Source: Laetmonice hystrix
Lineage: Eukaryota
Direction: 5' to 3'
DNA length: 64,000 nucleotides
Assembly: GCA_965235115.1 (NCBI GenBank)
Contig: OZ249436.1
Coordinates: 3,722,001 to 3,786,000, forward strand
Shown here: positions 1 through 64,000 of the stretch, one piece after another
How positions within the stretch are numbered: position 1 is the stretch's first letter
Layout: the number at the start of each line of letters is the position of its first letter
The notes under the pieces: model-generated
What the model saw: only the letters and a program-made list of their open reading frames with translations
Told to the model about the DNA's origin: nothing
Databases searched by the model: none
Made by a program: the position numbers and the translations under genes

Positions 1-1248
1 CACCCACTGACCCCTGGACTGACCCCCCCCCCCCCCGCCGACACCCCTGGCCTCCTGCCCCCCCCCGACCCCCCCCCCCGGAACTGCTCCCCGATACCCC
101 GGACCTCCTGAGCTTCCCGGACTGTCCCCCTCCTAAATGAGCCCTGGACCGACTGATCCCCGTCTGACCCACACCCCCCACCCTGACCCCCGACTGTCTA
201 CTACTCAGGTCATGGTCGTGTAGGATGCTATTCCGGTCAAACCCTAGGCAGGAGCGAAGGGGAGAACTGCCTAGGGTGCCGACTTGTCACAGAAAGACCC
301 CTACGGACACAACCCGGTACCCCCCCCCCCCCCCTAACCTTGGCTTTGGGGACGCCCAAGGCTTCCAGCAGAGGCTAAGACCGGGAAATCGTGAAAACTC
401 CAACAATTTTATATTGGGACCTCCCAGGCTGGGAAAAGTCTGAGAATTTATCAATTATATGTACTCAAGTCCGGGACGAGTTCAGGAATTTGACGAACAG
501 ACTCAAATTCTAGCTGGCTGATTCAGAGTCAGGGTACCAGTCTTTATTCATTGTCGATATCCCATACTGGAAAAAATGGAAGGAGAACATGGTCCTGGAA
601 AAATTCATAAAGATCCGAGAAAAGTCTGGGAATTTTGGAAAGCAGATAGCGTGGGAGCCATAGTTAAAGCAATGGGCCAAAATGTACAAAATCCCTCCCC
701 CAACAGGCCTATTGCAAAATTATTAATTTCCAACTTCACCCAGGTTATTTTTGGCACTAAATAATAAGTCAAAATCTAACCTAAAAATAACTCTGCTTAT
801 TTCTTCACATGCTGCCATTCTTGAGATGTTTCAAACTATTCAAAAATAGATTGATTGGGGCGTGATAAACATGGCCTCTTGCTAACCATCTTGGATTATT
901 CACAAATGTAAACTTTTATGTATTGCCAGTTTTCGTGACCTTGAATGACCTAAGGTCTCAAGTAAAGGTAAAAGGTCAATTAAGGTCACATAGTTTTAGT
1001 GGCCTGGATGTCCAAAAGTTGAATGACGACATAGTAACTTTGATCATCGACATGAACTTTAGTCTGACATGCCATATTCCATGATCTTCCATGACCTATA
1101 ATATAAAGGCTAAACAATTAATTAAGTGTCACTTTCGGTTGGGCAACCCACGTTACTGTGGTTGGCTGACCGTGGTAAGAACCAAAGTTGAACTGAACAC
1201 TAAATAGTGACTATAGTCACAACAACTTACACTTGTTCTGTTTTCGCC

Positions 1249-1549
1249 CAAAGGTTCTGGGTTCGAGCCGCGGCCGCGCCGGACTTTCCTGCATAGCAGT
1301 GCTGCCGACTGTTTTGTGAAAGACCGGCCGTGTCACGATATGTCTATGTGGAGGGGCACGTTAAAGATCCCTTGGCACCTATCGATAAGAGTAGGGGTTC
1401 GCCCCGATGCCAGGTTTCCTCCTATCATCTCATTATCACCCAATGGATTTCACCGAGTGATTTAGTTACCTTGTTCTCACCCTGAAATAGCTGAAATACT
1501 GCTGACTGAGCGTTAAACACCAACTACTCACTCACTCACTCACTCACTC
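1249..1549 (+). mobile_element. 5'-truncated tRNA-derived SINE
   Basis: Near-identical to 59538-59830; keeps the B-box GGTTCGAGCC and the (ACTC)n tail; flanked by ttcgcc repeats. Confidence 0.9.
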
Positions 1550-3169
1550 GTTCGCCACCATATTGACTGGCGTCCCTGACCACATGCAGTGACCACGCTC
1601 AAACCGTGGGTCGCTGTGGTCTGGTCAGTATGACGTCATATCGACCAAACTAGGTCAACAAATTGCACTTTCGATTGGAACTAGAGCGACCATTGTGACT
1701 ACGGTCACCCAACTGCTCATATCTAAAAAGATATGTGAACATGAATGGGAAGTCGTATAAGATTTGTTTAGCACAAAATCTTTGCCTCAAATGTTGTTAA
1801 AAGGTCGGTCAAGATCATACATTTTTGAAATGGTTCATATCTCTAGAACTGTCTGAGGGAAAAAATTACAATAGAATAGATCATAGGTAGGAAGGTTTTT
1901 CAGTTGGCTGTGTCTGCATAACGGTTCGAGATAACGACAATAAATGATGGGAAGGAAGTCATATTAAATTCTGAGATGGACTGCTTAGATCTCAAAAATA
2001 CAAAATAAGAATTGTTCCTATAACCACAGACGACAATCCCTGTCTACTAGGGGACGATGGCAAGGACTGGTTTTACTAACTCTGCCATGGAGCCTCGTCT
2101 ACTGTCTTGTTCCAAAGGGTATGCGCTGTACTCAATCAAGTAACATGTGCTTTTATTTGGTGGTTTGGTAGCTTCAACATCTATGGTGTGAGAGAAAGAA
2201 AGATCCAAAACCTGGCAACAATGAGTCGGGTGGTGTCCGATGATACCCCTGCATCAGAAGCAGATAATACAGGTTTTCCAGTAATGAGAAAACCTGGGGG
2301 ACCAGGTACCATGGTGTGAACAGGATATCTTTGACAAATTGTTAAGAACCTGAATAAAATGTCACTAGTTAGTATCTTCACTATCCTGTAATCCAGGCGT
2401 TTTATGTTTCGACGGCCGGGAAAAATGCGTTGTGGTTTTATGGGTCTCGGGACGACTTCTCTCTGCTTTTGAATGAATAATTTTGTACAGACTGCGAAAA
2501 GTACAAATTTATAATCTCTTGGGTAAAGCTAGGCATCCATAGGTCTGCCGCGATGACATGTTCCATTATGGTGAATAAACCAGAAAAACTAGTAAAATCA
2601 ATGACAATTCCGGTGAGAATCCGCCATTGTGGCATCCATCAAAATCCCGCTAAACAGTATAAACCGGTGCTATGGTCCCTGCCAAATTGTACAGCGTGCA
2701 TCACGCTTTATTTGTAGAACATTTTTATAAAATAAGCGTTAATACCACCCAAAGGTCTAAACATCAAATGAAAAAAGGTCAAACAAGAATATTATGCATC
2801 GCAGCATTTACTTGCCACTCTTTTCACGCATCTCGGGGTGGAATACACACTGCGGGATCTGAATATTACGCATACGGACGCCGCGGATGCCGAGTTTATG
2901 AATGATTCAGAATTAATTATGCGAAATAAACTTGGATTCTCTAGCTTTGAGACCCAACAAACTGATTATGTTTTCTTTACATGTTTACACAGGTGTATTG
3001 TTCTACGTGTTATCTCTCCTACTAAACCTTTTAGAACATGAATAAAGTAGGCCTAGGCTATATATCCTGTTGAGCCTAACAACACTTTTGAATTAGCGCA
3101 GTCATGTAAAATGGACCCGATCTAGGTGTGATTAGACTTGTAACCTGACCGCCCCCCCCCCCCGCCCGC

Positions 3170-3202
<33 letters not shown>

Positions 3203-6200
3203 ATTATTTAACCTTGGCACCAATGCAGTCCGACTCTCATCGCCCCCCTCCTTAACCAGGTTGCATTTCAGAATGTTCTCCTACGGTGTTTTGAAGCTCC
3301 GCCATTTCAAGTATATTTATTTGCAATATTTTTATTTGCATACTATTGAAACAACCTAAAACGTTCTCAAATGGTCCCAACATGTGGTAGGCCTACAGGG
3401 ATATTTTTTATCAAATCTCTAAGGCGGACATTTGAGATTTTGGACTTTTTCTAAAACAAAATTGGACCTTTTTCAAAGGGAGCCTCCGAGGTGGTTTGGA
3501 CCTCCAGATATTTCACAAAAGATCCAAAATTATGGACCTTTTTTGTAAGCCACTGGGTCAGAGGTCCAGATATTTTACAAAAGATCCAAAGTTATGGACC
3601 TTTCTCTCCAGATGGCGCATGGCTCAGAAGTCCATGATAGGCCCTATTTCACAAAGCATCCAAAATTGCGGACCTTTCTTTCCGACATATGCCTTCCAGA
3701 TTCCAGACATTTTGGGGTTGTCAAAATTCAAGGGGGGGGGGGCAATGCCCCCTGCCCCCCCCCCCCCCCCCCCGATAAAAAATATCTCTGGGCCTTGGTT
3801 CTACGTTTTCCTGCATGCCCGACGGCCCAGTGCAAACCATTCTGCGGATACTATTATACTGGGCCTATTATACTGGGCTCACCCTGGCGCAGCTCTCATG
3901 AACACAATAAAAGCGAAATCCCTATCGGTTACATGAGTATTTTTAGCATGTCTGATCAGGCGTATTAGGTGCACAATACTGGGCGAGAAATCTGACCATT
4001 ATGATTTTTTGTACACTTGAAAAGCGTCTGAATAAAGATTTGACAACCCTCACTTAGGCCTGTAGGCCTAGGCCTACATCTTCAGAATCAAGATAGAATG
4101 CTATTTTTTTAAATACAGGTACTTCATCCTTCTTCTACCAGGCCCTGAGATAAACTTTTCGCTACTTCAAATACCAACTGGTTGATTAACTGTCGACCGA
4201 GGCCTTAATTCCGGGTATTTTTGCGAAAAAAAGCAGAAACCCGCATCTTGGCCGGGGCCTATTTTATTATCTTTTTCTCCAAAACTGGTCAAAATGTATA
4301 GATACAACCGATACCCACTAGTACTATCGATTTATTATACATGAAGACCATTTCCCCCCCTATTTTTGGATTTTTGACGTTTTACCGCAACTTCGGGTTA
4401 AATACCTACTTCCAGTGTAACTCTTTAACAGCATCTGGGCGGGCCAGAAAATTGAAATAGTCGATTTCCTTATTTACGCATGAATTTATTTAATTCTTTG
4501 TGTACACCTTCTCTGTCGCCTAAAAACACGGTCTGTGGTGTTTTTTCCCTCGTTTAAAATTGCGCGGGGCATAGAAACCCCGATTAGTCACCCGGGCCCC
4601 TAAGCGCTTGTGCTGCCACCTATCGTTAAACGTGCGTACCCATCATGTAAACAGAGGCGGCAGGTGCGGCGGTAGCCCCAATTAATTGTGTTTTAATTAA
4701 TCGCTGACCTTTCCCATTAGAGTTTTTAATATTAATTAGGATATATGACGTTTCTGTAACTTCTTAAATGTAAATGGACCCATCGCTCCTATCATCCTAC
4801 CGATCAGGACCGTGATTCACCTCACTTCGTCGGTACGGCTGGCGGCGGTTGACAGCCGCACTCAGCCGGCCGCCGGGACAAGCCGGAGGGGGCCAGTCGT
4901 AATCCTGAGAAGGGGGAGGGGGGGGGGGGGGCAGTTTCTCACCCATTGTAACCCCAGTTTTTAAAACAGATTCCGGATGCCCCTCCCCCTTTCAGGCTTT
5001 GACTCCTTCCCACCCCGTCGCACGGGGTGGGAGGGATTTATGGGCTATACGTGTACTCTACTGTTGGGAGGGATAAATATAGTGTTACCTAGGCCAAGTG
5101 ATACATCATTCTAAAGCCAATCACTTTTGGAATTAAACAGTTGTAACTTTGAAAAAATTCGTGTTGCCATGGTAACAGAATGGGTTTCTGCATAATAGGG
5201 ATATTTTCTGTCTTTACTAGAAATATGAATGAATTGAAAGTGGTTTTTTTCAATGATATGAAAGAGCCAATGTTCCTTTAATTATTTTATATATTTCTAG
5301 TTGTTCAATGCAAAATCTATGCATGTTGAAATACTAAATAGCAAATTTACACCACGTGACAGACTTCTTTGACTATTATTGTGAATATGTCACGTGACCC
5401 ACACTTCCAGCACTCGGATACGTGCAGGTCACTGCTGAAATGTGAAAAATCTGGAGATGGGGCCATATTTTAATTTATTTCTCTCATTAAAAAAAAAATA
5501 CCTCAAAGGTCAAAGGTCACAGGGCATGAACTTTGGCTCAAGAATCATCGTTCATATTTGAACGATTTTACCATTGTCAGTCCTGAAAGGTCTATACTTA
5601 TCTATAGTGGCTAGTCAACAGTCAACGCAGGTAGGGGCACAGTGTAAAGACGACCGCTCTCCTGGGTGGTGGTGGTGGGGGGGGGGGGGGGGGGCACGCA
5701 TTGTAACCCTGGGCAGCTTTTTCAAATACGGATTCTAGATTCACAAGGAACAAGATTTACCCGGGGGGGGGGGGAGGGCGGTCTATGCTAAGTTCTATGC
5801 TGTGGCTGGTCTAGGGGCGATATTTTAAATTCAATAAGGCAAGTTTTCAAAAGTTAATGGTAAATAGATTACACCAAGAATGTAGGCGCCATATAGGGCC
5901 TCAATGTCATACATGTCATAATCAAAACCTCTTGTTAGAATTTCTTCAAATTTTTCTACATGTTGGCCCATGTAATATCTGTTTCTAATATGTTACTAAA
6001 TTTATGAGGTCAAACAGGCCTACTTGTTAGGCCTTCATTGGAAATATTTATGGAGGATTATAGCTACCATAAGGTTTTCCTCGAGAATTTCACCTTTGGG
6101 GGTTGGGAGGAGGGGGGAGTTGAAAAATGTTCGTCTCATCAGCCTAGAGTTAAATATAAAGAACGTTTTGGGCTTGGGAGGAACTAACTTTTGGATGGGC

Positions 6201-6752
6201 CTAACACCTCATACACGTCACACTAACGCGATCTTTCACAGAACAACTCAAGACAGGTGTCGTAATAGGGATGCTTTACAATTATTATTTATTCTTCTCG
6301 GGATGCTTCACAAATATTTAATTTGTTCTTCTACATCACTTTGGGATCGTCCTTAACGATGACACACGGATACATTAAATCTTCAATTTTAAAGTGGCAT
6401 GAAAAACTCCCCAGATACTTACCTTTCAACCCCAGGGATACCATGTTAAAATTTCAGGTTCGAACCATAAGCCAAAGTATGTCAAAAGAGGAAGGGAAAA
6501 ATATGTCTGGGCGGCTTTCCTCCATAAACCATGCCAAAATGAGGTAAAGAAATTACTCATTAGACCTACTTTATTGAGAGGGGGAAACTGTTACTTACAG
6601 TATACTGACAAATGGAGTAAATCTTTACTGAGTACAGTACTGATAAAAATAATGACAATACCACCATTGTAAAACAGAGAGAAAAAAAAGTCTAACTGGG
6701 TCCCTATCCACCTATTAATGTTTTAACCTTGCCTTTTACAGGATCAGGCCAG

Positions 6753-7317
6753 TGTCACCGTTATGATTGTTGGTTTTCCCAAACGTTCGTAACGATAACT
6801 AGTTGGTTGCTGTGTTGATGATGGTTTACTATTCTTCTTCTGTACTGGTACAATATGGCAAATGGCAGAGCAATTGGGATTCCAGCGGACTCTATTCCAA
6901 GTTGCTAGCTGACTGACAGTGGTTGTCCAACAGTGGTTTACCAACTTCCCAACTGATTGCCAACTCAAACTTAACTTGACTCTTATATAGTCCAGAGCTA
7001 GATAACATTACATAGAGAGACAGTCCTAACAATAAAGAATACAACAATACGGATTAAAGTTAAACATAGAAAGCTGACTGTCATCATTACAAGTATGGGT
7101 GGAGCCAGAAGGCATTCACACCCTTAACATTTCAAAGGTGTCAGCCTGGCCAGACGTGGCCAGGGGTTGGCGGCTTTATCACAAACACTAATCCGTCCAT
7201 ATGGGCTTCTTAACAAACAGAAGATGAAAGAACATACAATAAGAAAACACATGACTTATCAGAGACATAAATATATACAGATATGAAATATAATTATGTG
7301 AGGATCTATCCGTAACA
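6753..7317 (-). mobile_element. Solo LTR (Gypsy-like)
   Basis: TGTCAC..GTAACA termini, 4-bp TSD CCAG on both sides; on the - strand TATATAA (6983-6989) precedes AGTAAA (6825-6830). Confidence 0.65.
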
Positions 7318-7819
7318 CCAGACGTACTGACATGATGATACAGCATTATTATTTGTCACCCACTCACTCAACCTCTTCATCAATCAATCAACCACCGAAA
7401 CACCAACTTTCATTGTTCCATTCCGTTTTGTGTTGCCATGGCATAGGTTACCCAAATACATGTCTGCGAATTTCCTGAAGGGGGTGGGGCATCACTGTTA
7501 AAGATTTTAAGGAGCAGCTCGCATCTAAGACGGTGATGTTGTGTTACAAATCTTGTCCAGATGGTCCTTTCCATATTAATGGATGTCCTTCCTTTCTCCT
7601 GGTCTGGCTGAGATTACTCTCTAGCGCGTGATGCAAACCTAAAAAAGAAACATTCAAATGAAAAATCAGTAATTAACACATAAAATAACACTCATTACCT
7701 ATAATGAAAGGTTGTGAATACAAACAATTAGAAAAGAGAATGCAACCATCAAAAGTTACTGACCAAAAGGTATAGGTAATTAGGCTATTCTAGGTAAACA
7801 TTCCTGCCTGTAAACTTAA

Positions 7820-8436
7820 GCCCTGAACCCACTATGCGATTTCTGCTTGCAACACCAGTTGCAAGCATGGTGACACAGCTTGTCGCAAGGCTTGCCACGA
7901 GCCGCCTTGAGACTCAGGGACCCGAACCTACTTTGCGACCAATTCTTGCTATCAGCGTCCCAGGCTTTGCAACTGAAAGCCTACGTACGGACGTATTTTG
8001 GTCACATGATTTTGGACTTATGCTTGCGATACTAATTGCAAGCCTTGCGATTGATGTCGCAAAGTGGGTTCCCTTGTCGCAAGCCTTGCAACTCAGCCCT
8101 TGGTCGCAAGAATTGAGTCACATGGCTTCCGATAATATCAAACATGTTTGATATTTCCCCCTCTTGTCGCAAGGCTTGCGACCAACGCCAGACTCGTCGC
8201 TAGGCAATGACCAATCAGATGGGGAGCAATGACATCATGTGACCAAAATACGTACGTACGTACGTAGGCCTAGCATATGACGCAATAAAGGGCCTTCAGT
8301 TGCAAAGCCTGGGACGCTGAATACAAGAATTGGTCGCAAAGTGGGTTCGGGTCCCTGAGTCTCAAGGCTTGCGACAGGCTCGTCGCCATGCTTGCAACGG
8401 GTGTTGCAAGCAGAAATCGCATAGTGGGTTCAGGGC
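7820..8436. mobile_element. Palindromic MITE at a TTAA site
   Basis: Long inverted arms GCCCTGAACCCACTATGCGATTTCTGCTTGCAACACC / reverse complement; TTAA on both sides; internal TCGCAAG repeats. Confidence 0.9.
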
Positions 8437-8994
8437 TTAACCCTGATCACAATCTTTTAGCTTTGTTTACTCACTGGCTTCACACAAGGGTGATTTACTT
8501 GTCGCATTTTGTTACAAATCAAAGAAACATCCAATAATTCCATGGAAGTATCTATTTTCATGGTTTATGTACACATTTTGTCATTTTCTTGACTGATTAT
8601 TGGCCTGTCATACCGAAAGTAGGCTGTGCAGTGTCACTAGGCACTTGCTCCTTCAAACGCCTGACCAGTAATGAAGGCCATGATTACGATTGTCCATACA
8701 ACACATTATCATGCAGTGTTTCCAGATGGACGAACGGACGTTCCTAGGCCCAAGTGGGTATGTGTTTACAAGAGATCCAAGTGATCAAACGAATCTCATG
8801 CTTGAAAAGGATGTGGTACTTGTATTAAAGTTCTGTAGAAAACTGTTTATAACTACAACAATTTATCGAGTCCTCCAATTTGGTTAGCAGAAATACCTTT
8901 ACTGGTATACTACTGAAGAGGCGAATAGGGGTTTTAGAAAGCCGGATGGGATTTATCCTCGATTCATGACTACCGGACTGCTTTTATGAATTTT

Positions 8995-10810
8995 GACTAA
9001 ACACTAAACCTTAAGGGGTTGACCTTGATGGTTAGGAAGGTGTGTCCCTGAATGCCTGAACGGTCAGACACTGATGGCGTGAACCTGACGGCCTTCAGGT
9101 CTGACAATGAATGCTTGGAGGGCTTAACCCTGATGGCTGAAGGGTCAGATATTGGTGGCCTAACCCTGGCATGATGATCTTCAGGTACTACACTGAAATA
9201 CCTGGAAGGCCTAACAACGACTGTCTGGAGGGTCTCAGATTGCATGCCTGACCCTAACACTGAATTACTGGAGGGGCTAACACGGACTGTCAGGAGGGTC
9301 TGACATTGCATACCTGACACTGATGGTCTGCAGGTCTGACACTCAATGCCTGGAGGGCTTAACAATGTACCGACTGTGGAGGGCCTAACATTGAAGACCC
9401 TGAGAGCCTAACACTGACTGACTGGAGGGTCTGCCTCTGTCTTACCTGGCGGAGTCACACACTGCATGCCTGACCCTGTCGGCCTGCAGGGGTAACACTG
9501 AATCCTCCGAGGGCTTAACAATGACTGACTGGAGGGTAGGTGCCTGCTGACCTGAATGGTCAGACTTTGGCAGACCTGAAGACCTAAAGGCCGGTTTATA
9601 GTCCGTCTGCCGACCACCGGCCGACCATCGCTCGACCTGAGGTCAAAGTTCACGTACTTAACGTTCAGCGATGGTCGGCCGACGGACTTTATACCGGCCT
9701 TTACGCTGAATGTCTGGAGGGTTGACCTAAACACTTGGCCTGAAGGCCTGAAAATGAATGCCTAGAGGGACGAACACTGACTCAGGAGAGCGTTTGCCCC
9801 TATCGAACTGAATGGTCAGACATTGTTCACCAGACACTGACTGTATGCAGGTCTGACATTGAATGCCCGGAGTCCCTAAGACCGACTCACTGAAGGGGTT
9901 GAACCTGTCGACCTAAATGGTTAGATATTGGTGGCCCGGAAGGCCTAACACTGAATGCCTGGAGGGCCTACCACTGACTGTCTGGAGGGTCTGACATTCC
10001 ATGCCTGACCCTGCAGGCCTGCAATGCATGGAGGGCCTGACACTGACCGCCTGGAGGGTCTAACACTGAAGACCCTGACAGCCTATCACTGACTGACTGA
10101 CTGACTGACTGACTGGAGAGTCTGACTATGTTCCCTTGGAGGTGTCAGACATTGCATGCCTGACACTGACGACCTGCAGGTCAGACAGTGAATGCCTGGA
10201 GGGCCTGGCACTGACTGCCCGGAGGGTCTAACACTGAAGACCCTGAGAGCCTATTACTGAGTGACTCACTGGAGGGTCTGACTGAGTGACTCTGTTCCCC
10301 TGGAGGTGTCAGACATTGATTGCATGCCTGACCCTTACGGCCTGCACGTCAGACACTGAATCTCTGCAGGGCTTAAGACTGACTCAGTGGAGAGTTTGAC
10401 CCTGTTGAATGGTCAGACCTTGGCGGAGCAGCGGGCCCAACACTGTCTGGGGGGTTGACCTGAACACTGATGTCCTGCAAGTCTGACACTAACACCGCCC
10501 GGAGGGTCTATCACTGACGGCTTGGAGGGCATAGCAGAGTTTGACTCTGTTAATCTGAATGACCAGACAATAAAGAACACTGCCTGAAGAACACTGCCTG
10601 ACTGGAAGAACACTGCCTGACTGGAGGGTCTGACTCTCTCCACCTGGAGCTGTCAGACATTGCATGCCTGACCCTGACAGCTTGCAGGTCTGACACTCAA
10701 TGCCTGGCGGCCTTTATACTGTCTGACCCTGTAGGTGTGACAGAAAATGCCTCGAGGCCCTGCTGACCACACCTTGGCGGACTAGAGGGCCTAACATTGA
10801 ATGTTTGGTT
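8995..10810. repeat. Degenerate left flank of the 23-bp satellite
   Basis: Diverged ctggagggtct / cactga / cattgcatgcctgac motifs; a similar flank lies at 18830-18980 and 19670-19770. Confidence 0.75.
9585..9703. mobile_element. Short hairpin MITE inserted into degenerate satellite
   Basis: TAAAGGCCGGT..AGTCCGTC / GACGGACT..ACCGGCCTTTA interrupts a cctaac(a/g)ctgaatg motif. Confidence 0.75.
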
Positions 10811-13800
10811 GATCTGAACACTGACTGCCTGGACAGCCTAACACTGCTCGCCTGGAGGGCCTAACACCGACTGCCTGGAGGGCCTAACACCGACTGCATG
10901 GAGGGCCTCACACCGACCGACTGGAGGGATTAACATTGACTGACTGGAGAGCCTAACACTGACCGGCTGGAGAGCCTAACACTGACTGCCTGGAGGGTCT
11001 AACACTGACTGCCCGGAACATCTAACACTGTCCGCCTGGAGAGCCTAACACTGACCGGCTGGAGCGTCTAACACTTACCGACTGGAGGGTCTAACACTGA
11101 CTGCCTGGAGGGTCTAACACTGAACGACTGGACCATCTAACACTGACCGACTGGAGCGTCTAACAGTGACTACCTGGAGCGTCTAACAGTGACTACCTGG
11201 AACGTCTAACAGTGACTACCTGGAACGTCTAACAGTGACTACCTGGAACGTCTAACAGTGACTGCCTGGAGCGTCTAACAGTGACTGCCTGGACCATCTA
11301 ACACTGACCGGCTGGAGCGTCTAACTCTGACTGCCTGGAGAGCCTAACACTAACCGGCTGGAGAGCCTAACACTGACTGCCTGGAGGGTCTAACACTGAC
11401 TGCCTGGGGCGTCTAACACTGACCGCCTGGAGGGTCTAACACTGACTGCCTGGGGCGTCTAACACTGACCGCCTGGAGCGTCTAACACTGACTGCCTGAA
11501 ACATATAACACTGACCGGCTGGAGCGTCTAACACCTACCCACTGGAGGGTCTAACACTGACTGCCTGGAGCGTCTAACACTGAACGACTGGCCCATCTAA
11601 CACTCACCGACTGGAGGGTCTAACACTGACTGCCTGGAGGGTCTAACAGTGACTGCCTGGAGCGTCTAACAGTGACTGCCTGGAGCGTATAACACTGACT
11701 GTCTGGAGCGTCTAACACTGACCGGCTGGAGCGTCTAACACTGACTGCCTGAAACATATAACACTGACCGGCTGGAGCGTCTAACACCTACCCACTGGAG
11801 GGTCTAACACTGACTGCCTGGAGCGTCTAACACTGAACGACTGGCCCATCTAACACTCACCGACTGGAGGGTCTAACACTGACTGCCTGGAGGGTCTAAC
11901 AGTGACTGCCTGGAGCGTCTAACAGTGACTGCCTGGAGCGTATAACACTGACTGTCTGGAGCGTCTAACACTGACCGGCTGGAGCGTCTAACACTGACTG
12001 CCTGGCGAGCCTAACACTGACCGGCTGGAGCATCTAACACTGACCGATTGGAGGGTCTAACACTGACTGCCTGGAGCGTCTAACACTGACCAGCTGGAGC
12101 ATCTAACACTGACCGACTGGATGGTCTAACACTGACTGCCTGGAGCATCTAACACTGACCGGCTGGAGCGTCTAACACTTACCGACTGGAGGGTCTAACA
12201 CTGACTGCCTGGAGGGTCTAACACTGACTGACTGGAGCATCTAACACTGACCGGCTGGAGCGTCTAACACTTACCGACTGGAGGGTCTAACACTGACTGC
12301 CTGGAGGATCTAACACTGACCGCCTGGAGGTCCCAACACTGACTACCTGTAGCATCTAACACTGACCGGCTGGAGCGTCTAACACTGACCGACTGGAGCA
12401 TGTAACACTCACCGACTGGAGGGTCTAACACTGACTGCCTGGGGCGTCTAACACTGACCGCCTGGAGCGTCTAACACTGACTGCCTGAAACATATAACAC
12501 TGACCGGCTGGAGCGTCTAACACTTACCCACTGGAGGGTCTAACACTGACTGTCCGGAGCGTCTAACACTGAACGACTGGCCCATCTAACACTCACCGAC
12601 TGGAGGGTCTAACACTGACTGCCTGGAGGGTCTAACAGTGACTGCCTGGAGGGTCTAACACTGACTGCCTGGGGCGTCTAACACTGACCGCCTGGAGCGT
12701 CTAACACTTACCGACTGGAGGGTCTAACACTGACTGCCTGGAGGATCTAACACTGACCGCCTGGAGGTCCCAACACTGACTACCTGTAGCATCTAACACT
12801 GACCGGCTGGAGCGTCTAACACTGACCGACTGGAGCATATAACACTCACCGACTGGAGGGTCTAACACTGACTGCCTGGGGCGTCTAACACTGACCGCCT
12901 GGAGCGTCTAACACTGACTGCCTGAAACATATAACACTGACCGGCTGGAGCGTCTAACACTTACCCACTGGAGGGTCTAACACTGACTGTCTGGAGCGTC
13001 TAACACTGAACGACTGGCCCATCTAACACTCACCGACTGGAGGGTCTAACACTGACTGCCTGGAGGGTCTAACAGTGACTGCCTGGAGGGTCTAACACTG
13101 ACTGCCTGGGGCGTCTAACACTGACCGCCTGGAGCGTCTAACACTGACTGCCTGAAACATATAACACTGACCGGCTGGAGCGTCTAACACCTACCCACTG
13201 GAGGGTCTAACACTGACTGCCTGGAGCGTCTAACACTGAACGACTGGCCCATCTAACACTCACCGACTGGAGGGTCTAACACTGACTGCCTGGAGGGTCT
13301 AACAGTGACTGCCTGGAGCGTCTAACAGTGACTGCCTGGAGCGTATAACACTGACTGTCTGGAGCGTCTAACACTGACCGGCTGGAGCGTCTAACACTGA
13401 CTGCCTGGAGGGTCTAACACTGACTGCCTGGGGCGTCTAACACTGACCGCCTGGAGGGTCTAACACTGACTGCCTGGGGCGTCTAACACTGACCGCCTGG
13501 AGCGTCTAACACTGACTGCCTGAAACATATAACACTGACCGGCTGGAGCGTCTAACACCTACCCACTGGAGGGTCTAACACTGACTGCCTGGAGCGTCTA
13601 ACACTGAACGACTGGCCCATCTAACACTCACCGACTGGAGGGTCTAACACTGACTGCCTGGAGGGTCTAACAGTGACTGCCTGGAGCGTCTAACAGTGAC
13701 TGCCTGGAGCGTATAACACTGACTGTCTGGAGCGTCTAACACTGACCGGCTGGAGCGTCTAACACTGACTGCCTGAAACATATAACACTGACCGGCTGGA

Positions 13801-16800
13801 GCGTCTAACACCTACCCACTGGAGGGTCTAACACTGACTGCCTGGAGCGTCTAACACTGAACGACTGGCCCATCTAACACTCACCGACTGGAGGGTCTAA
13901 CACTGACTGCCTGGGGCGTCTAACACTGACCGCCTGGAGGGTCTAACACTGACTGCCTGGGGCGTCTAACACTGACCGCCTGGAGCGTCTAACACTGACT
14001 GCCTGAAACATATAACACTGACCGGCTGGAGCGTCTAACACCTACCCACTGGAGGGTCTAACACTGACTGCCTGGAGCGTCTAACACTGAACGACTGGCC
14101 CATCTAACACTCACCGACTGGAGGGTCTAACACTGACTGCCTGGAGGGTCTAACAGTGACTGCCTGGAGCGTCTAACAGTGACTGCCTGGAGCGTATAAC
14201 ACTGACTGTCTGGAGCGTCTAACACTGACCGGCTGGAGCGTCTAACACTGACTGCCTGAAACATATAACACTGACCGGCTGGAGCGTCTAACACCTACCC
14301 ACTGGAGGGTCTAACACTGACTGCCTGGAGCGTCTAACACTGAACGACTGGCCCATCTAACACTCACCGACTGGAGGGTCTAACACTGACTGCCTGGAGG
14401 GTCTAACAGTGACTGCCTGGAGCGTCTAACAGTGACTGCCTGGAGCGTATAACACTGACTGTCTGGAGCGTCTAACACTGACCGGCTGGAGCGTCTAACA
14501 CTGACTGCCTGGCGAGCCTAACACTGACCGGCTGGAGCATCTAACACTGACCGATTGGAGGGTCTAACACTGACTGCCTGGAGCGTCTAACACTGACCAG
14601 CTGGAGCATCTAACACTGACCGACTGGATGGTCTAACACTGACTGCCTGGAGCATCTAACACTGACCGGCTGGAGCGTCTAACACCTACCCACTGGAGGG
14701 TCTAACACTGACTGCCTGGAGCGTCTAACACTGAACGACTGGCCCATCTAACACTCACCGACTGGAGGGTCTAACACTGACTGCCTGGAGGGTCTAACAG
14801 TGACTGCCTGGAGCGTCTAACAGTGACTGCCTGGAGCGTATAACACTGACTGTCTGGAGCGTCTAACACTGACCGGCTGGAGCGTCTAACACTGACTGCC
14901 TGAAACATATAACACTGACCGGCTGGAGCGTCTAACACCTACCCACTGGAGGGTCTAACACTGACTGCCTGGAGCGTCTAACACTGAACGACTGGCCCAT
15001 CTAACACTCACCGACTGGAGGGTCTAACACTGACTGCCTGGGGCGTCTAACACTGACCGCCTGGAGGGTCTAACACTGACTGCCTGGGGCGTCTAACACT
15101 GACCGCCTGGAGCGTCTAACACTGACTGCCTGAAACATATAACACTGACCGGCTGGAGCGTCTAACACCTACCCACTGGAGGGTCTAACACTGACTGCCT
15201 GGAGCGTCTAACACTGAACGACTGGCCCATCTAACACTCACCGACTGGAGGGTCTAACACTGACTGCCTGGAGGGTCTAACAGTGACTGCCTGGAGCGTC
15301 TAACAGTGACTGCCTGGAGCGTATAACACTGACTGTCTGGAGCGTCTAACACTGACCGGCTGGAGCGTCTAACACTGACTGCCTGAAACATATAACACTG
15401 ACCGGCTGGAGCGTCTAACACCTACCCACTGGAGGGTCTAACACTGACTGCCTGGAGCGTCTAACACTGAACGACTGGCCCATCTAACACTCACCGACTG
15501 GAGGGTCTAACACTGACTGCCTGGAGGGTCTAACAGTGACTGCCTGGAGCGTCTAACAGTGACTGCCTGGAGCGTATAACACTGACTGTCTGGAGCGTCT
15601 AACACTGACCGGCTGGAGCGTCTAACACTGACTGCCTGGCGAGCCTAACACTGACCGGCTGGAGCATCTAACACTGACCGATTGGAGGGTCTAACACTGA
15701 CTGCCTGGAGCGTCTAACACTGACCAGCTGGAGCATCTAACACTGACCGACTGGATGGTCTAACACTGACTGCCTGGAGCATCTAACACTGACCGGCTGG
15801 AGCGTCTAACACTTACCGACTGGAGGGTCTAACACTGACTGCCTGGAGGGTCTAACACTGACTGACTGGAGCATCTAACACTGACCGGCTGGAGCGTCTA
15901 ACACTTACCGACTGGAGGGTCTAACACTGACTGCCTGGAGGATCTAACACTGACCGCCTGGAGGTCCCAACACTGACTACCTGTAGCATCTAACACTGAC
16001 CGGCTGGAGCGTCTAACACTGACCGACTGGAGCATGTAACACTCACCGACTGGAGGGTCTAACACTGACTGCCTGGGGCGTCTAACACTGACCGCCTGGA
16101 GCGTCTAACACTGACTGCCTGAAACATATAACACTGACCGGCTGGAGCGTCTAACACTTACCCACTGGAGGGTCTAACACTGACTGTCTGGAGCGTCTAA
16201 CACTGAACGACTGGCCCATCTAACACTCACCGACTGGAGGGTCTAACACTGACTGCCTGGAGGGTCTAACAGTGACTGCCTGGAGGGTCTAACACTGACT
16301 GCCTGGGGCGTCTAACACTGACCGCCTGGAGCGTCTAACACTGACTGCCTGAAACATATAACACTGACCGGCTGGAGCGACTAACACCTACCCACTGGAG
16401 GGTCTAACACTGACTGCCTGGAGCGTCTAACACTGAACGACTGGCCCATCTAACACTCACCGACTGGAGGGTCTAACACTGACTGCCTGGAGGGTCTAAC
16501 AGTGACTGCCTGGAGCGTCTAACAGTGACTGCCTGGAGCGTATAACACTGACTGTCTGGAGCGTCTAACACTGACCGGCTGGAGCGTCTAACACTGACTG
16601 CCTGAAACATATAACACTGACCGGCTGGAGCGTCTAACACCTACCCACTGGAGGGTCTAACACTGACTGCCTGGAGCGTCTAACACTGAACGACTGGCCC
16701 ATCTAACACTCACCGACTGGAGGGTCTAACACTGACTGCCTGGAGGGTCTAACAGTGACTGCCTGGAGCGTCTAACAGTGACTGCCTGGAGCGTATAACA

Positions 16801-18840
16801 CTGACTGTCTGGAGCGTCTAACACTGACCGGCTGGAGGTCCCAACACTGACTACCTGTAGCATCTAACACTGACCGGCTGGAGGGTCTAACACTGACCGA
16901 CTGGAGAATGTAACACTCACCGACTGGAGGGTCTAACACTGACCGCCTGGAGGTCCCAACACTGACTACCTGTAGCATCTAACACTGACCGGCTGGAGCG
17001 TCTAACACTGACCGACTGGAGCATGTAACACTCACCGACTGGAGGGTCTAACACTGACTGCCTGGAGGGTCTAACACTGACTGCCTGGAGGGTCTAACAC
17101 TGACTGCCTGGAACATATAAAACTGACCGGCTGGAGCATCTAGCACTTACCGACTGGAGGGTCTAACACTGACTGCCTGGAGGGTCTAACACTGACTGAC
17201 TAGAGCGTCTAACACTGACCGACTGGAGCGTCTAACACTTAACGACTGGAACATCTAACACTGACCGACTGGAGGGTCTAACACTCACTGACTGGAGGGT
17301 CTAACACTGACTGCCTGGAGGGTCTAACAGTGACTGCCTGGAGCGTCTAACAGTGACTGCCTGGAGCGTCTAACACTGACCGGCTGGAGCATCTAACACT
17401 GAACGACTGGAGGGTCTAACACTGACCGACTGGAGGGTCTAACACTGACTGCCGGGAGAGTCTAACACTGACTCCCTGGGGGCCTAACACTGACTGCCTG
17501 GAGGGTCTAACACTGACTGCCTGGAGCTTCTAACAGTGACTGCCTGGAGCGTCTAACACTGACCAGCTGGAGCATCTAACCCTGAACGACTGGAGCATCT
17601 AACACTGACCGACTGGAGGGTCTAACACTGACCGCCTGTAGGGTCTAACACCGACTGCCTGGAGGGTCTAACAATGACCGGCTGGAGGGTATAACACTGA
17701 CCAACTGTAGGGTATAACGCTGACTGCCTGAAGGGCCTAACAATGACTGCCTGGAGGGTCTAACACTGACTGACTGGAGGGTCTAACACTGACTGACTGG
17801 AGGTCCCAACACTGACTACCTGTAGCATCTAACACTGACCGGCTGGAGCGTCTAACACTGACCGACTGGAGAATGTAACACTCACCGACTGGAGGGTCTA
17901 ACACTGACTGCCTGGAGGGTCTAACACTGACCGCCTGGAGGTCCCAACACTGACTACCTGTAGCATCTAACACTGACCGGCTGGGGCGTCTAACACTGAC
18001 CGACTGGAGCATGTAACACTCACCAACTGGAGAGTCTAACACTGACTGCCTGGAGGGTCTAACACTGACCGACTGGAGGGTCTAACACTGACTGCCGGGA
18101 GAGTCTAACACTGACTCCCTGGGGGCCTAACACTGACTGCCTGGAGGGTCTAACACTGACTGCCTGGAGCTTCTAACAGTGACTGCCTGAAGCGTCTAAC
18201 ACTGACCAGCTGGAGCATCTAACACTGAACGACTGGAGCATCTAACACTGACCGACTGGAGGGTCTAACACTGACCGCCTGTAGGGTCTAACACTGACTG
18301 CCTGGAGGGTCTAACAATGACCGGCTGGAGCGTCTAACACTGACCGCCTGGGGGGTCTAACACTGACTGACTGGAGGGTCTAACACTGACCGACTGGAGG
18401 GTCTAACACTGACGGACTGCAGGTTGGAACATTGACTGCCTGGAGGGTATAACACTGACCAACTGTAGGGTATAACGCTGACTGCCTGAAGGGCCTAACA
18501 ATGACTGCCTGGAGGGTCTAACACTGACTGACTGGAGGGTCTAACACTGACTGCCTAGTGGGTCTAACAATGACCGGCTGGAGGGTCTAACACTGACCGC
18601 CTGGGGGGTCTAACACTGACTGCCTGGAGGGCCTAACACTAATTGACTGGAGGGTCTAACACTGACTGCCTGGAGGGTCTAACACTGACTGACTGGAGGG
18701 TCTAACACTGACTGCCTGGAGCGTCTAACACTGACTGCCTGGAGGGCCTAACATTGACCAACTGGAGGGTATAACGCTGCCTGCCTGGAGGGCCTAACAT
18801 TGACCGACTGGAGGGTCTAACACTGACTGCCTGGAAGGCC
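10811..18840. repeat. 23-bp tandem satellite (~350 units) with higher-order repeats
   Basis: Consensus TCTAACACTGACTGCCTGGAGGG; variant units recur at exact multiples of 23. Confidence 0.97.
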
Positions 18841-18980
18841 TGACATTGCATGCCTGACCTTGACAGTATGCAAGTCTGACAATACCTGGAGCCGGAGGTC
18901 CTAACACTGAGAGTCTGACATTGCATGTTTGACCCTGACGGTCTGCAGATCCAGCACTGAATGCCTGTAGGGACTAACAC

Positions 18981-19670
18981 CAGGGTTGGCAAAAACCCGG
19001 GTTTTAAGCTTATTGCCCAGCCCAGTGGGTTTTACCGGGTTTACCCGGGTTTTACTGGGTTTCATGGGTAATACTGGGTTTTATGACAACATAGGCTTCC
19101 CCAGGTCCAACTGAAGTGGTAAACATTTAAAATATTCATAATATTTTTCATTCAAAAAATACTCATGAGAATGTACTAAATCAACACACTGGAACCCGTG
19201 AGTCTGGTGTGATTGTATCATTGTAAAGAGTAGATAATTCCTGTCCTATACTCCAGACCGTCTGGCAACTCATGACTACTCTGAATCAACACACTGGAAT
19301 CAGTGAACTGGTAAAGAGAGGGGTGCACCTGTGCCTTCTAGCTCCTCTGTGTTAATACCGACTGCCTTGTTTAAACTCTACATGGCAGACGCCCAGTCAG
19401 ATTCTATAGCATAAGGTAGGCCTCTGAATATAATGTCCTGCAACTGAGAAATTTTTAGTCAGTGTGTATCAGTACTTGACTGCATAGCTATTCAGGTACT
19501 GACCTACCAGAATGAAGCATAGAGACCCAATTTGGCAATTTTTTGAGAATTGTAAATATGATTTTGTTCTTATTGCCCAGTATTTCCTACTTAGCTGATT
19601 TTAGGGATATTGCCCAGCCCGGGTTTTCGCGGGCATTATGACCCGCCCGGGTATTGCCCGGCCAACCCAT
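18981..19670. mobile_element. hAT-like non-autonomous DNA transposon
   Basis: CAGGGTTGGC..GCCAACCC termini, subterminal TATTGCCCAGCCC/ACCCGGGT repeats; CTAACAC duplicated at both flanks. Confidence 0.75.
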
Positions 19671-20984
19671 CTAACACTGACTCAATGGAGAGTTTGCCCC
19701 TGTCGACATGAACAGTCAAACATTGGTTGTCTGACACTGACCAATTGCAGACACTGAATGCCTGGACGATCTTAAGCGGCCCTCCCTAACAATACAGTTT
19801 GTAGCACTCTGACTTGATACGGTTTAACACACAAAATTCCAAAGTTTAGCTTCCCTGTCATTGTCGCTTCGTGCTGGCATCCAAACATTAGGCAGCCCGG
19901 TGTCCCTAGCGCTGGCGCTGGCTTTCGCTCTTGGCCTCTGGGCCGGGGACATTCCTATTGGCTAACCAGAAATGCACGCTAATTTTTATGAATCACGCCT
20001 CAGGCAGTGCTGCAATCTGATTGGTCTGCGGGATACCACAGCAGGTGGAAAACAGATGGCGCTGCGAGCTACGTGTTTCTGAGAATAGGCGGGCAGGCGG
20101 GAGGGCGTGAATCACTGGAAGCGGTTCAACCTCGAGCAGGGGAGGATGCCCCTGATGGAGATCACCGCCTGACACTGAAGGCACCCCTGATGGTGTAGGG
20201 TCTCACCCTGATACAAGTACTTTGATACCGGTGGTCGTAAACATTTGACACTGTTCTAAAAACTTGAATACATGCATGATCCGTTTAAATAAGTCACAGA
20301 ATGTGAGACAAAACTGGCCAACTTGTGTTCCATGTTCTCATTGGTCCTTTGACTTACACTTAGTTACAGAGAAATTCTTGAAATATACGTTTGAAATATG
20401 CAGACCCGTATGGACAACTTCTCTGAAAATATGGCGATTTTTCCGAAAATAGGGAACTCAGACCTCTTGAAAAGGCTAGCTGAAAATACAGAGGTTTCCA
20501 CACAAAAAAAGATGAAATGGTTGGCAATACTTAGTGGCCCCCTCTCTCCGCTTCTGGGTGCTGCGATTGGGACTGCCGCGCCTCCCCCCCGGGGACCTCG
20601 CTAAATCGCTTTTGCGCGTTGCGCCCGACATGCTTAAATTATTGGCGACACGCTTTCAGTTTCAGCGACACTCTACTCAGAGCAAGCAGCAACATATCAA
20701 AATTAGTCCTATAAAACAAAATTTCTAACTTGAAATCGATTATCATCATTACTTTTTTTTCCCCCCGTGCTGTGGACCAAAGAAGGTCCTTAACCATAGG
20801 AAATTCAGTCCTTAACCATAGGAAATTCAGTGTCAAAGCATCTTTACCCCTCCAGGTTTTTCTTTTGGGGTGGGGGGGGGGACGAGGCAGCCCCGAACCC
20901 CCCGGCCATTAAATTATGTGCGCTGATTTTCATTTTACCCGTGGCAGCGTGCCAAAGGCGAGTGCTTTATTTCTATCCTAGAGT

Positions 20985-22330
20985 GATCCCTGCCCCCTCC
21001 CCCCCACCACCGCACCCCCACCTGCCCACTCCAGGCCTGGGTGGTGCTAAGCCGGTCCCCTCCCTCCCCTTCTGGGTACTGCGCGTGGGACTGCCACCCC
21101 ACCTCACCCCCCACGCACCCACACCTCCCGGCCGCGAAATTGTTTTTCCCAAACAGGTTTGCCATTACGCTTGGATAAACTCACCTAATTTGTTGACGAG
21201 ATCAAGATCAAGAAGACACACTCACCCAGGATAGGTACTAGGGGTATCATTGTTGCCTTTCCTTGCACTTGCAAGTTAGAGATGTAATTGTGAATGGTAT
21301 GTTAATAGGGGGCGGGCCTATGGGAATATAGCTTTGGGTTCATTTTTGGTTTTATTGCTACAAAGCTAATAATGTGTCCATTTAAGAAGTTTGTAATTGG
21401 GCCGATAAGTGTGTTTTAAACCCCAGTTTTTTGTGGTCTGCTATAGGCTCGACTCCAGATACGCATATAAGGCCCATAATCATATATGAAGAATTTATAA
21501 ATTTCAATTCATTTTCGTCCGTTTTGTTTGTCGCAACAGGGACTTAGGAAGCTCATATTTTAATGATCCAGTGGTCACACACATCAGGATCACTGGAGGG
21601 GGAGGGGGGCAGGGCGGGGGTCGACGATGTTGCGGACAAAGCCCCACATTAGGAGATTAGGAGCGCTGAAGGCATGCATAAATATCGACCTAGACCTACT
21701 TTCAGACCTAAAACTTTTAGACCACTGGCCCTTGTGGCACGGTACTTTCAGCCCACCGCTGGCCCCTTGTGGCACGGTACTTTCAGACTGCCCGGCCCTT
21801 CTGGCACGTACGTGCCAGAAGGGCTGGGTGTAGACTCTAGTGGCTTCATTCCGGCGCATGAGCACTTACCGGAACCGGCCCGTCTGGCACGCCGGTCGGT
21901 CCGGACCGCCACACCGGCCCCCTCCCTCCCCTTCTAGGTGCTGCGCGTGGGACCCCCCCCCCCACCTCCACACTCCTTGGGTGGTGCTAAGCAGGCCCCC
22001 TCCCACCCCTTCTAGGTGCTGTTCATGCCGGGACACGACTCCCTTTAAATCTTGGGAGTGCCCCCCCCCCCCCCCACACTCCTGGTCTGGGTGCTGTTCG
22101 TGGGATTGCCCCCCCCCCCCACACCCACACCTCCCCACGGCCACGGTGCTAAGCCGGCCCCCTCCCTCCCTTCTAGGTGCTGCGCATGCGACTAGCCCCC
22201 CCCCCTTCCCGGTCTGGGTGCTGCTTAGCCCCCCCCCCCCCTTCTCGGGAAGTTCTCCGCTAAGTTCTGGGTGCTGCTTTTCCAGCCACACGACTCTCAT
22301 GTCTTGGGACTGCCACACACCCCAAATATC
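20985..22330. repeat. C-rich degenerate repeats
   Basis: Recurrent ggtgctaagccggccccctccctcccttct(a/g)ggtgctgcg motif with poly-C runs. Confidence 0.6.
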
Positions 22331-23102
22331 GCCCAAAACACTGTGGCCCTTAGGCCGAACTCATGCAACATTAAAAATTCATATTATTAACTGCCTGAAA
22401 TTAACTTAGGATGCTACACAACGAAAAAATATGATGACCCAATTAATTGTACTACACTTACGGAGATTATTTTAAGGATTGTTGATCATTTCTACACACA
22501 TTCTTTCTGTTTGTTTACTTCCAAGCCCGACTTCGGAGCATACTGCGCCACCTATAATTGTGCCGTAGCGCAGAGCGTTATAAGCCTCATTCGGATTGGT
22601 CGAGTAGCGTTGTAACCACTGCCTTTTTTGTTACCTCTTATTTGATTCGATCCAGCAACCAGCGGCTTTGGGGACCTCCGACTAACTGCTCAGCGGAGCA
22701 AGAGAGTGCCACTTGTGAACTGAATATGCCAAGTAGAGATGCCACATAGAAACGAGGCTGCTTAGCCCGAACGCGGCGAAGCCGAAGGTAGTGAAAACAA
22801 AAGAAGGCCGGCCAGCAGCGGAGTAGCACATTGAAGTACTCAGTACTCGAAGTTGCACTATGAGAATGATATGGCTGTAAATTAGTGTAGATCTAGGCCC
22901 TAATATAGACTCTACAGCCCAACTTAGATCTATCTTTTATTTATTTGTTGCCCTCCATAACTTTGCATTTTATTTCTACGCAACGTAGAAAAAGTGGAAT
23001 TTGGATAGGAGGAGCCAGATAATGATGCTAGAGGTCAGAGAGTGAGGCGTGCAGACGCTGTTCCGCAGGCGTTCGTCTTTCCCTGCCTCCCTTCCGAGAG
23101 AG

Positions 23103-23252
23103 CAGGGGCGCCGCTGCCTATTTCAAAGTGGGGGGGGGGGGGGGGGGGCAATCTTGGTGTGTTTGACCTTTTCCCCCGAGATTTATGTACCATAAGAATT
23201 TCAAAATAACAGTGTATTCACCCCCCCCCAAGGGGCGGACCCAGGATTTTCT

Positions 23253-23287
<35 letters not shown>

Positions 23288-24604
23288 GTCAGAACGTGCC
23301 ACGCGCCGAAAGGGGCGGGGGAGCTCCGACTTTGGGAATATAAAAGGCCATCGGTGCTATTTCCCGGCTTCTCAGCATCAAACTAAAGAGCTTTCGGTGC
23401 CGACCTTTTGCTTTTTTTTTGAAAGATTAATGTATTAATCAGTGAGGGATTAATCAGGGGGCTTGCCTCCCCTTAGATCTTCCTTTTTTGTATGAAGATG
23501 TATTATACTATTAGTACCTACAGTTACAATGAAATCATGCCGAGCGTAGCGAGGCAAAACAAATTTTTTAGGTGGGCCCCACCTGGCCGTTGACGTCACA
23601 AAAACAGTATCAAGCAATATTTATCAGAAGCCAAAAAAGTTGACGATTAGGCCTAAAACACACCAAATAAAATAGAGACCATCCCCATCCTACTTGCCAC
23701 TTTCTATTCTACCACACTAGGCCTAGTAAAAATTGGTAAACTTCACTCATTATTTGAATACATTCACGCATGAGGTCTTTTTCTTCAAAATCAAATAGGA
23801 AGGCCCAACATGGGGGTGAAAAATGTTGACGGCCGCAGGCCTAACGCTGTCAGACAATAATTAAAGCGTGGCCTAGATTTCCTAGAGCTTAAGATTGACC
23901 TGAATATTCAGGTCTATGAGCTAATTAAGCAAGAGACGGTACAGGGGCAGATCCAGCTTTTTCAAGTAGGGGGGCCAACGTTTTTAGGGACGCAACCGGT
24001 GTGACTGTACGAGCGCCGAAGGCACCAAGCCTTGCTAGGGGGTCCGGGGGCATGCCCCCCGGAAATTTTTCAAATTCAAGGTGTAATTTGGTGAAATCTG
24101 ATGCATTTTGGAGCACAAAGCTATTTAAAAACCAATGATGTCAAAAGTTTTATGTAGCCCTACAATGCCGTGAGGCGCCATGGACGGCAGGAGGGGCGCC
24201 ATGAAATATATATATTTTAGGGGGGTCCAGACCCTATGTGACCCCCTACCCTGGATCCGCCAGTGTGGTAGGACTAAGGTACACAGGGAAGCTGCAGGGG
24301 ATCTAGGCCGCGGTTAGGCCCATATTAATTATAGAACAGCAAAGCATAGACCTATCTCCTAAACACATGACATAGGCTTAGGCCTGCGAAGGCCAAGATT
24401 AAAAATGATTAAAATCTATCTTTAATTTGCCTCCCATGGGCAATTCACCTTAAAAAGCTAGGCATAGGGAGTATAAGAAAACCTGTAGATCTATCTATTA
24501 GGCCTAGCTTCAACTTCAAGGAGCCTTTGACCTTTTTAGGTCGCCAGCAAAACTGGGGGGGGGGGGGACATGTCCCCCCCGTCCCCCCGGCAGCGGCGCC
24601 CCTG
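23103..24604. mobile_element. TIR element containing nested poly-G MITEs
   Basis: Perfect 16-bp TIR CAGGGGCGCCGCTGCC; 7-bp TSD GAGAGAG; inner element ~23942-24265 (CAGGGGCAGATCCAG..CTGGATCCGCCAGTG) and another left end at ~23229. Confidence 0.85.
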
Positions 24605-24905
24605 GAGAGAGTTGACACTAGGGGGCGCCACTACAACTTCATACCTGGCATATGAGAGTAAAGGTCTGTTTTGCTTGATAAATGAAAATAAAAAAATTCT
24701 CAGCCTAGTTTACGGATAAGGGAAGACAGCTGATGACCAGGGCAATCCATCAGAATGGCCAAAATTATGCTACATCGTGTTTCTTAGATGCTAGAGCGCG
24801 AGGAGTAAAGAGCATGCCACTTAGAGAGATGCCAAGTAGAGCCGGAAGTTTCCAAATGGCATATGAAAGAGTAAAGGTCTGTTTTACTTGATAAATGGAA
24901 ATAAA

Positions 24906-27900
24906 AAACAGACCTTTACTCTTTCATATGCCATTTGGAAACTTCCGGCTCTACTTGGCATCTCTCTAAGTGGCATGCTCTTTACTCCTCGCGCTCTAGC
25001 ATCTCAGAAACACGATGTAGCATAATTTTGGCCATTCTAATGGACTGCCCTGGTCATCAGCTGTCTTCCCATATCCGTAAATGAGGCTGAGAAATTTTTT
25101 ATTTCCATTTATCAAGTAAAACAGACCTTTACTCGCAGATGCCATTTAGGAACTTGTGGTGGCGCCCCCTGGTGTCAACTCTCTACGAATGGAGGCAGAG
25201 AAAAACGATATCGGAGCATCGTCTGCCCTCCCCACTCTCTGCCCTCTAGCATCCACAAAACACGATGTAGCATAATTTTAATCATTCTAATGCATTGCCC
25301 CTATCATTATCTGTCGATTCCTATTCATAAATCATGCTGAGAATTTTTTTATTTCCATTTATCAAGAAAAACAGACCTTTACTCTTTCATATGCCATTTG
25401 GAAACTTCCGGTTCTAAATGGCATCTCTCTAAGTGGCATGCTCTTTACTCCTCGCGCTCTAGCATCTCAGAAACACGATGTAGCATAATTTTAGCCATTC
25501 TAATGGACTGCCCTGGTCATCAGCTGTCTTCCCATATCCGTAAATGAGGCTGAGAAATTTTTTATTTCCATTTATCAAGTAAAACAGACCTTTACTCGCA
25601 GATGCCATTTAGGAACTTGTGGTGGCGCCCCCTGGTGTCAACTCTCTACGAATGGAGGCAGAGAAAAACGATATCGGAGCATCGTCTGCACTCCCCACTC
25701 TCTGCCCTCTAGCATCCACAAAACACGATGTAGCATAATTTTGATCATTCTAATGCATTGCCCCTATCATTATCTGTCGATTCCTATCCATAAATCAGGC
25801 TGAGATTTTTTTAATTTCCATTTATCAAGTAAAACAGACCTTTACTCTTTCATATGCCATTTGGAAACTTCCGGCTCTACTTGGCATCTCTCTAAGTGGC
25901 ATGCTCTTTACTCCTCGCGCTCTAGCATCTCAGAAACACGATGTAGCATAATTTTGGCCATTCTAATGGACTGCCCTGGTCATCAGCTGTCTTCCCATAT
26001 CCGTAAATGAGGCTGAGAAATTTTTTATTTCCATTTATCAAGTAAAACAGACCTTTACTCGCAGATGCCATTTAGGAACTTGTGGTGGCGCCCCCTGGTG
26101 TCAACTCTCTACGAATGGAGGCAGAGAAAAACGATATCGGAGCATCGTCTGCCCTCCCCACTCTCTGCCCTCTAGCATCCACAAAACACGATGTAGCATA
26201 ATTTTAATCATTCTAATGCATTGCCCCTATCATTATCTGTCGATTCCTATTCATAAATCATGCTGAGAATTTTTTTATTTCCATTTATCAAGAAAAACAG
26301 ACCTTTACTCTTTCATATGCCATTTGGAAACTTCCGGTTCTAAATGGCATCTCTCTAAGTGGCATGCTCTTTACTCCTCGCGCTCTAGCATCTCAGAAAC
26401 ACGATGTAGCATAATTTTAGCCATTCTAATGGACTGCCCTGGTCATCAGCTGTCTTCCCATATCCGTAAATGAGGCTGAGAAATTTTTTATTTCCATTTA
26501 TCAAGTAAAACAGACCTTTACTCGCAGATGCCATTTAGGAACTTGTGGTGGCGCCCCCTGGTGTCAACTCTCTACGAATGGAGGCAGAGAAAAACGATAT
26601 CGGAGCATCGTCTGCACTCCCCACTCTCTGCCCTCTAGCATCCACAAAACACGATGTAGCATAATTTTGATCACTCTAATGCATTGCCCCTATCATTATC
26701 TGTCGATTCCTATCCATAAATCAGGCTGAGAATTTTTTTATTTCCATTTATCAAGTAGTATAGACCTTTACTCTTTCATATGCCATTTGGAAACTTCCGG
26801 CTCTACTTGGCATCTCTCTAAGTGGCATACTCTTTACTCCTCGCGCTCTAGCATCTAAGAAACACGATGTAGCATAATTTTGGCCACTCTAATGGATTGC
26901 CCTGGTCATCAGCTGTCTTCCCATATCCGTAAATGAGGCTGAGAAATTTTTTATTTCCATTTATCAAGTAAAACAGACCTTTACTCGCAGATGCCATTTA
27001 GGAACTTGTTGTGGCGCCCCCTGGTGTCAACTCTCTACGAATGGAGGCAGAGAAAGACGATATCGGAGCATCGTCTGTACTCCCCACTCTCTGCCCTCTA
27101 GCATCCACAAAACACGATGTAGCATAACTTTGATCACTCTAATGCATTGCCCCTATCATTATCTGTCGATTCCTATCCATAAATCAGGCTGAGAATTTTT
27201 TTATTTCCATTTATCAAGTAGTATAGACCTTTACTCTTTCATATGCCATTTGGAAACTTCCGGTTCTAAATGGCATCTCTCTAAGTGGCATGCTCTTTAC
27301 TCCTCGCGCTCTAGCATCTCAGAAACACGATGTAGCATAATTTTGGCCATTCTAATGGACTGCCCTGGTCATCAGCTGTCTTCCCATATCCGTAAATGAG
27401 GCTGAGAAATTTTTTATTTCCATTTATCAAGTAAAACAGACCTTTACTCGCAGATGCCATCTAGGAACTTGTGGTGGCGCCCCCTGGTGTCAACTCTCTA
27501 CGAATGGAGGCAGAGAAAAACGATATCGGAGCATCGTCTGCCCTCCCCACTCTCTGCCCTCTAGCATCCACAAAACACGATGTAGCATAATTTTAATCAT
27601 TCTAATGCATTGCCCCTATCATTATCTGTCGATTCCTATTCATAAATCATGCTGACAATTTTTTTATTTCCATTTATCAAGAAAAACAGACCTTTACTCT
27701 TTCATATGCCATTTGGAAACTTCCGGTTCTAAACGGCATCTCTCTAAGTGGCATGCTCTTTACTCCTCGCGCTCTAGCATCTCAGAAACACGATGTAGCA
27801 TAATTTTGGCCATTCTAATGGACTGCCCTGGTCATCAGCTGTCTTCCCATATCCGTAAATGAGGCTGAGAAATTTTTTATTTTCATTTATCAAGTAAAAC

Positions 27901-27960
27901 AGACCTTTACTCGCAGATGCCATCTAGGAACTTGTGGTGGCGCCCCCTGGTGTCAACTCC
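24906..27960. repeat. 463-bp tandem repeat (~6.6 units, each 213+250 bp related subunits)
   Basis: (C/T)AGACCTTTACTCTTTC recurs at 24909, 25372, 25835, 26298, 26761, 27224 and 27687. Confidence 0.95.
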
Positions 27961-29362
27961 CTCTGAATGGAGGCAGGGAAAGACAAACGCCCGGCTTTAT
28001 CGGAGCAGTGTCTGCACTCCTCGCTCTCTGCCCTCTACTAGCATCATTATCTGGCTCCTCCTGTCCGTATTCCACTTACGTTGCGTAAAATCAAAATGCA
28101 AAGCTATGGAGTGCAACAAATAAATAAGATAAGTTGGGCTGTATATTACAGAAGCATTATAGTGCAGCTTCGAGTACTGAGTACTGATGTGCCACTGCGC
28201 TGCTGGCCGGCCTTCTTTCTTTTCACTACCTTCGCCGCGTTCGGGCTAAGCACAGCCTCGTTTCTATGTGGCATTTCCTTTCCAGATGGCATTCTCTTTG
28301 GGGAGTAAGCCTCAGGTGGACGGGGCATGCGCTCTGGGATGATGGCGGGGAGGTAGTGATGGTGAAACTTCAATAACTTTACCTTTGGCCAAAGATATTT
28401 ACCAACAAAACCAGTTACGATCTCAGAGGAAATTATTGCATCAGATTCAAGCATATATATTCTACACAGTGACATCCCTGTCAGATTTGAGACGCATTGG
28501 GAACTCTTGCAAACAAGCTATGATATTAAGGACATGGAATGAAAATGTAACTGATCGAATATGTGGGCAGACAACACCAAGTAACAGTTCACACACCAAG
28601 GAAAATGTTACTACAGGAAAACATACTGTAATCTTGTGAGCGATCTGTCTCAACATTAATAGATTGGATTGCTTCTCTTAATTGTATTAATCACTGGAAT
28701 ACATACCACTTGAGGAACGCGGTGAAGCGGCAACAATTACTATTCACGACCATCTGCTGGGATTCTATGATTGGTACCCTATGATTCGGTGACTGAGTGC
28801 TACTGCACGGCCCCCACTGCATCTGTTTTCATCTGACTGGGGTCAGGGCTGTGTGACAGCTTGGAGTCATAATAATTCATCTTTATTGCTGTGAAACCAA
28901 GGAAACATCCTTCATAATCATATCAGTTTATGAAATCTGAAAACAAAGAGTCGGGTGTCATCCTGTGTCTGTGACCCTTCCAAGTTCAAGGCTTCACTCA
29001 GAATTGCAGAGTTGAATACACAAAGTTTCAAGCTGCATTTAAATTAAATAAAATAGGCCTAGCTTACTAGCCTCATCTCACACAGGGCTGACACATTAGC
29101 CCTAATACTCGTTGGGAGCGTTGTATTCTCCAGGATATTGTTTACGTACCATACTACAAAGACAGAGTCTGAGACTTGAGTCAAAAGTGACAGTTTATTC
29201 ATTGAGAAATCGTATACGTGATTTCCGTAAACTGGAGTTATAATTTTACCATAATAATGATTTATATTTGAGTTTTTTGTTATAGTAGAACTTGCAACCT
29301 TTATTATACATTCACAGATATTTGAAATTAAGAATTATCCCAAGATTTGAGAGACACGCAGC

Positions 29363-29524
29363 ATGGCAACAAGTGAAGAGGAAGGGGCAGTGGGGGGTGA
29401 GCCTCCGCTGCCAGTGGCAAGTTCTGCAATAACTGATGATGAGCCTGGAAATCTATTTGATCCTGAAAATGACAATGATCTGGGCTGTAACGGTGATATA
29501 GAAATGCTCAATATTACGAGTAAG
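29363..29524 (+). CDS. GTPBP1: GTPBP1 coding exon 1 (acidic N-terminus ending NITSK)
   Basis: ATG in agcATGg context; donor AAG|gtaagc, phase 0, in frame with the next exon. Less conserved, so the start is less certain. Confidence 0.75.
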
Positions 29525-32500
29525 GTAAGCCTTTTTAAAAAATGGTGAGAAAGGTACAGATTACAGAAGTTTTCAAATAATAATTTGATTGTTGCTATAT
29601 AGATGGCGCCCGCCATGATAACTTTAAAGGCCCTACCCTACGCCTATGGATATGAATCTTGTAGCTCCTAACTCTATTTCCCAGAAAATCACTGATGGCG
29701 CTTGTGTTGTTTTCAAAAGACAGTGTCTGACACAGTAATCCCTATAATGATTGATAGTAGATTATAAAATCTGATCCTATCCATTTATTGCTGTGTTGTT
29801 TTTCAGATGGCATTAGTAAGTCCAAGCCACGAAGAGTATGACTACCTGCTGGATCGGTTACGTGAGCGCATTGTTGAAAACCAAGGAGAGACCATCTTTG
29901 AAGTGGGAACAGGTGGTAAGTTTCCTTCAAAGCAGTCAACTGAAGTAATTAACAACAAGTAATTCTTTAAATAAGTTGATATTGAATAAGATTACCATAC
30001 ATAGAGATGATGATCAGTGACAACTGACTTGTTGGTTTAAGCTTTGTCCGTGTCAGCCTGGAGTCGTAAGCCAGTTAAGGAGCTTTCATTTAGTGGAGCT
30101 ACTCGAGCCAAACTTTAACACCTGACTTCAAAGTGTAACCGTGCCAAACTATAACCGACTATAACTAATTGTTACCGTTGCCATCAGAGGGTGATTCCCC
30201 AGGACTGAAGGAGGAGGACATGGAAGCGTCTGTTGCAACATTACAATCCATGGCTGAAACTCTGGATGCTGAATGTGTCGTGTTGAGGCAGCGGAGTGTC
30301 GAGGGAGGACAGATACGTGAATACCTTGTACGGAAACGAACAGATGCCCAGGACTTCATGGAAGTCAGGTCAGCATCTGTTACGCATCTGTTACACATCT
30401 GTTACACATCTGTTACGCATCTGTTACGCATCTGTTACACATCTGTTACACATCTGTTACGCATCTGACGACAGCAAATTTTCCTTCTCACCTCGGCTAA
30501 AATAAAATAACCTTTGTATAATTGTTTGTGGCATGTGATTACTTGTTGCAGGGTGGCAGTGGTTGGTAACGTAGATGCAGGCAAGTCCACTCTACTCGGG
30601 GTGCTAACCCATGGAGAGCTGGACAATGGGCGCGGGATGGCCAGACAGAGACTGTTTCGTCACAAACATGAGATGGAGAGTGGAAGGACAAGTTCTGTTG
30701 GCAATGACATCCTCGGGTTTGATTGTCAGGGCCAGGTCGTAAACAGACCTGATCATGGCAACCTTGACTGGACCAAGATTTGTGAACAGTCAACCAAAGT
30801 TGTGACGTTCATTGATCTGGCTGGGCATGAAAAATATCTAAAAACAACGGTGTTTGGTATGACAGGCCATGCCCCAGATTTTACCATGTTGATGGTGAGA
30901 GATTTTGTCAACAATATCATATGTTTAGTTGTTTAACAAGTCAATTTTAATCAGTTGTTTTAATCTATATTTGATCTTACGATGAGGGACATTGTTGGGA
31001 AGGTTCTGCTATGTACAGCAGATATTAGACAAGTTCCTTTATGACTTGAGTGATGGATATTACGTATGCTCTGAATGTCACATCTTACTGGTATTTTTAA
31101 AGAAATGCAGAGACCCTGTTAGCAAAAGACATTTCTTATGCACATGTTATTACTTTGATGCCAAGTGAAGTACATGTCTGTGCAGGTTGGAGCCAATGCT
31201 GGAGTGGTTGGAATGGCCAAAGAACACCTTGGACTGGCGCTGGCACTCAACGTTCCTGTCTTTGTTGTGGTGACTAAGATTGACATGTGTCCTCCTAACG
31301 TCCTACAGGAGACCTTGAAGATGCTCCAGCGCATCCTTAAGTCTCCTGGCTGCCGCAAGATTCCAGTCTTGGTTCAGAGTAACGATGATGTTGTTGTCTC
31401 TGCAACTAATTTCACGTCTGAGAGGTGAGTGCAATTCTAAGAGAATGATCAGAAAGTGATTTTCTTCAAAGCTATGTTTTATGTCACAGTATCGTGGCTT
31501 CCTTGTAAGAGTGATAAATTAAATAGATGCCAGACTTCAGCATGAAAAAGTTTTAATTTCTAAGACCAACGTATTACTGGTATCTGGGTATTTCACATGC
31601 TTCCTTTGTTTTAACAGAGACATCCAAGCTGGTGTTTGATATTTCTATGTGTAACATTTGTGATTTTCTCTGCAGGATGTGTCCAATCTTCCAGGTATCC
31701 AATGTCTCTGGCGAGAATCTGAGCTTACTCAAGATGTTCCTCAATCTCCTGTCCACACGCCTCATTTTCAAGGAAGATGAGCCCGCAGAGTTCCAGATTG
31801 ATGACACCTTCTCTGTTCCTGTGAGTAGATTTTCATTTTGCCCATGTGTGTTTGGTTCCCAAGGAAATATATGAGTATTATAGTATTATGGTATCATATG
31901 AGTAAGACTAAAGTGCAGGCACGACAGTGTTGTGATTTCAATTTTTCAATCAAATTTATGGTCAACGAGACCGATGCAAATCCATTGAGATCTCAAAATG
32001 CATTGTGGGGGGAGCGTAAAACTTGTCTGACTTACAACTTGACGGCAAACTAGACATCCTCCACGTCCCCAAGAATGTTCAGATTTTGTTCCAGTCGTCA
32101 CTCTCACCTGAAAGTGCTGTGATTGTATATATTTCAGGGTGTGGGAACAGTTGTATCTGGGACGACCCTGAAAGTGCTGTGATTGTGTATATTTCAGGGT
32201 GTGGGAACAGTTGTATCTGGGACGACCCTGAAAGTGCTGTGATTGTGTATATTTCAGGGTGTGGGAACAGTTGTATCTGGGACGACCCTGAAAGTGCTGT
32301 GATTGTGTATATTTCAGGGTGTGGGAACAGTTGTATCTGGGACGACCCTGAAAGGTGTGATACGGCTCAATGATACCATGCTGCTGGGTCCTGATGCCCT
32401 CGGACAGTTTGCTCACATTGCTGTTAAAAGCATACATCGAAAACGTATGCCTGTCAAAGAAGTACGGGGAGGACAGACCGCTTCTTTTGCTTTGAAAAAG

Positions 32501-35187
32501 GTTTGTAATTAGAGCAAATATGTAACGTTATCCATCCCTTATACTGGAAGACATAATACTTGAAATTGGAAATACTTTTTTTTAAATGTTAGTCTTATTG
32601 AGTTAACTATTCGTAACTGCTGCCAGTTTCAGCCCGCGTAGTGTCGTCATTGAAACCAAGAATTGTCCTATGCTGTGCTGTGGAAGGATATAAAACCGAG
32701 GGCCTGAAAAGTATTGTTCTTTCCTTGCAGCAAATCAAACGTTCACAGATTAGAAAAGGTATGGTGATGGTGTCTCCACGGCTGGAACCAAAGGCATGCT
32801 GGGAGTTCGAGGGAGAAATCCTTGTTCTTCATCATCCTACCACAATAAGCTGCAAATACCAGGCCATGGGTGAGTACCAGGCCATGGGTGAGTGTACCAG
32901 GCCATGGGTGAGTGTACCAGGCCATGGGTGAGTGTACCAGGCCATGGGTGAGTGTACCAGGCCATGGGTGAGTGTACCAGGCCATGGGTGAGTGTACCAG
33001 GCCATGGGTGAGTGTACCGGGCCATGGGTGAGTGTACCGGGCCATGGGTGAGTGTACCGGGCCATGGGTGAGTGTACCGGGCCATGGGTGAGTGTACCGG
33101 GCCGTGGGTGAGTGTACCGGGCCGTGGGTGAGTGTACCAGGCCGTGGGTGAGTGTACCAGGCCGTGGGTGAGTGTACCAGGTCGTGGGTGAGTGTACCAG
33201 GCCGTGGGTGAGTGTACCAGGCCGTGGGTGAGTGTACCAGGCCGTGGGTGAGTGTACCAGGCCATGGGTGAGTGTACCAGGTCGTGGGTGAGTGTACCAG
33301 GCCGTGGGTGAGTACCAGGCCATGGGTGAGTACCAGGCCATGGGTGAGTGTACCAGGTCGTGGGTGAGTGTACCAGGCCATGGGTGAGTACCAGGCCATG
33401 GGTGAGTACCAGGCCATGGGTGAGTGTACCAGGCCATGGGTGAGTACCAGGTCGTGGGTGAGTGTACTAGGCCGTGGGTGAGTGTACCGGGCCATGGGTG
33501 AGTACCAGGCCATGGGTGAGTGTACCAGGCCATGGGTGAGTACCAGGCCATGGGTAAGTGTACCAGGTCGTGAGTGAGTGTACCAGGCCATGGGTGAGTG
33601 TACCAGGCCATGGGTGAGTACCAGGCCATGGGTGAGTGTACCAGGCCATGGGTGAGTGTACCAGGCCATGGGTGAGTGTACCAGGCCGTGGGTGACTACC
33701 AGGCCATGGGTGAGTACCAGGCCATGGGTGAGTGTACCAGGCCATGGGTGAGTGTACCAGGCCATGGGTGAGTGTACCAGGTCGTGCGTGAGTGTACCAG
33801 GTCGTGGGTGAGTGTACCGGGCCGTGGGTGAGTGTACCAGGCCATGGGTGAGTGCACGGGGCCGCGGGTGAGTGCACGGGGCCGCGGGTGAGTGCACGGG
33901 GCCGCGGGTGAGTGTACCAGGCCATGGGTGAGTGTACCAGGCCATGGGTGAGTGTACCAGGCCGTGGGTGAGTGTACCAGGCCATGGGTGAGTGTACCTG
34001 GCCGTGGGTGAGTGTACCAGGCCATGGGTGAGTGTACCAGGCCGTGGGTGAGTGTACCGGGCCATGGGTGAGTGTACCGGGCCATGGGTGAGTGTACCGG
34101 GCCATGGGTGAGTGTACCAGGCCGCGGGTGAGTGCATGGGGCCAGGGGTTTGTGCACCGGGCCGCGGGTGAGAGTACCGGGCCGCAGGTGAGTGTACCGG
34201 GCCGCGGGTGAGTGCACGGGGCCGCGGGTGAGTGCACGGGGCCGCGGGTGAGTGCACGGGGCCGCGGGTGAGTGTACCAGGCCATGGGTGAGTGTACCAG
34301 GCCGTGGGTGAGCATACCAGGCCGTGGGTGAGCGTACCAGGCCGTGGGTGAGCGTACCAGGCCGTGGGTGAGCGTACCAGGCCGTGGGTGAGCGTACCAG
34401 GCCGTGGGTGAGCGTACCAGGCCGTGGGTGAGTGTACCAGGCCGTGGGTGAGTGTTACTCCACCATAAGACACCAGGTGGCGTGGTGGGGGAAAACATCA
34501 ACACCTGTTGTAAATGTGCTCCACTAGGTGGCGCACCACGGGGACCCCAGGCACCGTAACAAAGGGGACATGTATCGGCCTGGAAAGTGTTACGTTAATA
34601 ACAGTACGGTTAATGAGAAATTCTAGAATTCAAGTGGTTTAATGTTGTTGTCATGTCAGGAATTCAAGAAAGCTCTTGCTGTGTTTGGATTTAATACGTA
34701 AGTATTATATATGAAATTCTAATGCAGCCAAACACACTAATATGAGTATATTATTGTTGCATTATTTTTATATGTCGTGAATACCTTTTTGATTTCAGTG
34801 CATGTAGGAAGTGTGAGGCAGACAGCATCCATCCTCTCCATGTCACAAGAACACCTCAGAACTGGCGACAAAGCCCAGGTCCGATTCCGCTTCATTAAAA
34901 ACCCTGAGTACCTCCGCACGGACATGCGCATGGTCTTCCGTGAAGGTCGCACAAAAGCTGTTGGAAACATTAGCAGATTATTTCCACACGTCAGTGCAAC
35001 TGCCCAGAACACCAGGCAGCAGAGGGCAGCAAAAAAGGCAGCAGAATCACACCATCAGTTGAAACCACAAAATGAGCCGCAGAAACCAAGTAAAAAGAAC
35101 CGGAGAAGTCGAGGCCGGGGGTATAATCCAACAGACGAGGCGCCGGGGAAAGAAAACAAGGAAATAGCCACAACATCTACAACTTGA
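29363..35187 (+). CDS. GTPBP1: GTP-binding protein 1 (translational GTPase, eEF1A/SelB-related); 9 coding exons, 1890 nt, 629 aa
   Basis: Exons 29363-29524, 29807-29915, 30188-30368, 30552-30894, 31186-31424, 31676-31820, 32318-32500, 32731-32869, 34799-35187 join via GT..AG introns with consistent phases. G1 GNVDAGKS, G3 DLAG, G4 [35 protein letters not shown] matches GTPBP1 rather than GTPBP2 as I recall the family. Confidence 0.95.
29807..29915 (+). CDS. GTPBP1: GTPBP1 coding exon 2 ([19 protein letters not shown])
   Basis: Acceptor ttttcag|, donor |gtaag, phase 0 to 1. Too short for the ORF track; translated by hand. Confidence 0.88.
30188..30368 (+). CDS. GTPBP1: GTPBP1 coding exon 3 (..[15 protein letters not shown])
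   Basis: Acceptor catcag|, donor |gtcagc, phase 1 to 2. Confidence 0.9.
30373..30466. repeat. 11-bp minisatellite in GTPBP1 intron 3
   Basis: CATCTGTTAC(A/G) x ~8.5, starting just after the donor. Confidence 0.9.
30552..30894 (+). CDS. GTPBP1: GTPBP1 coding exon 4 (P-loop, switch regions)
   Basis: [27 protein letters not shown]; ttgcag| and |gtgaga. Confidence 0.96.
31186..31424 (+). CDS. GTPBP1: GTPBP1 coding exon 5 (TKID motif)
   Basis: [15 protein letters not shown]..; tgcag| and |gtgagt. Confidence 0.95.
31676..31820 (+). CDS. GTPBP1: GTPBP1 coding exon 6
   Basis: [26 protein letters not shown]; tgcag| and |gtgagt. Confidence 0.95.
32107..32353. repeat. 60-bp tandem repeat spanning the intron 6 / exon 7 acceptor
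   Basis: Four near-identical units, each with atttcag|GGTGTGGGAAC. Confidence 0.95.
32318..32500 (+). CDS. GTPBP1: GTPBP1 coding exon 7 (domain II)
   Basis: [25 protein letters not shown]; uses the last of four duplicated acceptors. Confidence 0.93.
32731..32869 (+). CDS. GTPBP1: GTPBP1 coding exon 8
   Basis: [24 protein letters not shown]; ttgcag| and the first G|gtgagt donor, phase 1. Confidence 0.92.
32857..34454. repeat. 18/20-bp minisatellite built from the exon 8 donor site (~80 units)
   Basis: TACCAGGCCATGG|GTGAG(TG) repeated. Confidence 0.96.
34799..35187 (+). CDS. GTPBP1: GTPBP1 last coding exon (domain III and basic tail)
   Basis: tttcag| then (V)[26 protein letters not shown]; stop TGA. 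Confidence 0.93.
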
Positions 35188-35626
35188 TGACATTCTGTGG
35201 CTGGTCAAGGTCAAAGACATGACCTTCCCGATGACCTGATATATTGCTGCCATTCAAAAGGCAGCAAACGCTTCATCATCTTGATGTGCCAGCAGTATCA
35301 AACATAGTGTGTGTTCAGTAACTCTATTTACCACTTTTAGTTCCCCCCCCCGCTCCCCCCGCTCCCCCCGCTCCCCACCCTGTATGACCAGTTGCACAGT
35401 GAGCTTATTTGACAGAACAAGTACTGGTTGAAGTGAAGTCAGTGTAAGCATATATGTTGGTTGATGTAGAAGGAAATGGTTTCAGATTGTGCGTGGGTGG
35501 TTGTGGGTGCAAGCAACGAGCTGCAGGATTTGTGGTGGTTGGTGTGAGCATAGAGTCTATATTGAACTCTATATAGACTCTATGGTGTGAGATAATTTTT
35601 TAAATCAATGCAGGAAAAGAAGTGTG

Positions 35627-36472
35627 AGACAGACAGACAAGCTCCTACACAGCTGGTGGGCCCTCATGCCTGTTACTCCAGGTGACAGACAGACAAGCTC
35701 CTACACAGCTGGTGGGCCCTCATGCCTGTTACCCCGGGTGACAGACAGACAAGCTCCTACACAGCTCGTGGGCCTTCATGCCTGTTACCCCGGGTGACAG
35801 AGAGACAAGCTCCTACACAGCTGGTGGGCCTTCATGCCTGTTACTCCAGGTGACAGACAGACAAGCTCCTACACAGCTGGTGGGCCTTCATGTCTGTTAC
35901 CCCGGGTGACAGACAGACAAGCTCCTACACAGCTGGTGGGCCTTCATGCCTGTTACCCCAGGTGACAGACAGACAAGCTCCTACACAGCTGGTGGGCCTT
36001 CATGCCTGTTACCCCGGGTGACAGAGAGACAAGCTCCTACACAGCTGGTGGGCCTTCATGCCTGTTACCCCGGGTGACAGAGAGACAAGCTCCTACACAG
36101 CTGGTGGGCCTTCATGCCTGTTACTCCAGGTGACAGGGAGACAAGCTCCTACACAGCTAGTGGGCCTTCATGCCTGTTACCCCAGGTGACAGACAGACAA
36201 GCTCCTACACAGCTGGTGGGCCTTCATGCCTGTTACCCCAGGTGACAGGGAGACAAGCTCCTACACAGCTGGTGGGCCCTCATGCCTGTTACCCCGGGTG
36301 ACAGGGAGACAAGCTCCTACACAGCTGGTGGGCCTTCATGCCTGTTACCCCAGGTGACAGGGAGACAAGCTCCTACACAGCTGGTGGGCCCTCATGCCTG
36401 TTACCCCGGGTGACAGGGAGACAAGCTCCTACACAGCTGGTGGGCCTTCATGTCTGTTACTCCAGGTGACAG
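35627..36472. repeat. 56-bp minisatellite (~15 units), probably in the GTPBP1 3' UTR
   Basis: GTGACAGACAGACAAGCTCCTACACAGCTGGTGGGCCTTCATGCCTGTTACCCCGG. Confidence 0.95.
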
Positions 36473-37214
36473 AGTCCATGCTTCACTCAACCATAGCACC
36501 TGTAGGAATGACCAAACCCAAGTTTAACATGATCTGCCTTTGATAACGTTGTTTCCCTGTCAATGACAGTGGCGTAGTTTTGGTCAATACGTAACTAGTG
36601 ATTTCAGTCGGTGTAGTGGAATATGATGAACAGCCAAGAGTGATACGATGTTCAATAGTAAAATGACTAAGTTATATTTGCACTGGGAATTATATTGCTG
36701 GACATAGTTACAATAGATTGCTTGCTACCAGTGAAAACGTACAATAGTCGTTTCCTAGTTCTAATCTTTTTATTGGAGGATTTTATGGAGAAGTTGGATT
36801 TTCTCTAACAAAATGGTCAAAGAGGCGTTCCTCCCCAATGTACTTTGAACGTAACCTTATTCAGTATAGATGACCTCAGCTCAAAGTGATCGGTGTTCAT
36901 CTTTGCTTTGCCCTTGGAAGCTTACGTTTTTAACAACTCCACACACTCGTTTGAAGTGCTCAGATATGCTATATTGCCAAGAGATTCTAAATTACATTCA
37001 GAAGGTGTTTTTATGTCGGTATTTTCCTGTGAAGGATCTACGGAAGGGTTTGTGATAAATATTATGTCAAAGGAGCATGACGAAGAGGTTTGATCAGTTG
37101 CATGGCATGTTGTTTATAACATTACTTTAGGATGACACAGCGTACGGCGTTATCGTAAATTATTAACTTTCTTTTCCAGAAGATGAATCCTATGTTTGTT
37201 ATATTTCCAGTGGA

Positions 37215-37265
37215 AATAAATGAACGTTCAACAGAACATAAACCACATCATATGTGTTGTGTTTC
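37215..37265 (+). terminator. Probable GTPBP1 polyadenylation signal
   Basis: AATAAA at 37215-37220 with a GT-rich tract (tatgtgttgtgtttc) ~30 nt downstream; implies a ~2 kb 3' UTR. Confidence 0.5.
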
Positions 37266-37337
37266 ATGATAAAATGACTAATAATTATGTTTCCTCCACT
37301 AGAGGGCGCCCCTGTATTTAGAACGAACTCGCGGCCA

Positions 37338-38110
37338 TCGACGCCCATGCCCACTTGGCCACCGCCATTTCCTAAAAGAAAAGCTTTTGTGGTCTAACAG
37401 GACAATGGACCCTCGCCGCTACACACATCTTCCGAGATGAGATGGAATCCATGCTTTCCTAGATAGAGCTACACGTGATTTCTATGGAACAACCTGACTG
37501 TATTTTTCTTTTGAAATGCACGGGCATCAGGGGTAACCCAATTACTTTGACAATGACTTTGGAATCGAACCCAGGCCCTAAGATTACTGCACCCATTCGC
37601 ATAGCATAAGGTGTCGACACCCATGCCCACTAGGCCACCGCCACTCCCCTAAAAAAGGAGCTTTGGTGGTCGAGCAGGACAATGGACCCTCCCCCCTACA
37701 CACATCTTTTTGAAATGAGACGGAATCCATATTTTCCTAGTTAGAGCTACACATGATTTCTACCGAACATTGACTGTTAAGGTAATCCTGGCACTGGCGT
37801 AGACTGTATTTTTCTTTTGAAATGCACGGGCATCAGGGGTAACCCAATTACTTTGACAATGTCCCTAAAGAGAAAAGTTGTATAGTCCTCTACAGGAATC
37901 GAACCCAGGCCCTAAGATTACTGCACCCATTCGCATAGCATAAGGTGTCGACACCCATGCCCACTAGGCCACCGCCACTCCCCTAAAAAAGGAGCTTTGG
38001 TGGTCGAGCAGGACAATGGACCCTCCCCCCTACACACATCTTTTTGAAATGAGACGGAATCCATATTTTCCTAGTTAGAGCTACACATGATTTCTACCGA
38101 ACATTGACTT
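37338..38110 (-). repeat. ~334-bp tandem duplication containing tRNA-like A/B boxes
   Basis: On the - strand, TGGCCTAGTGG (37627-37637, 37961-37971) and GGTTCGATTCC (37561-37571, 37895-37905). Confidence 0.7.
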
Positions 38111-38157
38111 CTTTGCTTTTCTTCATCAAGGCCGGTGCTTCATATTTGGCGGGAAAT

Positions 38158-38684
38158 TAGGGATCAGAATATGAAAACTTTATCAGTTTTATACGGTTTG
38201 GGGGAGGGGGAAGGTCTGATTTCACTGAGATGTGTGGAGTCAGGGGGGGGGGGGGTTCAACGTGTATAGGGACGACACCGACGTGACTGTACGAGCGCCG
38301 AAGGCGCGGAGTCTGCAAGCGCCGAAGGCACGAAGTCTTGCTAGGGGGGGGGGGGGGTCCAGGGCATGCCCCCCCTGAAAAATTTTGAATTTCAAGGTGT
38401 AATTTGTTGCAATCCGAAGCATTGTGGAGCACAAAATAAGCTATTCAATGTCCATTGTAACCAAGGGCAAAAGGGCCTCCTCAAATCCAACAGCAACTTT
38501 GGGTATACAATGTAGCATGAAATCATGCCGAGCGTAGCGAGTCAAAAACAATTTTTAGGTGGTTTTTATCTTGCGACTGAAAGAAAAAAAACTTCTAAAT
38601 TATAATGTTTGAACCACCTTAAGTTAAAATGTGTGTATCTGCAAAATTTTAGGGGGGGACCCCCCCCCCCCCGATCCGCCAGTG
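38158..38684. mobile_element. Poly-G MITE related to the elements at 23229-24265
   Basis: Shares gtgactgtacgagcgccgaaggc, ttcaaggtgtaatttg and atgaaatcatgccgagcgtagcgag; ends GATCCGCCAGTG. Confidence 0.75.
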
Positions 38685-38731
38685 GGGGTCGATATTATAC
38701 GGTATCGTGGAGAGAGATAAACTGCAAGTAT

Positions 38732-38769
38732 CGAATCTCTTGAGACAGAGTGTGGCCCTGACAAGGGCC
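38732..38769 (-). terminator. Histone-type 3' stem-loop and HDE-like element, copy 1
   Basis: Sense strand ACAC-GGCCCT TGTC AGGGCC-ACACTCTGTCTC-AAGAGATTCG; hairpin 38754-38769, 30 nt after the stop. Confidence 0.7.
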
Positions 38770-38799
38770 GTGTAGGTTTGTGTGAGAGAATGGTTCTCT

Positions 38800-39120
38800 T
38801 CACTGGTGCTGGTCGCCATCATCCTCGCACACCTCCTCCCAGTCGACCTGAAACTCCTCCATGAGGCGGTCCTCCATATCGTCCAGGAGGTCGGCACGGC
38901 TGTTGGCGTACTCCCAGAACATGTTCCTCACTCCCTCCAGGGTGACCAGACGGAGCCGGTGTTGGTAGCGGAAGGTTCGGCGGTTCTTGCGGAGGGCACG
39001 GTCGTGTTTGGTCCTCATGTCCCTGATACGGTTGTTGAGGAGATTGACTTGCTGACAGGCCCTCTTGAACTTGCGGTCCATCTGGCGCATCTCTGAGATG
39101 AGTCTTTGAACTGGAGCCAT
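38800..39120 (-). CDS. Small intronless helical protein, family copy 1 (106 aa, unknown function)
   Basis: ATG..TGA ORF MAPVQRLISEMRQMDRKF..LEGVRNMFWEYA..DQHQ, conserved across 6 paralogues; TATATAA ~80 nt upstream; 3' hairpin. Confidence 0.85.
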   Translation of the reverse strand: MAPVQRLISEMRQMDRKFKRACQQVNLLNNRIRDMRTKHDRALRKNRRTFRYQHRLRLVTLEGVRNMFWEYANSRADLLDDMEDRLMEEFQVDWEEVCEDDGDQHQ

Positions 39121-39331
39121 GACTGTAGTCAGTTATGGTGGGGGAATGGTTGCAAGGTGAAGGCTGAACGAAGTGTGTTTCCAAGTAATCGTAGTGTCGG
39201 TTATATACGGTGGGAAAGACAGCGTGGAAGTGAGTGTTGATAACAAGAGGCGTTTGTGAGGTGCGCCATGGAGTGCTAACGCTGACCTAGTCACTCAGCT
39301 CTGACACCTGACAAAGGTGTCAGACCGATTG

Positions 39332-39502
39332 CAGGCACGTACCCAGGATTGTGCTTAGGGGGGGGGGGGGTTCCATCAGGACAAGAGGGCTGCCCGGGGG
39401 CTACCTGTGTTTTTGCACCAGTCGACCTGGGGACCGGAGGGGGCCGGGGGGGGGGGGGGGGGTCCGGAACCCCTGGAACCCCCCCCCCTGGGTACGTGCC
39501 TG
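39332..39502. mobile_element. MITE in the copy 1 promoter
   Basis: TIR CAGGCACGTACCCAGG / CCTGGGTACGTGCCTG; GATTG on both sides; sits between two copies of a ~75-bp promoter segment. Confidence 0.85.
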
Positions 39503-40698
39503 GATTGTGAGGTGCGCCATGGAGTGCTAACGCTGACCTAGTTACTCAGCTCTGACACCTGACAAAGGTGTCAGACCGTGCACGCCTAGCCCTGAGATCA
39601 AGGGCGCTTCTTTCTAACACGTGACGTGAAGTCATTAGCAGGTAGCCGTCCTGTAGCAAGAGCATGACCAATTCAACGTGTTTTTATATAATGGACGTCA
39701 ATCCTGATGGAATCTGCCTGAATTCCTCTTAGTTTAGTTTATTTTAGGTCTCCCTCCATAAGAGGGCGCCTCGGTATTTCAATTCGAAAGATGTGACTGT
39801 AATGGCTTTACCGCTGGTGTAGTTCATACTAGCCCCGTAAGAGGGCGCCTAGGCATGTAATGGACGTCAAGGCTGACTCAATTCCTCCCTGTTCCTTCTA
39901 CTTATTACTCCCATCATAAATTGTCGGCTCAGTATTGATGGTGTTGAAATCAGTGAGCGTAATCCCCCTATATAGGCCTACCCGCCGTTTAATTCATGCC
40001 CCCTCCGTTAGACGGCACTGAAGTATCTGGCCATGCAGTCGCCGTGTTGCTTGGCGTATGATGACTGCTGTGTTGTAACTCAGCTCTTTCTGCCTTTGAT
40101 ATGGTTACATTTCATTCATGCGATTACAGGCCTTTTCTTTGACATAATATGATTTCAAATTCAAAATCATATGGATACTGTTGATTCTGTGGGCATTTTA
40201 ATGTTTCTCGTTGGAATGTATGTTTCCACCGTCCCCGAGTTAAAAAAGAATTATAGTTTAGCTGCGATATACATGTGCATCTATAGACGTAGCCTATACT
40301 AGGTTGTGTGCACAGAAAACAGCCGGCAACAATGCGTGGAAAAAGACTAGAAGCTGTTCAAGAATAGGAAAAGTGGATAAGGGAGGTTGATGCATGACGA
40401 AAGAAAGCAGTCAATTCTGAACGGTTTTCTGTTCAAGATACTTCATATTTCATATGAATATTTGGAGATTGTAAAATATCTGGCGGATTTGCTTGTAAAT
40501 GTAGGAATTTTTATATAGGCCTAGGCAGGATGTAAAATTCCTTCCTCAATCATTTCAGGAAGACCTGCCTCTCTATCCACATAGGTTACAAAACAATGAT
40601 TCATTGAAGAACTTAGAAAGGGCTTGATATAGGGTCAAGGTAGACGGCTGGCAAAACATATTATTCTAAGGGTTTAGGTAGAATTATACAACGAATAT

Positions 40699-40736
40699 CG
40701 ACTCTATTGAGACAGAGTGTGGCCCTGACAAGGGCC
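40699..40736 (-). terminator. Histone-type 3' stem-loop and HDE-like element, copy 2
   Basis: Same hairpin at 40721-40736, then ACACTCTGTCTC-AATAGAGTCG. Confidence 0.7.
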
Positions 40737-40766
40737 GTGTAGGTTTGTGTGAGAGAATGGTTCTCT

Positions 40767-41087
40767 TCACTGGTGCTGGTCGTCATCATCCTCGCACACC
40801 TCCTCCCAGTCGACCTGAAACTCCTCCATGAGGCGATCCTGCATATCGTCCAGGAGGTCGGCACGGCTGTTGGCGTACTCCCAGAACATGTTCCTCACTC
40901 CCTCCAGGGTGATCAGACGGAGACGGTGTTGGTAGCGGAAGGTTCGGCGGTTGTTGCGGAGGGCACGGTCGTGTTTGGTCCTCGTGTCCCTGATACGGTT
41001 GTTGAGGAGATTGACTTGCTGACAGGCCCTCCTGAATTTGCGGTCCATCTGGCGCATCTCTGAGATGAGGTCTTGCGCTGACGTCAT
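40767..41087 (-). CDS. Small intronless protein, family copy 2 (106 aa)
   Basis: MTSAQDLISEMRQMDRKF..; TATATAA on - at 41164-41170; 3' hairpin 40721-40736. Confidence 0.85.
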   Translation of the reverse strand: MTSAQDLISEMRQMDRKFRRACQQVNLLNNRIRDTRTKHDRALRNNRRTFRYQHRLRLITLEGVRNMFWEYANSRADLLDDMQDRLMEEFQVDWEEVCEDDDDQHQ

Positions 41088-42455
41088 TGTGCTATAAGAC
41101 TGGTTGTGATGTTTACCGGGTGAATAGCGAGCGAAGTCTGCTCTCCAGGCATGTCCGTATTAGTTATATATGCTAGGTCGAACTTAGCGTGGAGAGTTTA
41201 ATGAGCGATGATGCTGACACGGCCTCCTGCCCAGTACGTGGTCGTGCCACATCTCGCGAATTACTCAAGTAAACAGTTTGACATGTAGTCATAAAATTAC
41301 TCAAGTAAACAGCTTGACATGTAGTCATAAGTCTGGAACTCAAATCAGTGACATGGCGACATGGCGCTTCAAGGATTACGTAATACCAAATGAAGCCTAT
41401 TTACTGCCCATCCCACCCCTCGATCGTGCCAAGAGCCCTGCCCCGTGACACCCCCCCCCCCCCGCGTACCCAGCCGTGGCGTTACGTGTGTAGGACACCT
41501 TATCAATTAGTACTGAGTTGGTAAACACATGATCAGGGAGATGTGTTAACACCACGCCTGCTGCCCTGGACCTCTCATTGCGGCCAGCCGCTTCGATTAG
41601 GAATAGATTAATTATGTTGATAGTCCTCGAGCCACAATATCCAATCTTTGTTCACAAGGCATTTTATATATCCCCAGGTTGATCAACGCACTGAAATAGA
41701 AATGTTTGTGGTGTGGTTTTGATATAAAAATCATACTTCGGCACCACGTAAAGGGGGGAATAATATATGTCACTATGATATATTCCTTTATCATCAGCAT
41801 ATTATTTTGACCTTTGTTCATATCTGCTGTCCGTTTTTGTCTCACCCTAAATCTATTTTAATCAATAAACATTTAAAAGGCCTCTTTCTACATCTCCTGG
41901 CAGACTAACCTATTTACAAATTAGGCCTGATCAGGCTCGTGTTGGGTGGGGCGGCGGGGGTGTGGGTGGGGGTGTGGGTGGGGGTGTGGGGTGGGGTTCC
42001 GGACCTCCTGCCCCCCCCCCGAGAATAGTTTTTTTTTCTCTTATATTCAACGGAATAACATCGAACGAGCAAGTGCGAAGCATTCCCGCCGTTTTGAACC
42101 CGTTGAGAGATAAATCCACAAAATATAACGCCCTAAAATGGCCCACAAATTGCAGGAAATCGCGTCTCACAGCTTCTACTTTTTAAAAATATCCCGAGGA
42201 CCCACCCGCTGAAAATCCTGGACACGCGCCTTCTGATAGTGGTCGATTTCTTTCACATTTCCTTAAGTTTTACTCTACGCCAGTGAGACGTATAAAATGC
42301 TTACTTAAAATGGTTACTTCTTTAAATCGCTCCTTTTTAAAATTAATATTACACCGCGTTCTGGGATCGTTGGTGCGATAAAGCCAACAGTTATAGGGCT
42401 TCAGAACACAAGTGTTGGAAGGCGGAGATCTCTTAGTACGCGTTGTATTGACAGG

Positions 42456-42855
42456 CAGGGGCGCCGGAAGCAAATTATTATTGGGGGGGCAAGAGAGCTG
42501 AAGCGAAAGTCATAGGCTACAACATGCTTAGTAAAGCAGGATCGGAGGCCCTCCCCAAGAAAATTTTAAAAACTACACACCTTAAAACGCTTTTCTACGC
42601 CATTTTGAGGCAGGATTTTTTATGTTTTGAAGGCGTAAATGAATAAATTACAATGTATCAATGTATCATTAGGACAATCTACCCAGTCTTTGACGCGACC
42701 AAGTCATGGTTTCAACAGGCCTACTGTATGTGGAAAAACCTGACTTTTTTTCATTCATGATCACAGATTATTGGGGGGGCGATGCCCCCCCCCCCCAACC
42801 AGATTATCGAGGGGCGGTCGCCCCCCCCCCTGCCCCCCCGCTTCTGGCGCCTATG
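42456..42855. mobile_element. hAT-like MITE
   Basis: CAGGGGCGCCGGAAGC..GCTTCTGGCGCCTATG termini, 8-bp TSD TTGACAGG. Confidence 0.85.
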
Positions 42856-42902
42856 TTGACAGGACCTTTAGTTGTGAGAACTGACACTACCTGGTTTAGT
42901 TA

Positions 42903-43138
42903 CGTTATCGTAACAGTTATCTCTGGAACTGATTCGGCAGTCAACTCCTAGTATATCAACCTGACGCAGCGTTGAATTCAGCAATACAACACAAGTCAAA
43001 GGTCAACATGTGAGTGATCGTTATCGTAACAGTTATCTCTGGAACTGATTGGGCAGTCAACTCCTAGTATATCAACCTGACGTAACGTTGAATTCAGCAA
43101 TACAACACAAGTCAACGGTCAATCAACATGTGAGTGAC
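42903..43138. repeat. ~116-bp direct duplication
   Basis: cgttatcgtaacagttatctctgg..aacatgtgagtga occurs twice. Confidence 0.85.
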
Positions 43139-43729
43139 GGTTTCCGAAAAAAAAGTAGGCCTACCGTCGAGTCAAAGGTGACCCAACTTCATTAAAAAGG
43201 TGGTTTCACAGATGTTGCTTTAACGTATAATGCCGTCAAGGCTCTTTTTTGAATTTCTGAATTTGAATTTAGAAGGCCAAAAAACTTCTCGCTATTTCCC
43301 GGCATCTGAAGTGATGTGAAGTTCACAAAGCATTAAGGGCTATAGCCTACCAATAATTTTTGTCATTTCTTAAAAAAAGGCGACCCGCGCCTGGCATTTA
43401 GGCCTACTCACACATATTATAGGCCTAGGCCTAATTGTTTGGGCAAATGATTACCCGAACATGCTATTTCGACTCCAAAAATATTTTACGCACGTTCTCC
43501 CCAGATTAGCCCCAAAATGAAAAGCGCACGGCGCTGCATCTGGAAGAGGTTTCATCTAGTTCACCTCGTCGGTGATACCGGTAGGCCTTCTTCTGGGCAA
43601 TGTGACAAAGGGGGAAAAGTTTAAAATAATTGAGGGACTATTTCTCTGGTCGTCCCTGGAGCCCCCCCCCCCCCCCCGCCCCACGGAGAAGGGAGTGTTG
43701 ACAGTCATCTTACCCAAACAGACATTTTC

Positions 43730-44408
43730 TTATAGACACCTTCCCGTCAGCAGCCCTTGTAGGCCTAATACTGCTGCCTGTACATGTATACTCTGAGAAA
43801 CGACACTAGGCCTAGAGACACCTTCCCGTCAGCAGCACTAGTAGGCCTAATACTGCTGCCTGTACATGTACTCTGGGAAACGACAGTATAGACATCTTCC
43901 CGTCAGCAGCCCTAGTAGGCCTAATACTGCTGCCTGTACATGTATACTGAGAAACAACACTATAGACACCTTCCCGTCCGCAGCCCTAGTAGGCCTAATA
44001 CTGCTGCCTGTACATGTACTCTGAGAAACGACAGTATAGACACCTTCCCGTCAGCAGCCCTGGTAGGCCTAATACTGCTGCCTGTACATGTAGGCCTATA
44101 CTGAGAAACAACACTATAGACACCTTCCCGTCCGCAGCCCTAGTAGGCCTAATACTGCTGCCTGTACATGTAGGCCTATACTGAGAAACAACACTATAGA
44201 AACCTTCCCGTCCGCAGCCCTAGTAGGCCTAATACTGCTGCCTGTACATGTATACTGAGAAACAACACTATAGACACCTTCCCGTCCGCAGCCCTAGTAG
44301 GCCTAATACTGCTGCCTGCACATGTATACTGAGAAACAACACTATAGACACCTTCCCGTCCGCAGCCCTAGTAGGCCTAATAGTACTCTGAGAAACGACA
44401 CTACAGAC
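43730..44408. repeat. ~70-80-bp minisatellite (~9 units)
   Basis: tatagacaccttcccgtc(a/c)gcagccctagtaggcctaatactgctgcctgtacatg.. repeated. Confidence 0.9.
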
Positions 44409-44738
44409 AGGTTATGTTTAATCTCGTTGCTCAGAGCAATGTGAGTTCATGCCCGTCATTGATTAGGCCACGTACGGTTAGTCTGCAAGAATTTTTACAA
44501 CTCTTCTTATATCGTAAAGTGACACGTCTTCAGGGTTGGTTAAAATTTTGATTTGGGGATTATCCTGAGAAATATTTTAACTGCTAATCGAAGCGCCTTC
44601 CTCAAGTGACAGGTTCCGGACCCCCGACTGGGCGCCGTGTTACACGGCTCGTACGTGGGGTGGTGGAGTGGGGTGGGGTGGGGTGAAGTGCTGGGGTCGG
44701 GTGGGGTGGGGTGGAGTGGGGGGGGGGGGCTGTCAACA

Positions 44739-44927
44739 GGCTACATTTGGTGTTACGTAATCCTCGGGGCGCTATATCGTCACTGAGCCACGTTACAACT
44801 TTATGACCACATGTCAAAGTGTTACACTTGATTAGTTCGCGAGATGTGCCAAGACCACGTGATGGGCGCCGTGTCAGCCTCATCTCTCATTATTCCCTCC
44901 ACGCTAAGTTTCACTTTGCATATATAA
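44739..44927 (+). promoter_or_regulatory. Type-B promoter of copy 3 (homologous to the copy 2 upstream region, 41164-41400 on -)
   Basis: Shared islands TTACGTAATCC, ACATGTCAA, TTCGCGAGATGTG, GCCGTGTCAGC, CTCCACGCTAAGTT and GCATATATAA. Confidence 0.6.
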
Positions 44928-44991
44928 GTAAGACCAAGAGGCCTGGAGAACATACTTCAAGCATACCCGGTAAGGTTCACAGCAAGTCACA

Positions 44992-45309
44992 ATGTCCTCA
45001 GCGCAAGACCTCATCACGGAGATGCGTCAGATGGACCGCAAGTTCAAGAAAGCCTGTCGTCAAATAACTCTCCTCAACTATCAAATCAAAGCAATGAGGA
45101 CACGATACGACCGTGCCGTCAGCAACAACTGCCGCACCTTCCGCTACCAAAACCGGCTCCGTCTGGTCAGCCTGGAGGGAGTGAGGAACATGTTCTGGGA
45201 GTACGCCAACAGCCGTGCCGACCTCCTGGACGATATGCAGGATCGCCTCATGGATCAGTTTCAAGTCGACTGGGACGAGGTGTGTGAGAGCGATGACGAC
45301 CAGAGTTGA
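44992..45309 (+). CDS. Small intronless protein, family copy 3 (105 aa, most divergent)
   Basis: MSSAQDLITEMRQMDRKF..; TATATAA 44921-44927; frame kept despite many substitutions. Confidence 0.85.
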   Translation: MSSAQDLITEMRQMDRKFKKACRQITLLNYQIKAMRTRYDRAVSNNCRTFRYQNRLRLVSLEGVRNMFWEYANSRADLLDDMQDRLMDQFQVDWDEVCESDDDQS

Positions 45310-45345
45310 ATCAGTGAAGAAAGCCATTCTCACAATTGTTTATTT

Positions 45346-45555
45346 ACCAAACGGCCCTTGTCAGGGCCACACTGTGACACCAAACGGCCCTTGTCAGGGC
45401 CACACTGTGACACCAAACGGCCCTTGTCAGGGCCACACTGTGCCACCAAACGGCCCTTGTCAGGGCCACACTGTGACACCAAACGGCCCTTGTCAGGGCC
45501 ACACTGTGACACCAAACGGCCCTTGTCAGGGCCACACTCTGTCTCAGAAGAGTCG
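45346..45555 (+). terminator. Six tandem histone-type stem-loops (33-bp period) with one terminal HDE-like element, copy 3
   Basis: Hairpins start at 45353, 45386, 45419, 45452, 45485 and 45518, each preceded by CCAAAC; only the last is followed by ACACTCTGTCTC-AGAAGAGTCG. Confidence 0.7.
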
Positions 45556-45718
45556 ATACGAACCTATATCTCTCTCAAATCAAATTTATAAGTGTGTATC
45601 CTCTAACCGATCTCATTCATAATGCTAATGAATTATCAGTATAAAAGATGACTATATCAATATTCATATCCTTCCCCTGGTTATTCCCAAATGGTAAGTC
45701 CCAGATAAATTTGGGGTA

Positions 45719-46042
45719 TTAAGGGTCAGGGATAGGGATAGGGATAGGGATATTCTGTCTTTGGGAGGTGTAGGGACCGAGGTTAGGAGTTAGGAATAAG
45801 GTAAGGGCTATGGATCTTTACTTACGATAAATTTTCGTGGCTTTGAAGTTACCACGGGGGATAGATAGGGGTCTATCTATAGAGTCTAACCTTCCCCTTA
45901 ATATCTGGCAATTTGTCAAGCACCTTAAGGAAGTACAAAAAGAGCAGTTCTTAAAGGCACACATGGAATAGCCTATCCCTAACCCCTAACCCCAGTCCCT
46001 ACACCTCCCAAAAACATATCCCTAACCTATCCCTGACCTTAA
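45719..46042. mobile_element. Foldback MITE-like element with (T)AGGG-rich arms
   Basis: TTAAGGGTCAGGGATAGG..TTGGGAGGTGTAGGGAC mirrored by GTCCCTACACCTCCCAA..CCTATCCCTGACCTTAA. Confidence 0.65.
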
Positions 46043-46552
46043 CCCAAACCCCTTCCCAAAAACTTTGTGGGAAAGTTATCATAGGGGTAGTCTATGGGTA
46101 AAATTTGACACGATCGACACGCCGACACGGCCGTAAAATGAAGGGCGACATTGCGACACCCTCTTCTTAATGTGCGACGGACACAGCTCCCAAATGGCTG
46201 ATAAAATTCGACGTGAGACATCCAGAATAATCAATAGTGAGACACACTGATTTAATTAACAGGTGACACACGACATCGACAATTATTAAATAGCGACGTG
46301 CGACATAGGCCTACAGTAGAAGCGACATAGATCTACCATATCCATCTAGGCCTAAATCTCTTACACTTTTACAGTCTTAGTCTTACACTGGAGCCAGTCT
46401 TAGTCTTAGACTGGAGTTTAAAAAGTGACACACGACATGATTGAATCGTTTTAAAAAGTGGCATGGGACATGGACAAATTTCTTATCATGTGACACTGGG
46501 ACACAGGCATAAAAAATAGGACCCATATATACCCTTATCATAGGGGAATAAC

Positions 46553-46967
46553 CGTAAGACTACCCTGAATATGAAATCATATACCGGAGACATCGAGCTG
46601 ACAGACGTCTTGTCATGGCAGTAAGACAATCCTGAATATGAAATCATATACCGGAGACATCGAGCTGACAGACGTCTTGTCATGGCAGTAAGACGACCCT
46701 GAATATGAAATCATATACCGGAGACATCGAGCTGACAGACGTCTTGTCATGGCAGTAAGTAAGACAACCCTGAATATGAAATCATATACCGGAGACATCG
46801 AGCTGACAGACGTCTTGTCATGGCAGTAAGTAAGAAAATCCTGAATATGAAATCATATACCGGAGACATCGAGCTGACAGACGTCTTGTCATGGCAGTAA
46901 GACGACCCTGAATATGAAATCATATACCGGAGACATAGAGCTGACAGACGTCTTGTCATGGCAGTAA
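46553..46967. repeat. 67-71-bp minisatellite (6 units)
   Basis: ctgaatatgaaatcatataccggagacatcgagctgacagacgtcttgtcatggcagtaag repeated. Confidence 0.92.
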
Positions 46968-47038
46968 AAGAAAGACTGTTTCGGTGCTCACCGTTTCATT
47001 CTAACTTGGCGCCATATTCTGATAAAAGCAGGCTATCT

Positions 47039-47206
47039 GGCCCCAGTTTCAAGAAAGTGGTTAAGTTAACTAAGTTGGTTAAGATGAATTTTAACCAGAA
47101 CTTAACCAATCAGGAAGCAGAGAATTGACCAATTTTGGTTAAAGTCAGAGTTAACCACGATTTTAACCAACTTAGTTAACTTAACCACTTTCTTGACACC
47201 GGGGCT
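47039..47206. mobile_element. Palindromic MITE (Harbinger-like)
   Basis: GCCCCAGTTTCAAGAAAGTGGTTAAGTTAACTAAGTTGGTTAA mirrored at the right end. Confidence 0.8.
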
Positions 47207-47740
47207 GGCCGTCCCATGATTCCCCGCAACGATGTGTAACTGTGTGTTTATTGCGTCCGCCAACATATTAAATAGAGAACACGGACTAACTTCCCATCCC
47301 TGCTACATGCCGCAGGGTAAAATCTACTCGACCAAGTCTGCCATGTCAAAGTGGGGCTTGTTGGGAACAGTTGACTTGTGACGAGAAATGACGATAACCT
47401 TGCCCCCTTTGTTTATCAATCAATTTCTACGAAAGAGCGCATCACCAAAACAGCAAAAGAAAGCATTTTGTTACTTTCTACCGAATGCCTCTTTATAAAA
47501 TATCCATTTAATACCCTTATCTCTTATTCACGTATCTATTTATCCATTTATTTCATTCGGTCTTGTTTGGCGCACTGTAGTGAGGTATTTCCCAAGCCAG
47601 ACTATCGTCGATATGCCCATAGCGTTATCACATTTGAGGGCGATGGAGGGTTTCAAAATACATTTAAAAAAAGAATATGTAGACTCAATTGCTACGTCAT
47701 AACTTCACACTATGAATCTGTGACGTGCCATAAAAATATA

Positions 47741-47839
47741 TTTCAGGGGTCACGCTGGGTCACCAAACTTAGATATATGACAATTTTCCTGAAATTCTCA
47801 TATATGATTAGAGTTTGGTGACCCAGCGTGACCCCTGAA
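47741..47839. repeat. Short perfect-armed palindrome (MITE remnant)
   Basis: TTTCAGGGGTCACGCTGGGTCACCAAACT / AGTTTGGTGACCCAGCGTGACCCCTGAAA. Confidence 0.8.
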
Positions 47840-48019
47840 AACAATTGTAGGAGAACTTTCTCCTAGTCATGGATAGTCCATGAGGAGAAGAGTCCCTGGG
47901 GACCATTCATTAGTCCCCCTGCCCCGTAGATTCGAATCGGATCCTATTTCCTGAATAAGATCCTGACTTGGCGAATCGTGTACCGTGTACCAGATGCTAA
48001 CTTCACACTGCTGCTACAG

Positions 48020-48145
48020 CATCTGACACATTTGTCAGGTGTCAACTGAGCGACTAGCTCAGAGTGAGCACCCTTTATCGCACCTCACGACCGCCTCTTG
48101 CCATCAACACTCACCTCCACACTGATTCTTTCCCACCATATATTA
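48020..48145 (+). promoter_or_regulatory. Type-A promoter of copy 4 (also copies 1, 5, 6)
   Basis: CTGACAC-N9-GTGTCA inverted repeat, GCACCTCAC, CAACACTCAC and TATA are shared with the diverged copy 1 upstream region. Confidence 0.55.
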
Positions 48146-48222
48146 CGGGCACCAGCATTACTTGGAAACAATCATCGTTAAGCCTTCAGCTTGCAACAAT
48201 TCCCTCAGAATATTTTACAGTC

Positions 48223-48543
48223 ATGGCTCCAGTTCAAAGACTCATCTCAGAGATGCGCCAGATGGACCGCAAGTTCAAGGTGGCCTGTCAGCAAGTCAAT
48301 CTCCTCAACAAACGTATCAAGGAAATGAGGACCAAACACGACCGTACCGTCCGCAAGAACCGCCGCTCCTTCCGCTACCACAACCGGCTCCGTCTGGTCA
48401 CCCTGGAGGGAGTGAGGAACATGTTCTGGGAGTACGCCAACAGCCGTGCCGACCTCCTGGACGATATGGAGGACCGCCTCATGGAGGAGTTTCAGGTCGA
48501 CTGGGAGGAGGTGTGCGAGGGTGAGGACGACCAGCACCAGTGA
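48223..48543 (+). CDS. Small intronless protein, family copy 4 (106 aa)
   Basis: ATG at 48223 aligns with the paralogue starts (the ORF-track extension to 48064 starts at GTG and runs through the promoter); TATATTA 48139-48145. Confidence 0.85.
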   Translation: MAPVQRLISEMRQMDRKFKVACQQVNLLNKRIKEMRTKHDRTVRKNRRSFRYHNRLRLVTLEGVRNMFWEYANSRADLLDDMEDRLMEEFQVDWEEVCEGEDDQHQ

Positions 48544-48573
48544 AGAGAACCATTCTCTCACACAAACCTACAC

Positions 48574-48611
48574 GGCCCTTGTCAGGGCCACACTCTATCT
48601 CAAAAGAATCG
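48574..48611 (+). terminator. Histone-type 3' stem-loop and HDE-like element, copy 4
   Basis: Hairpin 48574-48589, then ACACTCTATCTC-AAAAGAATCG. Confidence 0.7.
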
Positions 48612-49654
48612 ATGATTGCTAAATAGGCGATAGCAAATACCTTAGAGTGATATGTTTTGATTCCTGTCTTTGGTGACTCTTCTCAGCTCCCTTTTAGTTC
48701 CACAACGAACCATTCTTTGTAATCCATGTGGAAACAAAACGATGTCGGCCGAGAATGATTAAAAAAGAATTTCATATCGTGCCTCTATAACAGTTAAATG
48801 GCATGCTAGTTATATTGCAAGATCCCTGTACTCCGATATAATTAAATACTTTGAAAAGAAGATAGTAAAAAGTAACCAACTTCGTATCAATTTCTGTATT
48901 CATGCCTCCCTCTATGTGTCCCCTTTTCTATTCTTGCACAGTTTCTAGTGCTTTGCCACGCATTGTTGCCTGGCTTTTCTCTTTGCAGGCGGCCTATAGA
49001 CACGAACACATTAATAATGTTCACAAATTCAACAGTATCCATACGATATTGAATCTATATCATATTATAATCCTAATGAAAAGCAAGGTTAAGACAATGA
49101 ATGAAATATAACACATTCGTAGGAAGACAGCTAGAGCTGAGCTTTTAGGCGGGGGTAATACGCTGAGTTGATCGAGCACGGCATGGTCAGGTACTTTGGC
49201 GCCCTCTATCGGAAGGGGCGTAAACTAAAACGATGGTCGCGGAATTTGGCTCACTATGAACACGGTGGCGACCTCTTACGGAGGGAGTTACTAAGTAGAA
49301 TGAAGTCACAAGACGTGGGGCTGAACGAATTAACGCCATGAGATAAAAAGACAGTGATGTAATTATCCGATTGGGCGAGAACTGCTACCAGCTTCTAATG
49401 ACTTCACGCCAAATTCGAAAATAGGCGGCCATGCTGGCAGGGCTACAGCGTCTAACACATTTGTCAGGTGTCAACTGAGCGACTAGCTCAGAGTGAGCAC
49501 CCTTTATCGCACCTCACGACCGCCTCTTACCATCAACACTCACCTCCACACTGATTCTTTCCCACCATATATTACGGGCACCAGCATTACTTGGAAACAA
49601 TCATCGTTAAGCCTTCAGCTTGCAACAATTCCCTGAGAATATTTTACTACAGTC

Positions 49655-49975
49655 ATGGCTCCAGTTGATAAACTTATCTCTGAGATGCGCCAGATGGACC
49701 GCAAGTTCAAGGTGGCCTGTCAGCAAGTCAATCTCCTCAACAACCGTATCAGGGACACGAGGACCAAACACGACCGTGCCGTCCGCAAGAACCGCCGCTC
49801 CTTCCGCTACCACAACCGGCTCCGGCTGATCACCCTGGAGGGAGTGAGGAACATGTTCTGGGAGTACGCCAACAGCCGTGCCGACCTCCTTGACGATATG
49901 GAGGACCGCCTCATGGAGGAGTTTCAGGTCGACTGGGAGGAGGTGTGCGAGGGTGAGGACGACCAGCACCAGTGA
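49655..49975 (+). CDS. Small intronless protein, family copy 5 (106 aa)
   Basis: MAPVDKLISEMRQMDRKF..; tandem duplicate of copy 4 at a 1432 bp offset. Confidence 0.85.
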   Translation: MAPVDKLISEMRQMDRKFKVACQQVNLLNNRIRDTRTKHDRAVRKNRRSFRYHNRLRLITLEGVRNMFWEYANSRADLLDDMEDRLMEEFQVDWEEVCEGEDDQHQ

Positions 49976-50005
49976 AGAGAACCATTCTCTCACACAAACC
50001 TACAC

Positions 50006-50043
50006 GGCCCTTGTCAGGGCCACACTCTGTCTCAAAAGAATCG
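50006..50043 (+). terminator. Histone-type 3' stem-loop and HDE-like element, copy 5
   Basis: Hairpin 50006-50021, then ACACTCTGTCTC-AAAAGAATCG. Confidence 0.7.
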
Positions 50044-50931
50044 AAGATTGCTAAATAGGCGATAGCAAATACCTTAGAGTGATATAATTTGACTCCTGTC
50101 TTTCATGACTCTTTTCAGCTCCCTTTTAGTTTCCCCAATGAACCATCCTTTGTAATCCATGTGGAAACAGAACGAAGTCGTCCGAGAATGATTAAAAAAG
50201 AATTTCATATCGTGCCTCTATAACAGTACATTAAATGGCGTGCCAGTTATATTGCAAGATCCCTGTACTCCGATATAGGCCTAATTAAATACTTTGAAAA
50301 GAAGATAGTAAAAAGTAACCAACTTCGTATCAATTTCTATATTCATGCCTCCCTCTATGTGCCCCCTTTTCTATTCTTGCACAGTTTCTAGTGCTTTGCC
50401 ACGCATTGTTGCCTGGCTTTTCTCTTTGCAGGCGGCCTATAGACACGAACACATTAATAATGTTCACAAATTCAACAGTATCCATACGATATTGAAAGTA
50501 TATCATTATAATCCTAATGAAAAACCAGGTTAAGACAATGAATGAAATATAACACTTTCGTGGGAAGACAGAGCTGAGCTTTTAGGCGGGTGTAATGCGC
50601 CGAGTTGATCGAGCACGGCATGGTCAGGTACTTTGGCGCCCTCTATCGGAAGGGGCGTAAACTAAAACGATGGTCGCAGAATTTGGCTCACTATGAACAC
50701 GGTGGCGACCTCTTACGGAGGGAGTTACTAAGTAGAATGGAGTCACAAGTCGTAGGGCTGAACGAATTAACGCCATGAGATAAAAAGACATCCGATTGGG
50801 CGAGAACTACCGGCTTCTAATGACTTCACGCCAAATTCGAAAATAGGCGGCCACGCTGTCAGGACTACAGCGTCTAACACATTTGTCAGGTGTCAACTGA
50901 GCGACTAGCTCAGAGTGAGCACCCTTTATCG

Positions 50932-51540
50932 TAGCCAAAGAATTCGGCTCTGTGCTCTGTACAGAGCCGAAGATCGCTGTTCAGAATTTCCGAGCGTACC
51001 CGGACAAATCTTCTGTCTGCCATGAAAAGCCCTCCCTTGTCTCTATATGTTGATGAAATAGTGATAAATAAACTCAAAATAACATATCTCTCATATCTGC
51101 AAGCTGGAAAAGCACGATGGGACAAAATAAAGACAGTCACATCTCTCGAACCGAGAAATTTCAATGCTCGTTGAGTGCCGCCATTACCGTCGGAGACACC
51201 CTCCAACGCAGAGCTACTTCCGCTTCGCTTTCGCTTCACACAGTAGTAAGCGAGTCTCTGCGTAGGAGAGTGCGTCGGAGAGATGCATGCTGGGATCAAA
51301 GGCAACATGGCGGCCGGTAAAACGCCGTTATAAACGGGTGATCTGGACATGAATTTGACGTTGTACTATTAAAAACACTGCTTCAGGACCCCACACACCT
51401 ACTGTCGAGATAAATGGATGCCGGTGAGTTGATCAGTGCAAGCGGTGGTGGTCTGGCCTGGGTGTGGTCTGACCCGCCAGGAATTTAAGCCACTGCCTGT
51501 AAGCCTTGCTGGCTCGGCGCATGGCTTACTACGTAGGCTA
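50932..51540. mobile_element. Non-autonomous DNA transposon with 9-bp TSD (Academ-like TAG..CTA ends)
   Basis: TAGCC..GGCTA ends; TSD CCTTTATCG at 50923-50931 and 51541-51549; the empty site is visible in copies 4 and 5. Confidence 0.85.
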
Positions 51541-51694
51541 CCTTTATCGCACCTCACGACCGCCTCTTGCCATCAACACTCACCTCCACACTGATTCTTT
51601 CCCACCATATATTACGGGCACCAGCTTTTCTTGGAAACAATCATCGTTAAGCCTTCAGCTTGCAACAATTCCCTCAGAATATTTTACTACAGTC

Positions 51695-51980
51695 ATGGCT
51701 CCAGTTGATAAACTCATCTCTGAGATGCGCCAGATGGACCGCAAGTTCAAGGTGGCCTGTCAGCAAGTCAATCTCCTCAACAACCGTATCAAGGACATGA
51801 GGACCAAACACGACCGTGCCCTCCGCAACAACCGCCGCACCTTCCGCTAACACAACCGGCTCCGTCTGGTCACCCTGGAGGGAGGGAGGAACATGTTCTG
51901 GGAGTACGCCAACAGCCGTGCTGACCTCCTGGACGATATGCAGGACCGCCTCATGGAGGAGTTTCAGGTCGACTGGGAGG
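51695..51980 (+). pseudogene. Family copy 6, pseudogene
   Basis: TAC>TAA nonsense at 51848-51850; V>G in the invariant LEGVRN; deletion of the C-terminus, stop and 3' hairpin; transposon insertion in the promoter. Confidence 0.85.
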
Positions 51981-52929
51981 GACTGAACCATTCTTTGTAA
52001 TCCATGTGGAAACAGAACGAAGTCGGCCGAGAATGATTAAAGGAGAATTTCGTACCGTGAGTCTATAACAGACCTACATTACATGGAAATATATCAATTA
52101 TATTGCAAGTTCCCTGTGTTATATTGCAAGTTCCCTGTGTTATATTGCAAGTTCCCAGTTATATTGCAAGTTCCCTGTGTTCCGATATAATAGCAACTGT
52201 TCCGCAGGTAGCCTCGCCGTGCCGATTTTACCTCTGGAGGTTATTTTCATTCACATGGAATTTACTAAGTACCCCTTTGACAATTATGAAATAGTAGGCC
52301 TATAGTCTTTAAACTCGTTATTGACATCATGAACAACTGACACGGACATCAAAAAGCACCCTGCCAGGTCAGTGTCACACAGGGCCAATGGGTGTGAATG
52401 TCATCCAAACCAGGCTTTCGACTCAGGCTTAAAGTTTGTCATGTCACCAACTGACCAAAAGTTTGTCATGTCACTTCAACCCCATGCACAGCCAAGAATC
52501 AAAGTATTCTTTTATTCAGTTCTCCCCCTATATGTAAGAATTAAAACCATAATGCATTACACACAGGTACAGTTCAAAACCACAGGTTTTCAGTTGTTAG
52601 ATCTGAATGCACATATTCAGTCAAGTCCATCAATAAAAGTTTATTTGACTGACTTGAGATAATCACGTAGGAACCAAGTTCTGGGACTAGAGTGTCTCAG
52701 GACACTTTTTATTATCATTTGTATCGAGCTGAGAGTAACTAAAAATTCAGAGTACTAAAAAAGGGGAACTGATCCTTGGTCCAAGTCCTATACCGTTCGA
52801 AGATCTGGCGTCTGGAGAACACACGATAACCCATTGAGAGACAACCCAGCCTGCACGCACCACTTAATAAGCGCTGCTGGACGGTGCATTTTCGCTGCCA
52901 GCGCAGCCAGCTGTCAGGAGCTGGTCAGG

Positions 52930-53996
52930 AAACGCTGCTGACCACTGCCTGAGCGACGGATTGAGTGCAGCGCTGGCAGCACACAGTAGCCCCTTAGACA
53001 ACGTTGCCTAACCACTGCTCATGCAGCGTTGCATGAGGCACTGCTCATGCAACGTTGCTGAAGCCCTGCTGACCACCGCCTGAGCGACGCATTGAGTGCA
53101 GCGCTAGCAGCACACAGTAGCCACTCATACAACGTTGCCTAACCACTGCTCATGCAGCGTTGCATGAGGCACTACTCATGCAACGTTGCTGAAGCCCTGC
53201 TGACCACTGCCCGGGCGACGCATTGAGTGCAGCGCTAGCAGCACACAGTAGCCACTCAGACAACGTTGTCTAACCACTGCTCATGCAGCGTTGCATGAGG
53301 CACTACTGATGCAACGTTGCTGAAGCCCTGCTGACCACTGCCTGACCGACGCATTGAGTGCAGCGCTAGCAGCACACAGTAGCCACTCAGACAACGTTGC
53401 CTAACCACTGCTCATGCAGCGTTGCATGAGGCACTACTGATGCAACGTTGCTGAAGCCCTGCTGACCACTGCCTGACCGACGCATTGAGTGCAGCGCTAG
53501 CAGCACACAGTAGCCACTCAGACAACGTTGCCTAACCACTGCTCATGCAGCGTTGCATGGGGCACTACTCATGCAACGTTGCTGAAGCCCTGCTGACCAC
53601 TGCCTGACCAACGCATTCAGAGCAGCGCTAGCAGCACACAGTAGCCACTCAGACAACGTTGCCTAACCACTGCTCATGCAGCGTTGCATGAGGCACTTCT
53701 CATGCAACGTTGCTGAGGCCCTGCTGACCACTGCCGGACCGACGCATTGAGAGCAGCGCTAGCAGCACACAGTAGCCACTCAGACAACGTTGCCTAACCA
53801 CTGCTCATGCAACGTTGCATGAGCCACTTCTCATGCAACGTTACAGAACCGCTGCTCAGACAACGTCGCCCAACTGCTGATCAGGCAACGTTGTTGAAGC
53901 ACTGCTCAGGCAACGTTGCTGAACCGCTGCTCAGCCAACGTTGCTGAACCGCTGCTCAGGCTACGCTGCTGAAGCAGTGATCCTGCAACGTTGCTG
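52930..53996. repeat. 131-bp tandem repeat (~7 units) rich in CAACGTTG palindromes
   Basis: Left subterminal array of the CACTA-like element; decays into short GCAACGTTGCTGA units. Confidence 0.9.
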
Positions 53997-54019
53997 TGAG
54001 TGTGGTCTAACAGTGAACT

Positions 54020-54540
54020 CACTGTCATATCATGGGTAGACCTCAGAAATAATGAGGTCACAGCGATGTCACGAGAACCTCATGTGTGACACCTTAACTG
54101 TCTGTGACCTCACTGTGATATCACGGCAATGACCTGACAAATGATGAGGTCACAGTAATGTCACAAGAACGTCACGTATGTGACACCTTGTCTGTGAGCT
54201 ATTCGTTACCTCACTGTGAAATCACGTACAGTATTGACCTCACAAAGGATGAGGTGACAGTGATTTCAAAGAACTTCACGTCTGTGACATCTTGTCTGTG
54301 AACTAATACAAGGTGACCTCACCGTGATATCACGGTAATGACCTCACAAATGATGAGATCACAAGAGCCTCACGTATGTTTGTGGGCTAATAGTGGCCTC
54401 ACTGTGATATCAAAGTAACGACCTCACAAATGATGAGGTCACAATTATTTCACTAGAACCTCACATACGCGACATCCATGATCCACTGTCTGCTATAGAT
54501 CTAACAGTGAGATAACTGCATCAAGGTAATGATATCACAA
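54020..54540. repeat. Degenerate GACCTCAC/GAGGTCAC repeat
   Basis: Recurring gacctcacaaatgatgaggtcacag and cctcactgtgatatcac motifs. Confidence 0.7.
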
Positions 54541-57500
54541 CCAAGTTCCTCTGGAATGCTGAAATACTGCTAATCCTTTTTTTAATAGAATCCCAGGCCA
54601 ATGTGAATTTCTTGCTGTTCGGCCCCGTTTTCCTATTTTAAGATCACGTTTTTCACCAAAAAGATTAAAAAAGTTGGAATGGATGGGGTTGAACATTTTG
54701 CTCAATCAGGAAGCGATCGAATGTATAGGGCACTGTTGCTCTATTGGCCGAGAAACCATGCACTGCCCAGAATCTTGAACCTTTTCCGACGACAGCTTTA
54801 CGTGCTTACATTCCCACTGTCCTAAACTGGAGCCAGTGGGATTGTTGGATGCGGACCGGTGCACATCTGGCCGCATCCTGCCACTGACCAGGCCATTTGG
54901 TGCTTGTAAAACGATGGTTCCCGCTAAAACCGTACAGGACCCTGCATATATCTCACCAATTGATGCCATCCACACCGAAGGAAGGGAGGTCAGGGGGTCG
55001 CGGCTTGGGGTAATTCCCCCAAGGTAACATCTCTACGAAATTTGGTGGTTTAAAAACTATAAATCTATCACTAATTTCTTTGCCCAAAATTAATTCTTAC
55101 CATGCACAAACCGCGGTCCCCAGACTTCTCCAACTCCTACATACTTGGCTACATGTATGATTGACCCTGACATACCTCACATTTTGCGGGTATGTTACCA
55201 TGGAGAATAACCCAGCTGCATTTGTGAGGATATATATATATTTGTCGTCCAGTTCAGGTTACAAGTGGAGGTATTTAGGAGACAACCAACGGCCGCTTTC
55301 AAATAGCTGAGCTCAAACTTATTGGAATTATAATGTATAGCAGCAGTATATTATATGTATACCGCACGTACACACATGCACACACAACCTATACTAGGCT
55401 ATAAAGTACAAATGCAATATGCCTACATGTATATTACACAAAGATAGCCATAGGCCTATATATAGTAAGCCTACATAAAATAATAAAACTACTACGGCCT
55501 ACGGTCAGATAAGTATACCCAAGATCAGAATCCAGTGGGCCTATAATATATCACGATCGACGTGTAAGATTATGTTCAAAGTAGAAATAGACTGACAGCC
55601 TAAAGTGCAGTTTGTCGGGGGCTAGAATTATATCTATGTAATTATGTAGGCATTATGTAATTGATATCCACTCTTGCATGGAATCCGGTTAGATATTATG
55701 CTTTTGCAAAGGCGGATCGGGGGGGGGGGGGACACAGGGGGCATGTTCCCCCATTTAGCTTCACCAATTATAGGCATACACCGCGGCTAATAGCCTACTC
55801 AGTTTTAATTAATTTTAACACTGACGGTGTATCTCAGGGAAACCCCGAGCTATAGGCATATGTATACATGTACCTCTAAAACTCTCATTCAAGAGCATGA
55901 GCTTTAATTAGTAGTGCAAACAATTATGAATTGCTTTTCTGTGCCCCCTCCCCTTAGTGGAATCCTGCATCCGCCAGTGTTTTGGTCAAGGTAGAGTTAA
56001 GGTTATATTTATAGCCGAACCTATAACTTGTGGGCTGACTGTTACCCAAACACTAGTATAAATAAAGGAATTGCGAAAATTGAATGTTAAATTCGTTTAC
56101 GGCTAATTAACAGGCCCGAGTTCACCGTTTTCTCAAATTTTTAGGTCTCATGCGTAATCAGATGTATAATGGTGGGAGCAGACTTAAAATAAACATAAAT
56201 TTTATATTGCCGACTTCATAATCGCCGAATGTTTGACGATCATGATCGTATGGCCTCCCTTGTATTCTGAAGTCGTGTCGTAATGAAAAGAAAAATAGCC
56301 GCATGTCGCAGATACGATACTCACAGCCTGGAAGAGTTGCAGACAAATTCTGAATCTCTGTCCCTTGTACGCATTTAACTGCAGCACACAACGTTGAATT
56401 CACCAGTTTTACACATGTTGACACAAGTGCAACATGTCTGTGCGGTTTGCTGGGTGACGGTCATAATGATTATAATAGGCTATTGCTCAAATCAATGGAA
56501 AAATTGTGGAAAGTACTGGCAACCCAACCCGAGCATATGACACGTCAGAAATGCGTATACAAGGGGCAGGGAAATTGTCGGCAGCGATTCTTTATCAGTT
56601 CTGGCACCAAATTAACCTTGTCATGACGATCCCAACCGCAGCTGGCCTTATAGGGCTCGAGCTCTACAGAATATTAGACACTCTAAATCTGGTGAAATAT
56701 TGTCGGACTGTGATTAAATATTTCAAAACCCCAAGCTTCAGTGAAATTAAGATAGGAGTAGATCTAGATCTAGTCCCCTCGATGTTAATATCTGGTGTCA
56801 TGTTCAGGTTGATATCTCAAATAATTTGTACATGAACTTGATTTGTCTGCACTCTATAAATATACATCTATACATCTGCACTGAGTGCGGATTGACCAGT
56901 TGACATGTTGGTGGGGAATTAGGGTGGAGCTGATGAAGGGGGAGGGGGATCTCCTGTGGTAACACCCGATCAGAGTGTATCAGCTGCTGGGTCAAGAGGT
57001 CATAAAATACATCACCACAGTGGGGTACAAAAGATGACAGAAAGCCTCAGCTTGAGGATTACTGGGACCCTTGTATCCATATACATAACTGTAATATTTG
57101 TACAGTGACCATGCCAATCTTTCGACAGGCATGATTTTAGCATATCTTAAAATAATATATAATACGATGGAGAAGATCTCTGATATAATGACACAGGACC
57201 ATCAAGAAGTGTTGCTGAGTGGGTCAGTCACAAGTGAGCCGGAGAGAGGGTGCAATTAAGACTTGTGCATGGTCAGTGCTGGGCTATACTATAGGTCAGT
57301 CGGTTATCTCCCCCAGCCTCCCGAACTCCATCCCTCCGTTCCGATTCGTCCTGGTCAATTAGCCGTGCCTGTTTCAACCGTTTGCGCGGGAACGCGCGTC
57401 TGCACCAAACGGTCAGAAGGAGAGGCCAGTCGATAGTTGACCCTAGGCCTACATGGTTGGTTGGGAGCTATTCTAATAGAATCCAACATATTGATACGGT

Positions 57501-58802
57501 AAGTAAATACGGTATTTCTGAATCTGAATGTGCAAATTAAGGTCTTCAACCGCAGCTTAAGTTAGGCCATTATAGTGCATTATTCTGAAATTGAACCCCT
57601 TTTAAGGGTAGGTAATCTTGTTTATATACTGTGAAATTAAATTTACACATGCTTTTGCGGATAAATATTTTCAGAATTCTTTGTGGAATAACTCTATACT
57701 TTCAGATGCTGAATCACTGGTGCTGCATGATCGATGTAGGGCTACGTAAACACTTCATAGGTTGGCAGAACATATAGTCATGCAGACGATGATTGGTGTA
57801 CGTATTTTCTAATTATCTGACTCAAAAATCTCAATACTTCATAGTTGAATAGGCCTAACATTTACTTGCTTGGTGGTCAGAATTCAAACTTTGAGTCCAA
57901 TCGCGTTCAAGTAATTCACTGTCGTATAAGCTAGGTTAAGTACACAAATATTTTGGTCAAATGTCTTCTCTTTCCCAAAGTATATTTTATTGTACACACC
58001 TAACAGAAACCCCCCTACTTTGTCGGGTAGCGTGATATTGGAGAGGTGGTTCGCCGGATTCTTCATGCGACCATGACTGACGAGGTGTAGTTGAACTACA
58101 ATGGGACGGGCATACGGCCTATCAGGGTAGGTTGACACTGAGGATTTTCCCCGAGTTAATCCCGGGTCAGTGGTGGTGAGCTGGTATATATGTTCCCATA
58201 CAGCTCATCGCCACTGAGTCGGGTTTTATCCTGGGGAAATCATCAGTGCAATTAATGTAATCTTCTGCATAATTTACCTGGCAAAGCATCTTTTAAATAT
58301 CAGACATACAGCAACTATCACTGAGTGGGATGATACTATGGGTCCTTTGCCGGGTATATGATGCCGGATAATGTACAATACAATGTACATGTAAATCATT
58401 GCGTGATTATCGTGAACAAATTATCAAATGCAGATTCAAAACAACATGTACAGCAGCATAATTATATGTTATTTTTATTTTTAGCCACGCTACGTACATT
58501 CCACACGGATGCGGATGAGATCAAAAGCAAGCGGGGAAAAGCTGAAGTGAAAACAACTTTGAAGGCAGAAACCAGCAGACAGCTCGAAAATTTACCGTGC
58601 AATATGCTCTCACAAGACCAAATAAAAGAAAGAATTAATAACCAAATAAAGATATGGGTTAACCCATCATTTTTAGGATTTATTTTCAGATTTCCAACGG
58701 TTCCAGGCTGAAGTCGCAGTGGCGAGATCATGTGGTCATGCAGTGTCAGAGTGATCTGACCGTATCATATGCCAGTGATCCCACCATGTGATCTCACCAC
58801 AT

Positions 58803-59225
58803 GCAGTGTTGAATAAGCGCTGCACATGCAGGCAGTGTTGATTAAGCGCTGCACGGGCAGTGTTTATGAAGCTTTGCTCAGGCACTGTTGATTAAGCGCT
58901 GCACAGGCAGCGTTTATAAAGCTATGCTCGGGCAGTGTTGAATAAGGGCTACACCGCCAGTGTTGAATAAGCGCCTCACAGGCAGTGTTTATGAAGCTCT
59001 GCTCAGGCAGTGTTGAATAAGCGTTGCACAGGCAGCGTTTATAAAGCTATGCTCGGGCAGTGTTGAATAAGGGCTACTCCGCCAGTGTTGAATAAGCGCC
59101 TCACAGGCAGTGCTTATGAAGCGCTACTCAGGCAGTGCTTATGAAGCGCTGCTTCATCAGTGCATATGAAGCGCTGCTTCACCAGTGCTTATGAAGCTCT
59201 GCTCAGGCAGCGCTTATGAAACGCC
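58803..59225. repeat. ~24-bp degenerate tandem repeat
   Basis: ggcagtgttgaataagcgctgcaca variants; right subterminal array of the CACTA-like element. Confidence 0.85.
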
Positions 59226-59494
59226 GCATCTGCAACGTTTCCTACACCTTTTTTTTAGCACTTCCCTAGCTGCTTCGGAAGCGCGGCAGTGAAGCGCTTC
59301 CAAAACGCTTCAGAAGCTCTTCTGTGCACGCTGGGAACTGATTTGGAACCTTGCCGCAGATTGAGCCCACTGACGGGGTACGGGTTGTATTGCTAGATCC
59401 CTTTAGAAGAGTTATGTCACACTTTTCGCCGAGTTACACCCTCACCTCTCCAAGTGGACACATACCAACCGAGCCGAACTCTTCGTACTGTCAG

Positions 59495-59830
59495 AGGACC
59501 GGGGTGGCGCAGTGGTTAGAGCACGGGACCTTTGATCCAAAGGTTCTGGGTTCGATCCGCGGCCGCGCCGGACTTTCCTGCATAAGCAGTGCTGCCGACT
59601 GCTTTATCAAAGGCCGGCCGTGTCACGATACGTCTATGTGGAGGGGCACGTTAAAGATCCCTTGGCACCTATCGATAAGAGTAGGGGTTCGCCCCGATGC
59701 CAGGTTTCCTCCTATCATCTCATTTATCACCCAATGGATTTCACCGACTGAGTTAGTTACCTTGTTCTCGCCCTGAAATAGCTGAAATACTGCTGACTGG
59801 GCGTTAAACACCAACTACTCACTCACTCAC
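59495..59830 (+). mobile_element. Full-length tRNA-derived SINE
   Basis: A-box TGGCGCAGTGG 59505-59515, B-box GGTTCGATCC 59549-59558, central GCACGTTAAAGATCCC (resembles the Meta/MESC core, from memory), (ACTC)n tail, 12-bp TSD TCGTACTGTCAG (59483-59494 and 59831-59842). Confidence 0.93.
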
Positions 59831-61804
59831 TCGTACTGTCAGGTTTTCAACAGCGTCTGTCTCCAGACTACGACCGAACGTGGAGACCGGCGTCTCGCTG
59901 TTCCCTACATTACTACAGTGGTACCAATTGGTTTATATATCCCCCTCCAGGTCGAGGACCACAGAAAGGGTGTGCACATACACTCAACGTTATGCTAGGA
60001 TACAAACAGTGTTCCGGCGAAATGAGAAGTATTCAAGTACTACAGGTCTTAGGTAAAGATTATAAGCAAATTTTGATAGACATTTTACGTCTGTAAAATT
60101 TGTTTTAGTGAACATAAACGGATACATTTGTGTATTTTGAAAACTACCCAGCAAAATTGCGACGTGAGCGCCCTCTCTGATCACGTGACCATGTCTTGAT
60201 ACCTATTTGATATGCAAATAAGAGCGCCAGTCGCAGGGACAGACTATTATTACACGCTCTATTGTTTGGGTCTGTTGTTTTGCGACTCACTGACGTGTGA
60301 AGAAATGTCAGTAGCCTTTGCCTACATGAAACATCGAGCAGGCCTATGTGGATCTGTACGTATATTTAGCCATCAGGTGTGACGCTTGCTTTTAGGAACG
60401 TCTGGGCGCAGTGAAATACCTGCAACCACCAGAGCTGCAACGCCATGCTAAAGGGTCGGGTACATACCCAAAAGAAATTGAAAGAAAAGTTCATTTTCCT
60501 ACATTCTGTGAACACCAATGTACAATTTCCTGGTGTCGAGCTATCACATGTGGCCGTAGCCTGCGGGCAGTAGCCTGGGGGGGGGGCAAGGGGAACAACT
60601 GCCCCCCTGGGATTTCATTTTTTTGTAACCCAGCTCGACCGGCGCAATGACGCGCTATCACGCGTTAGGCCTATCTGGTTAATGTTCATAGGACACTGCC
60701 CCCCCCCCCCCTGACATTTTTGGGCAGGCTCCGGCCCTGAAGTTATGTACGCAAATATTAAGAACAGATTTTTGTCTGTCAAAGATTTCACATCATAAGT
60801 AGGCCTACCAGCAGGAACAGCACCGTGCGGCAGCAACAAAAAGAAGAAAAAACTTTCATGTTTAACAAATTCAGATTATGAGCGATTCTTTGTTATGAGA
60901 TCTTTATTAAGATATTATACGGTGGTGATTCAATGACGACTACGACCATCGTTTCACAGATTCGATCTGCAACATCACGTTGTAGTCTTTCACAGTTCCC
61001 GATGGTTCATTGATTTCATCACCACCGCCTTTGGAATACTCCTAAAACAATGTCCATAAATTAAGATCGTTCACACTCCCAGTAGATAACTTACCTTAAT
61101 CAAAAGAAAGTGCGAAGGATCAAAATTTAAGGACACTTTTATACTGAGCCAAAAGACAGGTGAACTTTATATCGAAATTATACCTGGATCTGTGGCTCAT
61201 AATTTAGCAAGTAAAAGTATTAAAAATAAATGCCAACCAAAGTGCCAAATACCGAGTTTAACATCGAGTCTTAATTTGGAATAATAAAACAGGACAAAGA
61301 CAAAGACATGGACGAGACATGACAACTTAAACTTTAAGACCAATACCTACCATCAATACGAATTCCTAGGGTTTCATCAGTACGACGGGACCAGGACGGT
61401 GCAGACAACAGAATTCGCGAGAGACACGTTGCAAAAAATGCACGTCCGAAAATATCAAGGTGAATCTTCGGAATCGAAATGAAAAAAGACACGCGAGTGA
61501 ATGAAAAATATCGTGAAAATAGCGCGTCATAAAAATATCGCGAGAATGTCCTGGTTTACATTACATACAGACGGGGGTCTGTCAAAATGCAAACCTAAGA
61601 CTGAATCTTGTTCCTCGCTGAATTACCTGTATGTGGGTAAAAATTCACCTGTATGTGGGTAAAACTTAAAGCCTTAAATTATCTGTCACAATCTAATGTC
61701 ACGGTACAAGAAAATACCCTGACAAAGATTGCACAGGGAAACTCGTGAGAGATCTGCGACACACGTCCGCGTACGAAAAGTCAAAGTGAATTTGCCATAA
61801 TGGT

Positions 61805-61955
61805 TCAAAAAAGCAAGCTTGAAAAAACTACGCGAAAATAACAAGCTTGGAAAAAACCACGCGGAAAAAATCAACCTTGAAAAAACACGCGAAAAAAGCA
61901 AGCTTAAAAAAACCCGCGAAAAAAAGCATCCTTGAAAAAACACGCGAAAAAGAAC
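61805..61955. repeat. ~28-bp degenerate repeat
   Basis: gaaaaaacacgcgaaaaaagcaagctt variants x ~5. Confidence 0.7.
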
Positions 61956-62225
61956 AATTCATAAAAATATCGCGATGAAGTCGTACTTCACACGACTTAC
62001 ATGTCCAGGCGGGTTGTATAATGTCAACTTGATGTAAACTGAATTACCTGTAGGTGGAAACAAAAGTGAGGGATACACCATACTTGTGTGCTCTTTTGGT
62101 TCAAGAAACGCGTAGAAATCCCATTGCAAACCAAAGTTATGTGGGAATCAATCCTGAGAGCTCACTCCTGAAGTAAGGTGGCTGTTCGTTCGACATTCAT
62201 GTATAGGAAAGGTACGAGTGTAATC

Positions 62226-62332
62226 ATGTGGATAATTCAATGTATAATGTGTGATATATAATGTGTGGATAATTCAATGTATAATGTGTGATATATAATG
62301 TGTGGATAATTCAATGTATAATATATAATGTG
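62226..62332. repeat. 38-bp AT-rich tandem repeat
   Basis: atgtgtggataattcaatgtataatgtgtgatatata x ~3. Confidence 0.8.
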
Positions 62333-63575
62333 TTGATAAATAATCTGAGGCGGTGACAAGCCTCACTGTATGCCAGAAATCGCGATGATGTTCGAAATCG
62401 CGATGATATTCGATTGTTGAATGTTCGACTTCCTGGCGGTCACGCCAACCAATAAGTGTACTTGTTTTAAATATGGACGGCGATCAATAGGTGATATGGT
62501 CCATATCCAGCGAATATCCATACTATAGAAATCTGTGGGTAAAATGTCCACACCGCTATCACTACCTATGCTTGTAGTTTGTGTTGTCAAACTTTGACAT
62601 GCACAGTTATCCCATCTATCCCTACCTACCATGTATTGATCAGCTAATGCAAGTTCTACAACATGCGTTCGGTTTATCGAAATCATTTGGTCCTTCATTT
62701 ATTTACAAATTCAATGTTATTCACCGAAGCGAACATTTTGCCCTGCTGTATACCATTGAATTTGGTAGTTAAATACCAGAGTTCAGAACATGTGGTCCTT
62801 GGCTCTGCGACCTTAACGTGAGATATAGCTGGACGTCTCCAGGTTTATCTCTGGCTAGCACTAGAAATCTTCCCTACCTGTCGACGATGGCACATACTGC
62901 AAAGAAAAGAATACTTATATAACACCTACCACATGCAGACATAATGAATTAGTTGAGGGTAATCCTCCCAAATATTCCCAATCTGAGAAACCCCGAAAAG
63001 GTCATTGTTTTAAAAAAATACGAGTTATACGAGTTATTGGCATCCCTTGAATACGGAAAGGTCTGAATAGATTAAGGCTATAGAGTCTGCGATTCAAAAG
63101 TTGATTTGAAAGTACTATTTAAAATTGATCTTACTCTCGTAAAAATTAAATACAATTGATAAATTCGGGAGAATGCGCGTGTAGAGGAAAGTACTCACTG
63201 ATCTAGTGTCCTGGTGCCGCCTCACGTAGTCTTGGCCTGGTTGATTGAAGCCTGGTAATTCATGCCACCCGGCATATCAGTTCTCAGGCTAATCAGTTCA
63301 TCAGGCATATCAGTTCATCAGGCATATCGGCTCATGCATATTATCCTATCAGGCTCATCAGGATTTAAATCCATCAGGACATAACACTCCTTCCAGTAAG
63401 TAATCCATGAAAATTTACCTCCCTCCAGTAAGTAATCCATGAAGACGTACGGTATCAAAGTGGACTCATTCCTACTTGAGAGGCTCACTGCGGGAAATGG
63501 CAGAAGTCTCCCCGGAAGATGGCAGCACCATCTTAGGAAATGGTCTCCTCGAAAGAAGTCACTGAGAAGGCCACC

Positions 63576-64000
63576 TATATAATGGAAATATAGAAACATT
63601 AACATACAATGTTTATATAACGGAAATATAGATACATTAACATACTGGGGATATATGTTTATATAATGGAAGTATAGATACATTAACATACTAGGGATAC
63701 ATGTTTATATAATGGATAATATAGATACAATTAACATACTGAGGATACATGTTTATATAATGGAAATATAGATACATTAACATACTATGGATACATGTTT
63801 ATATAATGGAAATATAGATACATTAACATACTAGGGATACATGTTTATATAATGGATAATATAGATACATTAACATACTATGGATACATGTTTATATAAT
63901 GGATAATATAGATACATTAACATACTAGGGATACATGTTTATATAATGGAAATATAGATACATTAACATACTAGGGATACATGTTTATATAATGGAAATA
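63576..64000. repeat. 46-48-bp AT-rich minisatellite, runs off the window end
   Basis: atgtttatataatggaaatatagatacattaacatactagggatac x ~9. Confidence 0.93.

Follow-up and report, generated by a model that had tools for sequence, protein, structure and literature searches.

Intronless genes of a non-histone family in Laetmonice hystrix carry the 3' end signal of the species' own histone genes

A stretch of 64,000 nucleotides of the Laetmonice hystrix genome (contig OZ249436.1, positions 3,722,001 to 3,786,000 of the forward strand; hereafter the window) contains a cluster of short, intronless genes which do not encode histones and which end in the same hairpin and downstream signal as the histone genes of this species. 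The signal is conserved among diverged paralogues, and its stem shows covariation. Judged from sequence, it is likely that these genes, which belong to a family present in molluscs and an annelid, are functional and TATA-driven and possess a complete histone-type 3' processing signal that would yield a non-polyadenylated, hairpin-ended mRNA. Because a non-histone family carries the hairpin and downstream signal of the genome's own histone genes, a pathway thought to serve histones only probably has a second client. Co-option of an SLBP/U7-type 3' signal by a non-histone family had been proposed in the initial annotation of the window, and is supported by Rfam scores, the match to the histone elements and the existence of hairpin-bearing homologues.

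Genes of the family in the window

Five intact single-exon paralogues had been reported, and the reading frames agree: copies c1 to c5 are uninterrupted single-exon ORFs of 105 to 106 aa, accompanied by one truncated copy, the pseudogene c6, which is without a hairpin (Table 1). The TATA-like box described about 70 to 90 nt upstream of the intact copies was found at -71 to -87 from the ATG, as TATATAA at -87 (c1), -83 (c2) and -71 (c3) and as TATATTA at -84 (c4) and -87 (c5).

Table 1. Family genes and 3' signals in the window. Coordinates of intact genes include the stop codon; bit scores refer to the Rfam model RF00032.
Feature	Position	Strand	Description
c1 gene	38800..39120	-	intact, 106 aa, single exon; TATATAA at 39201-39207
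c1 3' signal	38730..38769	-	hairpin GGCCCTTGTCAGGGCC at 38754-38769; ACAC; element CAAGAGATTCGAT at 38730-38742; 24.9 bits
c2 gene	40767..41087	-	intact, 106 aa; TATATAA at 41164-41170
c2 3' signal	40697..40736	-	hairpin GGCCCTTGTCAGGGCC at 40721-40736; element CAATAGAGTCGAT at 40697-40709; 25.7 bits
c3 gene	44992..45309	+	intact, 105 aa; most diverged window copy; TATATAA at 44921-44927
c3 3' signal	45346..45557	+	six identical tandem hairpins GGCCCTTGTCAGGGCC within 45353-45533, starting at 45353, 45386, 45419, 45452, 45485 and 45518; element CAGAAGAGTCGAT at 45545-45557; last hairpin 29.0 bits, remaining five 18.7 bits
c4 gene	48223..48543	+	intact, 106 aa; TATATTA at 48139-48145
c4 3' signal	48574..48613	+	hairpin GGCCCTTGTCAGGGCC at 48574-48589; element CAAAAGAATCGAT at 48601-48613; 26.4 bits
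c5 gene	49655..49975	+	intact, 106 aa; TATATTA at 49568-49574
c5 3' signal	50006..50045	+	hairpin GGCCCTTGTCAGGGCC at 50006-50021; element CAAAAGAATCGAA at 50033-50045; 27.9 bits
c6 pseudogene	51695..51982	+	in-frame TAA at codon 52; 3' end truncated, similarity stops near codon 96

Encoded protein

The protein is confidently modelled as a helical hairpin whose first half is basic and whose second half is acidic; the AlphaFold2 model (pLDDT 95.4) consists of two helices, which are 44 and 43 residues long. It had been described as lacking histone features, and this holds: none of three window proteins matched a Pfam histone or linker-histone family, and the two long helices of the model are not a histone fold, so that histone identity was rejected. 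Pfam searches returned nothing above the curated cut-off for the three window proteins and no match at E ≤ 0.001 for 43 longer homologues; a profile search against PDB sequences returned coiled-coil noise only. Regarding the ING family, a weak Pfam match (E 0.029, 15.3 bits versus a cut-off of 23.9 bits) is not evidence of kinship because it lies under the threshold. Foldseek placed the N-terminal domains of ING3, ING4 and ING5 at ranks 13, 17 and 18, the top rows being occupied by unrelated hairpins (RAP, ESCRT-III, BAR, prefoldin), with no match at E ≤ 0.001.

Hairpin and downstream element in the window

The 16-nt hairpin GGCCCTTGTCAGGGCC (stem GGCCCT/AGGGCC, loop TGTC) has 10 exact occurrences in the window versus 0.04 expected, the maximum in 100 shuffles being 1. 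As first noticed in the annotation, it follows all five intact genes with the UGUC loop on the sense strand (5/5), the first hairpin lying 30 nt (c1, c2, c4, c5) or 43 nt (c3) past the stop. In the window copies the stem is directly followed by ACAC, and a CAAAAGA(A/G)TCGAT-like sequence starts about 11-12 nt past the stem, corresponding to the purine-rich element reported at about 12 nt in c1 to c5. Similarity between the copies falls off beyond the final TCGAT of this element, again as reported. Behind c3, a 33-nt unit repeated 5.8 times gives rise to six hairpins, and the downstream element is found behind the last of them only.

Comparison with the histone genes of the same genome

When scored with the Rfam Histone3 model (RF00032, gathering cut-off 34 bits), the hairpins of all five window genes were detected at 24.9-29.0 bits (E 8e-5 to 3e-3), which is under the cut-off but in the range of the genome's own H3, H4, H2B and H2A hairpins (25.0-28.6 bits), which are also under it. 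Family paralogues elsewhere in the genome yielded 31.3-40.0 bits; hairpins of the C19 array scored 31.3-32.1 bits, and those of L002, L007 and L012 exceeded the cut-off with 40.0, 37.4 and 37.4 bits, respectively. The hairpin of the genome's H2A.X-like gene (L003), found with AAAAGAGTCGAT, scored 39.6 bits.

The sequence past the stem is cccacaccttatCAAAAGAGTCGAT in the H3 gene, cccacactatctCAAAAGAGTCGAT in H4, cccacaacatcaCAAAAGAATCGAT in H2B, ...tGAAAGATTCGAT in H2A and ...CAGAAGTGTCGAT in H1, and the downstream element of the family matches the downstream element of all of these genes. An exact 13-mer is common to the H2B element, window copy c4 (CAAAAGAATCGAT) and the C19 array. The spacer between stem and element measures 12-13 nt in most family members versus 13-14 nt in H3, H4, H2B, H1, H2A and H2A.X; the comparison with the species' own histone downstream elements, which the annotation had put forward as a check, thus gave matching purine-rich elements at a nearly equal distance. 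One locus in the genome encodes an SLBP RNA-binding domain. Regarding U7 snRNA, RF00066 had no match in the genome, and three pattern scans with 21 inspected candidates yielded no convincing U7. Three sequencing runs covered by the analysis showed the behaviour of genomic DNA.

Family members across the genome

The genome contains at least 151 tblastn matches to the protein, in arrays on C1, C6 and C19 and as dispersed copies. The C1 subfamily has a UGUC loop, and the loop reads UCUC or UUUC in the diverged paralogues and in the arrays on C6 and C19; copies with these canonical UCUC or UUUC loops make up a 1.33-kb tandem array. A hairpin lies within 160 nt of the stop in 50 of 55 distinct gene-plus-flank sequences, and tandem hairpins, besides those of c3, occur in L091 and L094. 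Since tandem arrays homogenise their copies together, identical array copies do not count as independent evidence, which is provided only by the diverged paralogues and by L088, a homologue on a metagenome contig.

The hairpin is retained, on seven chromosomes and in flanks that are otherwise unalignable, by 13 of the 16 diverged paralogues, whose protein identity is 35-75%; the downstream element, beyond the hairpin alone, is conserved in these paralogues as well. Use of the hairpin for processing was weighed against a dual or internal role, in which SLBP or a different factor would bind it, yet the majority of transcripts would continue past it to a downstream polyadenylation site. It would then serve for regulation from within the transcript or as an alternative end. 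Genes of the H2A.X type are processed in such a dual manner, with either a stem-loop end or a downstream poly(A) end. ATTAAA hexamers are present 169-263 nt past the c4 and c5 hairpins and 519 nt past the c2 hairpin, the G at loop position 2 of the C1 subfamily and the shorter spacer could weaken processing, and where hairpins stand in tandem (c3, L091, L094) some are internal anyway. Such a role nevertheless appears unlikely: no AATAAA occurs within 600 nt past the hairpin in any of c1 to c5, c1 and c3 are also without ATTAAA over this distance, conservation of the sequence ends right past the downstream element, and this element is retained whole; we know of no role for the histone downstream element other than U7-guided cleavage.

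A further possibility is that an ancestral copy took up a histone (H4-like) 3' module, which has since been carried along unused by amplification and concerted evolution, many copies perhaps being silent. An exact 24-mer common to the H4 3' flank and to paralogues L007 and L012 suggests a histone gene as donor, through capture or gene conversion. Exact matches to a 30-nt signature, made up of the hairpin together with 14 nt, number 114 in the genome versus 0 for the control, all matches listed being family loci; they lie in arrays which undergo homogenisation as whole units. L039 has lost half of the hairpin and kept its ORF, and three of the 16 diverged paralogues (L090, L099 and L092, of which L092 has just 5-bp stems) are without an intact hairpin, from which it follows that the signal is dispensable for some members. 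An inert passenger is nonetheless very improbable in view of the persistence of hairpin and element in the other 13 paralogues and of the pattern of stem changes, which are compensatory: across 15 sequences every one of the 84 stem cells is paired and none is broken, a score reached by 0 of 500 shuffles, with C-G to U-A replacements on both sides at two stem positions (in three sequences and one sequence, respectively). The reading frames are under constraint as well, with a dN/dS of 0.13-0.85 in 20 of 21 pairs, most pairs lying at about 0.3-0.7. L088 also speaks against it. This homologue from another organism shows 39% identity, is 106 aa long and has TATATAA at -87; its stem and purine-rich element are a variant of their own, namely aaaaacGGTTCTtttcAGAACC followed by AGAAAGAGAAAG, 31 nt past the stop, with two compensatory changes in the stem and a score of 30.6 bits.

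Homologues in other assemblies

In read-through protein models of other assemblies, peptides occur that back-translate to hairpin-type sequences (32 matches in 24 of 224 distinct tails, reversed tails giving 2 and shuffled tails 0.9), a result obtained by back-translation and not from DNA; several of these peptides are followed by SQK, which equals CAAAAG. Homologues elsewhere, by which the initial annotation had wanted its proposal to be judged, accordingly carry the hairpin in the 13 paralogues, in L088 and, by this indirect route, in about 16 read-through protein models. Named relatives come from bivalves, a limpet and a tubeworm, with orthologues in Mya, Dreissena, Patella and Lamellibrachia, and all are labelled 'hypothetical' or 'uncharacterized'.

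Amplification is also seen in other assemblies, with clusters of 102, 22 and 15 members. This, the extreme copy number in L. hystrix, the fairly fast evolution indicated by the dN/dS values and the presence of a canonical hairpin in a second, unrelated dispersed repeat of the L. hystrix genome would fit a mobile or ampliconic selfish unit, such as a germline conflict gene, in which a histone-like terminator happens to be employed and whose protein serves the element and not the host. We consider this highly doubtful, as the surroundings of the copies showed no transposase, integrase, terminal repeats or target-site duplications, and the head-to-tail arrangement is closer to that of histone or 5S arrays than to transposon insertions. 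The selfish reading concerns the role of the protein and is compatible with histone-type formation of the 3' end.

Proposed mechanism and significance

For histone-type processing of the family transcripts, we infer the following course from the sequence. SLBP would bind the 6-bp/4-nt hairpin of the pre-mRNA, and the U7 snRNP would pair with the CAAAAGA(A/G)TCGAT element shared with the histone genes of the species. An mRNA without poly(A) which ends in the hairpin would result from cleavage a few nucleotides past the stem. This end would place the mRNA under control of synthesis, translation and decay like that of histone mRNAs, and expression of the genes may be replication-coupled or maternal. 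On balance, though with caution, we lean towards regarding the family as an ancient second class of SLBP/U7 clients in molluscs and annelids: amplified, dipolar helical-hairpin proteins whose mRNAs would be produced and degraded in step with those of the histones, the protein possibly being an unrecognised replication-coupled or cleavage-stage partner in chromatin assembly.

To our knowledge, histone mRNAs are described as the sole cellular mRNAs with a stem-loop end in place of poly(A), and a literature search found no report of such a non-histone family with histone-type mRNA ends. In human cells, transcriptome-wide cross-linking of SLBP identified histones as the only targets (PMC4604434). 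If the proposed mechanism is true, the pathway is not exclusive to histones, since a conserved non-histone family of very high copy number bears the complete signal. The family would then offer a natural test case for the features which the signal needs (loop position 2, spacer length, tandem hairpins), and an uncharacterised protein would be made in step with histones. Its genes would be under-represented in poly(A)-selected RNA-seq, which may be why the family is mostly unannotated.

Comparison with known systems

The N-terminal domain of the ING family is likewise a hairpin of two long helices and is regarded as a fold analogue only; the family protein differs in having no PHD finger. Genes of the H2A.X type, with a stem-loop and a downstream poly(A) site, also place the hairpin on a gene class other than the canonical core histones, but H2A.X is still a histone, and the hairpins of the present family have no conserved poly(A) signal behind them. 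In comparison with the replication-dependent histone genes of metazoans, the family differs in its product, which is not a histone, in the UGUC loop of the window subfamily with G at loop position 2, in the ACAC past the stem, where histone stems are followed by CCCACA or ACCACA, and in a spacer of mostly 12 nt, which is mostly 1 nt shorter than the 13-14 nt of the histone genes. It shares with them the intronless, TATA-driven organisation, the short 3' UTR, the 6-bp GGYYYU/ARRRCC stem with a pyrimidine-rich 4-nt loop, and the occurrence of numerous copies in tandem arrays.

Gene copies and their 3' signals

The 16-mer GGCCCTTGTCAGGGCC occurred exactly ten times in the 64-kb window, as compared with 0.04 occurrences expected by chance, and all ten sites were assigned to five intact single-exon ORFs of 105 to 106 aa (c1 to c5; see table). 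As claimed in the initial annotation, each ORF is preceded by a TATA-like box (TATATAA or TATATTA, 71-87 nt upstream of the ATG) and followed by a histone-type hairpin with the loop UGUC, located 30 nt (c1, c2, c4 and c5) or 43 nt (c3) past the stop codon and on the sense strand throughout. The stem is succeeded by ACAC and, at about 11 nt, by a purine-rich, CAAAAGAATCGAT-like element; similarity between the copies fades directly past ...TCGAT, in line with the described loss of similarity soon after this element. A chance palindrome as the source of the hairpin was ruled out by counts in shuffled sequences. AATAAA was absent within 600 nt 3' of all five hairpins, and ATTAAA was present behind c2, c4 and c5 only.

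Downstream of c3, a 33-nt unit repeated 5.8 times gives rise to six identical hairpins, with the downstream element after the last one only. Two tandem hairpins each were observed in the paralogues L091 and L094; transcripts of such tandem-hairpin copies (c3, L091, L094) could present several binding sites for SLBP.

The spacers between the family genes of the window contain minisatellite arrays. The long near-perfect inverted repeats between gene copies yielded sub-threshold matches to microRNA and sRNA models (mir-3119, 37 bits with a cut-off of 80; WsnRNA46, 34 bits with a cut-off of 65) and are probably MITE-like palindromes.

Location of the gene copies, associated repeats and related loci (nt of the window for the upper part, chromosome and position in the assembly for the lower part)
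Feature	Location	Strand	Remarks
c1 ORF	38800-39120	-	intact, single-exon
c2 ORF	40767-41087	-	intact, single-exon
c3 ORF	44992-45309	+	intact, single-exon
c4 ORF	48223-48543	+	intact, single-exon
c5 ORF	49655-49975	+	intact, single-exon
c6 (truncated copy)	51695-51982		in-frame TAA; similarity lost near codon 96; without hairpin
Hairpin repeat of c3	45346-45538		33-nt unit
Minisatellite	36000-36472		period 56 nt
Minisatellite	43731-44382		period 74 nt
Minisatellite	46554-46967		period 67 nt
Minisatellite	52935-53856		period 131 nt
Inverted repeat	47052-47193
Inverted repeat	47731-47845
Longest open frame	32743-34497	-	584 aa; weak, below-threshold Pfam match (glycine-rich colicin translocation domain); probably low-complexity
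Family arrays	C1: 1.03-1.06, 1.57-1.64, 3.76-3.81 Mb		last array runs past the window end
Family array	C19: 12.55-12.64 Mb		head-to-tail, ~1.33-kb units
Family array	C6		small
Diverged family copies	C2, C3, C4, C5, C8, C21, C30
Degenerate paralogues (L064)	G000:C5:36976000-36985999
Core-histone unit (L077)	G000:C4:36536000-36544500		7.4 kb
SLBP RNA-binding domain	C5: 10.536-10.538 Mb
Dispersed repeat (L014-L023), examples	G000:C1:29317073, C2:11955367, C18:7141281

Match to the histone signals of the same genome

The Rfam Histone3 model RF00032 gave no match in the window at the curated threshold (34 bits); under relaxed thresholds, full-length matches were obtained for all five genes, with 24.9-29.0 bits and E values from 8e-5 to 3e-3. 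The histone genes of L. hystrix were located in the 627-Mb, 35-contig assembly containing the window: C4 and C20 bear repeat units of the type H3-H4-H2B-H2A, H1 occurs in arrays apart from these, and there is an H2A.X-like gene. Their hairpins scored 26.0-28.6 (H3), 26.8-27.9 (H4), 25.0-25.6 (H2B), 25.3 (H2A), 35.1 (H1) and 39.6 bits (H2A.X-like). The Rfam scoring proposed in the initial annotation thus places the window hairpins below the cut-off and in the score range of the genuine core-histone hairpins of this species.

Regarding the downstream element, CAAAAGAGTCGAT or a near variant was found 13-14 nt past the stem in all five histone classes, the versions in H2B, H2A and H1 being CAAAAGAATCGAT, GAAAGATTCGAT and CAGAAGTGTCGAT, respectively. 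The element of the family is the same, with a spacing of 12-13 nt in most members, and the comparison extends to an exact 13-mer common to H2B, c4 and the C19 array and an exact 24-mer common to H4 and the paralogues L007 and L012. This element is a more telling match to the histone signal than the hairpin score. As it is held in common, a U7 snRNA recognizing the species' own histone pre-mRNAs should recognize the transcripts of the family too, an argument which is independent of the U7 sequence itself.

The 7.4-kb core-histone unit (L077, L078) also contains a 5S rRNA gene (119 bits), and the unit on C4 additionally a U2 snRNA gene (189 bits). On both C4 and C20, the H1 genes form separate tandem arrays with units of 4.1-4.5 kb. 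The loop of the H4 hairpin is CCUC.

Distribution and conservation within the genome

With the c4 protein as query, at least 151 genomic matches were obtained. At least 11 further copies of the window's cluster are located just past its end (C1:3788723-3807116), so that only the initial portion of this array, which numbers about 17 genes, falls within the window. Copies on C19 and C6 have the canonical loops UCUC or UUUC, followed by ACACTCTGTCTCAAAAGAATCGAT as in the window. A signature of 30 nt, made up of the hairpin and 14 further nt, had 114 exact matches in the genome and none in the control; all of the 100 matches listed were on C1, C6 or C19, at or beside family loci and in the same orientation as the adjacent gene. 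The loop UGUC is restricted to the C1 arrays, which marks it as a derived subfamily variant. Binding of SLBP depends chiefly on the uridines occupying loop positions 1 and 3, both of which are kept in UGUC.

The hairpin was found within 160 nt past the stop codon in 50 of 55 distinct gene-plus-flank sequences (47 perfect stems, three with one mismatch), most of which are near-identical array members and thus not independent. Regarding the exceptions, L039 has lost the 5' half of the hairpin, L092 has 5-bp stems only, no hairpin was found in L090 and L099, and a terminal copy of locus L063 was not assessable. The informative set consists of 16 diverged paralogues whose proteins are 35-75% identical to that of c4. 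The hairpin is kept in 13 of these, within unalignable surroundings, and is followed in nearly all 13 by an AAAAG-type element at 12-15 nt; three of the diverged paralogues exceed the Rfam cut-off (37.4-40.0 bits). When 15 hairpins of the family were aligned, every one of the 84 stem cells was paired, two positions had changed from C-G to U-A on both sides and none was broken; the covariation score was reached by none of 500 shuffles.

Degenerate paralogues (the L064 cluster as well as L001, L004-L006, L008-L011 and L013; 43-56% identity, with a stop codon in one match) still bear high-scoring hairpins (37-40 bits). Adjacent to them is a pair of long ORFs (431 and 549 aa) that looks like a non-LTR retrotransposon.

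A dispersed repeat (L014-L023) is present in at least ten copies on six chromosomes. In nine copies compared, at least 2.1 kb (six copies) or 0.8-1.6 kb (three copies) were common, at about 85-95% identity. A tandem repeat with a period of about 40 nt is followed by the canonical histone-type hairpin GGCCCTTTTCAGGGCC and then acaaccgatCACAAAAGAAGAGA (RF00032, 35.5-36.9 bits). This repeat is a second candidate type of non-histone locus with the histone signal, unrelated to the family of c1 to c5.

Homologues in other organisms

The metagenome scan yielded one locus (L088, on a 1641-bp contig) that codes for a homologue of 106 aa at 39% identity. TATATAA lies 87 nt upstream of its ATG, and 31 nt past its stop codon comes the hairpin aaaaacGGTTCTtttcAGAACC (30.6 bits), followed by AGAAAGAGAAAG; two base pairs of the L088 stem differ from the window stem, both compensated. 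A search for related loci in genome contigs and viral contigs found none.

A family profile search retrieved 940 cluster representatives at E <= 0.001 (477 at E <= 1e-10). All named homologues are annotated as "hypothetical" or "uncharacterized"; they stem from the bivalves Mya arenaria, Mactra antiquata, Dreissena polymorpha and Potamilus streckersoni, the limpet Patella caerulea and the tubeworm Lamellibrachia satsuma. Four homologues of Mya are located on a single 71-Mb contig (locus tags 001624 to 001631). In other assemblies, clusters with 102, 22 and 15 members occur, and none of ten homologue clusters bears a name.

Gene models reading through the stop codon provide indirect evidence of a hairpin behind these homologues. 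Their tail peptides (e.g., GPSKGP-TPSQKST, GSFQSH-KSSQK, ALLRA-NISSQK) back-translate to GGYYYU-NNNN-ARRRCC, followed by CAAAAG. Among 224 distinct tails, 24 (about 16 independent clusters) contained such hairpin-like peptides, with 32 matches in total; reversed tails gave 2 matches and shuffled tails 0.9. The hairpin, whose presence in homologues elsewhere had been named as a check, is thus found at L088 and implied by the read-through tails. The peptide NGPCQGQ in the read-through tail of a JGI metagenome protein (P0227, 158 aa) back-translates to a hairpin with a UGUC loop, which may accordingly be present in another organism.

The protein

No Pfam family was found above threshold for the three window proteins searched, which gave sub-threshold matches only, and there was no Pfam match at E <= 0.001 among 43 longer homologues. 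An AlphaFold2 model (108-sequence alignment, pLDDT 95.4) consists of two helices (residues 2-45 and 48-90) arranged as a hairpin and a short acidic tail. Residues 1-60 contain 18 K/R and 4 D/E, residues 61-106 3 K/R and 16 D/E. Foldseek against the PDB returned nothing at E <= 0.001 (generic hairpins only), the profile search against PDB sequences only coiled-coil noise, and the ESM Atlas only unnamed clusters, with recognition under the reliability mark of the Atlas.

Pairwise dN/dS was 0.13-0.85 in 20 of 21 comparisons (2.58 at a dS of 0.017 in the remaining pair), which indicates genes that are constrained yet fairly fast-evolving. Our best guess is that the protein is associated with chromatin or replication and required in bursts alongside histones. 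In an alternative reading the family would be a germline-conflict amplicon. A histone variant is ruled out by the Pfam results and the modelled fold, which is not that of a histone, in agreement with the initial annotation.

Proposed processing and relation to known systems

Transcription would start about 30 nt downstream of the TATA box. SLBP, whose RNA-binding domain is encoded once in the genome, would bind the hairpin, the U7 snRNP would pair with the downstream element, and CPSF73 would cleave a few nt past the stem, leaving an mRNA that ends in the hairpin and is without poly(A). The expected end is 3-6 nt past the last stem (...AGGGCCACAC); since the sole downstream element of c3 follows the sixth hairpin, its mRNA would bear six SLBP sites. 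We infer that SLBP binds the UGUC loop, that the transcripts are cleaved at the hairpin and that they are coupled to the cell cycle. Three sequencing runs (one study, one sample) covered 30 of 30 bins including intergenic DNA at about 35-60x single-copy depth and behave as genomic DNA.

The U7 snRNA model RF00066 gave no match at E <= 1 over the genome (65 of about 126,000 first-look candidates scored). Three pattern scans for the complement of the downstream element followed by a U7-type Sm site, taken as RUUUNUCYNG after PMC5054213, yielded 0 matches, 61 matches (121 in the control) and 110 matches (89 in the control). None of 21 candidates inspected had a hairpin directly after the Sm site or matched RF00066; the candidates L085 and L108 were rejected, having perfect Sm-type motifs and weak or distant hairpins.

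The full-text literature accessible outside subscription-only papers yielded no account of a histone stem-loop in a non-histone gene family, and non-histone clients are not mentioned in the available parts of a 2026 review of histone gene organization (PMC13525598) and of a 2026 preprint about how the pathway evolved. We rate the machinery as already known and the class of client as new.

Follow-up and report, generated by a model that had tools for sequence, protein, structure and literature searches.

A multicopy family of small non-histone genes in Laetmonice hystrix with histone-type 3′ signals

Genes and signals at the locus

The window considered here is a stretch of 64,000 nucleotides of the Laetmonice hystrix genome (assembly GCA_965235115.1, contig OZ249436.1, positions 3,722,001 to 3,786,000 of the forward strand). 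It contains a cluster of five intact, intronless open reading frames of 105–106 aa, pairwise 70–92% identical, and one broken copy; an earlier note on this DNA had described a family of proteins of about 106 aa, and the five frames agree with it. The features are as follows, in window coordinates; HDE is the histone downstream element, and its score is the identity to the H3/H2A HDE of the same genome.

38730..38741, minus strand: copy A HDE, 10/12 identical
38754..38769, minus strand: copy A histone-type stem-loop, 6-bp stem, loop UGUC, 30 nt past the stop (RF00032 24.9 bits, cut-off 34)
38800..39120, minus strand: copy A coding sequence, intronless, 106 aa
39201..39207, minus strand: copy A TATA box, 87 nt 5′ of the ATG
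40697..40708, minus strand: copy B HDE, 11/12 identical
40721..40736, minus strand: copy B stem-loop (RF00032 25.7 bits)
40767..41087, minus strand: copy B coding sequence, intronless, 106 aa
41164..41170, minus strand: copy B TATA box
44921..44927, plus strand: copy C TATA box
44992..45309, plus strand: copy C coding sequence, intronless, 105 aa; the most divergent copy in the window
45353..45533, plus strand: copy C stem-loops, six in tandem, 33-nt unit
45546..45557, plus strand: copy C HDE, 11/12 identical
48139..48145, plus strand: copy D TATA-like box, TATATTA
48223..48543, plus strand: copy D coding sequence, intronless, 106 aa
48574..48589, plus strand: copy D stem-loop (RF00032 26.4 bits)
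48602..48613, plus strand: copy D HDE, 11/12 identical
49568..49574, plus strand: copy E TATA-like box
49655..49975, plus strand: copy E coding sequence, intronless, 106 aa
50006..50021, plus strand: copy E stem-loop (RF00032 27.9 bits)
50034..50045, plus strand: copy E HDE, 10/12 identical
51695..51985, plus strand: copy F pseudogene; codon 52 is a stop, the 3′ end is truncated and the stem-loop lost

The upstream motif is TATATAA in copies A–C and TATATTA in copies D and E; the promoter of copy B differs in type from those of A, D and E. Copy C has an HDE only behind the last of its six stem-loops (45518–45533). The stem-loop of copy D, the query in most searches, is predicted to form a 6-bp hairpin of −11.4 kcal/mol (z −3.5). 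The cluster runs on past the end of the window, with 11 further family matches. Three sequencing runs (contigs from one sample) cover the gene and its flanks alike, and are uninformative for expression, transcript ends and copy number.

The stem-loop and the downstream element

The earlier note had spoken of a histone-like gene architecture, and the wider comparison makes that case far more strongly than its author could: a hairpin lies behind 21 of 22 paralogues in the genome (the set joins the five copies in the window with 17 other loci, a single one from each divergent site, and leaves out broken copies). Approached from the other direction, the best 13 RF00032 hits genome-wide all exceed the cut-off, and 11 of them lie directly behind family matches. 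Homologues from other genomes tell the same story: among 58 that could be scored, 46 have a hairpin no more than 200 nt past the stop, and 267,359 control bases contain none; in the remaining 12 none was found. When 20 foreign loci were scored with RF00032, only four exceeded the Rfam cut-off. One of the hairpin-less homologues, L094, has an intron, and its 3′ end runs off its contig.

A hairpin filter blind to sequence picks out 37 of the 58 foreign homologues, where about seven would be expected; G occupies stem position 2 in 34 of the 38 hairpins so found, and the combination of G2, U7 and U9 occurs in none of 157 control hairpins. Stem pairs 1, 3 and 4 covary, with 32 double changes against 11.3 ± 2.3 after shuffling, in 40 rows that were chosen by a filter demanding pairing and that include related, non-independent sequences; pair 4 is mismatched in ten of these rows. 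Hairpins occur in nine of 13 clusters drawn at 60% identity, with a median core identity of 42%. The 3′ UTR is short, and the 5′ flank of the hairpin is A-rich.

The second signal follows the host. In 17 of 21 own genes the HDE is identical at nine or more of 12 positions to the HDEs of host H3 and H2A, and this includes paralogues only 29–45% identical to copy D; the host type recurs in just three of 46 foreign homologues. The own-genome HDE begins 13–14 nt past the hairpin, and downstream of the foreign hairpins a purine run occupies +13 to +21. The host genome has a gene for SLBP, identified by a match to the SLBP domain; for U7 snRNA, Rfam gave no hit in the genome, and a pattern search gave two matches against four in the reversed control.

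Hairpin-plus-HDE sites that have no clear reading frame also occur on dispersed repeats, with identical 34-mers at about ten sites, and for this reason the signal alone is no proof of a working gene. The reading of one open frame, L142, as H2A-derived was considered and rejected.

Size, spread and evolution of the family

The 627-Mb host genome holds at least 150 family matches, among them a near-identical array of 71 copies, and nine contigs or more carry clusters, which run in either orientation. Arrays were recorded on contigs C1, C19, C6, C5, C8 and C2; core histone genes lie on C4 (36.5/35.8 Mb) and C20 (7.2 Mb), H1 on C4 (36.1 Mb) and C20 (6.8–6.9 Mb), and no linkage between family arrays and histone clusters was found on the host contigs. 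A separate 15-kb contig consists of 2.14-kb units in tandem, and each copy seen there is followed by a hairpin; no TATA box was found 5′ of these copies.

Elsewhere the family comprises 1,135 protein clusters, those with a species name being molluscan ‘hypothetical’ proteins. A first scan of genome contigs gave no family match; two weak bacterial matches of 35–37 aa in a second scan (L149, L150) were treated as chance. Beside the multicopy genes there is a slow-evolving single-copy paralogue that lacks the hairpin, the TATA box and a consistent acidic tail; its orthologues are 66–79% identical from octopus to mussel to L. hystrix, against a median core identity of 42% in the hairpin class. This conserved class, called hairpin-less from one gene (L046), accounts for 13 of 15 species-named database records. 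Three gene models from Mya fall in the other class, two of them fused tandem copies. Both the predominance of hairpin-less genes among named records and the fused models are what one would expect if poly(A)-based data miss the hairpin genes. There is a weak indication that fusion is not otherwise a habit of the family: of 8,000 candidates scored, one was a longer form, a Mya protein in which three tandem units are fused.

Purifying selection, which the earlier note had expected, can be seen in dN/dS values of 0.16–0.71 in 19 of 21 pairs, the pairs being non-independent; two outlying pairs gave 3.4 (13 nonsynonymous changes, one synonymous) and 0.94, and the test found no significant excess of amino-acid change among copies. 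The tree (FastTree, 103 sequences by 89 columns) and the copy list display rapid birth and death with many lineage-specific clades; deep support in the tree is weak and it has no outgroup, so the order of events cannot be read from it. All this is best explained by an old lophotrochozoan gene family, with a non-histone product, built on the gene plan of replication-dependent histones.

The protein

The earlier note described a charge-polarised helical protein, basic in its first two-thirds and acidic in its tail, with no transmembrane segment. Counts in the window copies bear this out: residues 1–70 hold 15–19 K/R and 6–7 D/E, residues 71 to the end two K/R and 12–14 D/E, and hydropathy over 19 residues peaks at about −0.04. 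The acidic tail, true of the window copies, fails as a family-wide trait: of 151 sequences that do not belong to the conserved class 75% have it, and of 66 that do, 14%. Because its sequence is unconserved and it is mostly absent from the slow-evolving class, the tail is, on the sequence evidence, not the core function of the family. The motifs that had been called invariant fare in a similar way. All three match each of the five window copies, but their invariance does not extend beyond this recent group: in a set of 276 sequences from the family, EMRQMDRK and the FQVDW tail prove to be local. The residues conserved at 91–99% in the same 276 are F18, C22, Q24, R38, Y39, A42, R51, Y52, R55, G63, Y71, A72 and A76.

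The helical hairpin that had been proposed is recovered in an AlphaFold2 model (pLDDT 91.7), with helices at 2–45, 48–90 and 94–102, the two main ones, of about 43 residues, packed antiparallel. On this model the product is best read as a soluble protein whose helices form an antiparallel hairpin, followed by a variable acidic tail. Near the hairpin tip the model places a conserved basic and aromatic surface: K17, Q24, R38, R41, F50, R51, Y52, R55 and Y71.

No named family could be assigned, as the earlier note had also concluded. Pfam (25 and 32 members scanned), PHROGs and sequence profiles of solved structures gave no match over cut-off; Foldseek against PDB and BFVD gave nothing at E ≤ 0.001, and VIA-align generic hairpins only, results that exclude no family; the ESM Atlas offered unnamed clusters with a low recognition score. 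In the literature searched (main texts, few of them from subscription journals) we found no paper on the family or on non-histone stem-loop genes of invertebrates, and no main text mentions any of six family database identifiers. What emerges is a family of small proteins that is new and whose surface is strongly conserved.

Probable expression by the histone pathway, and alternatives

The perspective that best accommodates these signals is that the genes give rise to non-histone mRNAs without poly(A), processed through SLBP and U7; judging from the sequence signals we put this RNA-level step at about three chances in four. If the genes follow the established route, they would be transcribed by RNA polymerase II, SLBP would bind the hairpin and the U7 snRNP would pair with the HDE; cleavage a few bases past the stem would then leave an mRNA of roughly 0.45 kb with no poly(A) tail. 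It also seems probable that the genes are expressed by the histone pathway to yield a bulk product on the histone timetable, the mRNA being made and destroyed on a histone schedule: in S phase, in the cleavage embryo or in the germ line. The cell might then require the protein in large amounts and at the same time as histones, as a stoichiometric partner in chromatin or histone handling, its conserved surface binding DNA or a chromatin protein and its acidic tail buffering histones. That role, close to the earlier note's suggestion that the basic half might bind nucleic acid and the acidic tail histones, is tentative, and we would bet against it at modest odds. The single-copy paralogue, TATA-less and hairpin-less, would stand to the multicopy genes as H3.3 stands to H3, as the constitutive form.

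A second perspective accepts histone-type processing as real and places it elsewhere: the family would be an amplicon of the germ line or early embryo and not a general component of S-phase chromatin, with the hairpin serving either maternal storage and timed translation (through an oocyte SLBP) or testis expression, and array turnover reflecting reproductive selection or genetic conflict. The rapid birth and death, the 71-copy array, the broken copies and the many lineage-specific clades are in keeping with this, as are the relaxed dN/dS among recent copies and a hairpin class that evolves much faster than the conserved one, unlike histones; recurrent variants of the loop and of pair 4 could tune binding. 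Conservation above 90% of the 13 core residues, and the lack of a significant excess of amino-acid change, speak against it. We regard it as a possible but minority explanation. It shares its RNA-level mechanism with the histone-pathway reading and differs from it only in tissue and role.

One might also suppose that the pathway is used by other members while the window's own copies, in which loop position 2 is G, are duplicates that are weak or in decay, and either silent or polyadenylated. Their stem-loops score 24.9–29.0 bits, below the Rfam cut-off of 34 that diverged own-genome paralogues pass; one copy in six is a pseudogene, one hairpin is duplicated six-fold, and dN/dS between the closest copies is 0.45–0.94 or more. 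Yet the same G is found in 13 of 46 foreign hairpins, and the UGUC-loop hairpin has a predicted folding energy equal to that of a canonical-loop paralogue. With stem G2, A/C flanks, spacing and HDE intact in all five copies, and frames open in five of six, this explanation is improbable.

Least probable of all are selfish or virus-derived cassettes that borrow the histone 3′ signal for expression in dividing cells and spread by transposon-assisted duplication with no benefit to the host: the scatter over nine or more contigs in both orientations, the dispersed 34-mers (such modules do move) and a LINE-type reverse transcriptase frame near one paralogue cluster would suit them, but no viral or transposon identity emerged: IMG/VR (three scans), BFVD and PHROGs gave no relative (invertebrate endogenous viruses being poorly covered there), one of 44 neighbouring frames (flanks mostly 1–3 kb) has a transposon domain, two neighbours are host exons (Ras-like and glycogen debranching enzyme), and the single-copy orthologue is conserved from octopus and mussel to the host under purifying selection.

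What would follow

The fullest form of the histone-pathway reading is a ‘sixth histone-class’ family, unrecognised so far, in molluscs and their relatives: a non-histone-fold hairpin protein made together with histones through SLBP and U7, with multicopy genes coupled to replication and a constitutive single-copy counterpart, acting in bulk in chromatin or histone handling and missed by poly(A) sequencing, with U7 serving further non-histone genes. Taken whole, this is speculative and rather unlikely. In one published account (PMC4604434), the mRNAs of replication-dependent histones are the sole cellular mRNAs of animals that are not polyadenylated. If the reading is right, this conserved non-histone family, with its hairpin retained in many lineages and its HDE tracking that of the host's histones, would be a natural exception to the histone-only rule. 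Likewise, gene annotation that relies on poly(A) RNA would be missing a class of genes more numerous here than the listed H3 genes, with at least 150 matches where H3 has 20 canonical rows. Non-histone candidates may also figure in a survey of histone 3′ elements from 2008.

Comparison with known systems

The closest likeness is to metazoan replication-dependent histone genes (SLBP/U7, RF00032): the family shares with them intronless genes, a TATA box, multicopy tandem arrays, a GC3 of 0.73–0.81, a stem-loop mostly 16–140 nt past the stop and an HDE at +13/+14 of the host H3/H2A kind. Its hairpin-less single-copy paralogue resembles the replacement variants of histones. Unlike histones, the products have no histone fold or H1/H15 domain (Pfam, 25 and 32 members), evolve fast and are encoded outside the histone clusters.

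In shape the protein recalls ESCRT-III/CHMP and the N-terminal hairpin of PspA/Vipp1: a long antiparallel helical hairpin with a basic N-terminal and an acidic C-terminal part, a polarity that CHMP proteins share. The fold lists include several chains of this type, with rmsd 1.1–2.0 Å over 79–91 residues at 7–17% identity, a likeness of shape only. All Foldseek E-values exceed 0.5, unrelated coiled coils reach the same Z of about 10, the Snf7/PspA signature is absent from Pfam and solved-structure profile matches, and the product is about half as long as is usual in ESCRT-III/CHMP. A weak Pfam match to the ING N-terminal domain (PF12998; E 0.017–0.037 in two of 25 members), with one row of the fold list (8cok), was rejected as membership of the ING family: the scores are 15.0–15.3 bits against a cut-off of 23.9, there is no PHD finger, and the match is not listed for 32 broader members. 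With acidic-tract histone chaperones such as nucleoplasmin, prothymosin and ANP32, the expanded class shares a D/E-rich unstructured tail (75% of its sequences); unlike theirs, this tail comes with no sequence or domain match, is unconserved and is mostly missing from the conserved class.

The genes and their protein

The five intact ORFs (copies A to E, on contig C1 of a 627-Mb, 35-contig assembly) lie where the earlier note had placed them, are intronless and 105-106 aa long, and all carry the motifs it quoted; pairwise identity is 70-92%. The charge split it described is also there: residues 1-70 hold 15-19 K/R and 6-7 D/E, the remainder 2 K/R and 12-14 D/E. No intact copy has a hydrophobic segment, in keeping with its statement that a TM segment is absent. 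Around these genes are the following:

10700-18500 and 24600-27960: 23-nt satellite, about 340 units; 463-nt repeat array, one unit inverted
30220-35187 (+): translational GTPase exons, one with a GTP_EFTU match, some 3.6 kb from copy A
47052-47193 and 47731-47845: long inverted repeats, both in the interval from copy C to copy D
51695-51985: copy F, broken by a stop at codon 52, 3' end lost

One intron of the GTPase, which we take to be GTPBP1-like, contains a long tandem repeat. The two inverted repeats are probably MITE-like elements; the one at 47731-47845 is very high-copy in the sequencing runs examined.

The expectation that dN/dS would fall below 1 was borne out in 19 of 21 pairs (Nei-Gojobori; 0.16-0.71); one further pair stands at 0.94 and one at 3.4 (13 N, 1 S), the pairs being non-independent, as all come from seven close genes. 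At the sequence level, purifying selection on the family genes is evident.

AlphaFold2 predicts the helical hairpin that had been proposed (pLDDT 91.7; helices 2-45, 48-90 and 94-102), with a core made of heptad positions. The non-core residues C22, Q24, R38, R51, Y52, R55, L56, G63, Y71 and A76 are conserved at 88-99% in 276 sequences, a pattern less suggestive of a generic coiled coil than of a specific binding surface close to the tip of the hairpin. The family could not be named before and cannot be now: Pfam scans gave no family at cut-off, and solved-structure, Foldseek and VIA-align searches returned generic hairpins only (among them ESCRT-III, PspA, prefoldin, ING3 and SMC arms).

Two classes can be told apart, one slow-evolving and single-copy in this genome, the other diverse and often arrayed. 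The slow class keeps 66-79% core identity among octopus, mussel and this animal. The D/E-rich tail taken as typical of the family is so for the diverse class (75% of 151 sequences), but not for the slow class (just 14% of 66).

Family size and spread

A protein search found at least 151 family matches in the genome (150 of 514 candidates scored). Among the matches listed, 71 form a tandem array on C19 with a 1.33-kb unit, 17 belong to the cluster that includes the window copies, two further C1 clusters hold about 20 and 7, and C6 has 5; diverged paralogues, with identity down to 35%, are on C1-C6, C8, C21 and C30, and a second query adds others on C2 and C4. Outside this genome, a profile search yielded 227 proteins among 2,402 candidates, and there are 1,135 clusters at 50% identity. 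Species-named entries (15 of 120 among the matches listed) are all molluscan and all 'hypothetical'. The most conserved paralogue of this genome, the single-copy L046, is sister to all of these molluscan orthologues, octopus included, in a weakly supported tree; by that placement the animal would probably be a lophotrochozoan other than a mollusc.

Histone-type 3' ends in this genome

Behind the window genes, the stop codon is followed by 30 nt, a 6-bp stem with a 4-nt loop, 12 nt and a purine-rich element; in copy C the distance to the hairpin is 43 nt, and there are six tandem hairpins (45346-45538). The animal's own H3 and H2A genes have the same stem type, then the element AAAAGAGTCGAT at +14/+15. 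For a wider sample, the five window copies were joined by 17 genes, each standing for one divergent locus, with neither broken copies nor duplicates counted: 21 of the 22 have the hairpin (within 350 nt of the stop, one mismatch allowed), and 17 of these 21 share at least 9 of the 12 positions of the histone downstream element (HDE), among them paralogues just 29-45% identical to copy D. Eleven of the best 13 genome-wide matches to the histone stem-loop model RF00032, all above cut-off, lie directly behind family genes; one other is an H2A gene. Doubled or multiplied stem-loops recur in the family, at L034, L035, L037, L104 and L133, with the HDE behind the last hairpin.

L046, the one exception among the 22, has no hairpin in the 1,222 nt searched and no TATA box; its promoter motifs are, we presume, ETS-, YY1- and E-box-like. 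The genome contains an SLBP domain; U7 snRNA was not found in it.

The family is not located inside the core-histone or H1 clusters of this genome. H1 genes have their own arrays (C4 36.1 and C20 6.8-6.9 Mb), and many divergent histone-fold ORFs lie in tandem apart from the canonical clusters (C10 28.04-28.08, C8 8.45, C3 20.5 and 37.7, C4 14.8 Mb).

Hairpin and HDE occur together elsewhere. At L142:327-668 (C2, in a cluster at 51.2-51.4 Mb with about 12 similar sites), an unrelated intronless 113-aa ORF has a TATA box, stem-loop and AAAAGA element; lacking H2A similarity or a Pfam match, it is a candidate further non-histone gene with a histone-type end. An identical 34-base hairpin-plus-HDE string is dispersed over about ten sites (C1, C2, C4, C5, C7 and C18) besides L139 (C1 29.32 Mb). 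At the single site inspected, it comes after a tandem repeat of low complexity, and no clean ORF is present; this is possibly a mobile element with a histone-type 3' signal. Two more kinds, L140 (C3 0.63 Mb) and L141 (C1 56.39 Mb), have no clear ORF in the upstream 700 bases; one is dispersed on C3, C5, C6 and C8 with the hairpin doubled, and one is clustered at C1 56.38-56.44 Mb.

Homologues in other animals

Scanning metagenomes yielded 58 loci, which hold 63 family ORFs; five with less than 120 nt downstream were dropped, leaving 58 scored. The hairpin lies within 200 nt in 46 of them, against none in 267,359 control bases from the same loci. These foreign hairpins comprise 27 sequence variants; the 5' flank is rich in A, and purines run from +13 to +21. 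As this filter fixes some bases, the test was repeated with a sequence-free one: 37 of the 58 genes have a perfect 6-bp/4-nt hairpin (controls, 0.12 per 200 nt), stem position 2 is G in 34 of 38, and G2+U7+U9 occurs in none of 157 control hairpins. Stem pairs 1, 3 and 4 covary, changing on both sides in 32 cells versus 11.3 +/- 2.3 when shuffled, in 40 aligned rows that are related to one another and pre-selected. Pair 4 is mismatched in 10 of the 40, mostly in the bivalve clade. Homologues that keep such a mismatch, a conserved departure from the perfect stem, are L106, L108, L113, L118, L120, L122, L125, L131, L134 and L143-L148, mostly of that clade. The core of L118 is identical to a Mya arenaria model; bivalves are thus among the hairpin-bearing animals.

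Clustering at 60% identity places hairpin-bearing genes in 9 of 13 groups (median core identity 42%). Because the 12-base histone HDE of this genome has a match in just 3 of 46 foreign genes, against 17 of 21 of its own, the HDE appears, for this one host, to follow the host's histones and not the protein tree, as expected if pairing with the host's U7 snRNA is required.

The hairpin was not found in 12 of the 58 homologues; one is intron-bearing and runs off the contig at its end, two are fragmentary, and the rest look like real losses. L094 (444-1536) has a 318-nt GT-AG intron within the coding region, and its clade neighbours L087 and L089 have no hairpin, L089 lying antisense near a glycogen-debranching-enzyme exon. 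Loci L143-L148 share a contig of 15 kb that had been binned with a bacterial MAG. This contig is a tandem array (unit 2.14 kb) in which each copy seen is followed, 31 nt on, by a hairpin; it is probably host DNA contaminating the bin, as probably is a separate member annotated in a symbiont MAG.

What the genes may do

In histone transcripts, the hairpin is the binding site of SLBP, and pairing of the HDE with U7 snRNP directs the cut. The residues that SLBP contacts are G7 and the As flanking the stem on the 5' side, whereas 3'hExo contacts the loop (PMC12775136). Family transcripts would be handled likewise, and on sequence grounds we put the probability that these genes yield poly(A)-minus, histone-timed mRNAs at about three in four. 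Hairpin and HDE together are treated as hallmarks of replication-dependent genes in PMC5011920, which confirmed S-phase expression in a cnidarian.

The protein might work in chromatin or in the handling of histones and be needed in bulk along with them, the single-copy gene being the constitutive version; we hold this tentatively, at less than even odds. The rival readings need not exclude the RNA-level claim. A germ-line or embryo amplicon that relies on this same processing pathway is slightly less likely still, decay of the window copies is improbable, and a selfish or viral passenger is the least probable.

Several results count against the RNA-level claim, among them the 12 homologues in which no hairpin was found. 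The second loop base of the window hairpins is G, and their scores of 24.9-29.0 bits fall short of the Rfam cut-off of 34; that G is common to 13 of 46 foreign hairpins. Of 20 foreign loci put to the Rfam model, just 4 reach the cut-off. Hairpin-plus-HDE sites on dispersed repeats without a clear ORF mean that the signal can remain where there is no gene.

Comparison with known systems

The literature search, which covered main texts of mostly open-access papers, found no description of this family or of invertebrate non-histone hairpin genes; none turned up in passages of PMC13525598, PMC5368982 and PMC6210712, and a term search of PMC10388802 had no match. According to PMC4604434, replication-dependent histone mRNAs are the sole known non-polyadenylated cellular mRNAs, and non-histone SLBP matches in human cells were judged background. 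The processing system is a known one, and its putative non-histone cargo widespread and undescribed. On every feature that DNA can test, the family genes are like replication-dependent histone genes; they differ from histones in having neither the histone fold nor linkage to histone clusters.
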